NCBI GenBank assembly: GCA_034670305.1 | Contig: JAXMNT010000033.1 | Span: 1-64,000, forward strand | Direction: 5' to 3' | DNA from: Deltaproteobacteria bacterium | GTDB lineage: Bacteria > Myxococcota_A > Polyangia > Polyangiales > Houyiibacteriaceae | DNA length: 64,000 nt | In this document: one piece after another, positions 1 through 64,000 of the stretch | Layout: each line of letters begins with the position of its first letter | Position numbering within the stretch: the first letter of the stretch is position 1 | Translations under genes and position numbers: made by a program | The notes under the pieces: model-generated | What the model was told of the DNA's origin: nothing | Database searches by the model: none | Seen by the model: only the letters and a program-made list of their open reading frames with translations

Positions 1-124
1 CCCGCTGGGCATCGCGCTCCGATTCGCGCCTCGCCGTCGCGAAACACACGGCGTCCACGACGCGGGCAAGGGCACGGGCAAGGGCAACGGCAAGGGAGCA
101 GGTCGCTTTTCAGCGACCTGCTAG
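1..124 (-). mobile_element. Partial copy (cut by window edge) of the MITE-like hairpin-ended element also found at 48113-48422
   Basis: The reverse complement of 1-123 is nearly identical to 48113-48229 (one extra GGGCAA hexamer, about 2 small differences). It has a terminal hairpin AGCAGGTCGCT-TTTC-AGCGACCTGCT at 97-122 and CTAG at 121-124. Confidence 0.75.
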
Positions 125-372
125 CGGTCGGTCGGAGTCGGCGGCATCGGATTCGGCATCGGGTTCGGCGTCGGCGTCGGCTTCGGCTTCGGCTTCGGCT
201 TCCGCTTCGGCTTCGGCTTCCGCTTCGGCTTCGGCTTCGGCTTCGGCTTCGGCGTCGGCGGCGGCTTCCGCTTCCGCTTCGGATTCGGCTTCGGCTTCGG
301 CTTCGGCCTCCGCTCCCGCTTGGGCTTCGAGAACAACCCCGGGCACCCGGCCTCCGCTTCGGCCTGCCTTCG
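125..372. repeat. Degenerate hexamer tandem array (TTCGGC/GTCGGC/TTCCGC)n
   Basis: 6-nt periodicity is directly visible just downstream of the RCC1 gene stop. Confidence 0.9.
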
Positions 373-375
373 GCC

Positions 376-2010
376 TCAGAGACACACTCGGCCGGGCCAG
401 CGCCGCGGCGCACGGTCGCCCACGCCGATCTGCCCAGCGTTGTTGCTGCCCCAACACCACACGCGGCCGAGGCCATCGATCGCACAGGTGTGGGTTGTGC
501 CCGCGGCGACGGCGCGCGGCTCTGAAAGGGACAACGCCTCGGGGCTGAACCGGGTCCGCGTGTCGCCGGTTCCGAGCTGTCCGGACGCGTTGTCGCCCCA
601 GCAGACGAGCTCGAGCCCCTCCGCCGCGTCACGGATCCCGCACGCGTGGGACCCGCCGGCGGAGACGCTCTGCCAACCACCGTCGCCCACGGCGACCGGT
701 CCCGACGCGGCTCCGGCGGACCCGGTGCCGAGTTGTCCGAGATCGTTCTCGCCCCAGCAGGACAGCCCGCCGTCCTCCCCGACCGCGCACGCGTGCCCAC
801 CTCCAGCAGCGACCTGCACCGCGCCGCGCACCCCCAACACCTCGAGCGGAGTGGGCTGGTTCTCCAACACGCCAACGCTTCCGAGCCACGGACCGGCCGC
901 GCCCCAGCACGCGACCTGTCCCTCCGCGTCTCGCGCGGCGCAGCTGTAGCTCGGCCCCGCCGCGACGTGCCCCCACGCGCCGCCGACCTCCACCGGATAC
1001 GCGGCGCCGGTCACGTCCACGCCGAGTTGGCCCATCTCTCCCGCGCCCATCGCGAAGAGCCGGCCGGACGCGTGAAGCAGGTGGGTGTGCGCGTCGCCGG
1101 CCGCGATCTGCATCCATGGGGTGACGAGCGGGACCTGCTCGGTGGTGAGGAGCCCAAGCGGGCTCGGCGCGTCCTCGCTGCCCTCCACCCGACCGGTCCG
1201 GCCGTCGAAGGGGCTACCGAAGCAATGGACGATGCCGCGGTCGATCGCGCAGCCGTGGCTGTCGCCCAGCGCGAGGTTCACTACTTCGGAGAGCACCCGC
1301 CCCGGTACTGCGGACAAGCGGTCCAGCGTGTCGCCCACCCCCAACTGTCCTTGCTCGTTCGCGCCCCAGGAATGGAACCTGCCGGTCTCCGTCCACACCG
1401 CGGAGCTGCGCGCCGCCACCGCGACACCGGAAGCTTCGAGCGCCGGGACGCACCGTTCCTCCATGCAGCTGTCGGCGGCACAGGGGCAGTCTTCCGCCTC
1501 GACGCACTCGGTCCCGCACGCCACCGCTTCCTCCGTGCCGAGCGACCGGCTCGCGAGGACGGCATCCACGCAACGGCCACGCAGACACCGCGCGCCTGCC
1601 TCACACCGAACGTCGACGCACGCGCGGTCGAAGCAGAGCCCCGCTTCGCGCACGCCGCCGATCTCATGCACGAGCCGCGCCTCTTGGATCCCCAGCGTCT
1701 GGCCTTCCGCGTCGTAGAGTTCCGCGCGCACGGAGAACTCGAGGCGCGTGTCGTCGAGCGGTGCGGTGGGGACCGTGGCGGGCAGCGCCAACATCGGGAT
1801 GCCCTCGAGCGTCCGGTCGCCCTCGAAGACGACCGCCCCGTCCCCGCTTTGGATCTCGACGTGCAAGCCGAACGCGCTGGGCACCAGTTCGGGGTCGACC
1901 TCGAACCGCAGGACGGTCTGGGTGACGGGATCGCCCGCACAACTCGCGAGGACGAGGGCGGTAAGGACACAGAGGCGTCGCAAGTCCCGAGGATAGCGAC
2001 CTCCAGCCAC
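376..2010 (-). CDS. RCC1/BLIP-II repeat (beta-propeller) lipoprotein
   Basis: Repeated 'AAG..H.CA...G.V.CWG.N..GQLG.G' motifs and an N-terminal lipobox LASC. Start uncertain (GTG 2010 or TTG 1983). Confidence 0.85.
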   Translation of the reverse strand: MAGGRYPRDLRRLCVLTALVLASCAGDPVTQTVLRFEVDPELVPSAFGLHVEIQSGDGAVVFEGDRTLEGIPMLALPATVPTAPLDDTRLEFSVRAELYDAEGQTLGIQEARLVHEIGGVREAGLCFDRACVDVRCEAGARCLRGRCVDAVLASRSLGTEEAVACGTECVEAEDCPCAADSCMEERCVPALEASGVAVAARSSAVWTETGRFHSWGANEQGQLGVGDTLDRLSAVPGRVLSEVVNLALGDSHGCAIDRGIVHCFGSPFDGRTGRVEGSEDAPSPLGLLTTEQVPLVTPWMQIAAGDAHTHLLHASGRLFAMGAGEMGQLGVDVTGAAYPVEVGGAWGHVAAGPSYSCAARDAEGQVACWGAAGPWLGSVGVLENQPTPLEVLGVRGAVQVAAGGGHACAVGEDGGLSCWGENDLGQLGTGSAGAASGPVAVGDGGWQSVSAGGSHACGIRDAAEGLELVCWGDNASGQLGTGDTRTRFSPEALSLSEPRAVAAGTTHTCAIDGLGRVWCWGSNNAGQIGVGDRAPRRWPGRVCL

Positions 2011-2186
2011 GCACGTCACGGAGGTCGCCACCGTCACCGAGCACTGCTCAGGTGTTTTGACGCAGTGCGTCGGATTTTTCTCACTGGAGTCCTCCCGGAA
2101 ACGCGCCCGAAACATCGGTGGGGCAAGGTCCTCTCCGAACCTGACTTCCGCCGCTGTTCGTTCGCGGCCCTTCGGAGACTCGATTC

Positions 2187-3467
2187 ATGGATCCCACCGA
2201 GACCGTCCCTGCCAGCCTCGTCGCCGCCAACCTCGACGCCATCTGGGTGCTGCTCAGCGCGTTTCTCGTCTTCTTCATGCACGCGGGTTTCGCACTCGTC
2301 GAGTCTGGGTTCTGCCGCAAGAAGAACGCGGTGACGGTGCTGCTCAAGAACTTCGGCGTCGTCGCCATCGCTTCCATCGTGTTCTTCGTCATTGGGTACG
2401 GCGTGATGTTCGGCGACGGAAACTCGTTCATGGGCATGTCCACGTTCGCCCCCGACGGAACGGAATCCGACGTGGGCACGCTGCCGATCTACGTCTTCCT
2501 CTTCTTCCAGCTCGTGTTCGCTGCGACCTCCTGCACCATCGTCAGCGGCGCGGTCGCAGAACGGGCGCGGCTGCTCACATTCTTCGTCTTCACCGCGCTG
2601 GCCACCGCGTTCATCTACCCGGTGGTCGGCCACTGGGTGTGGGGCGGCGGCTGGCTCTCGGAGATGGGCTTCCTCGACTTCGCCGGCAGCACGGTGGTGC
2701 ACGCGGTCGGCGGGGGCATGGCGCTCGCCGGCGCGCTCGTGGTCGGTCCGCGCCTCGGCAAGTACGACGGAGCCGGCAACGCGCGTCCGATGCCCGCCCA
2801 CAACTTCCCGCTCGCGGCCCTCGGCGTCATCGTGCTCTGGCTCGGGTGGTTCGGATTCAACGGCGGCAGCACGGTCTCCGCCGATTCCCCATCCTCCATC
2901 GCACGCATCGTACTCGTCACGAACCTCGCCGCGTCCGCCGGGTTTCTCATCGCGTTGGCCTGGGTTCGGTTCCGCACCGGCATGATGGATCTCTCGATGG
3001 GTCTCAACGGCGCGCTCGCGGGCCTGGTTGGAATCACCGCCGGCTGCGACGTGATCGCACCCGGATGGGCGCTGCTCGTCGGCGGCCTCGGTGGTCTGCT
3101 GTGCGTCGAAGGCGTGTTCTTCCTCGAGAAGCGCCGCATCGACGACCCGGTCGGCGCGATCACCGTGCACGGCATCTGCGGCATCTTCGGCACGCTGGCG
3201 GTCGGACTCTTCGGAGAAGAAGTCGGCCTCTTCGTCGGTGGAGGGGCGGCGCAGCTCGGCACCCAGGCGATCGGCACCTTCGCCGGATTCGGCTTCGCGT
3301 TCGCGGCGGGCTTCGTCCTGTGGCGTGCCATGAAAGCGCTCGTGCCTGGCGGCGTCCGGGTATCGGAAGCGCATGAACTCGAAGGACTCGATGTCGCCGA
3401 GTGCGGAGTCGAAGCGTACGGCGAGTCGCCGGTTGGCATGGCGGCGATGGTCGCGCCCGCCGAGTAG
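2187..3467 (+). CDS. amtB: Ammonium transporter (Amt family)
   Basis: Motifs FFMHAGFALVESG, FQLVFAA, SGAVAER, HWVWGGGWL, DFAGSTVVH, WFGFNGGS, NGALAGLV, IDDPVGAITVHG; polytopic hydrophobic protein. Confidence 0.97.
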   Translation: MDPTETVPASLVAANLDAIWVLLSAFLVFFMHAGFALVESGFCRKKNAVTVLLKNFGVVAIASIVFFVIGYGVMFGDGNSFMGMSTFAPDGTESDVGTLPIYVFLFFQLVFAATSCTIVSGAVAERARLLTFFVFTALATAFIYPVVGHWVWGGGWLSEMGFLDFAGSTVVHAVGGGMALAGALVVGPRLGKYDGAGNARPMPAHNFPLAALGVIVLWLGWFGFNGGSTVSADSPSSIARIVLVTNLAASAGFLIALAWVRFRTGMMDLSMGLNGALAGLVGITAGCDVIAPGWALLVGGLGGLLCVEGVFFLEKRRIDDPVGAITVHGICGIFGTLAVGLFGEEVGLFVGGGAAQLGTQAIGTFAGFGFAFAAGFVLWRAMKALVPGGVRVSEAHELEGLDVAECGVEAYGESPVGMAAMVAPAE

Positions 3468-3637
3468 TTCTGCGCATGGCTGCCTTGGGGCAGCGGTGTG
3501 CGGTGGATCCCGCGGATGTGGTGGTCGCGGGATCCGTGATGAGTGATGAGTGATGAGTGAGGTGGGGTCGTTCGCGGTGGGACGCGAGCGGATGGAGACG
3601 TGCGCCCTCTGTTGGTCCTGACCTCGAAGGAGGCGTC

Positions 3638-4789
3638 ATGTCGAAACGAACGTGTGTGGTGTGTGCGGTGCTGTGGATGGGTGGGTCGTGGTCGTCTGCG
3701 GGCGCGCAGCGGGAGCCAGGTGCGGTCGAGGAGAGCGCCGAGGGAACCGAGCGGTCGACGTGGGACGACATCGACGTGCACGTGTTCGGCGACGCGTTCT
3801 ATCTGGCCGACTGGAACCGGCCGGACTCGACGACCGCGCCGAGCGACGTCGCCCACCGCGCGTTCGACCACGCGAACGGTTTCGGACTCGCGTTTGCTGG
3901 GTTCGACTTCCGGTACCGCGGCGAACGGTTCGGCGCGACGATCGACCTGCGATTCGGCGAGGGCGCGCGCCGACTCATCGGCAACCCGAGCCCGGTGTAC
4001 TCGCTGATCAAGCAGGCCTACGTGACCTACGCACCGAGCGACGACGTCTCGATCGACCTCGGGCAGTTCGACACCATCTACGGTGCGGAGGTCGCCGACA
4101 GCTGGCGCAACCTCAACTACACACGGGGGGCGCTCTACTACCTGATGCAACCGTTCTACCACACGGGCCTGCGCGCCTCGTGGCAGGCGAGCGAGAAGCT
4201 CGGACTCACGGCCATGCTCGTCAACGGCACCAACAACCCGATCGACGCCAACCTCTCGCCGCACCTCGGACTGCAGTCCACGTACACCCCGAGCGACGCA
4301 TTCGCTCTCGTGCTCGGCTACTACACCGGACCGGGCAGCAGCGGCTTCGGCGACGACGCCGATCCCGGATCGAACGACGACTGGGAACACTTCTTCGACT
4401 TGGTCGTCACCGCGAGCGCGGGACCGGTGAGTTTCGTCGGCAACCTGGACGTGTACCTGAGCGGTCCCGACTCCGGCGTGAACGCCCCGGACCGAAGCGC
4501 CTATTGGGGCGGGAGCGCGGCGCTCGGGATCCGCGCGCTCGACGAACTGCGATTCGCCCTGCGCGCGGAGGTGCTCCAGGACCCGGACGGATACATCGGC
4601 GACGGATGGGACTGGCTCACCACCGGCACGTTCACGATCGACGTGCGCCCCGTGCCCAACGTCGTCCTGCGCCTCGACAACCGCATCGAGTACGCCGACG
4701 TCCCCATCTTCGCCGACCAAGACGGCCCCGCCTCGAGCAAGATGTGGTTCGCCACCACCCTAGGCCTCGTCGTCACCTCCGACCCCTGA
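3638..4789 (+). CDS. Outer-membrane beta-barrel porin (BBP2/OmpL-like)
   Basis: RBS AAGGAGG before ATG 3638, signal peptide, 'KQAYV...[14 protein letters not shown]...[16 protein letters not shown]' pattern typical of this porin family, amphipathic strands. Confidence 0.8.
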
Positions 4790-4796
4790 CCGCAAG

Positions 4797-5162
4797 ATCG
4801 GGGTCGGGGTCGGGTCGGCTTCGGGATCGGGATCGGCTTCGGGATCGGCTTCGGCTTCGGCTTCGGGATCGGATTCGGGATCGGCTTCGGGATCGGATTC
4901 GGGATCGGCTTCGGGATCGGCTTCGGCTTCGGCTTCGGGATCGGATTCGGGATCGGCTTCGGCTTCGGGATCGGATTCGGGATCGGCTTCGGGATCGGCT
5001 TCGGCTTCGGGATCGGATTCGGGATCGGCTTCGGCTTCGGCTTCGGCTTCGGCTTCGGGATCCGCTACCGCTTCCGCTACCGCGACCGCTTCCGCTACCG
5101 CGACCGCTGCCGCGACCGCTACCGCGACCGCTGCCGCTTCCGCTACCGCGTCCGCTTCCGCT
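4797..5162. repeat. Hexamer/dodecamer array (TTCGGC, GGGATCGGCTTC) followed by (CCGCTA/CCGCGA/CCGCTT)n
   Basis: Visible periodicity filling the gap between the convergent porin and btpA genes. Confidence 0.9.
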
Positions 5163-5164
5163 TC

Positions 5165-6001
5165 TTAGTTCTCGACGACGCGGGGGGCGGCGCGCCACGC
5201 TTCGACGAGGCGTTTGGCGCGCTCGATGTCGACGGGGGCGAGGACGTCGCCCTTCTCCTTGAGGTAGGTGCCGACGATCGCGCCGTCGGCCACGGACGCG
5301 AGGCCGCACCGCTCCGGGGTCAGGCCCGAACCGAGCAAGACACACCGGTCGCCCGCCGCCGCCCGGACCGCGCCGAGGGTGGCGCCGTCGATCGGTTGGC
5401 CGGTGCCGACGCCGGTCACGATGACGCCGTCGGCGCGTCCGCGATCCAGCACCTCGGCCGTCGCTTGCGCGGGCTCGAGGGGCGCGAGTGGGCTCGCGTG
5501 TTTCACGAGCACGTCGGCGTAGATCTCCACGTGGTGGGCGCCGAGCAAGGTGCGGTACCGGAGCGTGGTGTGGGCCTCGCCTTCGATGATGCCTTGGTCG
5601 GTCACGTACGCGCCCGCGTGCACGTTGACTCGGATGAAGGCCGCGCCGGTGGCGGCGGCGATGCCGATCGCCGTGTAGGCGTCGTTCCGCAGGCAGTTGA
5701 CGCCCACCGGCAACCCCGTCTCACGGATCGCGTCGGCCACCACGAGCGCGAGCGCCGCGACCTGGTGGGGCGGCAGACGATCGCCTTCGCACCCCTTCGG
5801 AAAGGGCGAGGATCCGAAGTTCTCTACGATCAGTGCGTCGAAGCCCGCTTGCTTCAACCGCGACGCGTCCCGCGCCGCGTGCTGGCGCACCCGCTCGAAC
5901 GACTGGAAGGGCGGTGGATCGCCAGGCATCGCCGGCAGGTGCAGGACCCCCACCAGCCCAGGACCACGTTCGCCGCGCACCGTCCCCGTCACAACACTCA
6001 T
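5165..6001 (-). CDS. BtpA/SgcQ family TIM-barrel protein
   Basis: GVLHLPAMPGDP, ENFGSSPF, GVNCLRND, FIRVNVH.GAYVTDQGIIEG.A, ADVLVKHA, DGAIVGT. ATG 6001 overlaps the channel stop (ATGA). Confidence 0.92.
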   Translation of the reverse strand: MSVVTGTVRGERGPGLVGVLHLPAMPGDPPPFQSFERVRQHAARDASRLKQAGFDALIVENFGSSPFPKGCEGDRLPPHQVAALALVVADAIRETGLPVGVNCLRNDAYTAIGIAAATGAAFIRVNVHAGAYVTDQGIIEGEAHTTLRYRTLLGAHHVEIYADVLVKHASPLAPLEPAQATAEVLDRGRADGVIVTGVGTGQPIDGATLGAVRAAAGDRCVLLGSGLTPERCGLASVADGAIVGTYLKEKGDVLAPVDIERAKRLVEAWRAAPRVVEN

Positions 6002-6975
6002 TCCGACTCTCCCATGGTGACGCCGACGTCTCCGGCGACCTTCGCGCCCATCGTGCCTGAAATCGGCAGCCCCCTCACGTCGGCGCGTTTGCGCGTGGCC
6101 CGCTGCACCCGGGACAGCTGCTCCTGCATCAAGGCGAGTTGCTTCTGCAAGTTCTCGAGCTCGTCGTCGAGGGTCGCCGGTCTGCGCCCGAGCCGCTCCG
6201 CCCGCATCACGCCCGCGGCGACGTCGGCTTCGGCTTGGGCCTCGTCCATGCCGCTGAGAATGACCCCGATGAAGAGGTTCAAGAAGATCATCGTGCCGAC
6301 GAGAATGAACGAGACGAAGAAGATCGCGCCCCCCACCGGCGAGGCGTGGGACGCGGTGCACATCTCGCGCGCAGCGTCGTACCCGTAGTTCTCACACCCG
6401 TACATCTGGATGTACATGAGGTCGGTCCAGTCCTCGAGGGTCACCGCACGGAACAAGCTCAGGAAGCTGATCTGCAGGTTGCCGAAGTGGACCGGGTCGT
6501 TCTCCCCCCACATGAACACCGCCGCCACCGCGTACACATAAAAGAGCATGACGAGCAGCAGCGACACATACGCCATGCTCGGGATGGACTTGAGCAACGC
6601 GCCGACGAGCAACTGCAGCCGGGGCAGCGCCCGCACCAGCTTGAGCACTCGAAGCAGCCGGAGAAGCCGCAACACCGTCGCGTACTGCGCCGCGAAGGGC
6701 ATGAAGGCGCCCGCGACGATCACGAAGTCGAAAACGTTCCAGCCGTCGTAGAAGTAGCGCCAGGGCCGACGCCCCTCGGCGATCATCTTGATCGCGATCT
6801 CCGCCATGAAGATCCACAGCACGACCTGGTCGAGCACGTGCATCGGCGCTGCAAAGCGCCGCGCCATCTCCGGATAGGTTTCGACGCCGACCAGTGCGCC
6901 GGCGAACAGGATCACGCCGGTGATGAAGTTCTGAAAACGGGAGGACTCCGCGATGCGTTTGCAGAGCTGGACCAT
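5998..6975 (-). CDS. Bacterial voltage-gated cation channel (BacNav-like, 6TM, filter TLEDWTD)
   Basis: S3 'WNVFDFVIV', S4 'RLLRLLRVLKLVR', pore 'SLFRAVTLEDWTD', S6 'FLNLFIGVI', C-terminal coiled coil. Confidence 0.95.
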   Translation of the reverse strand: MVQLCKRIAESSRFQNFITGVILFAGALVGVETYPEMARRFAAPMHVLDQVVLWIFMAEIAIKMIAEGRRPWRYFYDGWNVFDFVIVAGAFMPFAAQYATVLRLLRLLRVLKLVRALPRLQLLVGALLKSIPSMAYVSLLLVMLFYVYAVAAVFMWGENDPVHFGNLQISFLSLFRAVTLEDWTDLMYIQMYGCENYGYDAAREMCTASHASPVGGAIFFVSFILVGTMIFLNLFIGVILSGMDEAQAEADVAAGVMRAERLGRRPATLDDELENLQKQLALMQEQLSRVQRATRKRADVRGLPISGTMGAKVAGDVGVTMGESE

Positions 6976-7038
6976 GAGACGTGGACTTTCGCGAGAAGGA
7001 AGAAGGGGAGCCGGGCGGGTGCGCCGGCCGGACCCTAC

Positions 7039-8322
7039 TCAACTCCGAAAGCGACTGTCGAGGCGACCGATTTCGTCGACCACACCCTGCCCGACCGCCG
7101 TGGGCCGCATGTGCTTCTCGAGCAGCTGCACCCCGTCGGCGTTCATCTTCCGCACCCGCTCGAGTCGCCGCGCGAGATCGACCGGTCCAAGCGAGGGTTC
7201 GGGCCCAGTTTCCGACTCGGACCGAACGCACGGGTCTCCTTTCGCGATCATGGAGCGCAGGAGTGCCTCCACCGGAAGAAACGCGTGCACCGCGAGCAGC
7301 ACCCCGGAGAGGGGCCGCGGATCGGGCCGCCAGGGAGACTCGACGAGTTCGTCCGGTGGATTCTCGAGAACCGGATCGAGCTCCATCATCGCGTGCAGAA
7401 CGTTGTGTGCGGTTTCGTGGAGCAGCGCTTCGGCCATTGTCAGCACGCTTGGGTGCAGCGAGGTGTAGACGACGCCCAGGGCCTCTCGGTAACTGGCCGA
7501 GAGGTGCTGTTCTTCGTGGTAGCCGACGGGCACGACGTGCCGGATCATCAGATCGATCGCGGCCCGAGACGCCGGCAGGTGACGTTCGATGAGCTGCAGC
7601 GCGCGCTCGAGCATGCCCGTCCATTCCTCGGGGGTCCTTCCCCCGAGATCGACTTCGTTGCCTTGTTTGTCCGGGTGCGCCTCCAGAGAACGCAGCGGGT
7701 TCGTATCGCGCAGCACGAGCCGCGCATCCCGCGAGAACGGAAGGAACGCATCCGGTCGGGACTCGAGGAGACGCCCAGACGCGAAGACGCCTTCGTTCTG
7801 GAACGCCACCGGTCCAGGGGGCACGGCGATCCACTCGTCACGCGACGTGCCGACGAGTACTTTCGGCGCGCGCTCGATCTGGATCGTTTTCGGCAGAGCA
7901 CCGGCCCGGCCGAGCGCGAAGAGCGCCTGGCCGACCACCTCGGAGATCATCTCGTTGGGATCGGCGGCTCCGTCCCGAAGGCAGCGCAGCGGCGTGGCGA
8001 CGACCGGATTCCGCAGCAGGCTCGCGATCGCCCCCGGGTGGCCCGGCAGAAACCCGACGAGCACTTCGCGCAGGCGGGTCCAGTCCCGGAGCCCGCCAAG
8101 ACTCGCACCGCGGGGACGACGCAGCGCTTTGAGGTCTTCGAACGACTTGCGCAGCGCCATCGTCCAGACGGCACGCACCGTCTGGGAACCGAGCGCAGGC
8201 AGGGTGAGATCGTCCGGTGGGCTCGGGTGGAACGCGTTCAAGGCGCAGACTCTACCAATGGCGGTCGGGAAATGCAGCGAACCGGAGCCTGCGCGCAAGC
8301 TGCACGGACTCACCCAGGACAC
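7039..8322 (-). CDS. HExxH motif protein (putative alpha-KG-dependent peptide hydroxylase, aKG-HExxH type)
   Basis: 'SASYREALGVVY...AEALLHETAHNVLH...SPWRPDPRPLSGVLLAVHAF' is the hallmark of the RiPP-associated HExxH domain. Start uncertain (alternative TTG 8241). Confidence 0.85.
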   Translation of the reverse strand: MSWVSPCSLRAGSGSLHFPTAIGRVCALNAFHPSPPDDLTLPALGSQTVRAVWTMALRKSFEDLKALRRPRGASLGGLRDWTRLREVLVGFLPGHPGAIASLLRNPVVATPLRCLRDGAADPNEMISEVVGQALFALGRAGALPKTIQIERAPKVLVGTSRDEWIAVPPGPVAFQNEGVFASGRLLESRPDAFLPFSRDARLVLRDTNPLRSLEAHPDKQGNEVDLGGRTPEEWTGMLERALQLIERHLPASRAAIDLMIRHVVPVGYHEEQHLSASYREALGVVYTSLHPSVLTMAEALLHETAHNVLHAMMELDPVLENPPDELVESPWRPDPRPLSGVLLAVHAFLPVEALLRSMIAKGDPCVRSESETGPEPSLGPVDLARRLERVRKMNADGVQLLEKHMRPTAVGQGVVDEIGRLDSRFRS

Positions 8323-8424
8323 GGTGTGCGTAAGAGGCGGATGACTTCACCCCGTCTGCAGGGACTCATTGCGGAATGCGGTTGAGTGGGTTTCCTGTGA
8401 ATGTCACGCTCTAGCGGGGCATCC

Positions 8425-8751
8425 ATGGGTGTGATGGAGATGTTGAGCTGGCTGAAAGAACGTTTCGTGGGTCCTGCGGTGCCGCGGGTACCTATGATGC
8501 TGCGTGTGCGTGACCCCCGCGGAGACGTCGTACCTCAGGTCGACCTGCACTGCGTGTTCGAGCCCAATGGGCGAGAATCGAAGCTTCGCAAGATCACCGC
8601 GAGTGGGTTGTGCATCCTGCACTGGCCGAAGGGATCGAGCCGGCTCCGCCTGTTCATCCAAGCGCCGCAGGGCGCGGCCGAAGTGCAGGTCGCGATGGAT
8701 CGACCCGACCCCGACCGGGTGATCGAAGTCCAGCTCGCCCACGTGAGCTGA
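8425..8751 (+). CDS. Hypothetical protein (small, beta-rich)
   Basis: Compact ORF with plausible codon usage in the gap before the sirtuin gene; no recognised motif. Confidence 0.55.
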   Translation: MGVMEMLSWLKERFVGPAVPRVPMMLRVRDPRGDVVPQVDLHCVFEPNGRESKLRKITASGLCILHWPKGSSRLRLFIQAPQGAAEVQVAMDRPDPDRVIEVQLAHVS

Positions 8752-8830
8752 CCCAGAGTCTGCGTTCGAAAGGCTCAAACCGGCGGCCGGTCTCCCAGCG
8801 GGTCTGTGCCGTGTTGCGGTAGTCTGACGC

Positions 8831-9670
8831 ATGGAGATCGCGCAAGCGCTGGAGCTCATTCAGACGGCGGGGAACGAACACCCGGGGCCCATCGTGTGGC
8901 TCACGGGCGCGGGCATCTCGGCGGAGAGCGGCATCCCGACCTTCCGCGGCGCACAGGGTTACTGGCGGGTGGGTTCGCGCAACTACCACCCCCAGGAGCT
9001 GGCCACCTTCGCTGCGTACACACAAATGCCCAACGAGGTCTGGAGCTGGTACCTCTACCGGCGCTCGGTGTGCCGCGCGGCCGCCGCCAACCCCGCGCAC
9101 CACGCGCTCGCCGCGCTCGAGTCCGAGGCACCGGACCGGTTTCTCCTCGTCACCCAGAACGTGGATGGACTGCACCTGCGCGCGGGCAACACGCTCGCGC
9201 GCACCTACCAAGTGCACGGCAACATCGACTACATGCGCAAGGTCTCCGGGAGCGCGCCGGTCCCGCTGCCCGAGGCGCTTGGAGAAACCTGGGCGCGCGA
9301 ACGGAGCCTGACCGAAGCAGAGTTCGAACTGCTCCGGCACGAGGGAGAACCGACCCGACCGCATGTGCTCTGGTTCGACGAGACCTACGACGAGATCAAC
9401 TTTCGGTTCGATTCGACGCTGCGCGCGGCCGACGAAGCGGCGCTCTTGATCGTCGTCGGCAGCACCGGACAGACCAACCTTCCGGTGCAGCTGGCGCGGC
9501 GGGTGTTGGCCCGGGACCGCCCGATGATCGTGATCGACCCCGAGGTGGACGAGAACGCGTTCGCCCAGATGAACGAAGCGGTGTGCGGTGCGCATCGGAC
9601 GCTTCGCGGGGGCGCCGGAACCTTCGTGCCGGCGCTCGCAGACGCGGTCGCCTCTCTCAGCCCCCGCTAA
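8831..9670 (+). CDS. cobB: NAD-dependent deacylase, Sir2/CobB family
   Basis: GAGISAESGIPTFRG, TQNVDGLH.RAG, catalytic HG, RPHVLWFDE, VGST..T.LP. Confidence 0.93.
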   Translation: MEIAQALELIQTAGNEHPGPIVWLTGAGISAESGIPTFRGAQGYWRVGSRNYHPQELATFAAYTQMPNEVWSWYLYRRSVCRAAAANPAHHALAALESEAPDRFLLVTQNVDGLHLRAGNTLARTYQVHGNIDYMRKVSGSAPVPLPEALGETWARERSLTEAEFELLRHEGEPTRPHVLWFDETYDEINFRFDSTLRAADEAALLIVVGSTGQTNLPVQLARRVLARDRPMIVIDPEVDENAFAQMNEAVCGAHRTLRGGAGTFVPALADAVASLSPR

Positions 9671-9673
9671 CCT

Positions 9674-11164
9674 GTGACCCACGCCGAACCTTCTGAGCTC
9701 GGGCGGCCTGCCCGTCCGACCTACGCGGTCGGCGCGTGGTGTTTCGTGCGTGGCGTCGCCCTGGTGCAGATCGTCGCGTTCGTCTCCTTCGCGGTCCAGC
9801 TCGATGGCCTCATCGGCGCCCGCGGCATCCTGCCCGCCAAGGATCTGTTCCCGCTCGCGCGGCAGACCGGCGCGGGGTTCTGGGACCTGCCCACCCTGGC
9901 GTGGTGGGGATCGTCGGACCTGGAACTCCACGCCCTCGTCTGGCTCGGTCTGATCGGTGCGGGGTTCACGCTCTTCGGCCGCTGGCAACGGCTCGCGCTC
10001 GCCACCTCCTGGATCGCCTACCTCTCGCTCGTCACGGTCGGCGACGTCTTCATGAGTCTGCAGTGGGATTCCCTGCTGCTCGATGCGACCTTGGTGGCCA
10101 TCCCGCTCGCGCGTTCCGAGCCCCTCCGAACGCGCCTCTCGGGACACGGGCCATCGATCCCGCACGCGCTGTGGGTGCTGGCCCCGACCTTCTTGAATGT
10201 GCGCCTCGTGTTCGCGAGCGGGGTGGTGAAGCTGGCGAGCGGCGATCCGGTGTGGCGGGAGCTGCGCGCGCTCGACTTCCACTATTGGACCCAGCCTCTG
10301 CCAGGACCACTGAGCCACTGGGCCCACCAGCTGCCCGCTTGGGTGGACCACGCGTCGTGCGCGGGTGTGTTCGCGCTCGAACTCGTCGCCCCGTGGCTGC
10401 TGCTGGCCCCGCTCGCGCTCGGTGGTGTTCGGCTTCGCCGGGTGGGCGTCGTCGCGCTGGTCGCGTTGCAACTCTTGATCATGGCCACCGGCAACTACGG
10501 TTTCTTCAACCTGCTCTCGATCGTGTTGTGTTTTCCCGCGGTCGACGACGCGTGGTGGCGGGCTGCCTTCCAGCGCTTGCGCCGTTTGCCGCCAGAACCG
10601 CGGGTCCGAGTTCCACCGGAACGGAACACGCGTTTCGGCGCCCGATGGATCACGGCCGGTGCGGTCCTGCTGATCCTGCTCAACGCGGTTCCCCTCGGCG
10701 CGACACTCTTCGGCTGGGGCCTCTACCCCGACAGCGTTCGCCGCGCGTGGTCGAGCACCCGTCCACTGCACGTGGCCTCGAGCTACGGGCTCTTCGCGCG
10801 CATGACCACCACACGAACCGAGCTCGTCTTCGAGGGCACGCGCGACGGGACGACTTGGGAGCCCTACGTCTTTCGCTACAAGCCGGGCGACCCATCGGAA
10901 CGACCGCGTCAGTCCGCCCCGCACATGCCGCGGCTCGATTGGGCGGTGTGGTTCGCGGCGCTCGGATCCCAAAGCCACCTGGACGTGGCCGATGCGCTGG
11001 TCGAGTGCCTGCGCGACGCCGAACCCGACGTGCTGCGCTTGCTCCGCCACGATCCCTTCCATGGAGAACGGCCGCTCGACGTGCGAATGCGCTCCGTCCG
11101 CTACGAGTTCACCGAAGGAAGCGGCCCGCCCTACTGGCGCACGCTCCCCGCCCCCACCCTGTGA
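9674..11164 (+). CDS. Lipase maturation factor (LMF1) family membrane protein
   Basis: GLIG.RGILP, QWDSLLLD, SGVVKL.SGDP.W, HYWTQPLP, TGNYGFFNLL, YGLFARMT, APHMPRLDW..WFAAL. Confidence 0.93.
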   Translation: MTHAEPSELGRPARPTYAVGAWCFVRGVALVQIVAFVSFAVQLDGLIGARGILPAKDLFPLARQTGAGFWDLPTLAWWGSSDLELHALVWLGLIGAGFTLFGRWQRLALATSWIAYLSLVTVGDVFMSLQWDSLLLDATLVAIPLARSEPLRTRLSGHGPSIPHALWVLAPTFLNVRLVFASGVVKLASGDPVWRELRALDFHYWTQPLPGPLSHWAHQLPAWVDHASCAGVFALELVAPWLLLAPLALGGVRLRRVGVVALVALQLLIMATGNYGFFNLLSIVLCFPAVDDAWWRAAFQRLRRLPPEPRVRVPPERNTRFGARWITAGAVLLILLNAVPLGATLFGWGLYPDSVRRAWSSTRPLHVASSYGLFARMTTTRTELVFEGTRDGTTWEPYVFRYKPGDPSERPRQSAPHMPRLDWAVWFAALGSQSHLDVADALVECLRDAEPDVLRLLRHDPFHGERPLDVRMRSVRYEFTEGSGPPYWRTLPAPTL

Positions 11165-11208
11165 CCCTGCTGGATCTGTGGTCCCGGAAGGTCTACGTAG
11201 AGGCCCCC

Positions 11209-11667
11209 ATGACCCAAGCCATCGATGCCGACCTCGATGAAGTCCAGATCCCGACCGCGGTGCGCATGTCGGGTGGGCTTCACACCTTCTCGGGTCTCAT
11301 CGCGTTTCTGACCGGCCTTCAGCTCTCGATCACGTTGACGTACGGACGCGGCGCAGGAGTCGAAGCGTTCGTCCCCTACCTGTTGATCCTGTCGGGGCTC
11401 AGCGCGCTGTTGCTCGGCACGTTCGTCTACCGCGGGCGCGCGACCGCAGCCCTCGTCGCGACTGGGATCGCGGGTTTGCACTTCGTCGGCGGCGGCGTCT
11501 ACTTCATTCTGCTTCTCACCTGGGGCGTCGTCTCGCTCATCGCGCTCATCCTGCCGATGATCGCGCTCGGCGCGGTGGTCCTCGGCGGGTACATGCTCCC
11601 CAAGATCCGGAAGATCTCCGCGGCTCGGCAGCGGCTGGCCGATTCCGGACTCGACTTCGGCGTCTGA
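11209..11667 (+). CDS. Hypothetical membrane protein (about 4 TM)
   Basis: Hydrophobic segments in the 3' part of ORF 9736-11667; ATG at 11209. Confidence 0.7.
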   Translation: MTQAIDADLDEVQIPTAVRMSGGLHTFSGLIAFLTGLQLSITLTYGRGAGVEAFVPYLLILSGLSALLLGTFVYRGRATAALVATGIAGLHFVGGGVYFILLLTWGVVSLIALILPMIALGAVVLGGYMLPKIRKISAARQRLADSGLDFGV

Positions 11668-11711
11668 GAAGTCTTCGCCGTGATCGCGCATACTCCGGCC
11701 ATGGTGCGCGG

Positions 11712-12383
11712 ATGCTGATGTCGGTGGTCGCACTGGTGGGCGCGTGTTCGCTCGTCGGATGGATGGCGATCGCGCACGCGCGGTCCCGCAGACCCGCGCC
11801 CACGCCCCCGCGGCCCACACTGGACGGGACCGTGATGATGTTCGCGTTCGATCAGCACGCCCGGCGGCAGATCGAACCCCACGTCGAGGCACTCTTTCTC
11901 CCTGGCACCCTTGGCCGAACGCGTCGGCTTCTTGCGCTCAGGCGCACGCTCGGCGCGCTCGGGCACCTGCGGGAGCAATGGCTCTTCGTCGGAGGGTGGA
12001 ACGCGCCGGGGGAACGCACCGATCGGGTCGATGCGCTCCTCGATCCCTGGATGAACGAACTGCGCAACCGGGACTGGCAGGAACGCATTCGCGAAGTGGA
12101 CGACACCGAGCAGGGCCAGCTCTGCGTGCTTCTCTTGGTGGTGTGTGCGCGTGTCGAGTTGCTCGACCTCGACACCCGCAAGGGGGTCGGCGAAGGACCG
12201 TTCCGAGGGAGCGGTCGTGCACAGCCCGCGATGGCGATGGCACGCGCCCTCGCCCGCGTCTCGGACCTCGGGCGGGACGACCTGGTCGGGTTCGATCTCT
12301 TCTTCAGCCCTTCGGAGCAAGGGCTGAGCATGAGCGCATCGGCTCTGCGTGCCGCGTATCCGGAGCTCGTCCGAGTGGAGTGA
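11712..12383 (+). CDS. Hypothetical protein with N-terminal TM/signal segment
   Basis: Co-oriented ORF with hydrophobic N-terminus; no motif recognised. Confidence 0.55.
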   Translation: MLMSVVALVGACSLVGWMAIAHARSRRPAPTPPRPTLDGTVMMFAFDQHARRQIEPHVEALFLPGTLGRTRRLLALRRTLGALGHLREQWLFVGGWNAPGERTDRVDALLDPWMNELRNRDWQERIREVDDTEQGQLCVLLLVVCARVELLDLDTRKGVGEGPFRGSGRAQPAMAMARALARVSDLGRDDLVGFDLFFSPSEQGLSMSASALRAAYPELVRVE

Positions 12384-12389
12384 CGTCGG

Positions 12390-13616
12390 TCAAGGACGGA
12401 GGGAGAACCACACGATGAAGGTCGAGCCTTCGCCCTCCACGCTCTCGACCTCCAACCGGAACCCCTGAAGCGCGCAGAGGCGATGGGCGATGGACAGCCC
12501 GAGCCCGGTGCCCTGGTGGCGCCGCGACTTGGAGCCGTCCACTTGCACGAATGGATGGAAGATCGCGTCGAGCCGATCGGCCGGGATGCCCTCGCCCAGG
12601 TCCGTGACCCTGAGCGCCTCATCGTCCAGCGTGACGTGGACCGGCTTGTCGACTGAGAACTTCACCGCGTTCGTCACGAGGTTGGTCACGATCTGACTCA
12701 ACCGGCGTGGGTCCGCCCGGACCACGCGTGCCGATACGACCTCGAGATGGATGGGCACCCCGGCGCCGATGCGACCGATCACCTCCTCCGTGAGCACGGC
12801 CACGTCCACCTGCTTGAGTTCGAGCGAGATCTCGGTGTCGGACTCGAGCTTGGAGAGATCCAGGATGTCGTTGACGAGATCCAGCAGGTGCAGTCCATTC
12901 GCCCGCACGCGGTCCAGCTGGGTGCGCTCGCGTTCGGTCAAGGTCGCCTTCTTCTGAAGCCGTCCGGAGAATCCGATGATCGAGTTCAGCGGCGTGCGCA
13001 GCTCATGGCTCATCGTGGCGAGGAACCGCGACTTCGCCGCGTTGGCGGCATCCGCCGCATCCTTCGCGGCTTCGAGTTCGGCTTCCCTGGCACCGCGGCC
13101 GTGCTCGTAGTTCCACGTCGCGATCCCAATCGCCAACGTCACGATCGTCAACACCGTGGTGCGGGCCGCGTCCAGGTCTGCGCCCATCGCCAACGCACTC
13201 TCTGGGACCACGCCGAAACGTTGCAACACGTAGATCGTGACGATCTCCGCAGCGGTCAGCGACGCAAACCAGGCGCTCGCCCGGGGGCTGCGCATGAAGA
13301 ACGCCGCGGAGATGGGCACGAGCACGATGGCGAAGAGAGCCGGCGCCTTCACGCCGCCGTTCTGCCAGGCGATCATCGGCAACGAGACGAGCAGCCCGGC
13401 GGGGATGCACGCGCCAGCTGCAATGAACGAGTTCGTCGCACGCAACAGGAGCGGGGTGGCAACACCAGCGACGCACAGGACGCCGCACGCAACATGCGAG
13501 AGCAGCGGGAACGGGGCGATCCAGGCGCGCAGCCCCCACGCGCTGCCCACGAGCACGACCACCCAGACCGCCCAGCGGCGCAGACCCAATGCTCGCCGCT
13601 CGCGCTCGGTGCTCAC
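12390..13616 (-). CDS. Membrane-bound sensor histidine kinase
   Basis: 5-6 TM N-terminus, H-box [17 protein letters not shown]-box [10 protein letters not shown] boxes D.GEGI and GTGLGL. Start approximate (GTG 13616). Confidence 0.92.
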
Positions 13617-13775
13617 ACGCCTGGATACCAGGTTTTGACCCGCAGAAGCGACTGCGCAAAGTTCGTACACCGAACGCGACGGCAAGCGCGCAACATCCGG
13701 ACACCTGCACATGCGCCGATGCCCGATCTGCGGACTCGAGGCGGCGATCCGGTCCCGTTGCGTACTGTCCTTGCA

Positions 13776-13791
13776 CGGTACGGGGTTTGCA
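13776..13791 (+). promoter_or_regulatory. Putative sigma-54 (-24/-12) promoter upstream of the amidase gene
   Basis: CGGTACGGGGTTTGCA: GG-N10-GC spacing matching TGGCAC-N5-TTGCW; ends 13 nt before ATG 13804. Confidence 0.45.
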
Positions 13792-13803
13792 CAGTGGGGC
13801 CCC

Positions 13804-16314
13804 ATGCGAGGGATCTTCCAGGTTTGGGTATGCGCGGCGCTCTTCACGGCTTCGTCCGTGTCGGCGCAGGTGATCGTCTTGGACCCCGGCCACGGCGGGA
13901 GCGATCCGGGTGCGGTCGGCTGTGGGCTCGAAGAAGAGGACGTGGTCCTCGACATCGCGCTGCGGACCCGGGACCTCCTGCGCCGCGACGGGCTGACGGT
14001 GCACCTCACCCGGAGCGACGACCGCTACATCTCGCTTTCGGGACGGGCGAGCTTCGCCAACGACCGGGGCGCGAGCCGCTACGTCAGCATTCATGCGAAC
14101 GCGAACGCGGGCACCCCCGCGACGGGAACCGAGACGTTCGTCTACACCTCGGCGTCCTCCGCGAGCCGCGACCTCGGCTCCAAACTGCAGTCCGAAATGA
14201 TCTCGGCCTGGGGTCTGCGGGACCGCGGCCTCAAGACCGCCAACTTCGCCGTCATCCGACTCACCAGCATGCCGGCCGCACTCACCGAGACCGGCTTCAT
14301 CAACAACTGCGGCACCGACTCCGCCCGCCTCGGCAGCGCGACGCGTCGCCAGGAGATGGCGGTCGCGCACTACCGTGCGGTCATGCGCAGCCTCGGCCGT
14401 ACGCCTGGCTCGGCGCCGCCGCCCGTCGACCCGCCGCCGCCGCCGCCCGCATCCGGTGGCCGCCTGCTCGGCGCCGCGTTCGAAGACACCGGCGCCGGCC
14501 TGGAAGACACTTCGCGCCGGGTGCTCGGTGCCACGGCCCGCATTCGTGAGACCGGCGCCTCGACCGCGGTCGATGGCAGTGGGCTCTTCTCCTTCTCGGT
14601 GAGCGACGGAACCTACACCGTCGAAGTCAGCGCCTCCGGGTACGCGACCGCCACCCGCACCTGCACCGTCGCGGGCAGCGACACCTGGTGTTCGGTCGGC
14701 GTCACGCGCGCGGCGTCCGGCGGTCGTGCCCGCGGTGTGGTGTTCGAAGACACCGGCGCCGGCTTTGCCGACACCTCGACCCGCCTCGGCGGTGCGACCG
14801 TTCGCATCGTCGAAACCGGCGCCACGGTGCCGGTCGATGGCAGCGGCAACTGGAGCGTCTCGCTCGCCTCCGGCAGCTACACCCTCCAGGTCAGCGCCGC
14901 TGGATTCGCCACCGCCACCCGCTCGTGCAACATCGCAGGCAGCGAAGCCTGGTGCAGCGTGGGCCTGAGCCGCACCGCCGCGGCCGGCACCCTGCAAGGG
15001 GTGCTCTACGAAGGCACCATCTCCCGCCGCATCGGCTCGGCGACCGTGCGCATCGTAGAGAACGGGCGCAGCGTGGTCTCTCGGGGGCACGACGGATACT
15101 GGTCGTTCGAGATCGCGCCTGGCACCTACACGGTGGAAGCTTCGGGCAGTGGCCTCGTGACCACGACCCGACGTTGCACGGTGGAATCGCGCCGTGAGAC
15201 CTGGTGTTCCATGAGTGTCGCCCGAGACGGGCGCGGAGGAGGCGAAGAGTTGATCATCGAAACCGATCCGGCCGACGACACGGTGGTGATGGACCCGACC
15301 TTCGACGGTGGCCCGCGCGGCGAGCTCGGCACCGTGGGCTGTGCAGCGGGCGGCAGCGGACACGCGGCCTGGCTCTTCGCCATGCTGCTGGCCTTCGGCG
15401 TTCGGCGTCGCACACGCCCAGAGACGCTGCCTCGTGGTCGCACGTTCGGACTCTTGGTCGCCGGGCTCGCGGTGCTCGGTTGCGGCACCGACACCGAGTC
15501 TGCGCCCACGGCGGCGCTCGACCAAGAAGAGGTCGTGAACGTGGTCGAGGTGGCCGCGAACGGTGGCGCGTTCGCGAGCGTGGTCGACATCCAGCCCATC
15601 GCAGAAGGCACCTGGGCCGACCTCGCGCTCTCGCCCGACGGCCAGCGCGTGGCGCTCTCCCACCCAGCGCTCGGTGGACTCAGTGTGGCGGAGGTGGGCG
15701 AAGGCCTCGCGGAAGTCGACGTGGTGCGCGAGGCGCCGAATGCAGGTCTCAACCCCATCTGGCGCGCCGACTCACAAGCCCTCGGCATTCGGGTGGAGGG
15801 ACAGACGAGCACCGCGGTCCCGACGTTGAGCCACGCCCTCGACGGCACCGCCGCCCTCCCCGTGCAGCTTCCGACGCCGCTTGCGACGCGCGTCGATCGC
15901 GGCGCCATCGAAGTGGGCCGCGGCCTGTCCGCGGAGCGCCTCGGCCCGCCCGGCGATCAATACTTCGCCCCGCGCGTCTCCCCCGACGGCGAGTGGGTCA
16001 CCTTCGAAGGCCTCTCGACCGGGCTGTACGTACACCGCCTCGACCAAGGCGCGACCACCCATCTCGGCGTCGGCGCGCACGCACGTTTCGATCCCACCAG
16101 CCGCTGGATCGTCTTCGAACGCGTCGAAGACGATGGACACCAGATCACGGCCGGTGACCTGATGATCGTCGACCTGCACGCCGAGACCCCAGAGGTCGCG
16201 ACCCTGCTCGCCGATGCCGGCGCCATCGACCGGGCACCAGACGTCGTCGGCGACCGAGTGGTGTTCCTCCGCAACGACCGCGCGATGCGCGCGACCCTGC
16301 GCACCTCACGCTGA
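13804..16314 (+). CDS. N-acetylmuramoyl-L-alanine amidase (Amidase_3) + 3 carboxypeptidase-regulatory-like domains + internal MYXO-CTERM-like segment + TolB-like propeller
   Basis: [35 protein letters not shown]; three 'GTYTVE.SA.G..T.TR.C......WCS' repeats; GC...hydrophobic...RRR at 15337-15411; SPDG repeats in the C-terminal part. Confidence 0.88.
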
Positions 16315-16324
16315 GCGATATTAC

Positions 16325-16430
16325 TTGGGGGCACAGCCCCCAAACCCCGTCCCGGTGACACCGCTGGCTCGCTTCGCGAGGCTGCACGCTGTCGAATATC
16401 CGACGCGGCGAAGCCGAGCGAAGCGAGCAA
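16325..16430. repeat. REP-like palindromic intergenic element
   Basis: Hairpin TTGGGGGC-ACA-GCCCCCAA followed by ACCCC, plus inverted pair GCTCGCTTCGC...GCGAAGCGAGC, between convergent genes. Confidence 0.5.
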
Positions 16431-16442
16431 GCCGTGTCGTGG

Positions 16443-17090
16443 CTACCCTTCGACGGGTTCGACGACTTCGGCTGGGAAGAGCGGCGTGTCGTCGGGCGCC
16501 GGTGCGTCGTCGGGGCGTTCGGGGCGACGCCACTGGTCTTGGGGTTCGCTCAACCAGCGCGCGAGCCCGGCGCTGTCGAGTCCGCTGCCGTTGCTGATCG
16601 GCTCGAGGGTGGTCTGCGCGACGCGCGAGCCGTCCTTCTCGAGCACAACCAACGTCGCGATGCGTTCGATGCGGTAGCGGTCGATCAGATCGCGGTGTCG
16701 ATCGAAGCGTCCGACGTGAATGAACACGCGCTCGTAGAGTGCGTCGATGACGCCTTTCGCGGGCGCCTCTTCGCCGAGACGCGCGACCTCGTTGCAGTCC
16801 GGGCACCAGTCGGCGCCGAACTCGAGGAGCACGCGTTTGTCCGCCTCACGCGCCCGGGCGAGCGCTGCTTGGATCTCGACCCGGAGGGCTTGTTCGTCTC
16901 GCAGATGCCAGACGTCCGGAACCTCCTCGCGCGGAGCCTCTGCATGTGCCGCCGCAGGCGCTTGTTCTTCGGCCTCGGCCGGCGCGGGTTCGGGCGCCGG
17001 GTCGTCGCACCCCGACCCGCAAACCGCAGCATACCACACCACGCTCGGTACCGACCACGCCGCCAACGCTCGAACTGGGCTCCATCGCAT
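16443..17090 (-). CDS. Thioredoxin-family lipoprotein
   Basis: 'VLLEFGADWCPDC' CxxC motif; signal peptide with GSGC lipobox-like site; 3' part of the long ORF 16443-19178. Confidence 0.85.
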   Translation of the reverse strand: MRWSPVRALAAWSVPSVVWYAAVCGSGCDDPAPEPAPAEAEEQAPAAAHAEAPREEVPDVWHLRDEQALRVEIQAALARAREADKRVLLEFGADWCPDCNEVARLGEEAPAKGVIDALYERVFIHVGRFDRHRDLIDRYRIERIATLVVLEKDGSRVAQTTLEPISNGSGLDSAGLARWLSEPQDQWRRPERPDDAPAPDDTPLFPAEVVEPVEG

Positions 17091-17147
17091 GGCGCGAGCA
17101 TAGCGCGGGCCTGACGTCGCGTCCGCCGACCTGCTATCTACCCACCC

Positions 17148-18893
17148 ATGGCCACACGACGTCCGTCTCTGCGCACCGTTCCCGCCTGCGGGCTCGGCTT
17201 GCCGCTCTTGCTGCTCGCGATGATGTCCGCATGCGGCGACGACGACGCCGGTTCGCCAGACTCGGGAATGGGGGTCGATGCCGCACCGGCCGACGTCGGC
17301 ACCGACGCGTTCGACCCGCCGACCGACTGGCCCGCGATGCGGCCGGACGAGTCGATCGAGGTCGAGCCAGGCATCACCCGAGAGATCTTCACCGTCCCCG
17401 GCTTCGCGGCTGCCCCGAACCCGGACACGGGGGAAGCGACGCCGTCCGAGTTGAATGCCACGCAGGTCGTGCGTTTCCGGCGCACCTCCGAGGTGCCCCT
17501 CGCCGCGCGCGCCATCGTCATCGCGATGCCAGGCTTTCTCGGTGGGGCCGGCTCGCTGGAAGGGATCGCACGCTCGGTCGTGCGCGCCGGGGTGGACTCC
17601 GAACCCGCAGAGGTCTGGGCGATCGACCGCCGAAGCAACGCCCTCGAAGACCTGGCCGGCATGGACGCGGCCGAAGTGGCCGAAGACGCGGAAATCGCGC
17701 GCGAGTACTACTTCGGAAACGACACGGTCGGTGGCAGCCCGTTCGCGGGGTATGTCTCCGGCAACGCGGTCGGGTACATGAGCGAGTGGGGTCTGCAGGC
17801 GCATGTCGAAGACGTGCACGCCGTGATCGGACTCGTGCCAGAAGCGGAGCGCCGCGAGCGCGTCTTCTTCCTCGGCCACAGCTTGGGTGCGTCGTTCGCC
17901 GAAGCGTACGCGGCGTGGGAGTTCGAAGACGGCACCCGGGGCACCGACGAGTTGGCGGGGCTGCTGCTGGTGGACGGAGTGCTCGGCGGCGCGCCGATCT
18001 CGGAGACCGACTACCGCGAAGGCACCTCGGGTGGACTCATCACCCAAGCGGGTCTCGACTCGATCCGGAACGACGCCATCGCGCGCTACACGACCATTCC
18101 CATCCTCGGGATCGACATCTACGCGCTCGCCGAGGTCAGCGCGCTGCGGGCGGAGTTCTTGCCGGAGCTCGTCCAGGACGACGCCAAACGGCGGCGGGTG
18201 TTCGCCACGTTGATGGGCCTGCCGCTCGTACGCGTGCCCCGCTTCACGAACCTCGCTGCGTTCGCGCTCGCGTTCGACGACCAGTTCGAACCGATCTCGA
18301 TCGTGCGCGCAAAGATCGGCACCATGACCGGCGGACCGCTCGAGACCTACCCGGGCATCTTCGACGGGGAAGACCTGCTGCGTCCTTCCGACCCGGATGG
18401 GACCTACGATTGGATCGACGCGCTCGACTCCGTCCCGCCCGAAGTCACGCCGATCGAGAACCTGATCCGGGGCTTCTACGTCGGCCGAACCAACTACGCC
18501 GAGTGGTACTTCCCGACGCGGCTCTCGTTGGACCTTGCGGCGGTCGGAGGCGCCGCGATCCCGGAGGACGGATACGGCGCTGACGCCGGGCTGGCCGCAT
18601 TCCACGGAGCTGCGATCGACGCGCCGATTCTCGCGGTCTCCGCTGGGCTCGTCCCCGTGGCCCGCTACGAAGCGGTGCGCACGCGGGTCGCCGCGACCCT
18701 CGGTGCAGGCCGGGTGCTCGAGGGCCTCGACCGAGACGACGCGCGGGCGTTTGACATCGTCGACGCAACCCAGCAAACGCATCTGGATCCGGTCATCGCC
18801 GACGAGCGCACACTGGACAATCCCGTGCCTGCCGCCGTGATCGCGTTCCTGCAGGCCCACACCCGGACCGGCGGCGTCTCGGTGACCCCCTGA
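17148..18893 (+). CDS. Alpha/beta-hydrolase fold lipoprotein
   Basis: Lipobox (MSAC-GDDD), PGFLGG oxyanion-like motif, nucleophile elbow GHSLG, C-terminal HLD. Confidence 0.75.
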
Positions 18894-18921
18894 TCGTCCG
18901 GCCCGACCGGACGGAGCGACC

Positions 18922-19233
18922 ATGAAGAAGATCCCTGCCGAACTGACCGGCAAACAACGCAAGTTCCTCCGCGGCGCGGCCCACCACCTCGAGCCCCTCG
19001 TGCGCATCGGCCGCGAAGGCGTGAGCCTCGGCATCGCCGACGCACTGAGCGAAGTGCTCGAGACCCACGAACTCGTGAAGGTCAAACTCCTCGAGAACGC
19101 CCCCGTCACCCGCGCCGAAGCGGCCGACGAGCTCGCCAACGTCTGCGGCGCCCACGTCGTCGGCCAAATCGGCCGCATCGTGATCTTCTACCGCCGCCAC
19201 CCAAGCGAACCCGAAATCCGCCTCCCCCGCTGA
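18922..19233 (+). CDS. yhbY: RNA-binding CRM domain protein YhbY
   Basis: [36 protein letters not shown]...FYR. Confidence 0.95.
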
Positions 19234-19244
19234 ACATGCGGAGG

Positions 19245-19558
19245 CGCGGAAGCGGAAGCAGCAGCGGTCGGCGGTAGCGGTAGCGGTCGGCGGTAGCGGA
19301 AGCGGAAGCGGCAGCGGAAGCGGTCGGCGGTCGGCGGTCGGCGGTAGCGGTAGCGGAAGCGGCGTCGGTTTCGGCGTCGGTTCCGGCGTCGGTTTCGGCG
19401 TCGGCTTCGGCGTCGGCTTCGGCGTCGGCTTCGGTTTCGGCGTCGGTTTCGGCGTCGGCGTCGGCGTCGGCTTCGGCTTCGGCTTCGGGCAAGGGCACGG
19501 GCACGGGCACGGGCAGGGGCAGGGGCAAGGGCACGGGCACGGGCACGGGCAAGGGCAA
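19245..19558. repeat. Composite hexamer array (GCGGAA/GCGGTA, GTCGGC/TTCGGC, GGGCAC/GGGCAA)
   Basis: Three visible blocks of 6-nt periodicity between yhbY and the NRDE gene. Confidence 0.9.
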
Positions 19559-19607
19559 GTCGCGGTCACGCTTGGCGCCGTCTCGGCGGGTGCTTCAGGC
19601 TTCCTGC

Positions 19608-20402
19608 ATGTGTACGATCATCGCGATCTTCGGCGGGGACGTCGCGCCGCTGATCGTCGCCGCGAACCGGGACGAATACGTGGCGCGCGCGGCGGGTCCG
19701 ACGGACGTGTTTCAGTCGACGCCGCGCATCGTCGCGGGCCGGGACCAGGTCAGCGGCGGCACGTGGTTCGGTGCGACCGCGACCGGGTTCTTTGCCGGCC
19801 TCACCAATCAGCGAGGCTGGACCGCGCCCGCGGCGTCGATCTCCCGCGGGGCGGTCGTCGCGGACATCCTGCGGGGCGGATCCACCGACGCCGCACTCGA
19901 CCATTTGGCGACGCTCGATGCCGGTTCGATCGCCGCGTTCAACCTCCTCTTCGGAGACTCGAAGCGGCTCCACGTCGCGTACGCGCGACCGGATGGCGTC
20001 CGGATCCAGGAACTGCCGCCCGGCATCCACGTCCTCGCGAACGACGAACTGGGCAGTGAGACCATGCCGAAGACCCGCCACGCCGAAGGGCTCGCGGCCA
20101 CGCTCCTAGACGGTCCGACGGACCTGCCGAGCGTGTGCACGGGTCTCGAAGTGCTGCTCGCCGACGAATCCGAGCCGCCTACCGAGCTCGTGCCGAAGCC
20201 GCCCCCGAAGAGCGCGTTGTCCCACGCGATGGCCGTGCACCTGCAACGGCTCTGCATCGATCCCGTACGCTTCGGGGGCCTGTACGGTACCCGCTCGTCC
20301 AACGTGCTCGCGATCGGATCCACCGGGGTCCTGCATCACCGGACGAGCGACTCGATCCCGACGTCCCACGGGTTCCGCGACGTCACCGCGCTCTACGCCT
20401 AG
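19608..20402 (+). CDS. NRDE (TANGO2) family protein
   Basis: Starts [46 protein letters not shown]. Confidence 0.93.
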
Positions 20403-20414
20403 CCAGCGCAGCGC

Positions 20415-20652
20415 CGCATCCCCATCCGCTGCCGCTTCCGTTTCCGTTTCCGCTTCCGAGTCCGCTTCCGAGTCCGCTTCCGCTTCCGCTTCCGAGTCCG
20501 CTTCCGAGTCCGCTTCCGCTTCCGCTTCCGCCGACCGCTTCCGCCGACCGCTGCCGCTGCCGCTACCGCCGACCGCTTCCGCCTTCCGCCTTCCGCCGTC
20601 CGGGTTCCGCTTCCGCTTCCCGCTTCCGCTTCCGCTTCCGCTTCCGCTTCCG
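20415..20652. repeat. Hexamer array (CCGCTT/CCGAGT)n
   Basis: Visible periodicity between the convergent NRDE and hypF genes. Confidence 0.9.
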
Positions 20653-20654
20653 AC

Positions 20655-22964
20655 CTAGGCGCGCGCGGCGGCGATCGCGAGTTGCCCGAGCGCGAGGCAC
20701 CCGTCGTGCGGGGGAAGTCGTTCGTGCAGCAAGACCCGCAGTCCCGCCGCCTCGAGTCGATCGACGACGGCTTCGAGGAGCCATCGGTTCAGGAAGCAGC
20801 CGCCGCTGAGAGCGACCGTGCCGATGCCCCGGACCGACGCGCGTTCGATCGCGAGCTCCGCCACCGCGCGGGCGAGCCCTGAGTGGAATCGCCCGGACAC
20901 CACCGACACCGGCACACCGCGCCGCACGTCCTCGAGAAGCAGAGGCCACATGGGCGCGGCGCTCAGACGGACGACGTCGTCGGCTCGCGTGGAGAACGGG
21001 TACGCCTCCATGCCCTCATCAACCCGCGGATCGACGAGCGCTTCCAGCGCCATCGCCGCTTCCGCTTCGTAGGCGATCTCCTCACCCCGCACATCGAGCG
21101 CCCGGGCGACCGCATCGAAGAGCCGGCCACACGACGACGCAGGGGGCGCACCGAGCCCGCGTTCGAGCATGGTCTCGAAGACGTCGCTCCGCCGTGCCAT
21201 CAGCGCTCGAATGCTCGGCACGTCGGCGAAGGCGCCGATCTCATCCCAAGACATCGCGGCGCGCAGGTGCGCGTAGAGACTCCGCCACGGCGCGCGGGCC
21301 GCGCGGTCCCCGCCCAAGAGCGCGACCGCCTCGAGTGCCGCCACCCGCTCCGAGCTGGCGTAGTCGCACACCAGGAACTCACCGCCCCAGAGGGTGCCGT
21401 CGTCCCCGTAGCCCAAACCGTCCAGCGCCACCCCGAGCACCGGGCCGCTCGCCGACGACCATTGGTTCTCTGCGAGACACGCGGCGATGTGCGCGTGGTG
21501 GTGTCCGACCCGCTCGAGCGGCAGCCGCTGCGACTTGGCGAAGCGCGCCCCGAAGTCGCTCGACGCGTAGTCCGGGTGCGCGTCGACGACCACACCCTCC
21601 GGCGTGAACCCATGGAGCGCCGAGAACAGCGGCAACGTCGACTCGTACGCCAACATCGCGGCGGGATGCGTGAGTTCGCCAAGATGCGGGGCCAGGGTGG
21701 CGCGCGCGTCCCGCGAGAGCGCGAACGCGGCTTTTCGATCCGCACCACACGCAAGCCAGGAGCTCGCGTGCCCCAGTTCCGCCGGCAGCTCGATGGACGA
21801 CGGACCGTACCCGCGGGCGCGCCGCACCATGCGCATGCGACCCGCGAGCGGCGCGGCCACGGAATCGTCCGCCCGGTGCGCGATCCTCCGGTCGTGGCCC
21901 AGGATCGCATCGGCCACGCCGGCGAACTTCTGCACCGCATCCGCGTCGTCGATCGATTGGGGTTCGGAATGAAGGTTGCCGCTCGTACAGACGAGCGGCC
22001 GGCCGACCCGGCGCGAGAGCAGATGGTGCAACGGTGTGGTGGGCAACATTGCTCCGAGGCGCCGCTGGTCGGGTGCCACTTCTGAAGCGATGCCGGAACC
22101 GACCACGTGTTCCAGCAGCACGATCGGCCCCTCGGGTCCGGTCAGGAGTTGCTCGGCCTCGAGCTCGAAGCGAACACACGCGCGGGCGGTCTCGACCGAT
22201 TCGAAGAGCACCGCGAAGGGTTGATGCGGGCGGCGTTTGCGATCCCGAAGCCGGGCCACCGCGGCGGACGACGTGGCGTCGCAGAGCAGTTGGTACCCGC
22301 CGAGCCCCTTCGCGGCGACGATGTGTCCGTCGACGAGCCCTTCGGCCGCGCGCTCGAGACACGCGGCGTCGCCGTGCATCGCGTCGCCCGTCCCGAGATC
22401 GCGCCACCAAAGACGCGGCCCACATGCGGGGCAGGCGATGGGCTGAGCGTGGTGTCGGCGGTCGCCTTCGTCCGCGTACGCCACCGCGCAGTCTGCACAC
22501 ATGGGGAAGTCCGCCATGGTGGTTCGGTCGCGGTCGTAGGGAATCGTCTCGGTGATGGTGTACCGGGGACCACACTCGGTGCAGCTCGCAAATGCGTGGC
22601 CGAAGCGGCGGTCCATCGGCTCCGCGATCTCGAGCAGACACTGTGGGCAGGTCGTGGCGTCAGGGACCACTTCGGTTCGCACGTTTCCCGACCGCCCAGA
22701 CGGTGTGATCAGAAACCCGTCCGGCGGCGTCTCGCGGAACGCGTTGCGTTCGATGTGTTCGATGCGCGCGAGCCGCGGCAGCTCGGCCCACAGCCGCGCC
22801 AAGAGCGCGTCGCACCCGGCGCGATCGGTGTGCAGCACGAGGACCACGCCTTCGGTGTCGTTCCGAACACTGCCCGCGACGCCGAGCGCACGGGCGATGC
22901 GCGCCACGGCCGGCCGAAACCCCACGCCCTGTACACGCCCGCGGATGCGAATTCGTTCAGCCAC
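20655..22964 (-). CDS. hypF: Carbamoyltransferase HypF
   Basis: GRVQGVGFRP acylphosphatase domain, zinc fingers (CPQC, CTECGPRY, C.DC, CPACGP), HHHAH, LDGLGYG.DG.LWGGE, SGGCF.N, PPHDG.LALGQ. Confidence 0.98.
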   Translation of the reverse strand: MAERIRIRGRVQGVGFRPAVARIARALGVAGSVRNDTEGVVLVLHTDRAGCDALLARLWAELPRLARIEHIERNAFRETPPDGFLITPSGRSGNVRTEVVPDATTCPQCLLEIAEPMDRRFGHAFASCTECGPRYTITETIPYDRDRTTMADFPMCADCAVAYADEGDRRHHAQPIACPACGPRLWWRDLGTGDAMHGDAACLERAAEGLVDGHIVAAKGLGGYQLLCDATSSAAVARLRDRKRRPHQPFAVLFESVETARACVRFELEAEQLLTGPEGPIVLLEHVVGSGIASEVAPDQRRLGAMLPTTPLHHLLSRRVGRPLVCTSGNLHSEPQSIDDADAVQKFAGVADAILGHDRRIAHRADDSVAAPLAGRMRMVRRARGYGPSSIELPAELGHASSWLACGADRKAAFALSRDARATLAPHLGELTHPAAMLAYESTLPLFSALHGFTPEGVVVDAHPDYASSDFGARFAKSQRLPLERVGHHHAHIAACLAENQWSSASGPVLGVALDGLGYGDDGTLWGGEFLVCDYASSERVAALEAVALLGGDRAARAPWRSLYAHLRAAMSWDEIGAFADVPSIRALMARRSDVFETMLERGLGAPPASSCGRLFDAVARALDVRGEEIAYEAEAAMALEALVDPRVDEGMEAYPFSTRADDVVRLSAAPMWPLLLEDVRRGVPVSVVSGRFHSGLARAVAELAIERASVRGIGTVALSGGCFLNRWLLEAVVDRLEAAGLRVLLHERLPPHDGCLALGQLAIAAARA

Positions 22965-22988
22965 GCCGCGTCTCTGTCTCTCCTGGGA

Positions 22989-23240
22989 TCAGTCGCGGGT
23001 GGTGCGCCGGCGGTGCCACCAGACACCTGCCGCCACGACGACCAAGGAGACCCACACCATCGCGTGCACCGGCTCGACCACCTGATGCGCGACGAGGTTG
23101 TCGGTGTGGCCGTGTCCCGGGTGCGCCCAGGCGTGGCTTGGCATCAGCAGCCCGATGCAAGCGATCAGCGCGGCGTGGAGCGCGGCCGGCCGAAGCGGCC
23201 TCGACACGAGCGCCGGTGTCTCATTCGATGTGCGATTCAC
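22989..23240 (-). CDS. Small His-rich exported/membrane peptide (AHPGHGH motif, HupE/UreJ N-terminus-like)
   Basis: Signal-like segment ending HAWA, then HPGHGH...HQVVEPVH, one TM and a basic tail; lies in the hydrogenase operon. Start uncertain. Confidence 0.55.
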   Translation of the reverse strand: MNRTSNETPALVSRPLRPAALHAALIACIGLLMPSHAWAHPGHGHTDNLVAHQVVEPVHAMVWVSLVVVAAGVWWHRRRTTRD

Positions 23241-23282
23241 GGCGCAATCGTCGCACTTCGGCGCCTGGTACGGAAGCAACGT

Positions 23283-24710
23283 TCAGCCCTCCCCGTACTT
23301 CGCCACCAACAGGCTGACGTCGTCCGCGGGTTGACGGCTCCACTTCACGAGCCCGCGCAGCACCCGATCGCGGACTGCTTCCGCCTCCCGAACCGGGCAG
23401 GTCTCGATCAGCTCGACCAATCGATCCATGTCGAGCATCTCGCCGAAGTCGTTGGTCGCCTCGATCAGCCCGTCGGTGAACAACACCATCACATCGCCGG
23501 GTGCGAGTTCGAGCCAGCTGTCCTCGATCAGGTGCCCGATCTGCGCGCGCAGCCCAAGCCACACCCCCGGCGTCAGGATGCGCTCCACCTTTCCGGTGGC
23601 TTGGCGCCACACCAGGATGTGCTCGTGCGCCCCGGCGAACTCCACCTTTCCATCGGGTCGATAGCGAAGGAGACAGAGCGTGATGTAGTGATCGTCGCCG
23701 AGTCGGGCCCGGATGTTCTCGAACAGCACCTCGTTGAGAAGCGCGATCACCTCGGACGGGTGCGCTTCGGGACGGGCCCGGACCAAACCGGCGAGCGAGC
23801 TCTGGGCCATCAACATCACGAGGCCCGAATCCAGACCGTGTCCGGACACATCTCCGATCACGAGCCACGCACCAGGCCCGTCGCCGGTGGGGTGCACATC
23901 GTAGAAGTCCCCGCCGACCTCGGCCGCCGGTTCCATCGTGGCCTTCACGTCCAAACCCTCGATTGCGAACGTCGTGGGAAGGATGGCGGTCTGCACGTGC
24001 CGCGCGATCGCCTTCTCCTCGTCGATGCGCGCGCCCTCCACTGCCGTACGCAACGACAGCGCTTGCGCGGCCTTGCTCTCGGTGATGTCGAACGCGACGC
24101 CCTGCAGGTACTCCGGTCGACCGAGCGCGTCGCGGATGATGCGCGCTTCGCCATGCACCCAGACCGTGTGGCCATCCTTCGCGATGAACCGGCACTCCGC
24201 TTTGAACGGGCCACCGGTGCGCACCCCGCGGGAGAACTCCTGGTTCCACAACACCCGGTCCTCCGGATGAAGCCGCCAGTACCAGAGGAAGGGATCGGCC
24301 AGCCACTCTTCTTGCGACCACCCGAGCAGCTGCTCGACATGGGGGCTGACGTAGATCTCGTTCTCGCCTTCGCCGAGCATCGCCATGAAGGTCACAGCCG
24401 GGATCTGCTGCACGAGGGTGCGGAGTCGCCGTTCTGCCGCCTCGAGGCGAACCTGCGCGCGTTTGGCCGCGTCGTGCGACTCGGGTGCCCGCGCGCGGCC
24501 GGTCTCCGGCCAAGTCACCCGCGAGCGGTCCGGGACGCCGTCGTCCAGCACCGCACCGGCGAGCAGATCGAGCAACTGCAACGCCTGCATCGCTTCGGCG
24601 ACGTCCTCCGGGCTCAGGTCCTCGTCGAACAGGTCGGAGAAGGCTTCGGTGAGCCCCGGATCGAGCTCGCGGCCCGGCAGAAGGGCCTCTGGCCTCGGGT
24701 CTTCAGCCAC
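23283..24710 (-). CDS. PAS-domain PP2C/SpoIIE (RsbU-like) phosphatase
   Basis: PAS '[16 protein letters not shown]...LHPEDR...G..VWV'; PP2C motifs [30 protein letters not shown]. Overlaps the hypB stop by 8 nt. Confidence 0.93.
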
Positions 24711-25590
24711 CCGCGTCTCCGTCGACCCGCGCGCGCAACCAGTCGAGCCACGCCTCGAACCCTTCGCCGGTGCGTGCGCTCAAACGAATGACCTCGAGCG
24801 ACGGGTTCACGACCCGCGCGTATTCGACGCACCGATCGACGTCGAAGTCGAGGTGGGGAAGCAGATCGGTCTTGTTCAAGAGCATCAGCGAACTCGCGCG
24901 AAACATATGCGGGTACTTGATGGGCTTGTCCTCCCCCTCGGTCGTCGAACAGACGACCACCTTGCAGTGCTCGCCGAGATCGAAGAGCGCGGGGCAGACG
25001 AGGTTGCCGACGTTCTCGATGAACAGGACGCTCCGGGGATCGGGGTCGAGCGCATCGATGCCCTTGCGCACCATCTCGGCATCGAGGTGACAGCCAGCCC
25101 CGGTGTTGATCTGCAGTGCCCGCGCACCGGCGGCGCGAATGCGCTCCGCGTCGTGGTCCGTGGCTTGGTCGCCTTCCAACACGCACTGCGCGATGTCCCC
25201 GTCGAGCGCACGGATGGTGCGCTCCAAAATCGCGGTCTTGCCCGAGCCCGGGGAGCTGACGAGGTTGAGGGCCAGCACCCGGCGCCCACGAAGGAACGCG
25301 CGGTTCAGTCCCGCGATCTGATCGTTCTTGGCGAAGATGGCCTGTTCGATCGCGACGCGCCGACCCGAAGCCTCGTCACCCGCCTCGTCCTTCGCGACCG
25401 CGTGGGTGTGCGTCGTGCCGTCCGCGTGGGTGTGCGTGCCGTCCGCGTGGGTGTGCGTCGTGCCGTCCGCGTGGGTGTGCGTTCCGGGCGCCGCGCCGAC
25501 CGCGTGGGTGTGCGTGGTGCCGTCCGCATGGGTGTGCGTCACACCCGCCTCCACCCCTGTCTCGTCTCCACAGCCACAGATGCCACACAT
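24703..25590 (-). CDS. hypB: Hydrogenase nickel incorporation GTPase HypB
   Basis: N-terminal MCGICGC, His-rich THTHADG repeats, [42 protein letters not shown]. Confidence 0.98.
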
Positions 25591-25919
25591 CACGCCAACT
25601 CCATGTCGCGTATTCGCAACTGCTCGCCCGACACCCACTCGAGATCGGTCCCGCCACACCCACACTGCCCGTACGGCCGGTCGAGCACCAGCATCGCGTC
25701 GCACGCGCGACACCGCGCCTGCCCAGGCACCTCGTCGATCACGAGCGTTGCGCCCTGAATCGCGGTGCCCTCGCACGCGAGTTCGAATGAGAAGTGCAGC
25801 GCGTCGGGCAACACCGCCGCCAGTTTGCCGACTTCTATACGCACCGAACGAACTTTCGCACCGTGCGCCTTCTCGAGGACCACATCGACGATCTGCATCG
25901 CGATCCCCATCTCATGCAC
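25590..25919 (-). CDS. hypA: Hydrogenase maturation nickel metallochaperone HypA
   Basis: MHE N-terminus (GTG start, GAGGAGG RBS), CRAC and CGCG zinc site, SGEQL.I..ME. Confidence 0.95.
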
Positions 25920-26490
25920 GGCGCTCCTCCTCATTGGGCACAGCGACCACGGGTTCGGGTTTCGCGGGTGGGGACGGGGGCGCATCCCAGCCTCCATCGA
26001 CGACCTGCCACACCCAGGCGGCCGCGCGATCCGCCGCCGCGTCGACGACCGCACTCAGCCCGGGCTCGTCCCACGCCGCCGGCTCGCACCCGAGCACGCG
26101 CACGTCGGGCAGGACGCCGGTGGCGCGCCGCACGAACTCGAGCACCCGCGCCGGGTCGAGTCCGTGGCCGTCGGGCGGCGACGTCGCGCCGCCATCTTTC
26201 GCATCCTCCGCGAAGCGCGGCTCGATGAGACTCAGCGTGCCGGGCGGTTCGCCGCGGCGCATCGCGTCGACCACGAGCACCCGCTCGGGCGCGTCCATCA
26301 ACGCGTGCGCGAAGTCCATGCCGCGGATGCCGAACTCACGAAAGACCACGCCGCTCGGCAAGTGGCCGGCGCGCTCGTCCGCGACAAGCCGACGCGCCAC
26401 CTCGACCCCGAACCCGTCGTCTCCGAAGAAGACGTTGCCGATGCAGGCCACGAGCAGACGCGTCGCGCCGTGGGTGTCGGTCGCGGTCAC
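25912..26490 (-). CDS. Hydrogenase maturation endopeptidase
   Basis: LVACIGNVFFGDDGFGVEV, FGIRG.D.A, VDA, HGLDP..VL, LGCEP. Confidence 0.93.
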   Translation of the reverse strand: MTATDTHGATRLLVACIGNVFFGDDGFGVEVARRLVADERAGHLPSGVVFREFGIRGMDFAHALMDAPERVLVVDAMRRGEPPGTLSLIEPRFAEDAKDGGATSPPDGHGLDPARVLEFVRRATGVLPDVRVLGCEPAAWDEPGLSAVVDAAADRAAAWVWQVVDGGWDAPPSPPAKPEPVVAVPNEEERRA

Positions 26491-27728
26491 TGGAGCCGCT
26501 CCAGTTCGTCGGGGCGGTAGAAGAAGCGGTGGCCCGGCCAGCCCTGCGCGCCGAGGTCGCGCCCTGGGTCGTCGTCGATCGTCACCGCGACCAGCAACAC
26601 TCCGTCGACGTCCTGTTCGATCGACGCGATCGTGGCGATCCGATCGCGCAGCGCGATGTCCATCACGTCGCCGCGGCCTCTGGGCCGGATCCGGACCCGA
26701 TCGCCAACCACCACCGCCTGTCCGCCGGCGCTGACCACCGAGGGTGGCTTGACCGAGAGCCGGCCATGCAGCGCGGCGAGCGCGTCGTCGTCCATGGCTT
26801 CCACCCGCGCGAGCAACTGGGCACCCGGACCACCGGCCCGGCGGAGTTCGTCTTGCTCGAACGGCGAGAGGGTGAGCACCCGGAGCGCGAGCATCTCGTC
26901 CATCTCGGTGCCGTCGAAGAAGTCGCCCGGGCTCTCGGGGGCGAGGCGCGGGTGGTCGTACACGATCACCGGCGAAGCGAGCATGGTGTCGCGCCGTGCC
27001 GCGGGTCCAACCAGCACCGGGAACACGCCTTCGTTCCGGCACTCTTCCACGTGTCCGGTCAGTGCGTCCGGCGGTTCCAAGAGCGACACGAACTCAGATG
27101 GTCCGCGTTCACGAACGCCATCCCCGGTGGGCGCCGAGTCCTGCACAGAGAGCAACACGTGCACCGACGCCGCGGACCGGCGAACCATCGTTTGGCGCTC
27201 GACGCGATCGGGCCGGCCGCGCCGCGCTCCGTCCGAGAGCGCGACCTGGGTCACGTTGCGTACCTCGATCGTCACCCGATGCACGTGGCGTTCGAGTCGT
27301 TCGACCTCGAGCAAACTCTGGAGCGCGAGGGGTTCGAACCGGCGGTCCAGATCGTCTTCTTCCGCGTCGAGGGCGGTGTGGCGCTCGCGCCGTGCATCGC
27401 GCAGCGCGCCGATGGGGTCGCCCACCAGCGCGATCCGCTCCTCCCGCGCTTCGTTGTCGCGGGACGCGTAACGAAGACAACGAACCTGCGCGTGCAGCCG
27501 CGCGTCGTCGGGCGCGTGGACCAGCACTTCCAGGTGCAGGCGCCAACGCTCCGCATCGCCCATCGCTTCGGCGTAGCACCGAGGCGCGAGCACCCCGAAC
27601 GGGAAACGTTGCTGGTTCTTCAAGCTGCTCGCTCGGTAGGGGTAGAGCACGAAGCCCTCGTAGAGCAGCGCTTTGGCCAGATCTTCGACGTGCGCGAACG
27701 CGGCCTCGTCCGATGCGTGGGGGCTCAT
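26487..27728 (-). CDS. Conserved hypothetical protein of group 1h hydrogenase clusters
   Basis: 'LLYEG.VLYPYRASS.KNQ.R', 'FPVL.G', 'LASP.I.YDHP..APESPGD.FDGTE.DE.L.LR', C-terminal 'DDDPGRDLG...PGHRFFY.PDE'; translationally coupled to neighbours. Confidence 0.8.
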   Translation of the reverse strand: MSPHASDEAAFAHVEDLAKALLYEGFVLYPYRASSLKNQQRFPFGVLAPRCYAEAMGDAERWRLHLEVLVHAPDDARLHAQVRCLRYASRDNEAREERIALVGDPIGALRDARRERHTALDAEEDDLDRRFEPLALQSLLEVERLERHVHRVTIEVRNVTQVALSDGARRGRPDRVERQTMVRRSAASVHVLLSVQDSAPTGDGVRERGPSEFVSLLEPPDALTGHVEECRNEGVFPVLVGPAARRDTMLASPVIVYDHPRLAPESPGDFFDGTEMDEMLALRVLTLSPFEQDELRRAGGPGAQLLARVEAMDDDALAALHGRLSVKPPSVVSAGGQAVVVGDRVRIRPRGRGDVMDIALRDRIATIASIEQDVDGVLLVAVTIDDDPGRDLGAQGWPGHRFFYRPDELERLQ

Positions 27729-28402
27729 GAGGCCTCCGAGTCTCGCGACTCATCCGCTTCGGCGCGCTCGAGCAACCGCGTCAGCGCGTCGTCCACACTC
27801 GCGGCGCCGTGGTGCAGCCGGAACCGATTGAGTCGATCGAACACGTCGGCACGCACGCTGAGTGGTCGCCGACTTCCGAGGCTGCGGTCGAGCGCCTCGC
27901 GCACCACCATCGCGTCGACCCGCGCCGGCGCTTCGTCCAGATGCGGAAACGGGAACGCGACAAGGCGATGCTCGGCCGGATCGGTATGGAACAAGGTGCC
28001 GCGGCACAGCACCGCGATCGGCAGATCGCGATCGCCCGGCGCGTCGTCTGCGGTGAGCGCCGCGACGAGCTTGCCCATCGCATGTTCGAGTTCGAGCGTG
28101 ACCGGCAGCGGCACATCCAGTTCCGTCTCGCGTTCGAACGCGGGGACGGACACGGTGGTCTGGGTCCAAAGGAACGCGTCCGTGCTGCGAGACCACAACT
28201 CGGCCGGCCCGAAGAGCGGCTCGAGGAGCGCACGCTCGGACGCACTCCAGCGACGGAGGCGCGGCTCAAAACGCACCTGCACGACGAGCTGACCCGACTG
28301 AATCGGCGCCGAACAACGAAGCCGCAGCCCGAGCCGGAGCGCGGGTTCCACCGATCGCACCCCCGGTCGGACGTCGATCACTTGAAGGGCGACGTCAACC
28401 AC
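27725..28402 (-). CDS. DUF6084-like accessory protein of group 1h hydrogenase clusters
   Basis: 'Q.R.EP..R......L..LFG....W..S...FLWT.....VPAF' pattern; GGAGG RBS before GTG 28402. Confidence 0.75.
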   Translation of the reverse strand: MVDVALQVIDVRPGVRSVEPALRLGLRLRCSAPIQSGQLVVQVRFEPRLRRWSASERALLEPLFGPAELWSRSTDAFLWTQTTVSVPAFERETELDVPLPVTLELEHAMGKLVAALTADDAPGDRDLPIAVLCRGTLFHTDPAEHRLVAFPFPHLDEAPARVDAMVVREALDRSLGSRRPLSVRADVFDRLNRFRLHHGAASVDDALTRLLERAEADESRDSEAS

Positions 28403-29405
28403 GGCGCGCCTCCGATGACCGGGCCAGCGCATCGAAGAAGTCACGCACAGCGTGTTTCGCCTTCTCTCCCCCAGTGATGCCTTGCCACTCGCCCCGCAGC
28501 CGCGCGGTCAGTTCGAAACACCGATCGATCGAGACCACCCACGCTTGAAACGGAGGCCCGGCGAACACGAGGAGCGCTTCGGTGTTGGGGGCGAGCGCGG
28601 CGATCGCCGGATGGGCGCACGCGAGCCGGTCGAAGAGATCTTCGCGCACCGGATGGTCCACCACGCCGAGGGGGCTGGGCGAGGTGACGATGGGCGTCGC
28701 AGGGGCTGGGCCGGTCTTCCAGCGGGCGAGAAAAGCGAGTGAGATGGGGAGGCCGAGCGCGGACCACGCGGCTTCCAGGGAGTCCGCTTCTGTTGCTGCG
28801 TCTGCTGCTGCGTCTGCTGCGGTGTCTGCTGCGGTGTCTGTTGCTGTGTCTGCTGCTGTGTCTGTTGCTGTGTCTGCTGCTGTTGCTGTTGCTGTGTCTC
28901 CTGCTGTTTCTGCTGCTGCTTCTGTTTCTGCTGCTGCTTCTGTTTCTGTTTCTGTTGCTGCTTCTGCTTTCGAATCCGATCCCGAAGCCGAAGCCGATCC
29001 CGAATCCGAAGCCGAAGCCGAAGCCGATCCCGAAGCCGATCCCGAAGCCGATCCCGATCCCGAATCCGATCCCGAAGCCGATCCCGAAGCCGATCCCGAA
29101 GCCGATCCCGAAGCCGATCCCGAAGCCGAAGCCGAAGCCGATCCCGGATCCGATGGCGTGAGGCGCTTGGGCTTTTGGGCGCGGGGGAGGCGGGCGTAAC
29201 GGGTGTCGGCTTCGTGGTCGAAGAGGAGGGCGCAGGCTTGGCAGGCGCATTCGATGGCGCGGGCGGCGGGGTGTACGAGGTGTTCGTGGACGGGGCCGAG
29301 CGGCGCGCCGCAGAGGCCGCAGCAGGTGTGCTGCGCCCGGCGGGTGCTGGCGCCGGTCAGCCGGCGGAGGGCGAAGATGCCGGCGCGTGGGATCCGAGCC
29401 TGCAC
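28395..29405 (-). CDS. DUF5947-like accessory protein with about 120-aa low-complexity insertion
   Basis: CGLC...HEHL...[42 protein letters not shown]; repeat insert at about 28786-29152. Confidence 0.8.
28786..29152. repeat. In-frame tandem arrays (TCTGCTGCTG-type and GATCCCGAAGCC-type) inside the DUF5947-like gene
   Basis: Visible 6/12-nt periodicity encoding SASGSASG and AADTATDT tracts. Confidence 0.9.
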
Positions 29406-29409
29406 GAAA

Positions 29410-29913
29410 TCACCGTCCGCCGGAGAGACGCGAGGGAGAGATGAGCGCGGGGCCGTCCTCCGCCCCTTCGAGCAGCAGCTCCACGTCGGGCGCGGCTTGC
29501 AGGACCGCGGCGGTGACACGCTGGCGAATCTCCGCGCCGTGGCGGGTGTCGTCGTCCCGCGTCAGACGCACCCGGACAAACGCACCCTCGACGCGCACGT
29601 CGTGCACGCGCGCACCGAGGCCGCGCAGCTCGGCGTCGATCGACGCGAGCGCCGCCTCCACGCGTTCCAGCGGCGTGCTCGGGTGCAGATCGTGCAGCAT
29701 CAACAGCGACGCGAGCGCGGGGTCGGCGGCGAGGCCCTTGATCCGGGCGTCGCCGCCCTCCTCTTCCGCGAGGATCTCGAGCACCCGCTCGAGCCCTTCG
29801 CGGTGCATCTCGAGCACCCCCGTCACAAGCGCGCGGGCGCGCCCCTTCGCAACGGAGTCGTCCAACGCTTCCACCGCTTCGACGAGCGTCTCGAGTGTGT
29901 CGAACGCCGACAT
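29410..29913 (-). CDS. NifU-like accessory protein of group 1h hydrogenase (no Cys)
   Basis: 'LE.H..GLER.L...L..DP..ASLL.LHDLHP....RVE.AL...AAPDV' pattern; ATG overlaps the hhyL stop (TGATG). Confidence 0.75.
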   Translation of the reverse strand: MSAFDTLETLVEAVEALDDSVAKGRARALVTGVLEMHREGLERVLEILAEEEGGDARIKGLAADPALASLLMLHDLHPSTPLERVEAALASIDAELRGLGARVHDVRVEGAFVRVRLTRDDDTRHGAEIRQRVTAAVLQAAPDVELLLEGAEDGPALISPSRLSGGR

Positions 29914-31679
29914 CACAGATCGCTGGAGAACTGGACCCCGAACATCGGGGCGTGTTGAACGGCGAGTTCTTTCCCGTCGCCAAGGTACATGTGCACGCCG
30001 CACGGCAGACACGGATCGAACGAACGCACGGTGCGCATGATGTCGATGCCCTTGAAGTCGTCCTTGCCGTTCTCCTCGAAGATCGGCGAACCCTGCACCG
30101 CGTCTTCGTAGGGCCCCGGCGTGCCGAAGGAATCCCGCGGGCTCGCGTTCCACGGCGTCGGTGGGTACGGGTGGTAGTTCGCGATCTTGCCCTCTCGAAT
30201 CACCATGTGGTGCGAGAGCATGCCGCGCACCGCTTCGTGAAAGCCGCACCCGATCGCTTCGTCCGGCACCTCGAAGTCCGTCCACGTCCGGGTCTCGCCG
30301 GAGTGAACGAGCGCCATCGCCTTCTCGAGGAAGTGGAGCGCCATTGCCGCGGCGTACGCCTGAAAGTAGGTGCGTGCGCGGTTGCGCTCGAGCGTGTTGC
30401 TCCACTTCGGGATCTTCCACTCGAGTTCGGTCTCCGGCAGCGTCGCACCCTTCGGCAGCCGAATCTTCACCGAATCGCCGGTGGCTTCGACGTACCCGAC
30501 ATCCACCTTCTTCGCGAGCGCGGTCGTCCACAGCCGGGCGAGCGGTCCGCCGCCGGTGCCAAGCGCGAGAAAGTCGTCGGTGCCGGGCGGTTGCCAGCGC
30601 GGGCTCATCACCCAGGTGTACTTGTCTTTGAGGTCGCGCTTCTGCGGCCGCGGTTTGGTGGTCTGGTTCCAGGGATGGCGGGGATCGATCTTGTTGCCGA
30701 GCGGGTCTTCGGTGACGAACATCTCGCCGCCTTCCCAGTCCTCGTAGAAGCTCGACCCGAGCAAGATGCGCATGCCGACGTTGATCTCCACGAGATCGGT
30801 CGTGACGAGTTTCCCGTCGATGATCACGCCCGGCGTCACGAACATCTCGCGGCCCCAGTCGGTCATCGTCTCGTAGCGGAAGTCGCAGTGATCCGGGTTC
30901 TGGAACGAGCCCATGCAGCCGAGCAAGATCCGACGCCGCCCGACTTCTTCGTAGCCAGGGAGCGCTTCGTAGAAGAAGTCGAAGAGGTCGTCGTGAAGCG
31001 GCACCATGCGCTTGCAGAACTCGATGTACTTGTGGAGCCGGACCGCGTAGTCCGTGAAGATCTGGATGGTGGGCACCGTGCCGACGCCGCCTGGGTACAC
31101 GGTGGACGGGTGCACGTGCCGACCCTCCATCAAGCAGAACATCTCCCGGGTCAGGCGGCTCATCTGCAGCGCCTCTCGGTAGAGCTCGCCCTCGAACGGG
31201 TTCAGCGAGCTCATGATGTCCGCGATGGTGCGGTAGCCGTGGATCTCCGCGTGCGGCGCTTCGGTGTGTTTCGCTTTCTCCCACACCGACGGGTTCGTCT
31301 CCTCGACCATCTTCTGACAGAAGTCGACCCCGACCAGATTGTCCTGGAAGAGGTTGTGGTCGAACATGTACTCGGCCGCTTCCCCGAGGTTGACGATCCA
31401 CTCGGCGAGGTGCGGCGGCCGGATGCCGTACGCCATGTTCTGCGCGTACACCGAACACGTCGCGTGGTTGTCGCCGCAGATACCGCAGATGCGGCTCGTG
31501 ATGAAGTGCGCGTCTCGAGGGTCCTTGCCCTTCATGAACACGCTGTAGCCGCGAAAGATGGAGCTGGTGCTGTGGCACTCCACCACCTGACGGTTCTCGA
31601 AGTCGATCTTGGTGTGGATGCCGAGGCTCCCGACGATGCGGGTGATCGGATCCCAAGACATCTCCACGAGGTCGCTCAT
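29913..31679 (-). CDS. hhyL: Group 1h (group 5) [NiFe]-hydrogenase large subunit
   Basis: EMSWDPITRIVGSLGI, L1 TSRICGICGDNHATC, NYHPYPPTPWN, L2 RSFDPCLPCGVHMY with cleavable C-terminal tail; ATG 31679. Confidence 0.97.
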   Translation of the reverse strand: MSDLVEMSWDPITRIVGSLGIHTKIDFENRQVVECHSTSSIFRGYSVFMKGKDPRDAHFITSRICGICGDNHATCSVYAQNMAYGIRPPHLAEWIVNLGEAAEYMFDHNLFQDNLVGVDFCQKMVEETNPSVWEKAKHTEAPHAEIHGYRTIADIMSSLNPFEGELYREALQMSRLTREMFCLMEGRHVHPSTVYPGGVGTVPTIQIFTDYAVRLHKYIEFCKRMVPLHDDLFDFFYEALPGYEEVGRRRILLGCMGSFQNPDHCDFRYETMTDWGREMFVTPGVIIDGKLVTTDLVEINVGMRILLGSSFYEDWEGGEMFVTEDPLGNKIDPRHPWNQTTKPRPQKRDLKDKYTWVMSPRWQPPGTDDFLALGTGGGPLARLWTTALAKKVDVGYVEATGDSVKIRLPKGATLPETELEWKIPKWSNTLERNRARTYFQAYAAAMALHFLEKAMALVHSGETRTWTDFEVPDEAIGCGFHEAVRGMLSHHMVIREGKIANYHPYPPTPWNASPRDSFGTPGPYEDAVQGSPIFEENGKDDFKGIDIMRTVRSFDPCLPCGVHMYLGDGKELAVQHAPMFGVQFSSDL

Positions 31680-32722
31680 TCGGGTTTGTATCCTGTGGTG
31701 AGCTCGTCGGATGGCTTGCGCCACGACGGCTCTTTCTCGAGCGAACTCTTGGTGAAGTTCCGGAGCGCGCGCACCGTGCGCCCGTACAGCAGCACGGCGG
31801 CCGACGACATGATCGCGCCGGGTGGTTCGTCCATGAACGGCATGAACTTGTCGGGGAAGCCGGGCATCGTGCAGCCGATGCAGAGGCCGCCGACGTTGGG
31901 ACAGCCGCCGATGCCGTTCATCCAGCCGCGCTTGGCCACGTTGCAACGCGTGACCGGGCCCCAGCACCCGAGCTTCACGATGCACTTGGCGCTTCCGAAC
32001 GACGCCGCGAAGTCGCCCTGCTCGTAGTACCCGCCCCGGTCGCAGCCTTCGTGCACCGTCTGGCTGAACAGCCACGTGGGACGGAGCGCCGCGTCGAGCG
32101 GAATCATCGGAGAGAGCCCGGCCGCCTGGTAGAGCAGGTAGAGCAGCGTCTCCATGAAGTTGTCCGGCTGCACGGGACAGCCGGGGATGCAGACCGTGGG
32201 GATGCCGGCCGCGGTCTCGAAGTCCCACCCGAGGTAATCCGAGAGGCCCATCGCACCGGTCGGGTTGCCCTCCATCGCGTGGATGCCGCCGTAGGTCGCG
32301 CAGGTCCCGACCGCCACCACCGCGAACGCGCCGGGCGCGAGCCGATCGATCCAGTCGCAGGTCTTGATCGGCTGGCCGGTCTCCGGGTCGTTGCCGAACG
32401 CGGCCCAGTAGCCCTCCCCGCTCACCTTCTCGTTGGGGATCGATCCTTCGATCACGAGGATGTACGGCAGGGTCGCTTCGCCGCGGGCCGCCCGGTGGAA
32501 GGGGGCCAGAAAGTCGTCGCCCGTTTCGTAAGCGAGCAGCGGGTTGTGGAGGTTGACCTTGGGCAACCCGGGAATGGCGCCCATGACGACGTCTTCGATG
32601 CTGGGCTGGGTGGCCCCGGTCATCGAGACGGAGTCGCCGTCACAGCTGAGTCCCGCCGTGATCCAGAGCACATCGAGCTCCGGGACGTCGGATTGTGGAA
32701 ACTGCCAGACCTTCTCCCCCAT
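31676..32722 (-). CDS. hhyS: Group 1h [NiFe]-hydrogenase small subunit
   Basis: LWITAGLSCDGDS (Asp-ligated proximal cluster), GTCATYGGI, PGCP, HEGCDR, C.VKLGCWGP, GGCPNVGG.CIGC..PGFPDKF; no Tat signal. Confidence 0.96.
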   Translation of the reverse strand: MGEKVWQFPQSDVPELDVLWITAGLSCDGDSVSMTGATQPSIEDVVMGAIPGLPKVNLHNPLLAYETGDDFLAPFHRAARGEATLPYILVIEGSIPNEKVSGEGYWAAFGNDPETGQPIKTCDWIDRLAPGAFAVVAVGTCATYGGIHAMEGNPTGAMGLSDYLGWDFETAAGIPTVCIPGCPVQPDNFMETLLYLLYQAAGLSPMIPLDAALRPTWLFSQTVHEGCDRGGYYEQGDFAASFGSAKCIVKLGCWGPVTRCNVAKRGWMNGIGGCPNVGGLCIGCTMPGFPDKFMPFMDEPPGAIMSSAAVLLYGRTVRALRNFTKSSLEKEPSWRKPSDELTTGYKPE

Positions 32723-32842
32723 CGCAGCAGAACGTATCAGCTCGGCCCGGGGAGATCAGCGAAGCTTCGTACCGTCGGCCAGAAGCACACGCTCGCCGAC
32801 GTGCACCTGCGCACGCCACGGCGCGAGCAACGGGTGCACTTC

Positions 32843-33886
32843 TCAGCAGATCCGGGGGAGCGCTTCGCCGCTGAGGAGCGGCAACACCCGCTGGGTCCCG
32901 AACGAGGTCTCGACCACCACCCGAATCGGCGGTTCGGTGGCCTCCCCGATCTGGGAGGCGGCCGCGCCGAGCGGGTGCGCGCGCATCGCCGCGAGCGCCG
33001 CGGCGGCTTCGTCCTGGGGCACGACCGCGACCAGCTTGCCCTCGTTGGCGACGTAGAACGGGTCGAGGCCGAGCATCTCGCAGGCGCCGCGAACGGTCTC
33101 GTGTACGGGGACCGCTGCCTCGTCGATCCGGATGCCGACGCCAGACGCCGACGCGAACTCGTTGAGCGCGCTCGCCAGCCCACCCCGGGTCGGGTCCCGC
33201 AGACAACGCGTGTGCGGCGCAGCGTCGAGCACCGACGCCACCAGATCGTGCAGCGGTGCCGCGTCGCTTTCGATCGCCCCGTCGAACGTCAGCCCTTCGC
33301 GCACGCTGAGGATCGCGACGCCGTGGTCGCCCATCGTCCCGCTGACCAGCACGACGTCGCCGGGCTCGATGGCGGTGGCGGTGAGCGCGCGGCCTACCGG
33401 CACGCGGCCGACGCCGGTGGTGTTGATGAAGATGCCGTCGCCGTTGCCCCGATCGACGACCTTGGTGTCGCCCGCCACGATCCGCACGCCGGCCCGCACG
33501 CAGGCATCGCGCATCGAGCGTGCGAGGGACGCGAGCTCGGCGAGGGGCAACCCCTCCTCGAGAATGAACGCCGCGGTGATCCACTCGGGGATCGCACCGG
33601 AGACCGCGAGGTCGTTCACGGTTCCGTAGACGGCGAGGCTGCCGATGTCGCCGCCAGGGAAGCGCCACGGGGACACCACGAAGCTGTCGGTGGTGATCGC
33701 GATCCGCGCCCCGGAGGTCTCGACGATGGCGGAGTCTTCGCGGGCGTCGGGCCCGATGTCGCCGAACGCGTCGAGGAACACGTGTTCGAGCAAGTCCGCG
33801 CTGAGCCGACCCCCGCTGCCGTGCCCGAGCACGACCTCGTCGTAGCGGCTCGCCGGCACGGGACACGACGCGTCTTCGTCCGTCAT
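32843..33886 (-). CDS. hypE: Carbamoyl dehydratase HypE
   Basis: HGSGG, TTDSFVVSP..FPGGDIG.LAV.GTVNDLA, GDTKVV, RDPTRGG, ANEGK, C-terminal LPRIC. Confidence 0.98.
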   Translation of the reverse strand: MTDEDASCPVPASRYDEVVLGHGSGGRLSADLLEHVFLDAFGDIGPDAREDSAIVETSGARIAITTDSFVVSPWRFPGGDIGSLAVYGTVNDLAVSGAIPEWITAAFILEEGLPLAELASLARSMRDACVRAGVRIVAGDTKVVDRGNGDGIFINTTGVGRVPVGRALTATAIEPGDVVLVSGTMGDHGVAILSVREGLTFDGAIESDAAPLHDLVASVLDAAPHTRCLRDPTRGGLASALNEFASASGVGIRIDEAAVPVHETVRGACEMLGLDPFYVANEGKLVAVVPQDEAAAALAAMRAHPLGAAASQIGEATEPPIRVVVETSFGTQRVLPLLSGEALPRIC

Positions 33887-33948
33887 CCGAACGCGTCCTT
33901 CATCCCAGCCCGTCCTTCCCTGCGTTCATCGGCGAGCACGTCCTTCAT
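33883..33948 (-). CDS. Putative 21-aa translational-coupling bridge ORF ([21 protein letters not shown])
   Basis: ATGA overlaps with both the gmhA-like stop and the hypE start. Confidence 0.35.
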   Translation of the reverse strand: MKDVLADERREGRAGMKDAFG

Positions 33949-34553
33949 CCGAGCACGTCTTCGGCGCCGCGCACGAGGTGCAGCGTGTCCCAGAGCAAGT
34001 GCACGAGCAGCCCGTGGGTCTCCTGGATGCGGTGGGTCGAGAAACTCTCCACCACGAAGCAGTGGTCGCAGAGTTCGGGGAACGAGCCGCCGTCGCGGCC
34101 GGCGAACCCGATGGTCAACAGATCGAGCTCGCGTGCGCGTTTGAGTCCGCGCACGACGTTGCGGGACTTGCCGCTCGTGCTGATCCCCAGCACGACATCG
34201 CCCGCCTGCGCGAAGACGTCGAGCTGGCTGACGAACGCGAGGGAGAAGTCCTGGTCGTTGCCGACCGCGGAGAGCAACACCGAATCCGCCGCGAGTGTGG
34301 CCGCCGGGTACGCCGGACGTTTTTCGACGATCGGATGGGTCATCTCCACCGCGAAGTGCGCTGCGTCGCACGCGCTCCCGCCGTTGCCCATGAGCCAGAG
34401 CCGGCCTCCCTGCGCGAGCGCGTCTCCGAGCGCGACCGCGCACTGCACGATGGCTTCGGCGTGTGCGTCGACGAACCGAGCTTGCGTCTCCGCGGCTTCG
34501 CGCTGTTTGCGGCGCACACTATCTCCGAGCGCCGCGAGGTCGACGTCGCTCAT
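33945..34553 (-). CDS. gmhA: SIS-domain phosphoheptose isomerase-like protein
   Basis: [15 protein letters not shown]...[17 protein letters not shown]....H.L. Confidence 0.9.
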
Positions 34554-35665
34554 CGCACGCGGCCGAGCGGCACGAGTTTCTGAGGACGGCCGTACGCAAA
34601 GTACGCCGCGCATGCGCCTTCTGAGCTGACCATCGTCGCGCCGAGCGGATGTTCGGGCGTGCAGTTGCTGCGGAACTCAGGACACTCGTCCGGTTTGGCC
34701 AGCCCGCGCAGTACCCGACCGCTGATGCACGCTTCTGGTTCGCGGGTTTCGATGTCTTCCACCTCGAAACGCCGCGCCGCGTCGTAGTCCCGGTACTCGT
34801 AGCGGAGCGACAAGCCGCTCTTCGGAATGTTGCCCACCCCGCGCCAGCTCCGGTCGCACACCTCGAACACCTCGTCCATGACCCGCCGGCCTTCGGGGTT
34901 GCCGTCTCGACGCACCGCGCGACCGTACGCGTTGTCGACCTCCCCGCGACCCGCTTCGAGCTGCTCCACCGCGCGCCGCACTCCGTCGACCAGATCGAGC
35001 GGTTCGAAGCCGGTGACCACGATCGGCACCTGGTAGCGGGCTGCGATGGGTGTGTACTCGCCGAGGCCCATGACCGTGCACACGTGGCCCGGTCCGAGGA
35101 ACGCCTGCACCCGGTTGTCCGAGGCCTGGAGGATCGACGTGATCATCGGCGGCACGAGCACGTGCGAGACGAGCAGACTGAAACGCGTGAGCCCGCGGGC
35201 CTTCGCCACCTTCGCCGCCATCGCGTTCGCCGGCGCGGTGGTCTCGAACCCGATCGCGAAGAACACCACGTCGCGATCCGGGTTCTCCTCGGCGATGCGC
35301 ACCGCATCGAGCGGCGAGTACACGATGCGCACGTCGGCGCCGCGCGACTTGAGCGCGAGCAGGTCCCCGCGCGAGCCCGGCACCCGCAGCATGTCTCCAA
35401 ACGAACAGAACACGACCCCGGGTTTCGACGCGATCGCGTGCGCGCGATCGATCATCGAGAGCGGCGTCACACACACCGGACACCCCGGCCCATGCACGAG
35501 CTCCACCTCTTCGGGGAAGAGTGCATCGAGCCCATGTTTGACGATGCTGTGCGTCTGCCCGCCACACACCTCCATGAGCACCCACGGCTGGGTCACGATC
35601 TCCGCGAGCTTGCCAGCCGCCGCCGTCACCGCCTCCCCATCGCGGTACTCATCCAGGTACTTCAC
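34550..35665 (-). CDS. hypD: Hydrogenase maturation protein HypD
   Basis: [28 protein letters not shown]-terminal C..G..L.G...P.EC..F...[14 protein letters not shown]. Confidence 0.98.
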
Positions 35666-36231
35666 GACGAGACCCGACCAGAGCCACCAGGGGCAGCGGC
35701 GACAGGTTCGGAAGCGGTGTCGGAAGCGGAAGCGGTGTCGGAAGCGGAAGCGGTGTCGGAAGCGGAAGCGGAAGCGGAAGCGGTGTCGGTAGCGGAAGCG
35801 GTGTCGGTAGCGGAAGCGGAAGCGGTGTCGGTAGCGGAAGCGGAAGCGGAAGCGGTAGCGGTAGCGGAAGCGGTGTCGGCAACGGCTTCGGCGTCGGATT
35901 CGGCTTCGGCTTCGGCTTCGGCTTCGGATTCGGATTCGGATTCGGATTCGGATTCCGCGTCGGCCGCCGCCTGTTCAGCAGCATCGGCCTCCGCTTCGAG
36001 GTCCTCCATCTCTCCGAACTCCTTCAAGAACTCGAAGATCCGCCGCGCCTCCGCCTCGTCGATCCGGCTCAACGCGAACCCCACGTGCACCAGCACCCAC
36101 TCCCCGACCTTCGCGTCGGTCAGGTACTCCAGACACACCGCTTTCTGGATCCCACCGAAGCTGACCTTCGCCATGCGAAGTCCGCGCACTTCGCCGACCT
36201 CGACGATCCGGCCCGGTATGCCCAAACACAT
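35662..36231 (-). CDS. hypC: Hydrogenase chaperone HypC with long low-complexity C-terminal extension
   Basis: [17 protein letters not shown]...IDE.EA; about 100-aa ES/EA/ASATDT tail encoded by hexamer repeats. Confidence 0.93.
35706..35960. repeat. In-frame hexamer/18-mer array in the hypC 3' end
   Basis: (GCGGAA/GCGGTG/TCGGTA)n and (TTCGGC/TTCGGA)n visible. Confidence 0.9.
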
Positions 36232-36291
36232 AAGGGTCCAGGTACACCTACGCCGCGAGCGGAAGCAAGCGCCGACGCGTCGCGCGGCGTT

Positions 36292-36930
36292 CTACTTGCC
36301 GAGCAAAGCGATCTTCGCGAGCGAGGCGCCCTGTTTGATCTTCGCGGCGATGCCGCTCGCCGGCCGCAGCGGGACGTGACCCGCAAGCTTCTGACCGCGC
36401 GCCATCGTGTGGATCTTCTTCTTCACCGGCGCGCTGAGCCCACCTTCGACCGTGGACAGTTCGCTGAGGAGCGCGAAGACGTTGCCGAGATCGAAGAAGT
36501 CGCGCTGCCAGCTCCACTTGAAGTCGCCGCCGTATTTGAACCAGCTGCCGCCGCAGCCCGCGACTTCGTACGGCGTGCCGTCGGGACGCGTGATCGGCGC
36601 GCGCTGGCGCCAGAAGCCGACGAGCTCTCCGAGTTTGTCGTCGATGACGAACCGGTCGTACGGGTACTGCCAGCCCTGGAAGCCATCCATCTGGATGCCG
36701 ATCGCGTTCTTCTTGATCTCCTCGAGACCGTTCGCGATGAACTCTTCGTTCGGTCCGATGTTCCAGCGGTAGTACGCGTCCTCCGTGTACATCGCGCCGA
36801 GGTACGTGACCCAGTCGCCGGTCTCTTCGGCGAGGCGGTTGGCCTCGAGCCAGCGCCGGCTCATCTCTTCGAGTTCTTCGCGCGGGTACGCAACGGTCGG
36901 GGTCTGGGCAACGGGATGAAGTTCAATCAT
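36292..36930 (-). CDS. NTF2/SnoaL-like protein resembling M. tuberculosis Rv0762c
   Basis: YPREELE....RWL.ANR.AE..GDW, YT.DA.Y.WN.GPNE, GW.YPY...IDDK.GE.VGFW.Q, GGSWF.Y.G..KW.WQRDFFD.G match my recollection of Rv0762c. Confidence 0.8.
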   Translation of the reverse strand: MIELHPVAQTPTVAYPREELEEMSRRWLEANRLAEETGDWVTYLGAMYTEDAYYRWNIGPNEEFIANGLEEIKKNAIGIQMDGFQGWQYPYDRFVIDDKLGELVGFWRQRAPITRPDGTPYEVAGCGGSWFKYGGDFKWSWQRDFFDLGNVFALLSELSTVEGGLSAPVKKKIHTMARGQKLAGHVPLRPASGIAAKIKQGASLAKIALLGK

Positions 36931-36933
36931 GGC

Positions 36934-38661
36934 TCACTCTTTCCCCGCGTCGGGGTCGGTCTGGGTCCAGGCGATGGTCCGGTTGGGACAGTGTTCGTAG
37001 GCGCGTTCGATGCGATCGTAGAGCGCGTCTCGGTCGGTCGAGGAGGCCGTCATGGCCGCATCGCCGGAGGAGAGCACCGCGTCCTGGGAAGCGCTGGGCA
37101 AACCGGTCACCTCGGGCAAGAGCTCCGCTTCACCGAGGTCGTTCACCCGGAAGACCGCGGGCGCTTCGCTCACGCAGACGCTGTGTCCCTGGCAGAGCTG
37201 GGTGTCGATCGTCAGCCGCACCGGCTTGTCGCGATCGAGCAGCTTCTTCTTCGTCGACTTCAGTTCGGTCGTGACCGGCGCCACCTTCTGGCGGGTTCGG
37301 TAGCGGACCCGGCAGGGAGGACGCGGCATGACGGTCGCGGTGTCGTAGTTGTCCTCGTAGCTCGCGTCTGGCTGCGCGAGCTCGAAGTCGTACTCATGCA
37401 GAAGCGTGGCGGCGACGGCCTTGAGCTGGAGCAGCCCGAACGCGTTGCCGGTGCACTTGTGTTTGCCGCCCCCGAACGCGATCCAGGCGAACTGGTTCTT
37501 GTCTTCGCCGCGGCTGTAGCGGTCTGCGTCGAACCGCTCCGGATCCGGGAATACGCTGCCGACGCGGTGGCTGACCGCCGGCGAGGCGCAGACGAAGGAA
37601 CCCGCGGGCACAGTGAAACCGTTGCAGTGGAACGGTTTGAGCACTTTGCGGAACAAGAAGATGAGCGGCGGGTGCAGCCGCAGCACTTCTTTGATCACGT
37701 CGTGCAGAAACCGCATCTCGCGCAGACCGCGGTAGGTCAGCCCGCCTTCGGCCGCCATCACCGCGTCCACTTCCGCCCGCACACGCGCGAGGTAGTCGGG
37801 ACGCCGGATGAGCTCGAGGATCGTCCAGGTCGCGGTGCCGGCGCTCGTGTGGTGGCCGGCCATCATGATCGCCACGAGGATCCCGGTGATCTCGTGCGCG
37901 CTCAGCCGTTCGCCATCTTTGTAGGTCGCGTCGAGCAGCGCCTGAAGCCCGTCGTCGGGTCGTTCGCCAGTCCGCTGGCGGCGCGCGAGGATGGCGTCGA
38001 CGCGTTCGGTCAGTCGCTTGCGCGCCATGTCTCGGCGGCGGAACGAAGGAAGCGGCGCGTTCGGGTACACATACGCGAGCGGGTTGATGCCCTTCTCGAG
38101 GTGTCCGTAGAGTTCATGGAACTCGTGGGTCATGCCGGCGCGGAACTCGTCGCCGATGAGGCAGCGGCTCGACGCGTAGATGGTGATCTCCTTCATGAGA
38201 TCGAGCAGGTCGACTTCGCCGGAGGTGCCCCAGCTCGACACCTGCCGTTTGGTCTCGTCGCAGATGATGGGCGGGTAGCCGCGCATGCGCTGATCGCGGA
38301 GCATGCGCATGACCATGCGGATCTGTTCTTCGAGCCGAGGCCCCGGCGCATCGAAGACCACGCCGTCTCCGAAGATCGGCGTCATCAACTTGTAGGCTTC
38401 GCGCCGGCAGAGCTGATCGTCCGGCGCGCGGAAGAACGCTTCGTTCGCTTCCGGCCCGGTGAGCAGCACGACGTCTTGGTGCAGGAGCCGGAGCGCCACC
38501 AGATCGCCCTGTTCGGAGGCCCGTTTCAAGAGATCGAAGGGTCCCCGCACGAACTCCGCCATGTGACCGAGCACCGGATACTCCCGCGTCACCCGAGGCG
38601 GTGCGCCAGGGACTTTGGGCATGGCCCCGAGGACTCGAGCGGCTGTGGATACGACTCCCAT
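36934..38661 (-). CDS. cyp51: Sterol 14-alpha-demethylase-like cytochrome P450 (CYP51) fused to a C-terminal [3Fe-4S] ferredoxin
   Basis: B' region AY.LMTPIFG.GVVFDA, I-helix AGHHTS, K-helix KEVLRLHPPL, heme FGGGKHKC.G; C-terminal CQGHSVC...CP ferredoxin motif; AGGAG RBS. Confidence 0.93.
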   Translation of the reverse strand: MGVVSTAARVLGAMPKVPGAPPRVTREYPVLGHMAEFVRGPFDLLKRASEQGDLVALRLLHQDVVLLTGPEANEAFFRAPDDQLCRREAYKLMTPIFGDGVVFDAPGPRLEEQIRMVMRMLRDQRMRGYPPIICDETKRQVSSWGTSGEVDLLDLMKEITIYASSRCLIGDEFRAGMTHEFHELYGHLEKGINPLAYVYPNAPLPSFRRRDMARKRLTERVDAILARRQRTGERPDDGLQALLDATYKDGERLSAHEITGILVAIMMAGHHTSAGTATWTILELIRRPDYLARVRAEVDAVMAAEGGLTYRGLREMRFLHDVIKEVLRLHPPLIFLFRKVLKPFHCNGFTVPAGSFVCASPAVSHRVGSVFPDPERFDADRYSRGEDKNQFAWIAFGGGKHKCTGNAFGLLQLKAVAATLLHEYDFELAQPDASYEDNYDTATVMPRPPCRVRYRTRQKVAPVTTELKSTKKKLLDRDKPVRLTIDTQLCQGHSVCVSEAPAVFRVNDLGEAELLPEVTGLPSASQDAVLSSGDAAMTASSTDRDALYDRIERAYEHCPNRTIAWTQTDPDAGKE

Positions 38662-38942
38662 GGTTCTCCTGCCGGTACGTAGACGAGCATCCGCTTCTGG
38701 CCACCCGGTTCTGTGCGAATCGTCCCGAGCCGCGCGTGAACCGTCGTGCGGACCCCGTGATCCCGCCGCGAGAGCCCGCGACGAAGCTCCTCTGCTGGGT
38801 ATTCACCCTGAAATTTCCGCGTGCGAACGGCCCCCAACCCGAGGTCACGGTGGTGTGAACGCGGCATCACAACCCGGTCGGAGGCGGGTCGCGTTTCCTT
38901 CGAAGAACCGCCGAGGGCACGGTTCTTCCAATGCTCCTTGGC

Positions 38943-41051
38943 ATGCCGCGCAAAATTTTTCTCTTGTCGACGATGCTCTGCTCCCAGCTGCTGGGCTGCG
39001 GACTCATCCAGTTCCACGGCAACGTCCGAGTACAAGGGCCCGCCATCGCGTCGGGCTCGGTCGTCGCCGAAACCGAAGAGGCCAAGCTCGAAGGGGAAGC
39101 CTCACCGGTGATCGCGTCGTCGCAGGCGATCGGAGTTCCTGGAATCGCTTCGGCCACCGTCGTGGTTCAGGGAGAGGCATCGGCGGGTGCCACGGTCCGG
39201 GTCGACCGCGATCCGTTCGTCGCATCGAACGCACACTCGGGCGGCGTCGATGTGTCCGTGTCCGGAAGCACGGGTGCAATCTGGGACGACGACGCGAACG
39301 CTGATAACAGTGTCAGCGGCAGTGGCAGTGGCAGTGGCAGTGGCAGTGGCAGTGGCAGTGTCGGCGGCGGTAGTGGCAGCAGTGGCAGTGGCAGTGGCAG
39401 CGGCAGCGGCAGTGGCAGTGGCAGTGGCGGTGGCAGTGGCAGTGTCGGTGGCAGTGGCAGTGGCAGTGGCAGTGGCAGTGTCGGCGGCAGTGGCAGTGGC
39501 AGCGGCAGTGGCAGTGGCAGCGGCAGCGGCAGTGTCGGCGGCAGCGGCAGCGGCAGCGGCAGCGGCAGTGTCAGCGGCAGTGTTGGCGGCGATGTGCTCG
39601 TCGCGGATGCCAACGGGCGAATCGACGTGGTCTTGGCCGATCCGGTCTTCGACGGCAGCGTGGGCATCGCACCCGAGTTCCTCGGCGGCGGAACCGGCGT
39701 GCGCGGGATCGGTGGCAACGGGCGGGCGCACCTGCGCGGCTTGATGACCGGCGGCCTCAACGTCGATGGCTACCGGGTGCGGCTCGGCGATCTCGGTCCA
39801 CTCGGGGTGGCAGCGGATGGCGACGCAGATCTCGGCGGCGCCATCGACGCCGGCGCCGGACTCGAAGCGCGCGCCGAGCTCTCCCACGCCGTGCCCGCGT
39901 CGGGCGGCTCCACCGATCTGGTCGTGCACGTGCGGGGCAACGCCGCCACCGAGACGGCGCGTCCGCGGATCCGGGTGCACCTCGTCATCGATCGCAGCTC
40001 CTCGATGCACAGCAACTGGGTCGATGTCGTCGCGGCAGCGCGCCTGCTGGTCGGTCAGCTTCGGCCCGACGACATGATTCAGATCGTGGCCTACGGCGGC
40101 GACGCGGAAGAGGTGCTCTCGACCGTGCGCGTGGGCGACGGCAGTGCGGCCCGCCGCGCGCTCGGCCGCATCAACGTCGGCGGCGGCACCAACATCGAAG
40201 CCGGCCTGCGCATCGCGTACGGGGCCGCCGTCTCGACCCGGCGCAGCCCGACCGAACGCCCGGTGGTCATCCTGCTGAGCGACGGCGTCCCGAACGCGGG
40301 CGCCTTCGACGTCGCCGAGCTCGGACCGCTCGCGGCCGAAGCGCACGCCTCGGGCTGCGCGACCACCGTGGTGGGGCTCGGCAACCAGTTCGACGGCGCG
40401 CTCCTGCGCGGCATCGCCGACGCCGGCCGCGGCAGTTACCACATCGCGCGGGACGGCGCGGATCTCAGCGCCGTGTTGCGTGCGGAGCTGAGCGCCCGCG
40501 TTCGCATCGCCGCGCGCGACGTCGGCGTGCAGGTCGCGCTGCCGGACGGGGTCGAACTCCTCGGCGCGCTGCCCGACGGCCTCATCCGCACCGAGGGCGG
40601 CGTCGCCCTCGCGGCCGCCGATCTGAGCGCGGGTGAAGAACGCCGCGTGCGCATCAAGATCCGCGTCCGCGCGAACGTGCGCGTCGTGGCCCGCGTGCAG
40701 GTCGGGTGGAAGTCCGCCGCCGGCGCGTCGCTGCACGCTGAACGGTCGATCGGCGCCACCGCCGCCTCCCTGGCCGCACGCTTCGCCGTCGCCGACGCCC
40801 ACCTCGGCGCAGCCCTCGACGCCGCAAGCCAGCACGTGCTCAACGGCCGCGCCGAACAGGCCGCCTCCGTCCTCCGCGCCCACGTGAACGGCCCCGGCCG
40901 CGCCCGCGTCTCCGGCCGCCTCCAGATCCGAACCCAGCAAGTCGGCCGCATGGCCACCGCGCTCGAATCCCTCGTCGCCCCCGCCACCCACACCGAACGC
41001 CGCGAAGTCTCCCTCGCCATGGGCGCCCTCGCCGCCCGCCTCCTGAGGTAG
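38943..41051 (+). CDS. VWA-domain lipoprotein with Gly/Ser low-complexity linker
   Basis: Lipobox LLGC; MIDAS elements VIDRSSSM, GGTNIEAGL, LLSDG.PN.G, TVVGLG..FD..LL..IA..GRG.Y. Confidence 0.88.
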   Translation: MPRKIFLLSTMLCSQLLGCGLIQFHGNVRVQGPAIASGSVVAETEEAKLEGEASPVIASSQAIGVPGIASATVVVQGEASAGATVRVDRDPFVASNAHSGGVDVSVSGSTGAIWDDDANADNSVSGSGSGSGSGSGSGSVGGGSGSSGSGSGSGSGSGSGSGGGSGSVGGSGSGSGSGSVGGSGSGSGSGSGSGSGSVGGSGSGSGSGSVSGSVGGDVLVADANGRIDVVLADPVFDGSVGIAPEFLGGGTGVRGIGGNGRAHLRGLMTGGLNVDGYRVRLGDLGPLGVAADGDADLGGAIDAGAGLEARAELSHAVPASGGSTDLVVHVRGNAATETARPRIRVHLVIDRSSSMHSNWVDVVAAARLLVGQLRPDDMIQIVAYGGDAEEVLSTVRVGDGSAARRALGRINVGGGTNIEAGLRIAYGAAVSTRRSPTERPVVILLSDGVPNAGAFDVAELGPLAAEAHASGCATTVVGLGNQFDGALLRGIADAGRGSYHIARDGADLSAVLRAELSARVRIAARDVGVQVALPDGVELLGALPDGLIRTEGGVALAAADLSAGEERRVRIKIRVRANVRVVARVQVGWKSAAGASLHAERSIGATAASLAARFAVADAHLGAALDAASQHVLNGRAEQAASVLRAHVNGPGRARVSGRLQIRTQQVGRMATALESLVAPATHTERREVSLAMGALAARLLR
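39309..39588. repeat. In-frame (GGCAGT/GGCAGC)n array encoding a GS repeat
   Basis: Visible hexamer periodicity inside the VWA gene. Confidence 0.92.
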
Positions 41052-41052
41052 G

Positions 41053-41232
41053 GGGCACGGGCACGGGCACGGGCACCGCGCACCCGCTCCTTCGGAGTCG
41101 GAGTCGGCTTCGGCTTCGGATTCGGCTTCGGCTTCGGCTTCGGCTTCGGATTCGGCTTCGGCGTCGGCTTCGGCTTCGGAATCGGCGTCGGCGTCGGCTG
41201 CGGGCACGGGCACGGGCACGGGCACGGGCAAG
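41053..41232. repeat. Composite hexamer array (GGGCAC)n-(TTCGGC/GTCGGC)n-(GGGCAC)n
   Basis: Visible directly after the VWA gene stop. Confidence 0.9.
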
Positions 41233-41279
41233 GGGGGCTCGCTTCCGCGAGCCCGGCCATTTGTGTCAGCCTCTCCTCC

Positions 41280-42344
41280 ATGGCCTCGAAAGCACTCCAG
41301 CAGAAACTGAGCGTGGCGGTCGCCCGCACGGTCCTCTCTCTCCCGCCGCGGCTCGCGAAACGTTTCGCCCGTCCGCCGGTGCGCACACAGGGACAGACCC
41401 TCGATCCGCACCTCCAGATCCTGCTCAAGCTCGGACAGTCCGCGCCCGACGGGTTCGAACGCTCGGAGAGCGTGGCCGCGGCGCGCACCTACTACGAGGG
41501 TGTGGCCAAGTTGGAAGCGCCGGTTCCCGCGTGCACGAGCCGCGACATGCACCTCGACGTCAACGGAACGAAGCTGCCCATCCGCACCTACCGCGCGCCA
41601 TCGACGCCGGCACAGAACGCGTCGTGCGTGGTCTACTTTCACGGCGGCGGGTTCGTCATCGGCAGCCTGGATACGCACGAGAACACCTGCCGCCGCATCG
41701 CGCATCGCACCGGCGCGGTCGTGGTGTCCGTCGACTACCGGCTCGGACCCGAACACGTCTTTCCCACCGGCCACGAAGACGCGCGCGCCGCGACCGAGTG
41801 GGTCCTCGAAAACGCAGCGTCGCTCGGCGTGGACCCGCAGCGCGTCGCAGTGGCCGGCGACAGCGCCGGAGGCAACCTCGCCGCATCGGTGAGTCAGCAG
41901 GTGGCCGGCCTGAAGTTCGCGCTGCTGATCTACCCGACGACGGACCAGACCGTGCGCGTGGAGTCCCGCTCGCTCTTCGGCCAGGGGTTCGCGCTGGACG
42001 AGACGAGCGCCGACTGGTGTTTCAGTCTCTACCAACCGGAGGGATCGGACCCGCGCATCAGTCCACGCGTCGGCGATTTCTCGCGGGTACCGCCCACGCA
42101 CATCGCCATTGCCGGCTTCGACATTCTTCGCGACGAGGCGCTCGAGTACGCAGAAGCGCTGGAAGCGGCCGGCGTGCCGGTCACCCGGACCTTGCATGCG
42201 TCGATGGTCCACGGCTTCATTCACATGACCCGCACCAAGTCGGCACGGGACGCCACGAACGACGCCATCGACATGCTTCGCCGCGGACTCGACGCGCCTG
42301 CACACACGAGTCCCTCGGCCTCGGGCCCCCGCGCCCATGCGTGA
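41280..42344 (+). CDS. HSL-family alpha/beta hydrolase (esterase/lipase)
   Basis: YFHGGGF, SVDYRL.PEH.FP, GDSAGGNLA, D.LRDE...YA..L, HGF. Confidence 0.95.
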   Translation: MASKALQQKLSVAVARTVLSLPPRLAKRFARPPVRTQGQTLDPHLQILLKLGQSAPDGFERSESVAAARTYYEGVAKLEAPVPACTSRDMHLDVNGTKLPIRTYRAPSTPAQNASCVVYFHGGGFVIGSLDTHENTCRRIAHRTGAVVVSVDYRLGPEHVFPTGHEDARAATEWVLENAASLGVDPQRVAVAGDSAGGNLAASVSQQVAGLKFALLIYPTTDQTVRVESRSLFGQGFALDETSADWCFSLYQPEGSDPRISPRVGDFSRVPPTHIAIAGFDILRDEALEYAEALEAAGVPVTRTLHASMVHGFIHMTRTKSARDATNDAIDMLRRGLDAPAHTSPSASGPRAHA

Positions 42345-43155
42345 AGGTCGGCCGAGCCTGACCGCGGTGCTGGTCTCCGCGGCACGCTCGGTGGGCCCAG
42401 CGCGGCAGGACGAGCTCGCGCCTTCGTTGCTTCCCCCGCTGGTCGGTCGCGTACTCGGCGGGCTGGCGCGACACCGCGCCACCCGGGCGCTGGTTCGGGC
42501 AGCCAGCCTCGGCATGGTCGACCATCTCGCCCTGCGCACCGCAGCCATCGACCGGGTCGTCCGGCATGGGGTCGAAGATGGCGCGACCCAGGTCGTGATC
42601 TTGGGTGCGGGGCTCGACACCCGCGCCTGGAGACTTGGCCTTCGCGACGTTCGGGTCTTCGAAGTCGATCACCCCGACACGCAGCAGCGCAAACGCAGGC
42701 TCGCGCCGAGCGACGGCGCGCCGGACTACGTGAGCGTGGACTTCGGCAAGGAGCGGGTTGGCGACGCGCTCGACGCAGCACCTTCGTTCGACCCGAGCGC
42801 TCGCACCGTATGGGTCTGGGAAGGGGTGACGATGTACCTGCCCCCGGTCGCGGTCGCCGAGACGTTGGCTCAAGTCGCCGACCGCAGCGCCGTCGGCAGC
42901 ACCCTCGCGATGACCTACCTCTCCACCGCTGGGGTGCCGGTTCCGAAGCTCGTCGATGCGGCGTTCGATGGACTCTTCGGCGAGGCGCTCGAGTCGCGCT
43001 ACACGCCCGCCGACGTTCAACGGCTCCTGGCCGCGCACCAGTTCGAGGTGACCGAGGACCACAACTCCAACGGGTGGGACCGCGATTGGGGAGGGAACCC
43101 GCGGCTGGCCGGTATCCTGAGGGCAGAACGACTGGTGGTCGGGGTACGGACGTAG
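42337..43155 (+). CDS. SAM-dependent methyltransferase (LCM/TcmP-like)
   Basis: RT..ID, QVVILGAGLDTRAWR, FEVDHP.T...K, WEGVTMYL. Confidence 0.92.
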   Translation: MREGRPSLTAVLVSAARSVGPARQDELAPSLLPPLVGRVLGGLARHRATRALVRAASLGMVDHLALRTAAIDRVVRHGVEDGATQVVILGAGLDTRAWRLGLRDVRVFEVDHPDTQQRKRRLAPSDGAPDYVSVDFGKERVGDALDAAPSFDPSARTVWVWEGVTMYLPPVAVAETLAQVADRSAVGSTLAMTYLSTAGVPVPKLVDAAFDGLFGEALESRYTPADVQRLLAAHQFEVTEDHNSNGWDRDWGGNPRLAGILRAERLVVGVRT

Positions 43156-43265
43156 ATGTGCCCGTGTGCCAGCCCGCACCGCCTGTGAAGGATTGGATAC
43201 GGTCCGCCACGAAGTCGCCCCTCCTTTGTCCCTGGTTTTCCGGCACAAGCCCCGTCTCACGCCCT

Positions 43266-43281
43266 CGGCACGCGCCTTGCT
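43266..43281 (+). promoter_or_regulatory. Putative sigma-54 promoter
   Basis: CGGCACGCGCCTTGCT matches the -24/-12 consensus (GG-N10-GC), 35 nt upstream of ATG 43316 with a GGAG RBS in between. Confidence 0.65.
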
Positions 43282-43315
43282 CTACTCGGGCCATCTCACC
43301 CACGGAGTTCCTCCC

Positions 43316-43876
43316 ATGACGCCCGCCTCCTTCGCCCCTTTCTCCTCGGTCCTGCTCGCCGCCGCCCTCTGCTTCTCGAGCGGATGTCTCTTTCCCGACT
43401 TCTTCGACGTGGGCGACGACGACTATTCCGGTTACGGGAACGAGCTCGAGACGAGCAACCCCTCACTGCAGGGAGAACTCGGGGAACGTGAGTTCGCCGG
43501 CGAACGCGCCCGGGTGACCGAGAGCTACTCGTTCACCAACCAGACGAGCATCGAGATCCACGTCTCGAACCGCGGCGGGGCGGCCATGAACGTGCTCAAC
43601 CTGAACGTCTCGGTGGAGGACATCGAAGTCGGCGACATCTACGAGAACAACGTGGGCGACTACGATGCGGACGTGGACATCCTCGGGTGTGCGGGTCCCT
43701 CCGAAGGCAACTGGGACTTCGACAGCTACGCCGACCAGATCACGGTGACCGTGCACGAAGGCAGCACGCCCGACTCGGTCGTGCTCGTGTACGAAGCCCG
43801 ATGGGACGCAGACTTCGGAGACTCGTCCTCGGAGATTCAGGGCAGCGTCGAGGTCAACCGCGGCACCACCCGCTGA
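43316..43876 (+). CDS. Hypothetical acidic lipoprotein
   Basis: Signal peptide with SSGC lipobox; GGAG RBS; followed by a terminator. Confidence 0.75.
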   Translation: MTPASFAPFSSVLLAAALCFSSGCLFPDFFDVGDDDYSGYGNELETSNPSLQGELGEREFAGERARVTESYSFTNQTSIEIHVSNRGGAAMNVLNLNVSVEDIEVGDIYENNVGDYDADVDILGCAGPSEGNWDFDSYADQITVTVHEGSTPDSVVLVYEARWDADFGDSSSEIQGSVEVNRGTTR

Positions 43877-43899
43877 GCGTTCGGCAACCAGGTGAGTCG

Positions 43900-43930
43900 A
43901 GGCCGGCGTCCGAAAGACGTCGGCCTTTTT
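43900..43930 (+). terminator. Rho-independent terminator
   Basis: Stem GGCCGGCGTC-CGAAA-GACGTCGGCC followed by TTTTT. Confidence 0.85.
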
Positions 43931-43961
43931 CGTTCGCCTTGGCGTGGCGTACCATCGCCGC

Positions 43962-44708
43962 ATGAACAAGACCGCCGCTGCGAACCCGCCCAAGAAGGCA
44001 CCCGCTCGGAAGAAGGGGCCCGCCCAAAAGGCGCCGGCCCGGAAGAAGGGCCCGCCCAAGAAGGCACCCGCTCGGAAGAAGGGCCCGGCTGTGAAGGCCC
44101 CCGCCAAGAAGAAAGCCCCCGCCAAGAAGAAGGCCCCCGCCAAGAAGAAGGCCCCCGCCAAGAAGAAAGCCCCCGCCAAGAAGAAAGCCCCCGCCAAGAA
44201 GAAGGCCCCCGCCAAGAAGAAGGCCCCCGCCAAGAAGAAAGCCCCCGCCAAGAAGACGGCCCCCGCCAAGAAGAAGGCCCCCGCCAAGAAGAAAGCCCCC
44301 GCCAAGAAGACGGCCCCCGCCAAGAAGAAAGCCCCCGCCAAGAAGAAGGCCAAGAGCCCGCTTCCGGCCGTGGCGGAAGCGCTCCTCGTGCGGGTGCGGA
44401 CGCTCGTGAAACGGCGCAAAGGGCTGTTCGAAGAGCGCCGCATGTTCGGTGGCGTGGCGTTCCTCTTTCACGGGCACATGACCGTCGGAGTCAGCGGCAA
44501 ACACCCTCGGCAGATGACCGTGCGGGTGGGCAAAGACGGGCACGCCGACGCGCTCGCACAGCCGCACGCCACCCCCATGACGTTCACTGGCCGCACGATG
44601 AAGGGATTCGTCTTCGTCGATCAGAAAGGGCTGACCTCGGACGCGGCGCTCCAAGCCTGGTTCGACCGGTCGCTCGCGCACGCCCGCACGCTTCCGCCCA
44701 AGTACTGA
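43962..44708 (+). CDS. TfoX/Sxy N-terminal-like domain protein with histone-H1-like (APAKKK)n N-terminus
   Basis: 14 x 18-nt repeats at 44097-44348; C-terminal E.RMFGG.AFL..GHM.VG, VRVG, GR.MKGFVFV, W...SLA...TLPPK. Confidence 0.85.
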   Translation: MNKTAAANPPKKAPARKKGPAQKAPARKKGPPKKAPARKKGPAVKAPAKKKAPAKKKAPAKKKAPAKKKAPAKKKAPAKKKAPAKKKAPAKKKAPAKKTAPAKKKAPAKKKAPAKKTAPAKKKAPAKKKAKSPLPAVAEALLVRVRTLVKRRKGLFEERRMFGGVAFLFHGHMTVGVSGKHPRQMTVRVGKDGHADALAQPHATPMTFTGRTMKGFVFVDQKGLTSDAALQAWFDRSLAHARTLPPKY

Positions 44709-44760
44709 TCGCGCCACGGCGCTCAGGGCGCGCCGGAACGGGTCTGGTAGACTGAGAAAA

Positions 44761-45819
44761 ATGGGCCCGATCGACGCACGCGTGATCCGCGAGAGCCTGG
44801 GACGCTGGGGCGACGTGACCGACGCGCTCTGCGCGGTGCTCCGTGACTCCGACACGCGATCCGATGCCCTCGAAGCATCCGTCCGCCACCGAGCCGGGGC
44901 GTTCGTCGGCCACCGCATGATGATCGAAGGGGTCGACGCCGCGACGGCGCTGGCGGTCCTGAACGTACTCGGGTTCGACCTGCAGGAGTCGCCCTTCGCC
45001 GAACGGGTGGCGCGGGCGCCGGAGCTCCTGGCGATCGCCGGCTGGGATGCGGGCGGAGCGGAACTGGTCGGCAAGCTCTACCTCAACGGGTCGGACGCGT
45101 CGGCTGCGGTCCGCGCCGAGCTCGCTCGGGCGTTCGGCTTGCCGGCCGAGGCCGGCGCGCCGCACCTCATCGGGTTCAACCTCCTCCGCGGCGGGACGGG
45201 CCTCGCCATCGAAACCAAAATCTACGACCAGTGGGCGTCCCTGGCGGAGTGTGCGGACGACGACGTCCCGCCCTTCCTCGCGGACTGGCTCGGTGCGGCC
45301 GTGCCCGCGGGCCTCGTGCGGTCTCGCGTCGTCGACGACGGCAAGATCTCCACCAAGGCATGGTTCGTCGCACCGCGCGCGAACGACGTCGCGGAGATCC
45401 TGACGCGGGTTTCAGGGTTCGATGGGGACCGGGCGCGCACCTGCGTCCCGTTCAAGACCGGCGTCTTGAAGAGCATCGGAGGTCCGCCGGACGGGTCGAG
45501 CTGGACCCTCTACTTCAAACCCGAGGGCGCCGGCGACGCCCCCCACGCCCTCGATCCGGTGGCGTGTTTCGGGACCGAAGAGGGTGAGGTCGGGCTCTAC
45601 GTCGCGCCGAACGAAGGCACGCCCCGAGCGTATGTGCGGACCGCCCACCACGCGCTCTCCTATCGAGTCCGCGAAGGACAGCCCGCGTCCGGGGAGATCG
45701 AGGCGTTGATGACTTGGGCGGAAACACGCGTCCGGGCGTGCGAAGAAACCTCTCCCGTGGAACTGTCCGCCATCGACCTCCGCCAACCCCCAGCGCCCTG
45801 GTGCCCCCGTGACCACTGA
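44761..45819 (+). CDS. Hypothetical protein with C-terminal cluster-shared domain
   Basis: Good ORF overlapping the next gene by 11 nt; KLY/KIY beta-strand motifs; C-terminal AYVRTAHHALSY. Confidence 0.7.
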   Translation: MGPIDARVIRESLGRWGDVTDALCAVLRDSDTRSDALEASVRHRAGAFVGHRMMIEGVDAATALAVLNVLGFDLQESPFAERVARAPELLAIAGWDAGGAELVGKLYLNGSDASAAVRAELARAFGLPAEAGAPHLIGFNLLRGGTGLAIETKIYDQWASLAECADDDVPPFLADWLGAAVPAGLVRSRVVDDGKISTKAWFVAPRANDVAEILTRVSGFDGDRARTCVPFKTGVLKSIGGPPDGSSWTLYFKPEGAGDAPHALDPVACFGTEEGEVGLYVAPNEGTPRAYVRTAHHALSYRVREGQPASGEIEALMTWAETRVRACEETSPVELSAIDLRQPPAPWCPRDH

Positions 45820-46687
45820 ACCGGCCTCCGAAGCGCCGCTCCTTCCCGCCGGGCCGGCCGACCGCCACTTCGACTACTGCCTCCAACCGTATCGGCCGAG
45901 GACCACGACGCGTGGCAAGGCGCGTTCAGAGAACCTGCTGTGGCATGCGCTGGACGCCTGCGGCCTGTCCGCGGCGAGGCCCGCACTGCATGCACTTCAG
46001 GACGCGCTCGGCCGCGACATGACCGTGTGGGGATGGAAGTTCGACGGAAAACAGAACTGGGTCGAGCTCTACTTCTACGACCCGCAGAAGGAAGATGTGC
46101 GGGCGAGCGTGCCTGGCCTCAAGGAGATCCTCGCACCGCATCTCGCGCTCACCCCCGAGGTCCCGGACTGGGTGCGCTACATGATGGTCAGCTTCGATCT
46201 GAAGCCCGAGACGTTCGAGACCGGCGTCGTCGACGAGGTCAACCTGTACCTCACCGGCACCGACGAACACGCCGGGCGTTCCTACCGCGTGCGCGGGGGC
46301 GAAGCGCGGCTCGACAACACCTACCGATTCTTGCCGCCCAAACAAGAGATCGACACGGTGCTCTCGCTCCTGCAGAGCAGCATGTTCATCGACTACGACA
46401 CCTCGCCGACGGTGCTCTCGAAAGTGTTGATACCCAACCTCTTCGCCTGCAAGCGCATCTGCATCGCGAAGAAGCAGCAGAGCGACGGGGTCTACTACTC
46501 GGGCATCGACATCGACCAGCTGCTCTGGTTTCTGAAGGCGTTCCACTACCCCGCGCCGATCCAGGCGTTTGTGCGCCGACACAAGGTGCGGTTCGAACAC
46601 CTCTTCTTCGACGTCGGGATCGACACGCGCCAGCACCCGGACAAACGCATCCACTATCCGAAATCCAGCTTCTACGGGACGCTCTGA
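45809..46687 (+). CDS. Hypothetical aromatic-rich protein
   Basis: Strong coding bias; motifs TVWGWK...ELYFYD, MVSFDL, DGVYYSG, SFYGTL. Confidence 0.8.
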   Translation: MTTEPASEAPLLPAGPADRHFDYCLQPYRPRTTTRGKARSENLLWHALDACGLSAARPALHALQDALGRDMTVWGWKFDGKQNWVELYFYDPQKEDVRASVPGLKEILAPHLALTPEVPDWVRYMMVSFDLKPETFETGVVDEVNLYLTGTDEHAGRSYRVRGGEARLDNTYRFLPPKQEIDTVLSLLQSSMFIDYDTSPTVLSKVLIPNLFACKRICIAKKQQSDGVYYSGIDIDQLLWFLKAFHYPAPIQAFVRRHKVRFEHLFFDVGIDTRQHPDKRIHYPKSSFYGTL

Positions 46688-46730
46688 TGCGCCCTTTGGA
46701 ATCAGACACCCGTGTTCAGGCGGTGTTCTA

Positions 46731-48065
46731 GTGCAGAGCTACAAAGGCCGCTTCGATCCCACCCGCTTCGAAGACCTGACCGTCACGATCGACTTCCGCT
46801 GTCACAGCGCGTGTCGGTTCTGCATCGTGCAGGAGGGCATGAACTACTTCAAAGGCGTCCCGCTCGAGCGGTTTCGAGCGGTCGTCGCGGACAATACGAA
46901 GGCGCCGCGCTACCGGCGGGTGACCTTCACCGGCGGCGAGGTGAGCCTCGACAAGAGCCTGTTCGACTACCTCGCGGTGGCCCGCGAATCGGGCAGCTTC
47001 GACCACATCCGGATCCAGACGAACGGCCGGCCGATGGCCGACGAAGCGTTCACGCAGAAGCTCATCGATGCGGGCGTCGATGAGTTCTTCGTCTCGCTGC
47101 ATGGCGCCGACGCGAAGACGCAGGACTACATCTCGCAGCGCGAGGGGTCCTTCGACGAAGCGATGCGCGGGCTGGCCAACCTCCGCAAACACGACGTCGT
47201 CGTGATGACGAACACGGTGCTCACGACGTTGAACGCGCATCAGCTTCCGGAGATCGTCGAAACGGTTCGCCACATCGCGCCGACCCGCATGGAGTTCTGG
47301 TACTACCTGCCGATGGAGGACTTCGGGGACGAGCGCGGGCTCCTCCCGACGATGGACGTGCTCATTCCTCCCCTGAAAGCCGCCATCGGCAAGGCCAAGG
47401 CATACGGCTTCGGGGTGGCGGTGAAATACGTGCCGCAGTGCCTCCTCGGAGAACACGGCGACGTCGTCGACAACACCCAGCCGGACGTGGTGATCGTCGA
47501 AGACTTCTACGACGTCTACCCGCAGTTCGCGTGCCTCTACGAAGCCAAGTGCGAACACAGCGAGACCTGCCTCGGGCTGCACTACCCCTACATCGAAAAG
47601 TACGGCTGGGAGAAGGACGCCCTGACCCCGGTGGCGCGCACGACGCCCTGGCGGGAGCCGGAGTACGGCCTCTCCCTGCCCTCCGACGATCCCGGAGGCC
47701 AGGAAACCGAGCGCACCGATCAGCCCACGTGGCGCCACCTCGTCGAAGGCGTCGCCGAAGCACACGACATGGTGCTGGCGTCGGTGGTGCTCGACCGGCG
47801 CCGGTGCATCTACCGGTTCGAGTCCCCGGACTCGGAGACCAGCGTCGACCTCGTGCTCACCGCACGCAGCATGGAGCGCAAAGCGCTCGCGCGTTCGGCC
47901 TCGTTCAACATGCACTACCGGAACGTCTTCGGGGATCCCTCCTCGCTTCAGACGGTGCTCCGCGCAGCGATCGACCAGATCCGCGCCCGCGACAGCGGCG
48001 AACTCATGCTCGACGAACGCAAGGGGCTCGTCGGCCCGGACGCGTTCCGCCGCCCCCGCAAGTAG
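46731..48065 (+). CDS. Radical SAM protein (HxsC-like) with Cys-rich auxiliary site and C-terminal shared domain
   Basis: CHSACRFC, FTGGE, IQTNG, FFVSLHG; PQC...CLYEAKCEHSETCLG; GTG start 46731. Confidence 0.92.
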   Translation: MQSYKGRFDPTRFEDLTVTIDFRCHSACRFCIVQEGMNYFKGVPLERFRAVVADNTKAPRYRRVTFTGGEVSLDKSLFDYLAVARESGSFDHIRIQTNGRPMADEAFTQKLIDAGVDEFFVSLHGADAKTQDYISQREGSFDEAMRGLANLRKHDVVVMTNTVLTTLNAHQLPEIVETVRHIAPTRMEFWYYLPMEDFGDERGLLPTMDVLIPPLKAAIGKAKAYGFGVAVKYVPQCLLGEHGDVVDNTQPDVVIVEDFYDVYPQFACLYEAKCEHSETCLGLHYPYIEKYGWEKDALTPVARTTPWREPEYGLSLPSDDPGGQETERTDQPTWRHLVEGVAEAHDMVLASVVLDRRRCIYRFESPDSETSVDLVLTARSMERKALARSASFNMHYRNVFGDPSSLQTVLRAAIDQIRARDSGELMLDERKGLVGPDAFRRPRK

Positions 48066-48112
48066 CGGAGGAGGCGGCGGTTCGGCCAAGACCGACCGCG
48101 GCGAGCTGCTGG

Positions 48113-48422
48113 TAGCAGGTCGCTGAAAAGCGACCTGCTCCCTTGCCGTTGCCCGTGCCCTTGCCCGCGTCGTGGACGCCGTGTGTTTCGCGACGGCGAG
48201 GCCGCGAATCGGAGCCCGATGCCCAGCGGACGAAGCCGCCGGGCATCGGTCGGTGCTACGCGGCGCAGCTCCGCAGCCGCGCGACGCGAGCAGGTCGTCG
48301 CGATGCTCGTCGCGCTGATCAAGCGATCTGACCGCTGGTCCGCGGGCAAGGGCAAAGGCAAGGGCAGGGGCAAGGGGCAGGCTGCGAGAACGCCCTGCGG
48401 GCGTTCTTCAGCAGCCTGCTAG
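48113..48422 (+). mobile_element. MITE-like non-coding element with terminal inverted repeats and hairpin ends
   Basis: Left end TAGCAGGTCGCTGAAAA, right end TTCTTCAGCAGCCTGCTAG (imperfect TIRs bounded by (C)TAG); second copy at 1-124; internal hairpins. Confidence 0.7.
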
Positions 48423-50338
48423 AGCGCCGTGAGCTCGTCGGTGCCGTGCACTTCGGCGTAGCCGCGGCGAACGCCGAAACACTTCTTGCGGCCCGCGCAC
48501 TGGCGGCACGCGAGGCCGCGCACCATCTCGCCGCCGTCGTAGGCTTCGGGGGCGTCGGCGAGCGCAGCGCTGTCGAAGACCTCGGGCGGGGTCAGACACA
48601 GCGGCAAGCCGCACATCGCGTCGAACCCGGAGACCTGGGTGCCACGCGCCGCGGCGATGCGAAGCCCGGCCGCGAGCGACGCCTGGATGTCCGTGTAGCG
48701 TGGAATGAGATCGGCGGTGCGCGGCACCATGTCGGTGGAAGGCGCCACGAACGAAACGCAGAGTTCGGCGCTCGGCCATCGGGTGGTCAGCAGCTCGACG
48801 AACGCGGGGAAGTCGGCGTGGTTGAGTGCGCAGAAGACGAAGTTCACCCGCACGCGCAGACCGCAGGCGACCGCCGCATCCAAACCCGCCAGTGTCTGGA
48901 CGAACGTGCCGGGGGCCTTCGTCACCGCGTCGGAGATCTCGGCGCAGCTTCCGTGCAGGGAGACGAAGAGCAGGTCGGCTCCCGCGTCCTTCAAGGAGCG
49001 CGCACGCGCGGGGTCGATGCGGGTGGCGTTGGTCTGGATCTCGAGGGTGCCCGCGCCGGCCTCGCGCGCCAGCCGGACCCAGTCTTCGAGGTGGGGCAGC
49101 AACGTGGGCTCACCGCCGGAGAGGTTGAGGTCGTCGCCCCGCACGGCGGCTTCGAGGATGGCCGCGCGGATCGCGGCGTCGTGGGCGGGCGGCAAGTGGG
49201 TGGACACAAAACAGAAGTCGCAGGCTTGGTTGCACCCGAACGCGACCCGCACCGTGCGCGCACGTCGGGGCGCCTGTCCCGGAGGGCGCTGGATCTCGTC
49301 TTGAAAGAGCTCGCGCTCGACTTGATCGGGAACACTGGAGATGACGCTCAAGCGGCGCCGCACACGGTCCTGTCCGACGGGCGCTGGTTCGGATGGGTCT
49401 CCGAACGGGAGCCCTGGGCATCGGTCGGCGAGCAAGCAGCCCGCGCACCCGTCGCGGCGTCCGTATCCCTGGCGGCGACTGCCCCCGCGCGAGAGCGTGA
49501 AGAGATGCGCCACCCGAGCGGGGCGTTCGAAGAGGCAGGGCGCGATGGGGGTGCTTGTCTCGAGCCGCAGCGCGATGCCGGCGCGACGGGCCGCGATGTC
49601 GGTGGCTTCGATCGCGCGGGCGGCTTCTTGCGCGGTGCACCGCATCTCGGGCGCCGGACCTTCGCAAGGCACGTTCAACACCAGCGCCTCCACCGGCCAG
49701 CCCGCGTCCACCAGCCGCTCCGGCAGTTCGGGCAGATGCCCTCGGTTGCGGGCGAGGACCGGGGCGGAGATCTCCAGGCGCAGGCCCGCGGACACCACCG
49801 CTTCGATGCCCGCGCGCGCTCGTTCGAAGCCTCCGGGATCGCGGGTCAGGACGTCGGCCTCGTCGCCCCACCCGGGCAAATGCACCCGGACCAAGTCGAG
49901 GCCGGCGTGCTTCAGCGCCGCGGCCCGCGCGCCATCCAGCAGCGTGCCGTTGGTCTCGAGCTCGAGCCGGCGCGCACTCGGTGTGGGCGTCGCGGTGTCG
50001 CTGGGCGTCGCAGTGTCGCTGGGCGTCGCAGTGTCGCTGGGCGTCGCGGTGCCGCTGGGCGTCGCGGTGCCGCTGGTGGCATCGCCGCGGCACAGCGACA
50101 CGATCTTCGCCAGGTCCCGGCGCAGCGTGGGTTCGCCGCCGGTGATCACCAGCACCTCCGCGTCCGACGCGGCACGCGCCCGCGCCTCGACCGCCGCCAG
50201 CGCCACGAACGCACGGCGCTCTTTCGGGCGACGGCGGTGACAGAACGCGCATCCCTGGTTGCAGGTCTCGTTGGTGTGGAGCCGCGCCACCCCGCCGCGC
50301 CCTTGCATGCCCCACGTCGAGTCCCTCATCGGATCCAC
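48419..50338 (-). CDS. Tandem double radical SAM protein
   Basis: Two CxxxCxxC motifs (CNQGCAFC, CNQACDFC), each with GGEPTL and TN(G/A)T and followed by CxxCxxxxxCxG. Start uncertain (50338/50329/50308). Confidence 0.93.
   Translation of the reverse strand: MDPMRDSTWGMQGRGGVARLHTNETCNQGCAFCHRRRPKERRAFVALAAVEARARAASDAEVLVITGGEPTLRRDLAKIVSLCRGDATSGTATPSGTATPSDTATPSDTATPSDTATPTPSARRLELETNGTLLDGARAAALKHAGLDLVRVHLPGWGDEADVLTRDPGGFERARAGIEAVVSAGLRLEISAPVLARNRGHLPELPERLVDAGWPVEALVLNVPCEGPAPEMRCTAQEAARAIEATDIAARRAGIALRLETSTPIAPCLFERPARVAHLFTLSRGGSRRQGYGRRDGCAGCLLADRCPGLPFGDPSEPAPVGQDRVRRRLSVISSVPDQVERELFQDEIQRPPGQAPRRARTVRVAFGCNQACDFCFVSTHLPPAHDAAIRAAILEAAVRGDDLNLSGGEPTLLPHLEDWVRLAREAGAGTLEIQTNATRIDPARARSLKDAGADLLFVSLHGSCAEISDAVTKAPGTFVQTLAGLDAAVACGLRVRVNFVFCALNHADFPAFVELLTTRWPSAELCVSFVAPSTDMVPRTADLIPRYTDIQASLAAGLRIAAARGTQVSGFDAMCGLPLCLTPPEVFDSAALADAPEAYDGGEMVRGLACRQCAGRKKCFGVRRGYAEVHGTDELTAL
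49984..50073. repeat. In-frame 18-nt tandem repeat x5 (TATPS[G/D]) inside the first rSAM domain
   Basis: TGGGCGTCGCRGTGYCGC repeated five times. Confidence 0.9.
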
Positions 50339-50388
50339 AGGGTAGCGGAGTTGCGAACGGCGAGGGGTCCGCCTGCTACCATGCCCGG

Positions 50389-51144
50389 GTGCCCTCGACG
50401 CGTGCAGAGCAGCTTCGGACGCAGGGGTTCACCGTCTTCGATCGGCTCTACGACGAGGCGTGGGTGGACCGGATGCGGGCGGCGATTCTCGGCATCTACG
50501 AGGACGCCGGCAGCCCCGAATGCCACGCGCACCAGACGCGGGAACATCGACCGGGGCTTCACATCGGACCGGCCGGATTCGCGATCCCACAGCTTCTCCC
50601 GCGCCTCGATCCCGACGCCCGGATCGCCCATCCGCTGGTGGTGGAGACGCTGCGCGCGTTCCTCGGCGACGCGATGCGGCTGGAGATCGCAGGCGCCGTG
50701 GTGACCGACCCCTCGCGGCCCCACTTTGGTTGGCACAACCACGTGGGTGGGCACGACGACGGCGTGTACCGAAAGCGTGGCACGTGGCCGACGGTGGACC
50801 ACGCGCGGCGGGTGATGACGTTGACCTACCTGCAGGATCTCGACGACGCGCATGGACCGGTGCGCGTCTACCCCCACCGGGTCGGCGATCCCTCGTCGCC
50901 GCCGCACGACCCGAAGTCGGCGCACTGGCCAGGCGAGGTCGTGCTGCGGCCGCGCGCCGGGTCGCTGGTGGTCATCGAAGAGTGCACATGGCACGCCGTG
51001 CAAGCCGCGACGGCACCCGACAAACGCATCTTCGTGGGGCTGGCGTACGCGGCGGCGCCGGCCGAGATCGGTGGCTGGGCGGACCCGACGATCGCGGAGG
51101 TCGGCGCGCACCACACCGATCCCTTGTTGCGCTCACTGCTCTGA
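50389..51144 (+). CDS. PhyH-like non-heme iron oxygenase (HxH...H variant)
   Basis: GF.VF..LY start, WHNHVGG.D, TYLQDL....G.VRV.P, AGS.V.....TWHA, distal Arg. Confidence 0.82.
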   Translation: MPSTRAEQLRTQGFTVFDRLYDEAWVDRMRAAILGIYEDAGSPECHAHQTREHRPGLHIGPAGFAIPQLLPRLDPDARIAHPLVVETLRAFLGDAMRLEIAGAVVTDPSRPHFGWHNHVGGHDDGVYRKRGTWPTVDHARRVMTLTYLQDLDDAHGPVRVYPHRVGDPSSPPHDPKSAHWPGEVVLRPRAGSLVVIEECTWHAVQAATAPDKRIFVGLAYAAAPAEIGGWADPTIAEVGAHHTDPLLRSLL

Positions 51145-52869
51145 CGGAGCGGACGCGCGCGGCTTGTCGCGGTAGACCTTTTCGAGCGCCTCGAGCGACG
51201 TGCCGCGGAGGCGGCGCGCGAGGTCGCGCAAGAGCTCCAGCAACGCGTCGGGCGCCTCTTTGCCGCCGTACGAGAGACCGAAGCCATCGCTCCGCACGAA
51301 GTGCGCGTTCCCCTCGAGCGGCGCGAACCGAATTTCCGTCTCGCCGAACGAGGGATGATGTACCTGCAGGCGGAGCACGCCTTTCTCGAACGCCGCCGCG
51401 ACGGCGCGGGCGGGCGACGGCAGCGCCAGGGTGCGCACGAGAGCCGCGGTGGGCGCCGACATCGGCACCGGCACTTCGATCGGCCGCGCGCGGGGCCGGG
51501 CGCCGTCCTTGCCGGCCCGCTTGGCCGCGATCTGCACGAGCTGATGTTGCAGGGCGCCGAGTTCGGCAAACGTCTCGGCCCGCTCTTGCGCACTGACCGC
51601 CGGCGGCATGCTCGTCTTGACCTGGTCGTAGTCGCTGAAGGTCTTCCTCGCCGGACCGGGCCAGTGCGCGACCCCCGCTTCGCCCAGCACCGTGCTCGGC
51701 AAGGGATGGAAGTTCGACCACATGAACGAGCCGGGCTTCAGTCGGTGAAGGAGCGCCGTCGTCGCTTTCATCTGTTCCCGCGTCTCGCCCGGCAACATGG
51801 TCATCAACGAAGCGCTCGTTTCGAGTCCCAGATCCCGGCAATCGTCGAAGACCGCTTGAAGCCGCGCGTCGCTCGTCCGGCGGTTCAGCACGTCCCGACG
51901 AAACGCCTCGTCGCCCGCTTCGATGCCGCAGTGAAAGAGCGAACACCCGGCCTTCTTGAGCAGCGTCAGGCGCGGGCGGGTCGCCGCGTTCGGATGCATC
52001 TCGACTTTGAACGGCAAGCCCACGCGCGCCGGGTACACCTCGGCGAACTTCTCGAGCCATTTCAGGTCCACCGGGAAGTGTTCGTCCCAGAACTCGAAGC
52101 CTTCCGGCCGGTACCGGTCGCGCAGCGAGACGAGCTCGTCGCACAGCTCCGCGACTGGGCGGGTGTTGCGGCGGCTCTTCTCCGAGAACCGGCCGAGCTT
52201 GCCCCACGACGGCGCCGAGCAGTACGCGCAGGAGAACGGACACCCCCGGCCGGCGCGGGTGGGCAGGTAGCCGTCGATGAGTGGACCGAACGTGTTGATG
52301 CCCGCTTCGATCGCCTCGGGCACCGATCCGAACACTTCGTAGTCCCACCACGGAAGCGCGGCGATGTCCGGCTCCGAATCGGCCGGCGGAGGATCCCCAT
52401 CCCACCCACGGTCTGACGCCGCGTCGCGAACCCACAAACCAGGCGATGTTTCGGGCGGTTCGCCGCGCGACAGCCGATCGAGCAGGCGCGCCATGGGCCG
52501 CTCTCCTTCGCCCAGGCAAATCGCATGCACCCCCGCGCACTCGGCGACCTCGCGCGGCGCCAAGCTCGCGTGGTAGCCGCCGACCACCACGGTGGCGTCG
52601 GTTGTCTGGCGGTCGATCAGCGCGTGCGCACCGGGCCAGTCCCGCGTCATGCACGAGAGCGCCAAGACGTCCGGCGCGAGCCCGTCGATGTGCGCCGCGA
52701 CGTCGTCGATCGTGTACCCGCGGAAGACCTCGAGTGCCTCACTCTCGTGCCCCTCCGCTCGAACCACTGGGGAGAGCGCCGCCACCGACGAGCTGAACGC
52801 GCGCGGTGGGTCCGTGAAGAACACGAAGAGCACGCGCAGGGTCCGCTTCGCAGATCGCGCGGCGGTCAT
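51133..52869 (-). CDS. Cobalamin-binding radical SAM protein
   Basis: B12 domain VVVGGYHAS.AP, GEGE; RGCPFSCAYC; GIEAG.E..R..VLNR; LPGET; C-terminal shared domain. Confidence 0.93.
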   Translation of the reverse strand: MTAARSAKRTLRVLFVFFTDPPRAFSSSVAALSPVVRAEGHESEALEVFRGYTIDDVAAHIDGLAPDVLALSCMTRDWPGAHALIDRQTTDATVVVGGYHASLAPREVAECAGVHAICLGEGERPMARLLDRLSRGEPPETSPGLWVRDAASDRGWDGDPPPADSEPDIAALPWWDYEVFGSVPEAIEAGINTFGPLIDGYLPTRAGRGCPFSCAYCSAPSWGKLGRFSEKSRRNTRPVAELCDELVSLRDRYRPEGFEFWDEHFPVDLKWLEKFAEVYPARVGLPFKVEMHPNAATRPRLTLLKKAGCSLFHCGIEAGDEAFRRDVLNRRTSDARLQAVFDDCRDLGLETSASLMTMLPGETREQMKATTALLHRLKPGSFMWSNFHPLPSTVLGEAGVAHWPGPARKTFSDYDQVKTSMPPAVSAQERAETFAELGALQHQLVQIAAKRAGKDGARPRARPIEVPVPMSAPTAALVRTLALPSPARAVAAAFEKGVLRLQVHHPSFGETEIRFAPLEGNAHFVRSDGFGLSYGGKEAPDALLELLRDLARRLRGTSLEALEKVYRDKPRASAPSEQ

Positions 52870-53684
52870 GGCGCACCGTATGCCCGCGCAAGCGCGGGGT
52901 GGTCGGTCAACGCATGCGCGGTCTGCTCGTCGCGGCGTTTGGTCGGAGCCAGGCCGGCGCGTCGCACGAAGAACGCGAAGAAGTACCGGTGGCCTGCCCG
53001 GCGCATGGGCGTCGCCGCGTGCCAGGTCCCTTGATCGAGCAGCACGACCGAGCCCGCCGGCGCGCGCACTTCCTTCGCGCCAGGCCACGGGACACGACCG
53101 GGCTCGTGCGGCGGTGCCGTCGGCGAATCGGCGCGGCGCGGATGCACCAGCAAGGTGCCGAACGCGTCGTCGAGTGGGGTCGTGTAGAGGGTGCACCCGA
53201 TGCGCTCCACGCCGGACGGATGCGGGTACGACTTCCGTCGCAGGTCCGGCTCGTCGATGCCGCCCGCGTGGTGGTGCCAGAAAAGAAACCCCCGCGACGC
53301 ATCGCACACGACCCCGGTGCCGAGCTCCAGTTCGAACCCCTCGCCGAGCGTGCGTGCGAAGAGATCGAGCAGGACCGGTCTCAGCAACAGGTCTGCGAGT
53401 CCGGGTGCGTGCCGCAAGATCCCCGCACACGCGAGGCCGACGGGGCTGACGTGCATGCCCGGTTCGACGTGCACGTCCTCTTGCGAAAAGAGGGGCGGCT
53501 CGCCGACCCGCCGCCAAGCGCGTTCGAGCGTGGCTTCGTACCGGGCACACTCCGCTTGCCCCACCAGCGAGGGAAGCACGGCGTAGCCCTCGGTCTCGAG
53601 CGCGCGGTGGAGTTCGGCGGCGCCGGGTGCGGACCGCTCGCGCGCCGGTTCGACATCGCGCGCCTTGGCATCGGGCACGCTCAC
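52866..53684 (-). CDS. PhyH-like non-heme iron oxygenase (HxH...H variant)
   Basis: EGYAVLP, WHHHAGGID, LY...LD...G.LLVHP, PAGSVVLLDQ.TWHAA, R.FF; GTGA/ATGA coupled on both sides. Confidence 0.82.
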   Translation of the reverse strand: MSVPDAKARDVEPARERSAPGAAELHRALETEGYAVLPSLVGQAECARYEATLERAWRRVGEPPLFSQEDVHVEPGMHVSPVGLACAGILRHAPGLADLLLRPVLLDLFARTLGEGFELELGTGVVCDASRGFLFWHHHAGGIDEPDLRRKSYPHPSGVERIGCTLYTTPLDDAFGTLLVHPRRADSPTAPPHEPGRVPWPGAKEVRAPAGSVVLLDQGTWHAATPMRRAGHRYFFAFFVRRAGLAPTKRRDEQTAHALTDHPALARAYGAP

Positions 53685-54457
53685 CGCGGGTCCCCTGGGA
53701 GGATCTCCTGCAGGAGTGGCGACGCACCCGTCACCGCGCGCAGGGTCTCGTCGTGCAGTTCGGTCGGGCCCACGTCGCCGGCCGCGAACCAGAGACCGAA
53801 GAAGATCCGCAACTCGGTGTCGCTCGTGCGCGGGAGCGCGGCGTGCCAGGTCGTCTGGTCGACCAGGACCGTGGTGCCCGGCGGCCCTTCGATCACCACT
53901 TGCCCAGGCCAGGGCCCACCGATCGGTTCCGTGCACGGCGGACTGCCGTCGTCGTTGCGATCCGGGTGTACGAGCAGACGCCCGGCGCCTTCCTTCATGT
54001 CGTCCAGGTAAACGATCATCGCCAAGCGCTGGAGCTTCGGCAGCTGCGGCCGTTCGCCGCGCCGCCGAAAGAGTTCTTCGTCGATGCCGCCGACGTGGTT
54101 GTGCCAGTCGAAGAACGGCCGAGTGTGGTTGGTGACCACGGCGCCGGTGAGTTCGAGATGGGTCCCGCGACCGAGCGCGGCTTGGGCGATGCGAACCACC
54201 TCTTCGTCGAGCATGAACGCGTGCAGTTCGGGGCTCTTCTTCAGCACCTTCGTCAGCACGAGCCCGGTGCTCGACAGCTCCACGTTCTCCGCCACCGTCT
54301 TGTGCTCTTTCGAGTACAGCGGCGGCCGACCGAGCGCCTCGTACTGCGCGACGATCGCCGCACGCAGCCGCTTCACTTGGTCGGGCGTGTATTGACTCGG
54401 CAGCACACAGAAGCCCCGCGCCTCGATCTCACGTGCGCGCACGTGGACGCTGTTCAT
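53681..54457 (-). CDS. PhyH-like non-heme iron oxygenase (HxH...H variant)
   Basis: RGFCVLP, WHNHVGGID, VYLDD....G.LLVHP, PGT.VL.DQ.TWHAA, RIFFG. Confidence 0.85.
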   Translation of the reverse strand: MNSVHVRAREIEARGFCVLPSQYTPDQVKRLRAAIVAQYEALGRPPLYSKEHKTVAENVELSSTGLVLTKVLKKSPELHAFMLDEEVVRIAQAALGRGTHLELTGAVVTNHTRPFFDWHNHVGGIDEELFRRRGERPQLPKLQRLAMIVYLDDMKEGAGRLLVHPDRNDDGSPPCTEPIGGPWPGQVVIEGPPGTTVLVDQTTWHAALPRTSDTELRIFFGLWFAAGDVGPTELHDETLRAVTGASPLLQEILPGDPR

Positions 54458-56181
54458 CCCTGCGGCCTCTCGCCGAGCGCCTCACCCTCCATCGCCGGGG
54501 GCGGTCCGAGCAGACAAGCGCTGGCGTGGGCGTGCACCACATCGATGACGCGCCGAAGTCCGACAGCGCTCGTGCGATCGACCGGCCCTTGATGGGTGTA
54601 GGCGATGCCGTCTCGTTCCACGAAGCAGCGCGGACGATCCACGGCGGGCTTGGCTTCCAGCACGACGCCACCGTCGGGCCCCTCGAGGTCGTAGAAGACG
54701 GCCGCGTCTCCCGCCCGCGCGTTGTTGAGCCGCCACGTGGGCCCGAGTTCGGACACCTCGTCGCTGAGCGTCTGCAGAATCTCCGCGCCGATGCCGCGAT
54801 GGACCACCCCCGCGTCCGCCCGGCCAGAGGATCGAACGCTCGGCGATGTGTCGTCGCGCTCACCCCTGTACTTGTCGGGGCCGCTCGACGTGAGCGCGAA
54901 CCCTACCCACCCCTCGTTGAGAATGGGCCGGTCGGCGTTCGAGGCCAGCTCGTACAACCACTGCCACGTCTCCTCCAAGTCGCGCGCCGGCCACCCATCG
55001 CAAGAACGGGTGATGAAGTCCGCGGGATCGAAATCGATGTGCAGCTCGTCCGCGCGTTCGAGAAGCGCGTCGGGCAGAACGATGCACTTGAACGCTTTGA
55101 CCGTGTCGCCCAACTCGAGCGACTTCTCGACGGTGCGTTTGAAGGAGTCGGGGTTGTCGCCGGGCAACCCGAGGATGAGTTCGATGTCGAAATCGAGCCG
55201 GCCGCGCATGCGGTCGAGCACCGTCTCGAACTTCGCCAGGTCGAATGGTCGACCGAGCCGCCGGAGGACGTCCTCGTCGAAGCTCTGGATGCCCACGCTG
55301 GCCTGCACCTGGCCGACGCCATCGAAGAACTTCAAGTGATGCTCTTCGAGGTACGTCGGATACAGGTGCCCGTGCACGATCGAATCTTTCAACACGCCGA
55401 CGTCGTTCTCCGCGGCGACCAGCGCCCGAAACGCGCGTGGGCTCAGGTTGAACGCGGCGTCCAAGAAGAAGACGTTCGGCACATTCGCCCGCTGGAGCCC
55501 CTGCAGGTGCGCGCGCAGGTAGTCGACGCCGTGCACGCGATCGGACTTCTGCTCGCCCCACTGGCAGAACGCGCAGTGGATCGGACATCCCCGGAAGGTC
55601 TCGATGTAGCCCGTCTTGTGGAGCGGGCCGACATCGAGTTGGTACGGCGAGGGGTAGTCGTCGATGACCGGCCGTTCGATGGTCGCGCTGCTGCGCCACA
55701 GGCCGTGCTGAGGCACTTCGAGTCCTGGGACCCGGCTTGTCCAACGGGGCGTCTGGTGTTCGCGCACCAGCGCTCGAATCACTTCTTCGCCCTCGCCCGT
55801 GACGACCGCGTCGAGGCGGTTGCGAAAGCCCTGGTAGAGCGGAAGGTCCAGCACCGAACGCCGGGCCGCCGGGCCGCCCGCGACCACGGGCATCTTCGGC
55901 CAACGCGCGCGGATCCGTTCGGTGAGTGCCGCGAACACCGGAAGCGACCAGATGTAGGTGGACAGCCCGATCAGGGTCGGCCCGAAGGTCTCGAGCTCCG
56001 CCATGAAGACGTCCGGGTCATCGCTCCGAAGGTCGAGCAGGAGCACCTCGACGTCGTCGAGGTCGGGGGCGCTTCGAATGGACGCGCGCAGCTTCTCGAT
56101 GCCGTACGAGAACGAGAAGAACGTTCCGTTCGGATCCCGCCACTGCGCGTCCATCGCCACCAGTGCCACTCGACGATTCAC
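54454..56181 (-). CDS. Cobalamin-binding radical SAM protein
   Basis: GLSTYIWS, VVAGGP, GEGE, IETFRGCPIHCAFCQW, LDAAFN, VGIQS, ILGLPGD; C-terminal shared domain. Confidence 0.93.
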   Translation of the reverse strand: MNRRVALVAMDAQWRDPNGTFFSFSYGIEKLRASIRSAPDLDDVEVLLLDLRSDDPDVFMAELETFGPTLIGLSTYIWSLPVFAALTERIRARWPKMPVVAGGPAARRSVLDLPLYQGFRNRLDAVVTGEGEEVIRALVREHQTPRWTSRVPGLEVPQHGLWRSSATIERPVIDDYPSPYQLDVGPLHKTGYIETFRGCPIHCAFCQWGEQKSDRVHGVDYLRAHLQGLQRANVPNVFFLDAAFNLSPRAFRALVAAENDVGVLKDSIVHGHLYPTYLEEHHLKFFDGVGQVQASVGIQSFDEDVLRRLGRPFDLAKFETVLDRMRGRLDFDIELILGLPGDNPDSFKRTVEKSLELGDTVKAFKCIVLPDALLERADELHIDFDPADFITRSCDGWPARDLEETWQWLYELASNADRPILNEGWVGFALTSSGPDKYRGERDDTSPSVRSSGRADAGVVHRGIGAEILQTLSDEVSELGPTWRLNNARAGDAAVFYDLEGPDGGVVLEAKPAVDRPRCFVERDGIAYTHQGPVDRTSAVGLRRVIDVVHAHASACLLGPPPAMEGEALGERPQG

Positions 56182-56238
56182 GCGCAAACTCTAGCAGGCT
56201 CTGCGATCGGCGGGTGGCGGTTCCAGTTTCCTGTCCGC

Positions 56239-57960
56239 TCAGCGGCCCTTCTTCTGAGCGCCCATCTTCTTCGCGAGCTTCGCCCAACTGTCTTTGAGCG
56301 TGATCGTTCGGTGAAAGACCGCGTCTGCGACCCCGTCCGACACGATGCGGTCCAGCACGAAGTACCCGAGCCGCTCGAACTGCACGCGGGTTCCAGCCGC
56401 CAGCCCACGCACCGAGGGTTCCGCGACCCCGTGGACGTCCTCGAGGCTCTCCGGGTTCAAGTGGGCGCGGAAGTCGTCTCCTTCGGACGGGTCCTCGGAC
56501 GAGAAGAGCCGCTCGTAGAGCCGCGCCTGGATCGGCACGCCCTTCTCCGCGCTCACCCAGTGCAGGGTGCCGCGCACCTTCCGGCCGTCCGCCGGGCTGC
56601 CGCCGCCACTCTCCGGATCCCACGTGCAGCGAAGTTCGATCACTTCGCCCGCGTCGTTGCGGACGACCTCGTCGCAGGTGATGAGCGCCGCGCCCCGAAG
56701 CCGGACCTCGCGGCCTAGACCCAGCCGGAACCACTTCTTGGGCGGGTCGTCCATGTAGTCGTCCTGCTCGACGTAGACGGTGCGGGTCAGCACCACCTTC
56801 CGGGTGCCGGCGCTCTCGTCGTGCGGGAGGTTCGGCACCTCGTACTCGTGGGCTTCGCCTTCGGGGAAGTTCGTCAGCGTGACCTTGAGCGGGCGAAGCA
56901 CCGCCATGATGCGGTGCGAGGTCGCGTTGAGGTCTTCGCGCAGTTCGTGCTCGAGCAGACCGACGTCGACGAGGCCACCGTGTTTGGACACGCCGATCCG
57001 CTCGCAGAACGCGCGCAGCGACGACGCCGTGTACCCGCGGCGCCGCATGCCGGAGAGCGTCGGCATCCGGGGATCGTCCCAGCCTTCGACCACGCCCTCT
57101 TCCACGAGCGACAAGAGCTTGCGCTTGGACAGCAGTGTGTACGAGAGCGCGAGCCGACCGAACTCGATCTGGCGGGGCGGCGACTCGATCTCGAGCGCGG
57201 CCAAGAACCAATCGTAGAGCGCGCGGTGGTTGACGAACTCGAGCGAACAGACCGAGTGCGTGACTCCTTCGATCGCGTCCGACTGCCCGTGGGCCCAGTC
57301 GTACATCGGGTAGATGCACCAGGTGTCGCCGGTGCGGTGGTGGGTCACTTTTCGGATCCGGTACATGAGCGGATCTCGCAGCTTCAGATCCTTCGACGCG
57401 AGGTCGATCTTCGCGCGCAGCACCGCGGCGCCTTCGTCGAATCCGCCCGCCTTCATCTTCGCGAAGAGCTCGAGGTTCTCCTCGACCGACCGGTCGCGAT
57501 CGGCGCTCGCTTCGCCGACGCGGTGGAAGTCTCCTCGGGTCGCGCGGATCTCCTCTTCGCTTCGGAGGTCGACGTACGCGAGCCCCTTCTCGATCAATTG
57601 CACCGCCCAGTCGTGCAGCTGCTGGAAGTAGTCGGACGCGAAGTGTTCGTGTTCGCCCCACGAGAAGCCGAGCCACTCGATGTCCGCCTTGATGGCGTCG
57701 ACGTACTCGGTGGACTCCTTCTCCGGGTTGGTGTCGTCGAAGCGGAGGTTGGTGTGGGCTTCTTTCAACCCGCGGTCGCGTCCGATCTGCGCGAGCCCGA
57801 AGTTCAAGCAGATGGCTTTCGCGTGGCCGATGTGCAGGTAGCCATTGGGCTCCGGCGGGAACCGAGTGACAACGCGCTGAGCCCGTCCGCTCTCGATCTC
57901 GCCCTCCACGAGCTCCGCCACGAAGTTGCCCGGCTGTCCCTCATCGCGCTCTGCGTTCAT
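56239..57960 (-). CDS. glnS: Glutaminyl-tRNA synthetase
   Basis: TRFPPEPNGYLHIGHAK, LRFDDTNP.KE, YPMYD..H, CSLEF, LSKRKL, WDDPRMPT, G.LHWV, QFERLGYF. Confidence 0.98.
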   Translation of the reverse strand: MNAERDEGQPGNFVAELVEGEIESGRAQRVVTRFPPEPNGYLHIGHAKAICLNFGLAQIGRDRGLKEAHTNLRFDDTNPEKESTEYVDAIKADIEWLGFSWGEHEHFASDYFQQLHDWAVQLIEKGLAYVDLRSEEEIRATRGDFHRVGEASADRDRSVEENLELFAKMKAGGFDEGAAVLRAKIDLASKDLKLRDPLMYRIRKVTHHRTGDTWCIYPMYDWAHGQSDAIEGVTHSVCSLEFVNHRALYDWFLAALEIESPPRQIEFGRLALSYTLLSKRKLLSLVEEGVVEGWDDPRMPTLSGMRRRGYTASSLRAFCERIGVSKHGGLVDVGLLEHELREDLNATSHRIMAVLRPLKVTLTNFPEGEAHEYEVPNLPHDESAGTRKVVLTRTVYVEQDDYMDDPPKKWFRLGLGREVRLRGAALITCDEVVRNDAGEVIELRCTWDPESGGGSPADGRKVRGTLHWVSAEKGVPIQARLYERLFSSEDPSEGDDFRAHLNPESLEDVHGVAEPSVRGLAAGTRVQFERLGYFVLDRIVSDGVADAVFHRTITLKDSWAKLAKKMGAQKKGR

Positions 57961-58060
57961 GCGTCGACGCTACACGTCCCACCGACCCGGGCAAGCGGTT
58001 CTTGGCGTCCCAGACCACAGCCGCGCGTGGTGCGCCGCGCGCTCGGGCCCGATCTGGAGC

Positions 58061-58903
58061 TCAGGTCGACGACAAGAGCTGGGCGAACCGGGGGGCGCCC
58101 GAGCGGCGCACGGTCCGGACGGTCGCGCAGGTGGTGTCGCCGCAGCCGATCTCATGGTCGAACACCAGCTCGTCCGCCGAGACGCGGCCCACCCGCCGGG
58201 TGCGCACCCAAGCCGATTCTCCGGCCACCATGCCCTTGCTGTACGACACCTTCTCGGCCACCGGGACGAGCTCCGCCGGGTCCATGCCCGCGTCGGCCAT
58301 CGCGCGCGACACCGACTCGTCCGCCCAGTCGAGGTACGCCGGATGGTTCACGTGGGCGAGGGGATCCATCCAGGTGTGCCAGACCTGGAACTCGAAGCCG
58401 CCCGTCTGGGCTGCGGAGGTACCGGCCGCTTCTTCGGTCTCGAACGCCGGCATCGCGGGCACCGAGTCCGGGTCGAGGTCGACCACCGGAAACGCATCGC
58501 TCAAAGAGGCCGGCGCGCGCGCTGCGGCGAGCTGCAAGATCCCCTCGCCGTCTTTCTCCGCATGCACGTGCACCCACTCCTGGGAGCCGCGTGCGATGTC
58601 ACCGCGGTCGCTCGTGATCCGGATCTCTCGCGTGGAGAAGATGCCGCGGCGAAACCGGCGCACCCAGGTCTTCGCGTGGAGCGTCTCCCCGTAGACCGCC
58701 TCCCGGTCGTGCACGACCGTCATCGAACGCATCACGAACGCGGACCCGGTCTCGCGGTACCGGCCCGGAGGCCAACCCGCGCGGGTCGATCCCTCGACGG
58801 CGACCTCTTGCATGGCCCGCCACACATCCCCGGCCCTCGCCGCGTCACGCACCGAGAACGCGTGGCGGGGCAAGCCGACTTCGAAACTCCACTCCGACTG
58901 CAC
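58061..58903 (-). CDS. Acyl-ACP thioesterase-like (double hotdog) protein
   Basis: QEVA...S...G, TW...R, QEWVHV, D.LAHVNHPAYLDW..E catalytic motif; 3' part of the long antisense ORF. Start approximate. Confidence 0.8.
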   Translation of the reverse strand: MQSEWSFEVGLPRHAFSVRDAARAGDVWRAMQEVAVEGSTRAGWPPGRYRETGSAFVMRSMTVVHDREAVYGETLHAKTWVRRFRRGIFSTREIRITSDRGDIARGSQEWVHVHAEKDGEGILQLAAARAPASLSDAFPVVDLDPDSVPAMPAFETEEAAGTSAAQTGGFEFQVWHTWMDPLAHVNHPAYLDWADESVSRAMADAGMDPAELVPVAEKVSYSKGMVAGESAWVRTRRVGRVSADELVFDHEIGCGDTTCATVRTVRRSGAPRFAQLLSST

Positions 58904-59002
58904 GACGCTCTTTACCGCCCCGCGACAGTCGGCGCACGGGGGTTCCTGGCCCGAACCTGCGGACCCTTCCTTGGCGGGTACGCGGCTGGTACGGTCACAC
59001 CG

Positions 59003-60400
59003 ATGGTCAGCATCGGATCGACCGTCGGTCGATACGAGATTGTGGCTCAGCTCGACTCGGGCGGAATGGCGGACCTCTTCCTCGGCCGGCGGGCACGGGA
59101 CGGCCGTTGCTTCGCGCTGAAGTCCCCGAAGACGCCCAAAGACCCGGCCGATCCGCTGCGGCGCATGTTTCTCGACGAAGCCCGGATCGCCGCGCACATC
59201 CGCCACGAGAACGTCGTCCAGATCGAAGAGCTCGTCGAAGTCGACGGTCGGCCCTTTCTGGTCATGGAATATCTGCCCGGGCTCTCGCTGAGCGGGCTCT
59301 TGCGCGAAGTCGTCAAACGGCAGCGCCGCCTCACCCCCGTCAGCGCGGTGGCCATCGGCGCACAGATCGCCGCCGGCTTGCACGCCGCGCATGAGACCAA
59401 GGACTCCGGTGGCCAGCTGCTGAACGTGGTGCACCGCGACATCAGCCCGCAGAACATCATTCTCTCCGCCAACGGCGACATCAAACTCATCGACTTCGGC
59501 ATCGCGAAAGCGCGCGACCGGCTGGTGAAGACACGCGCCAACCAGGTGAAGGGCAAGCTCCGCTACATGGCGCCCGAGCAGATGCGCCAGCAGCCGATGG
59601 ATCGCCGCACCGACATCTTCGCGCTCGGCATCGTGCTCTGGGAGATGCTCGCGATGCGCCGGCTCTTCCATCGGCTGGGCGACGCGGAGGTCGTGCGTCG
59701 CATCATGGCGGGAGAGTTCTCGCCCCCCGGAAAGTTTGCGCCGGTCCCCCACGACGTCGACCAGCTGGTGCTGCGGTGTCTGGATCCCGATCCCGAGCGA
59801 CGTCCCGCCACCGCCGACGCCCTGCGCGCGGGTCTCTTGGCCGCGGTCCCTGGCGCCGCGGCGCTCGAGCGGAACGAGATCGCGTCGCTCGTCTGGGCCA
59901 TGCACGGCTCGCAGCTGATGCATCACATCGCCACGCTCTCGGTGACCGCCCAGGATCTGGGCCTTTCCAAACCGCCGATGTCGGCGGACGAGATCGTGCC
60001 GCTCCGGACCGAACCGATGGAACAGGACGCCGCCGTCCTCGCCCTCGCGGAAGACGACGCCACCGAAGCGGGCATGTCGCTCCCCACCGACTCGAGCGTC
60101 GCGGTGCTCGACCGCGACAAGGCGCCCGCGGCCCAGGTCTTCGCACCGCCCCCCAAAGTGCTCGCGCCCATCGCTGCGCCATCGGTGCCGGCCGTCGACG
60201 AGAGCCCCCCGCTGCCGCGCATCTCCCACCGCCCTTCTCCCGTGCCACCCCCGCCCAGCATTCAACCCGCCGCCGACTTGGACGACGGATACCAGCCCGT
60301 TCGCACGATGGGCCGCGGGGTGTGGGTGGTGCTCGCGGTGGTGATCCTGGTCGGATTCGCCCTCGCCGCCTGGGCCGCCGCCGGTTTCCCAGGCTCCTGA
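59003..60400 (+). CDS. Hanks-type Ser/Thr protein kinase with C-terminal TM
   Basis: GGMA, ALK, FLDEARIA, HRDISPQN, IDFGIAK, GK.RYMAPEQ, DIFALG. Confidence 0.95.
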   Translation: MVSIGSTVGRYEIVAQLDSGGMADLFLGRRARDGRCFALKSPKTPKDPADPLRRMFLDEARIAAHIRHENVVQIEELVEVDGRPFLVMEYLPGLSLSGLLREVVKRQRRLTPVSAVAIGAQIAAGLHAAHETKDSGGQLLNVVHRDISPQNIILSANGDIKLIDFGIAKARDRLVKTRANQVKGKLRYMAPEQMRQQPMDRRTDIFALGIVLWEMLAMRRLFHRLGDAEVVRRIMAGEFSPPGKFAPVPHDVDQLVLRCLDPDPERRPATADALRAGLLAAVPGAAALERNEIASLVWAMHGSQLMHHIATLSVTAQDLGLSKPPMSADEIVPLRTEPMEQDAAVLALAEDDATEAGMSLPTDSSVAVLDRDKAPAAQVFAPPPKVLAPIAAPSVPAVDESPPLPRISHRPSPVPPPPSIQPAADLDDGYQPVRTMGRGVWVVLAVVILVGFALAAWAAAGFPGS

Positions 60401-60442
60401 GGAAGCCCGCAAGAGACGCCAGGGCGTGGTACCGTCCGGTGC

Positions 60443-61792
60443 GTGTCCGCCCGCCCGATTCCCCCGCGGCTTGGCGCCTACGAGATCCTCTCGGAGGTCA
60501 AAAGCGGCGGAATGGCCACGCTCTACCTCGGGCGCCGATCGGGACCGGCTGGGTTCTCTCGAACGGTCGCGATCAAGGTCCTCAAAGACCACCTCGCGCA
60601 CAACACCCAGTTCATCAAGATGTTCATCGACGAGGCGCGCATCGCCTCTCGGATCACGCACCCCAACGTGGTGCACATCGAAGAACTGGGAGAAGCGCAC
60701 GGCCAGTACTTCCTCGTCATGGAGTACGTGCACGGCGCGTCGCTCGGGGAGTTCCTCACGCGCGTGGCGCAGATGGAGCGAAGGCTTCACCCGAAAGCGG
60801 CCGTCGCCGTGATCATGGCCGCCGCCGCTGGGCTTCACGCCGCCCACGAGACCCGGGACGACGAAGGCAACCTGCTCAACGTCGTGCACCGCGACGTCAG
60901 CCCGCAGAACATCCTCGTCGGCGCCAAGGGCGAGGTGAAGCTCATCGACTTCGGCATCGCCAAGGCGCGCAACCGGCTTCACGTGACGGACGCGAGCGGC
61001 GGGCTCAAGGGCAAGCTGCGCTACATGGCCCCCGAGCAGCTCGAGCGCGGCGAGGTCGACCGACGCGTCGACGTCTACGCTCTCGCGGTCGTGCTCTGGG
61101 AGATCCTCGCGATGCGCCGGCTCTTTCACGGCGCGTCCGATCCCGAAGTCATCCAGCGCATCACCCGCGGCCAGCTCCCACCGCCCGGCGCGTTCGCCGA
61201 CGTGCCCTTCGCGCTCGACGCGGTGGTGATGAAGGCCCTGAGTCACGACCCGGACAAACGGCCACAGACCGCGCGTGCATTTCGACAGGCGCTCAAGGAC
61301 GCGATCCCCGAAGCCGCCGCCGTCGACCCGGTCGAGCTCGCGTCGCTTCTCACCGCCACGATGGGTCTGGAGCTGGCCGAACGGGAAGGACGGCTGACCG
61401 GCCGCCCGTCGGGCAGCATGAGCACGTCCGAGCTCGACGTGCTTCCAGCCCAAGCGCTGCAGGATCTCACCGAACCGCTCGACCAGGTCGTGGGCGACCC
61501 CCAGACCGTGGTGGCGATGACCCCGATGAGCGACCGGGCCGTCGCGGTCCCAGCCCCCATGCTCGGCCGCAGTCCCAACGCTCCGTCCTTGCCGCCGGCC
61601 CCCGCCGCCCCTGTGCCCGCGCGGCCCGCAGGCCGAGGCATCGACTGGAAGACGATCGCCCTGATCATCGGAGGGTTGCTCGTCGGTGCGGCGATCGCCG
61701 GTGGCGCGATCTTCATCCTGCGCGCGAACCGGGCGCCGGAGCCGATCCTCACCCCGCTGCCCACCCACGAAGCCCCGATCCCGCCCGGCTGA
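60443..61792 (+). CDS. Hanks-type Ser/Thr protein kinase with C-terminal TM
   Basis: GGMA, VAIK, FIDEARIA, HRDVSPQN, IDFGIAK, GKLRYMAPEQ. Confidence 0.95.
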   Translation: MSARPIPPRLGAYEILSEVKSGGMATLYLGRRSGPAGFSRTVAIKVLKDHLAHNTQFIKMFIDEARIASRITHPNVVHIEELGEAHGQYFLVMEYVHGASLGEFLTRVAQMERRLHPKAAVAVIMAAAAGLHAAHETRDDEGNLLNVVHRDVSPQNILVGAKGEVKLIDFGIAKARNRLHVTDASGGLKGKLRYMAPEQLERGEVDRRVDVYALAVVLWEILAMRRLFHGASDPEVIQRITRGQLPPPGAFADVPFALDAVVMKALSHDPDKRPQTARAFRQALKDAIPEAAAVDPVELASLLTATMGLELAEREGRLTGRPSGSMSTSELDVLPAQALQDLTEPLDQVVGDPQTVVAMTPMSDRAVAVPAPMLGRSPNAPSLPPAPAAPVPARPAGRGIDWKTIALIIGGLLVGAAIAGGAIFILRANRAPEPILTPLPTHEAPIPPG

Positions 61793-61832
61793 TCGTCTCT
61801 CGCAGCGGCGCCGACACAGGTATGCTCGCGCC

Positions 61833-62237
61833 ATGAGTACCTCCCTCCGCTTCGTCGTCGCGTGTGTTGCCCTCTCCGCGTGTGCGTCCGGTCCGCAGAT
61901 CGCCCCCGAACAGCGGCTTGCCGATCTCGCCGCGGCCACCCACACGCCGGTGGGGTCACCGGACGACGCGGCCGCCAACAGCTTGGTCGTGCAGGGGGTC
62001 GTCGACCACGACACCCTCATGCGCATGGCACGCCATGAAGTCGAAGAAGCCATCGGCCGCGGCGAGACGTGCTCGCGTCACCCGCGCTGCGGCACCAACG
62101 GGTTCAACGACGACGACTGGTTCTACTCCGTCGGCACCCAGCGCGAGGGGTACGCGGGGGCGGTGCCGATCCTGATTGTCGGATTCGACCGCGAGGGTCG
62201 CGTGACCCGCGTGTGGAACCTCCGCATGCACGACTGA
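61833..62237 (+). CDS. Hypothetical lipoprotein
   Basis: Lipobox LSAC; 'EV...IG.G...W.Y..G...L.V.FD..GRV' resembles a BamE/SmpA-like fold (weak). Confidence 0.7.
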   Translation: MSTSLRFVVACVALSACASGPQIAPEQRLADLAAATHTPVGSPDDAAANSLVVQGVVDHDTLMRMARHEVEEAIGRGETCSRHPRCGTNGFNDDDWFYSVGTQREGYAGAVPILIVGFDREGRVTRVWNLRMHD

Positions 62238-64000
62238 TGTCCCTGCGCTGCATGCTCGCGGCGTTCGGGATCTGGCTCGGCGCTTGGACGGCCACCGCTT
62301 CTGCGGAGGCGGTGATCGGACCAGGCCGGGAAGCGGAGGTCGAAGGGCTCTTCGCGCCACACCGACTCGGCGCCGAAGTGCCCGCGGGGTCGGGGCGGTA
62401 CTTCGTCTCGATCGCGATCGAGATCGACACCATCGAGCTCGGCATCGGACCCACGCCGACGTCGCCGGCAGACGAACGTTTGGTGCTCACGCGTCGCATT
62501 CAGCTTGGCGAGTCCGCGAGTTTTTCGGTGGATCGGGAGACGGACTCAGCGAGCGCAGACGCGCTCGTGGACGCCCTCGTGGCGAACGACGACGGGACGT
62601 TCTGGGATCGCGCGTTCGTCCCCACACCGAATCGGGGGGGCCACGCCGGGCGGGACCGAGCCACCCTGGCGGTGTGGGTGGGCTGGGTGCCGTGGACGCA
62701 CCCAGTCTTCGGCGTCGTGGCGCTGCTCGCCGCGCTGCTCTTGATCCTGCTTTTGACCTGGCGCGCGTTCGGCATCCTGCACCCCAACCGACCAAGGGTG
62801 CGCATGGCGATGTCCGTGCTCGCCGTCGTCGTCGCGTCGGGTTTCGTCCGATGGGCGATCTCTCCGCGCAGCATGCTGGGGGCGTGGGTGTGGACACGGA
62901 ACACCGAGCTGCAGCGCTGGGTCTGGGACAGCGACGCGTTCACGCGCCTGAACGACTGGTGGGGCGGCAGCTGGCTGCTCGTGGACACATGGACGGGCGT
63001 CGGATTCGCGTGCGCGCTTCTGACCCCACTGGCCGTCTACGCCCACGGAGCGCTTCTGCTCGGGACCCACCAGCGGGGTCTGTGGGTGGCGGCATTCGTC
63101 GCGGCCTCCCCGATTCACATGCGGTTCTCGGCCAGCGAGGTCGCCTTCATCCCGTCGATCTTGTTCTCCTCGACCTTCTTCGCCGCGATGCACATCGCGC
63201 TCAAGGACCAGAGCCGCTGGCGGTTCGTCGGACTCGCGGCGCTGCCCCCGTTGTCGCTCTTGGTGGTGACCGCGCGCCCCCTGAACTTCCTGTTCGCCTT
63301 CTTGATGGTGGGCTGGCTCGTCTTCGCCTACCGGCGCCCGGAACCGAACGCCGGCTCCAGCACGACGCCCACGGACAGCACGGACAGCACTGCGACGCCC
63401 ACGGAAAGCACCGCGACGCCCACGGAAAGCACCGCGAGCGGATCGAATGGCGCTGCCGTGCCCTCGCCCGCACGACGCTGGCTGGTCGGCCTGATCGTCG
63501 CCATCCCGAGCGCCGCCGGCGCCTACGTGCACCTCTCCGAAAGCTATGGGTCGCAGGTTCAGCAAGGCGCCAGCCTGGACACCCTCTGGCGCGCCATTCC
63601 CGCGCTCTTCTCCCCCAAAGCCAACACCCTGCTCGACGCCTCGGTGACACCGCTCGCGATGCTCTTCTTCGTCGCGCTGGCGTTCCGATCGTGGAAGAAG
63701 GAACGGGCGCGCCTTGCGTTTCTGGTCGTGTGGTTTCTGGTCTTCTTCGGGACCCACGCGTTCGTCATCGTCGAGTCGGTGCTGATTCAGACCCGGTACC
63801 AGCTCCACCTGGTGGTTCCGATCGCCATGCTGGCGGCGCTCGGGATGACGAATGCGTGGAACGCGAGCCAACCCAGACCGGGCCGCTGGCCGTGGCAGCG
63901 GGGGGTGGTGCTGGTCCTGTGTGGCTGGGTCGGACTCGGACCAGTCCTCCACGCCGCATTCGTCACGGACCTGAGCTCGAACGACATCCAAGAGTTCGAG
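62237..64000 (+). CDS. Polytopic membrane protein, GT-C-like glycosyltransferase (truncated at window end; absent from the ORF track)
   Basis: ATG 62237 overlaps the upstream TGA. I read the frame as open: signal peptide, soluble N-domain, many TMs, 'P.HMRFSASE..IP' motif, later 'QTRYQL'. Confidence 0.7.
   Translation, partial: MSLRCMLAAFGIWLGAWTATASAEAVIGPGREAEVEGLFAPHRLGAEVPAGSGRYFVSIAIEIDTIELGIGPTPTSPADERLVLTRRIQLGESASFSVDRETDSASADALVDALVANDDGTFWDRAFVPTPNRGGHAGRDRATLAVWVGWVPWTHPVFGVVALLAALLLILLLTWRAFGILHPNRPRVRMAMSVLAVVVASGFVRWAISPRSMLGAWVWTRNTELQRWVWDSDAFTRLNDWWGGSWLLVDTWTGVGFACALLTPLAVYAHGALLLGTHQRGLWVAAFVAASPIHMRFSASEVAFIPSILFSSTFFAAMHIALKDQSRWRFVGLAALPPLSLLVVTARPLNFLFAFLMVGWLVFAYRRPEPNAGSSTTPTDSTDSTATPTESTATPTESTASGSNGAAVPSPARRWLVGLIVAIPSAAGAYVHLSESYGSQVQQGASLDTLWRAIPALFSPKANTLLDASVTPLAMLFFVALAFRSWKKERARLAFLVVWFLVFFGTHAFVIVESVLIQTRYQLHLVVPIAMLAALGMTNAWNASQPRPGRWPWQRGVVLVLCGWVGLGPVLHAAFVTDLSSNDIQEFE

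Follow-up and report, generated by a model that had tools for sequence, protein, structure and literature searches.

Nine contiguous genes, here called A to I, occupy positions 44761-56187 of the window, the whole 64,000-nucleotide stretch of DNA that was analysed; gene calling by third-position GC and start-codon inspection recovered the nine genes described in an earlier note on this DNA, within these slightly revised bounds. All nine products are soluble, with no hydrophobic segment in any of them. The plus strand carries A (44761-45819, 352 aa) and B (45809-46687, 292 aa), which overlap by 11 nt, followed by C (46731-48065), a single radical SAM protein with a Cys-rich, twitch/SPASM-like C-terminal region and a further extension of ~135 aa. 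Beyond the sole sizeable gap of the cluster (48066-48418), in which no coding-like small open reading frame was found, D (48419-50338, minus strand) encodes a tandem double radical SAM protein made of two C-like halves, and its ATG at 50308 is a likelier start than 50338 by orthologue consensus. E (50389-51144, plus strand) encodes a PhyH-like double-stranded beta-helix protein and is convergent with F, which it overlaps by 12 nt. The minus strand then carries F (51133-52869), a divergent B12-binding radical SAM protein, the PhyH-like paralogues G (52866-53684, motif WHHH) and H (53681-54457, motif WHNH), and I (54454-56187), a cobalamin-dependent radical SAM protein that starts at TTG 56187 or GTG 56181. 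The true start of F is the ATG at 52869; an 864-aa open reading frame at 51133-53727 was rejected as an artefact, its first ~285 residues being Arg-rich and off-frame. The ATGA and GTGA overlaps reported earlier are present at I/H (ATGA, 54454-54457), H/G (GTGA, 53681-53684) and G/F (ATGA, 52866-52869), so that I-H-G-F is translationally coupled, which counts in favour of one system.

Adjoining A, at 43944-44708 on the plus strand, is a TfoX_N-domain gene (Pfam TfoX_N, 51.6 bits) with a histone-H1-like AKKKAP repeat tail and an 18-bp tandem repeat of 14.4 copies. A terminator-like hairpin lies upstream of it (43899-43927) and 53 bp separate it from A; it may be the gene with which the A-B-C transcription unit begins. 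Pfam and NCBIfam searches agree with the earlier note that the nine genes encode no NRPS, PKS, terpene cyclase, transporter or protease domain. Neither an isoprenyl diphosphate synthase nor a terpene cyclase is encoded anywhere in the window, which counts against the prenylation proposed below. No Rfam family matches across 40000-64000.

The earlier count of five radical SAM domains, one single, one tandem double and two cobalamin-binding, holds: CxxxCxxC motifs are read in C, D (two), F and I, and Pfam Radical_SAM scores 76 bits in C, 132 bits over two stretches in D, 56.6 bits in F and 48.2 bits in I, with B12-binding domains at 54.5 bits in F and 43.8 bits in I. The label 'HxsC-like', in contrast, amounts to a weak resemblance. 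HxsC and HxsC4 are the best or near-best NCBIfam matches of C and D, but at 72-110 bits against cut-offs of 268-500 (for TIGR03977, 72.5 bits for C and 85.4 for D against 267.9), and NCBIfam searches found none of the HxsA, HxsB and HxsD partners that accompany the HxsB/HxsC maturases in the His-Xaa-Ser system. The nearest sequences to C in the PDB are SkfB (3e-10), BlsE and GDGT-MAS (4e-5). The second half of D shares 28% identity with C (E 1e-21); D also carries an insert of 5.2 copies of an 18-bp repeat at 49984-50076. I matches TokK (6e-19) and CysS (1.7e-13) in the PDB and shares with TokK/ThnK (carbapenems) and CysS (cystobactamids) an N-terminal B12-binding domain, a radical SAM core and the CxxxCxxC motif; judged by sequence, it is a probable TokK/CysS-like C-methylase. 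It differs from them in scoring far under the NCBIfam subfamily cut-offs (KedN5, 64.5 against 700), I and F both differ in their C-terminal extensions (~150 and ~120 aa, respectively), and carbapenem and cystobactamid genes are absent from the cluster. F matches AprD4 (2e-5) and TokK (1.5e-4), and its best NCBIfam matches (TIGR04013, ApyD and rSAM_ladder_B12) are all far under cut-off.

E, G and H proved to be paralogous and PhyH-like, as proposed earlier, with 29-34% identity and 47 invariant columns, while Pfam PhyH membership is marginal: the cut-off is 22 bits, and H scores 25.6, E 20.9 and G 20.6. All 30 of the clusters nearest to H in the Atlas are PhyH. Like the PhyH-family Fe(II)/2-oxoglutarate oxygenases (SnoK, EvdO2, phytanoyl-CoA hydroxylase), the three have a distal His and, 12 residues later, a 2OG-binding Arg, both aligned with SnoK (E/G/H profile, 9.5e-4). 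PhyH enzymes canonically carry H-x-D/E, whereas here the proximal motif is W-H-x-H with invariant H119 and H121 (in E, WHNH...TWHA...R), and given H-x-H in place of H-x-D these proteins may be inactive as Fe/2OG oxygenases. They also differ in forming a small family, with 52 homologues of H, all from Myxococcota where organism names are given.

A and B had been described as two hypotheticals, which stands insofar as neither belongs to a Pfam or NCBIfam family; they are not featureless, and AF2 models predict that both fold as ABBA (PT-barrel) prenyltransferases. The models are confident (A, pLDDT 89.5 and pTM 0.85; B, pLDDT 96.2 and pTM 0.92, ten strands), and the top PDB matches by Foldseek, among 81 for A and 76 for B at E<=1e-3, are only ABBA prenyltransferases. 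For A these include PagF (5tu6, E 3e-7), 5-DMATS (6zrz), IptA (7w8u) and PatF (TM 0.39-0.53), and for B LimF (7vmy, E 3.3e-6), KgpF, AmbP3, DciF, FamD1 and NphB/Orf2 (TM 0.35-0.55), a structural match that is moderate for both, with an rmsd of 5-10 A. Like the known enzymes (PagF, LimF, KgpF, DciF and PatF; IptA and SCO7467 5-DMATS; NphB/Orf2; AmbP/FamD1), A and B are soluble, ~290-350 aa long, and built as a ten-strand antiparallel barrel with flanking helices and conserved strand residues rich in Tyr and basic side chains; A appears to resemble the indole prenyltransferases most. They differ in having no profile membership and a TM of ~0.5 at best: Pfam, NCBIfam and PDB sequence-profile searches gave no link to prenyltransferases, and homology between A and B themselves has no profile support (hhalign probability 0.2%). 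Invariant strand motifs of A are K105-x-Y107, K153-x-Y155, Y251-x-K253 and R302-x-R304. In B, K37, K77, K222, K285, E86, nine Tyr, Asn, His, D268 and D272 are conserved in at least 70% of 70 sequences, D268 in all 70. That the barrels would bind a diphosphate is an inference and is not read from residues superposed on known enzymes. B differs further from ABBA prenyltransferases in a conserved N-terminal segment, D-Y-C-L-x-P-Y-x-P, and in its pairing or fusion with radical SAM proteins, unreported for any ABBA enzyme in the literature searched.

This association recurs outside the window. The B family, unnamed, comprises 358 representative clusters at E<=1e-3, and among the best 150 of these representatives 12 are fusions, with B at the C terminus in all 12. 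Partners include A (P0182, and in part P0183), a C-like radical SAM protein (P0206, 31% identical to C, E 6e-44; P0238, E 2e-50; and the fragment P0212), a B12-like together with a C/D-like radical SAM domain (P0200), a B12-binding radical SAM protein (P0275) and a PhyH domain of typical rather than E/G/H type (P0312), while four B fusions carry an unnamed N-domain of ~300 aa. A plasmid of the alphaproteobacterium Pontibrevibacter (NZ_CP049813.1) carries a homologue of B (33% identity) and, 97 bp further downstream, an orthologue of C (38% identical over 292 aa, E 2e-68), so that B-C adjacency recurs in a second phylum; this B homologue is the sole B-family member among 72,556 plasmids and provides the only outside gene context seen. 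Complex prediction for C(1-310) with B gave a median ipSAE of 0.74 against 0.37 for the best control, a score possibly biased by natural C-B fusions in the alignment of C, and predicts that B docks on C through residues 265-309 of C and 178-213 of B, with at least 89% of contacts common to the runs and partner pLDDT of at least 89. Of 157 solved complexes, 116 attain the score mark for docking, as do 2 of 215 mismatched pairs; these counts are only rough because our own alignments were used.

Because of the B-C adjacency, the B fusions and the predicted docking, A-B-C and the operon of B12-radical SAM and PhyH-like genes look like one undescribed tailoring system, and the comparisons above support a functional link among most of the genes. 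The explanation we put first, tentatively, is a real biosynthetic (tailoring) cluster with a conserved two-protein core, in which barrel B is bound to the twitch/SPASM-like radical SAM protein C. We favour as its product a prenylated small metabolite that would later be methylated and oxidised. The earlier description of the cluster as scaffold-less is weakened, because A and B are PT-barrel proteins and could perform a scaffold-forming alkylation. The suggestion that the combination matches no characterised pathway has held up, with NCBIfam equivalog matches far under cut-off, PDB sequence matches remote and the literature silent; in the databases and literature searched, the system has neither a family model nor a solved structure, and no paper describes it.

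The main rival, a somewhat doubtful one, is a RiPP pathway in which the barrels would be peptide prenyltransferases of the cyanobactin F type, C a peptide-modifying radical SAM enzyme, F and I peptide C-methyltransferases and E, G and H peptide hydroxylases, in a scheme of the proteusin (polytheonamide) type with its precursor elsewhere or overlooked. Several of the closest structural relatives are indeed RiPP prenyltransferases (LimF, KgpF and DciF for B; PagF and PatF for A), the nearest PDB sequence to C is the sactisynthase SkfB, and the weak NCBIfam matches of F include ApyD and rSAM_ocin_1, although all matches to RiPP families are far under cut-off. The radical SAM motif of C begins at residue 24, which leaves no space for an N-terminal recognition domain. 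Proteusin clusters combine B12-radical SAM C-methyltransferases with a radical SAM epimerase and an Fe/2OG hydroxylase, and the present genes are similar in their B12-radical SAM, radical SAM and Fe/2OG-type enzymes and dense C-H functionalisation, but the NHLP/Nif11 precursor, LanM-type dehydratase, N-methyltransferase and protease were not found, and PT-barrel proteins are foreign to that scheme. No precursor-like small open reading frame occurs within or beside the cluster, NHLP, Nif11 and other precursor families are absent from the scanned reading frames, as are an RRE domain, protease and transporter, and the Pontibrevibacter B-C locus likewise has no annotated precursor. The window does contain an orphan aKG-HExxH gene of the peptide beta-hydroxylase family (7039-8322, TIGR04267), which the earlier note suggested may belong to the system; it lies 37 kb from the cluster, behind hydrogenase-maturation and other unrelated genes, and nothing ties it to the cluster. 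Nor does anything tie to the cluster the gene from 62069 onward, previously called GT-C-like and likewise suggested as a possible member; it encodes a polytopic membrane protein that matches no family.

It is unlikely that B (and A) would instead act as a substrate-holding barrel, binding an isoprenoid or other lipid chain and presenting it to the radical enzymes with no transferase activity, so that a membrane or isoprenoid lipid would be methylated, cross-linked or hydroxylated by analogy with hopanoid methylases, GDGT synthase and phytanoyl-CoA hydroxylase. The invariably C-terminal position of B in its fusions is as expected of a binding module, the predicted interface is at the auxiliary-cluster region of C, and the enzyme families present here each include members that act on isoprenoid lipids. 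C weakly matches GDGT-MAS/Tes, and F and I weakly match HpnR, HpnJ and rSAM_ladder_B12, which points the same way, but all these matches are far under cut-off. The polar set of B (K, E, D, N and H) is strongly conserved, as is typical of a catalytic or diphosphate site; none of the nine proteins has a hydrophobic segment and no lipid-biosynthesis gene is adjacent.

A mosaic, in which A-B-C, D, E and I-H-G-F have separate functions and are neighbours by chance in this lineage, is quite unlikely, although the set of nine is not conserved as a unit. There are four transcription directions within 11.4 kb, and the Pontibrevibacter B-C pair has no A, B12-radical SAM or PhyH-like neighbour. Family sizes differ by orders of magnitude (A, 6 relatives besides A itself among 5.8 billion proteins; H, 52; B, 358 representatives; D, 836 homologues at E<=1e-3), and because they are unequal the nine genes are best seen as an assembly, not a fixed unit. 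D, whose best 120 homologues are 44-74% identical, is a widespread gene of Polyangia, the myxobacterial class, and its orthologues are solitary elsewhere. The D alignment was used to fetch 80 loci, of which 24 carry near-full-length D orthologues; profile searches found no A, B or PhyH-like gene in any of the 80 (the sole sub-threshold matches had E-values of 0.0069 and 0.00089), so that co-occurrence in other genomes was not seen there, and the commonest neighbour family occurs in at most 6 of the 24. D may be a paralogue of C that was recruited to the system or a resident gene unrelated to it, and its membership is uncertain. Against chance juxtaposition, B is fused with B12-radical SAM and PhyH domains in other organisms, E is paralogous to G and H, and in relatives the homologues of A and H (56-73% identity) lie together on short contigs (9.3 and 12.7 kb). 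Contigs were matched by identical length (12655 bp for D, H and A; 9294 for H and A; 27416 for D and A), which only indirectly places A, D and H together in a few close relatives. The earlier proposal of a single system survives in the links of B to A, C-like radical SAM, B12-radical SAM and PhyH proteins and in the B-C adjacency of another phylum, but not as a conserved set of nine.

Very improbable is an enzyme with its maturase, in which C would modify the N-terminal motif of B into a protein-derived cofactor: that motif is conserved (Y28 in 95%, P30 in 91%) and confidently modelled ahead of the barrel, and C resembles protein-modifying SPASM/twitch enzymes, but the motif Cys falls below 70% conservation, the predicted interface lies away from the N terminus, and no precedent was found.

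Returning to the prenylated small metabolite, we hypothesize that the core of B and C is joined here by the second barrel A, the B12-radical SAM proteins I and F, and the PhyH-like E, G and H. The barrels would bind an isoprenoid diphosphate in a chamber lined with Tyr and Lys and alkylate an aromatic small-molecule acceptor; B would then position the hydrophobic intermediate at the end of C that bears the auxiliary cluster, and radical C-H abstraction by C would lead to cyclisation or to a C-C or C-heteroatom bond. I and F would attach carbon to unactivated positions; further positions may be oxidised by E, G and H. Sandaracinaceae make prenyl indoles and farnesylated benzimidazoles, and the genes for the prenyltransferases involved were not pinpointed (PMC9306752); as context for this cluster, these metabolites are a lead only. 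The B family is, in any case, an undescribed one that repeatedly adjoins or fuses with such radical enzymes in other bacteria.

The two genes that had been set down as hypotheticals at the head of the cluster, A (44761-45819, forward strand) and B (45809-46687, forward strand), encode proteins that, by their predicted structures, share the ABBA/PT-barrel prenyltransferase fold. This fold consists of five alpha-beta-beta-alpha repeats that form a 10-strand antiparallel barrel, and it is a trait of the superfamily that basic and tyrosine residues line the lumen and bind prenyl diphosphate. AlphaFold (AF2) models built from family alignments have 10 strands for B (pLDDT 96.2, pTM 0.92) and about 12 for A (pLDDT 89.5, pTM 0.85), and the top Foldseek matches of both in the PDB are ABBA/PT-barrel prenyltransferases only (TM 0.35-0.55): LimF, KgpF, AmbP3, DciF, FamD1 and NphB for B (E from 3.3e-6), and PagF, 5-DMATS, IptA, PatF and PriB for A (E from 3e-7). 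No Pfam or NCBIfam family matched either protein at E<=0.01, including PTase_Orf2, Trp_DMAT and LynF/TruF/PatF; PDB profile searches with both were empty or meaningless; and in the Atlas the barrels have only weak links (score 0.84-0.89), the linked clusters having PF11468 in 11-41% of their members. Conserved residues on the strands of B comprise K37, K77, K222 and K285, nine Tyr, E86, Asn, His, D268 and D272, while A carries invariant K-x-Y and R-x-R motifs. Both sets are of the kind expected in a Tyr-lined chamber that binds diphosphate, with putative positions in the lumen. Profile-profile comparison of A with B gave no support for homology between them.

B is proposed as the centre of a larger system that has no name. 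Exhaustive HMMER searching placed its relatives in 358 representative clusters at E<=1e-3, 62 of those at E<=1e-30, and the best 150 of the 358 representatives divide into 116 stand-alone proteins of 250-340 aa, 21 fragments (<250 aa), one intermediate protein of 386 aa and 12 fusions longer than 420 aa. The B domain is C-terminal in all 12 of these fusions. Its N-terminal partners include an A-like barrel (P0182, and P0183 in part), a C-like radical SAM protein (P0206, E 6e-44 to C; P0238, E 2e-50 to C; and a fragment, P0212), a B12-like radical SAM together with a C/D-like radical SAM protein (P0200, 1031 aa), a B12-binding domain with a radical SAM domain (P0275) and a typical PhyH domain (P0312). 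A further unnamed domain of ~300 aa (P0196, P0198, P0236 and P0248) is barrel-like by motif only, and for three of its bearers (P0196, P0198 and P0236) profile-profile comparison with A gave 3% probability and no support.

Pairing of B with C, the single radical SAM enzyme (46731-48065, forward strand), recurs outside the Myxococcota. On a plasmid of the alphaproteobacterium Pontibrevibacter (NZ_CP049813.1), a gene for a B homologue and, 97 bp after it, a radical SAM gene lie at a locus without any other gene of the cluster; the radical SAM product aligns with C over 292 residues at 38% identity (E 2e-68). Immediately upstream of this pair, at 3169-14949 (forward strand) of the fetched locus (L081), is a gene for a 3926-aa protein rich in Gly, Ala, Thr and Ser, whose start resembles a signal peptide and whose C-terminus resembles an autotransporter; this gene is preceded in turn by one for an M50 peptidase-domain protein. 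Further B-family queries against plasmids returned this same single plasmid only, H was found in none, and the C search yielded, besides the Pontibrevibacter orthologue, just remote radical SAM genes of Clostridium perfringens (26-27% identity). One of the latter plasmids (L082, NZ_CP075938.1), reached only through remote radical SAM similarity (26% identity), carries an unrelated RiPP-like operon with an NHLP-clan precursor, two DUF6365 proteins, two radical SAM genes, mtnK and metK.

Structure prediction also joins the two proteins: the complex of C(1-310) with B received a median score of 0.74 against 0.37 for the best control, with at least 89% of contacts in common between runs and a partner pLDDT of at least 89. 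The predicted interface lies between the Cys-rich C-terminal region of C (265-309) and residues 178-213 of B. Of 157 solved complexes, 116 attained the score mark applied to this pair, as did 2 of 215 mismatched pairs; these are approximate counts obtained with our own alignments, and the alignment of C used in the prediction contained natural C-B fusions. It seems unlikely that the B-C prediction merely reproduces a known complex, because PDB searches returned no complex of this kind. A bolder reading, which we hold tentatively and consider rather doubtful, is that B-family barrels would be obligate partner subunits of radical SAM enzymes, an unrecognised two-component class in several phyla that couples the binding or transfer of prenyl or other diphosphate-activated alkyl groups to radical C-H chemistry. 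Its most elaborate version would then be the myxobacterial cluster, making a new type of heavily C-methylated, oxidised prenylated metabolite with three-histidine PhyH-fold oxygenases. No curated family, solved structure or paper describing a PT-barrel family coupled to radical SAM was found, subscription-only papers lying outside the scope of the search.

The five radical SAM domains that the earlier note had counted are borne out: one each in C, F (51133-52869, reverse strand) and I (54454-56187, reverse strand), and two in D (48419-50338, reverse strand), with B12-binding domains preceding those of F and I. Both latter proteins score over the Pfam cut-offs for PF02310 (F 54.5 bits, I 43.8 bits) and PF04055 (F 56.6 bits, I 48.2 bits), the motifs CPFSCAYC and CPIHCAFC are read in them, and by domain content they may be assigned to the class B (cobalamin-dependent) radical SAM enzymes. 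Their NCBIfam scores are all far under the cut-offs of characterised equivalogs (TokK/ThnK, CysS, HpnR, PhpK, KedN5, BchE and others). I matches the cobalamin-dependent C-methylases TokK (6e-19) and CysS (1.7e-13), and F is more remote (AprD4 2e-5; TokK B12 domain 1.5e-4). For C, the nearest proteins are SkfB, BlsE and GDGT-MAS. The description of C as HxsC-like holds as a resemblance and fails as membership of an Hxs system, since radical SAM NCBIfam scores fall far under the curated cut-offs: under TIGR03977, C reaches 72.5 and D 85.4 bits against a cut-off of 267.9, and HxsA, HxsB and HxsD, the partners in the Hxs system, had no match among the 12 proteins scanned with NCBIfam.

Three of these enzymes end in C-terminal extensions of about 120-150 aa without family (C 310-444, F ~440-578, I ~420-577). 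All three show a weak resemblance to the final beta-beta-alpha unit of A, by a score that 4, 4 and 30 of 500 shuffles reached, respectively; among themselves they show no resemblance (219-391 of 500 shuffles reached the score). D and C are paralogues (28% identity, E 1e-21); D is 639 aa long against about 600 aa in most homologues; an 18-bp tandem repeat of 5.2 copies (49984-50076) encodes an (SDTATP)n insert in its first radical SAM half. Two candidate D fusions (P0098 and P0106) proved to hold extra radical SAM stretches only.

E (50389-51144, forward strand), G (52866-53684, reverse strand) and H (53681-54457, reverse strand) are mutual paralogues at 29-34% identity and belong to a family of 52 proteins, from Myxococcota wherever an organism name is given. 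Against PF05721 (PhyH; gathering cut-off 22 bits) H scores above the cut-off at 25.6 and E and G below it at 20.9 and 20.6, while the nearest Atlas clusters of the family are PhyH in 30 of 30 cases, and the E/G/H profile reaches SnoK (9.5e-4) and EvdO2 (0.017). Fe(II)/2OG oxygenases bind the C5 carboxylate of 2OG through an arginine some 10-12 residues past the distal histidine. In the profile the distal histidine, H205, is aligned with that of SnoK, and R217, invariant in the family and 12 residues further on, aligns with the SnoK arginine. The proximal motif of PhyH enzymes is W-H-x-D; in 46 sequences of this family it is invariably W-H119-x-H121, so that H-x-H stands in place of the H-x-D/E...H of a 2-His-1-carboxylate facial triad. 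By comparison with the W-H-x-D motif, H121 may occupy the carboxylate position, and if it does, the metal site would be a three-histidine one. A paper on prolyl hydroxylase deals with how stringent the 2-His-1-Asp motif is in that enzyme (PMC2767507). E, G and H fall in a small and so far myxobacterial branch of PhyH-fold proteins with an H-x-H motif, whose chemistry may differ from ordinary hydroxylation.

The nine genes (44761-56187) comprise A, B and C on the forward strand, D on the reverse, E on the forward, and I, H, G and F on the reverse. Mechanical ORF lists are full of false frames because the G+C of the window is ~68%; genes were chosen by third-position GC and start-codon inspection. 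An 864-aa ORF at 51133-53727 was ruled out as a single gene, its first ~285 residues being Arg-rich and off-frame; F starts at ATG 52869 and G is a distinct gene. The ATGA/GTGA overlaps claimed earlier are present at the inspected start codons (I/H ATGA, H/G GTGA, G/F ATGA). The A/B overlap is 11 nt, C begins 44 nt past B at GTG 46731, a start backed by alignment with the Pontibrevibacter protein, D and E are divergent with 50-80 bp between them, and E and F are convergent with a 12-nt overlap. Hydrophobic segments are absent from all nine proteins, the sole real gap of the cluster holds no coding-like small ORF, and no Rfam family, riboswitches and other RNAs included, was matched within 40000-64000. 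The C-D intergenic stretch at 48111-48381, likewise without an Rfam match for its repeats, holds nested inverted repeats: 30-nt arms (48140-48169 and 48341-48370, 87% complementary, 171 nt apart), hairpins of 29 nt (48201-48264) and 14 nt (48111-48142), and a GGGCAA array of 5.5 copies.

The nine genes do not form a conserved unit elsewhere. Homologues of D number 836 at E<=1e-3; the best 120 of them align over the full length at 44-74% identity and carry names that refer to Polyangiales, Sandaracinaceae and Polyangium. Eighty loci were fetched by genome scan with the D alignment and searched by tblastn with the window proteins (first 36 rows examined). Profile searches of six-frame ORFs found no A, B or PhyH-like gene in the 80, with sub-threshold matches only (E 0.0069 and 0.00089), and at D-orthologue loci no neighbour family occurred in more than 6 of 24; ORFs upstream of D in one of the loci (L010) gave no family. 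Lacking such neighbours and any recurring family, D is a conserved, usually solitary gene. Its membership of the system is uncertain, and the 80 loci are uninformative for the rest of the cluster, D being a widespread and mostly solitary gene of Polyangia. What stands is the presence of some A, D and H homologues on same-sized contigs in close relatives: D, H and A at size 12655, H and A at 9294, D and A at 27416, and D and H at 4085. These contigs point indirectly to co-location, coincidence of length by chance being unlikely over a few hundred pairs. A has only 6 relatives.

Upstream, a strong terminator-like hairpin with a 12-bp stem and T-tract (43899-43927) divides esterase and methyltransferase genes from a TfoX_N-domain gene (43944-44708, forward strand) that ends 53 bp before A; the N-terminal ~140 residues of its product are AKKKAP-type repeats encoded by an 18-bp tandem array of 14.4 copies (44093-44351). 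A full-length glutamine--tRNA ligase gene (56239-57960, reverse strand; TIGR00440 640.9 bits) is the next gene upstream of I in the same orientation, 51 bp off, and may be housekeeping. Beyond it are a thioesterase-fold gene (58061-58900, reverse strand) and a pair of Ser/Thr protein kinase genes on the forward strand, one within 58862-60400 and the other at 60443-61792; a 1330-aa ORF at 58061-62053 is a false long frame. Two outlying genes had been proposed as parts of the same system, and neither could be connected with it. One (7039-8322, reverse strand) encodes a 427-aa aKG-HExxH-type peptide beta-hydroxylase domain protein (TIGR04267 98.7 bits, cut-off 40; no Pfam match) and lies 37 kb away, flanked by genes for an ion channel and a SIR2 protein; no precursor or radical SAM partner is evident nearby. 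The intervening genes include those for [NiFe]-hydrogenase maturation and large subunit (HypF, HypA, HypE-like, HypD and NiFeSe_Hases, within 20655-38661) and a cytochrome P450-ferredoxin fusion (36934-38661). The other, noted as GT-C-like, is a forward-strand gene running from 62069 off the window end at 64000; its polytopic membrane product has nine hydrophobic segments and falls in no Pfam or NCBIfam family, and nothing was found joining the gene to the cluster.

We favour a prenylation-centred tailoring pathway, in which the barrels would use a bound isoprenoid diphosphate to alkylate an acceptor and B would hand the intermediate over to C, the site of radical chemistry; carbon would be added by I and F, and oxidation would fall to E, G and H. 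The main rival is a RiPP pathway: peptide prenyltransferases are among the structural matches of the barrels and the enzyme mix fits, but no precursor, recognition domain or protease was found in the cluster. Precursor peptide families had no match among the ORFs scanned and the gaps hold no coding-like small ORF, whereas proteusin-type and other RiPP clusters have a precursor gene with an RRE or protease. A lipid-modifying system in which the barrel is a mere holder is less likely, and so is a mosaic of units. No system-specific PADLOC defence model was matched; A, B, E, F and G had no match, C and D had generic pVip-core matches only, and I had a candidate PDC-M51A match (2e-20). We take the cluster for a tailoring gene cluster, a known kind, whose core architecture may be new.

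Strains of Sandaracinus are reported to produce two sorts of prenylated compound, the indiacens (prenyl indoles) and the sandacrabins (farnesylated dimethylbenzimidazoles), for which the prenyltransferase genes could not be pinpointed (PMC9306752). We take this as context and a lead, not as evidence for this locus; no homologue from a named Sandaracinus is among the 7 matches of the A search. Clusters like this one would be candidate places to look for the genes behind the orphan prenylated aromatics of Sandaracinaceae.

ABBA prenyltransferases and radical SAM enzymes have both been heavily mined. If real, a stable pairing or fusion of barrel and radical SAM enzyme would be a new enzyme architecture, the unnamed B family, with its representative clusters, would offer a handle for genome mining, and A and B would give two 'hypothetical' families a testable role.
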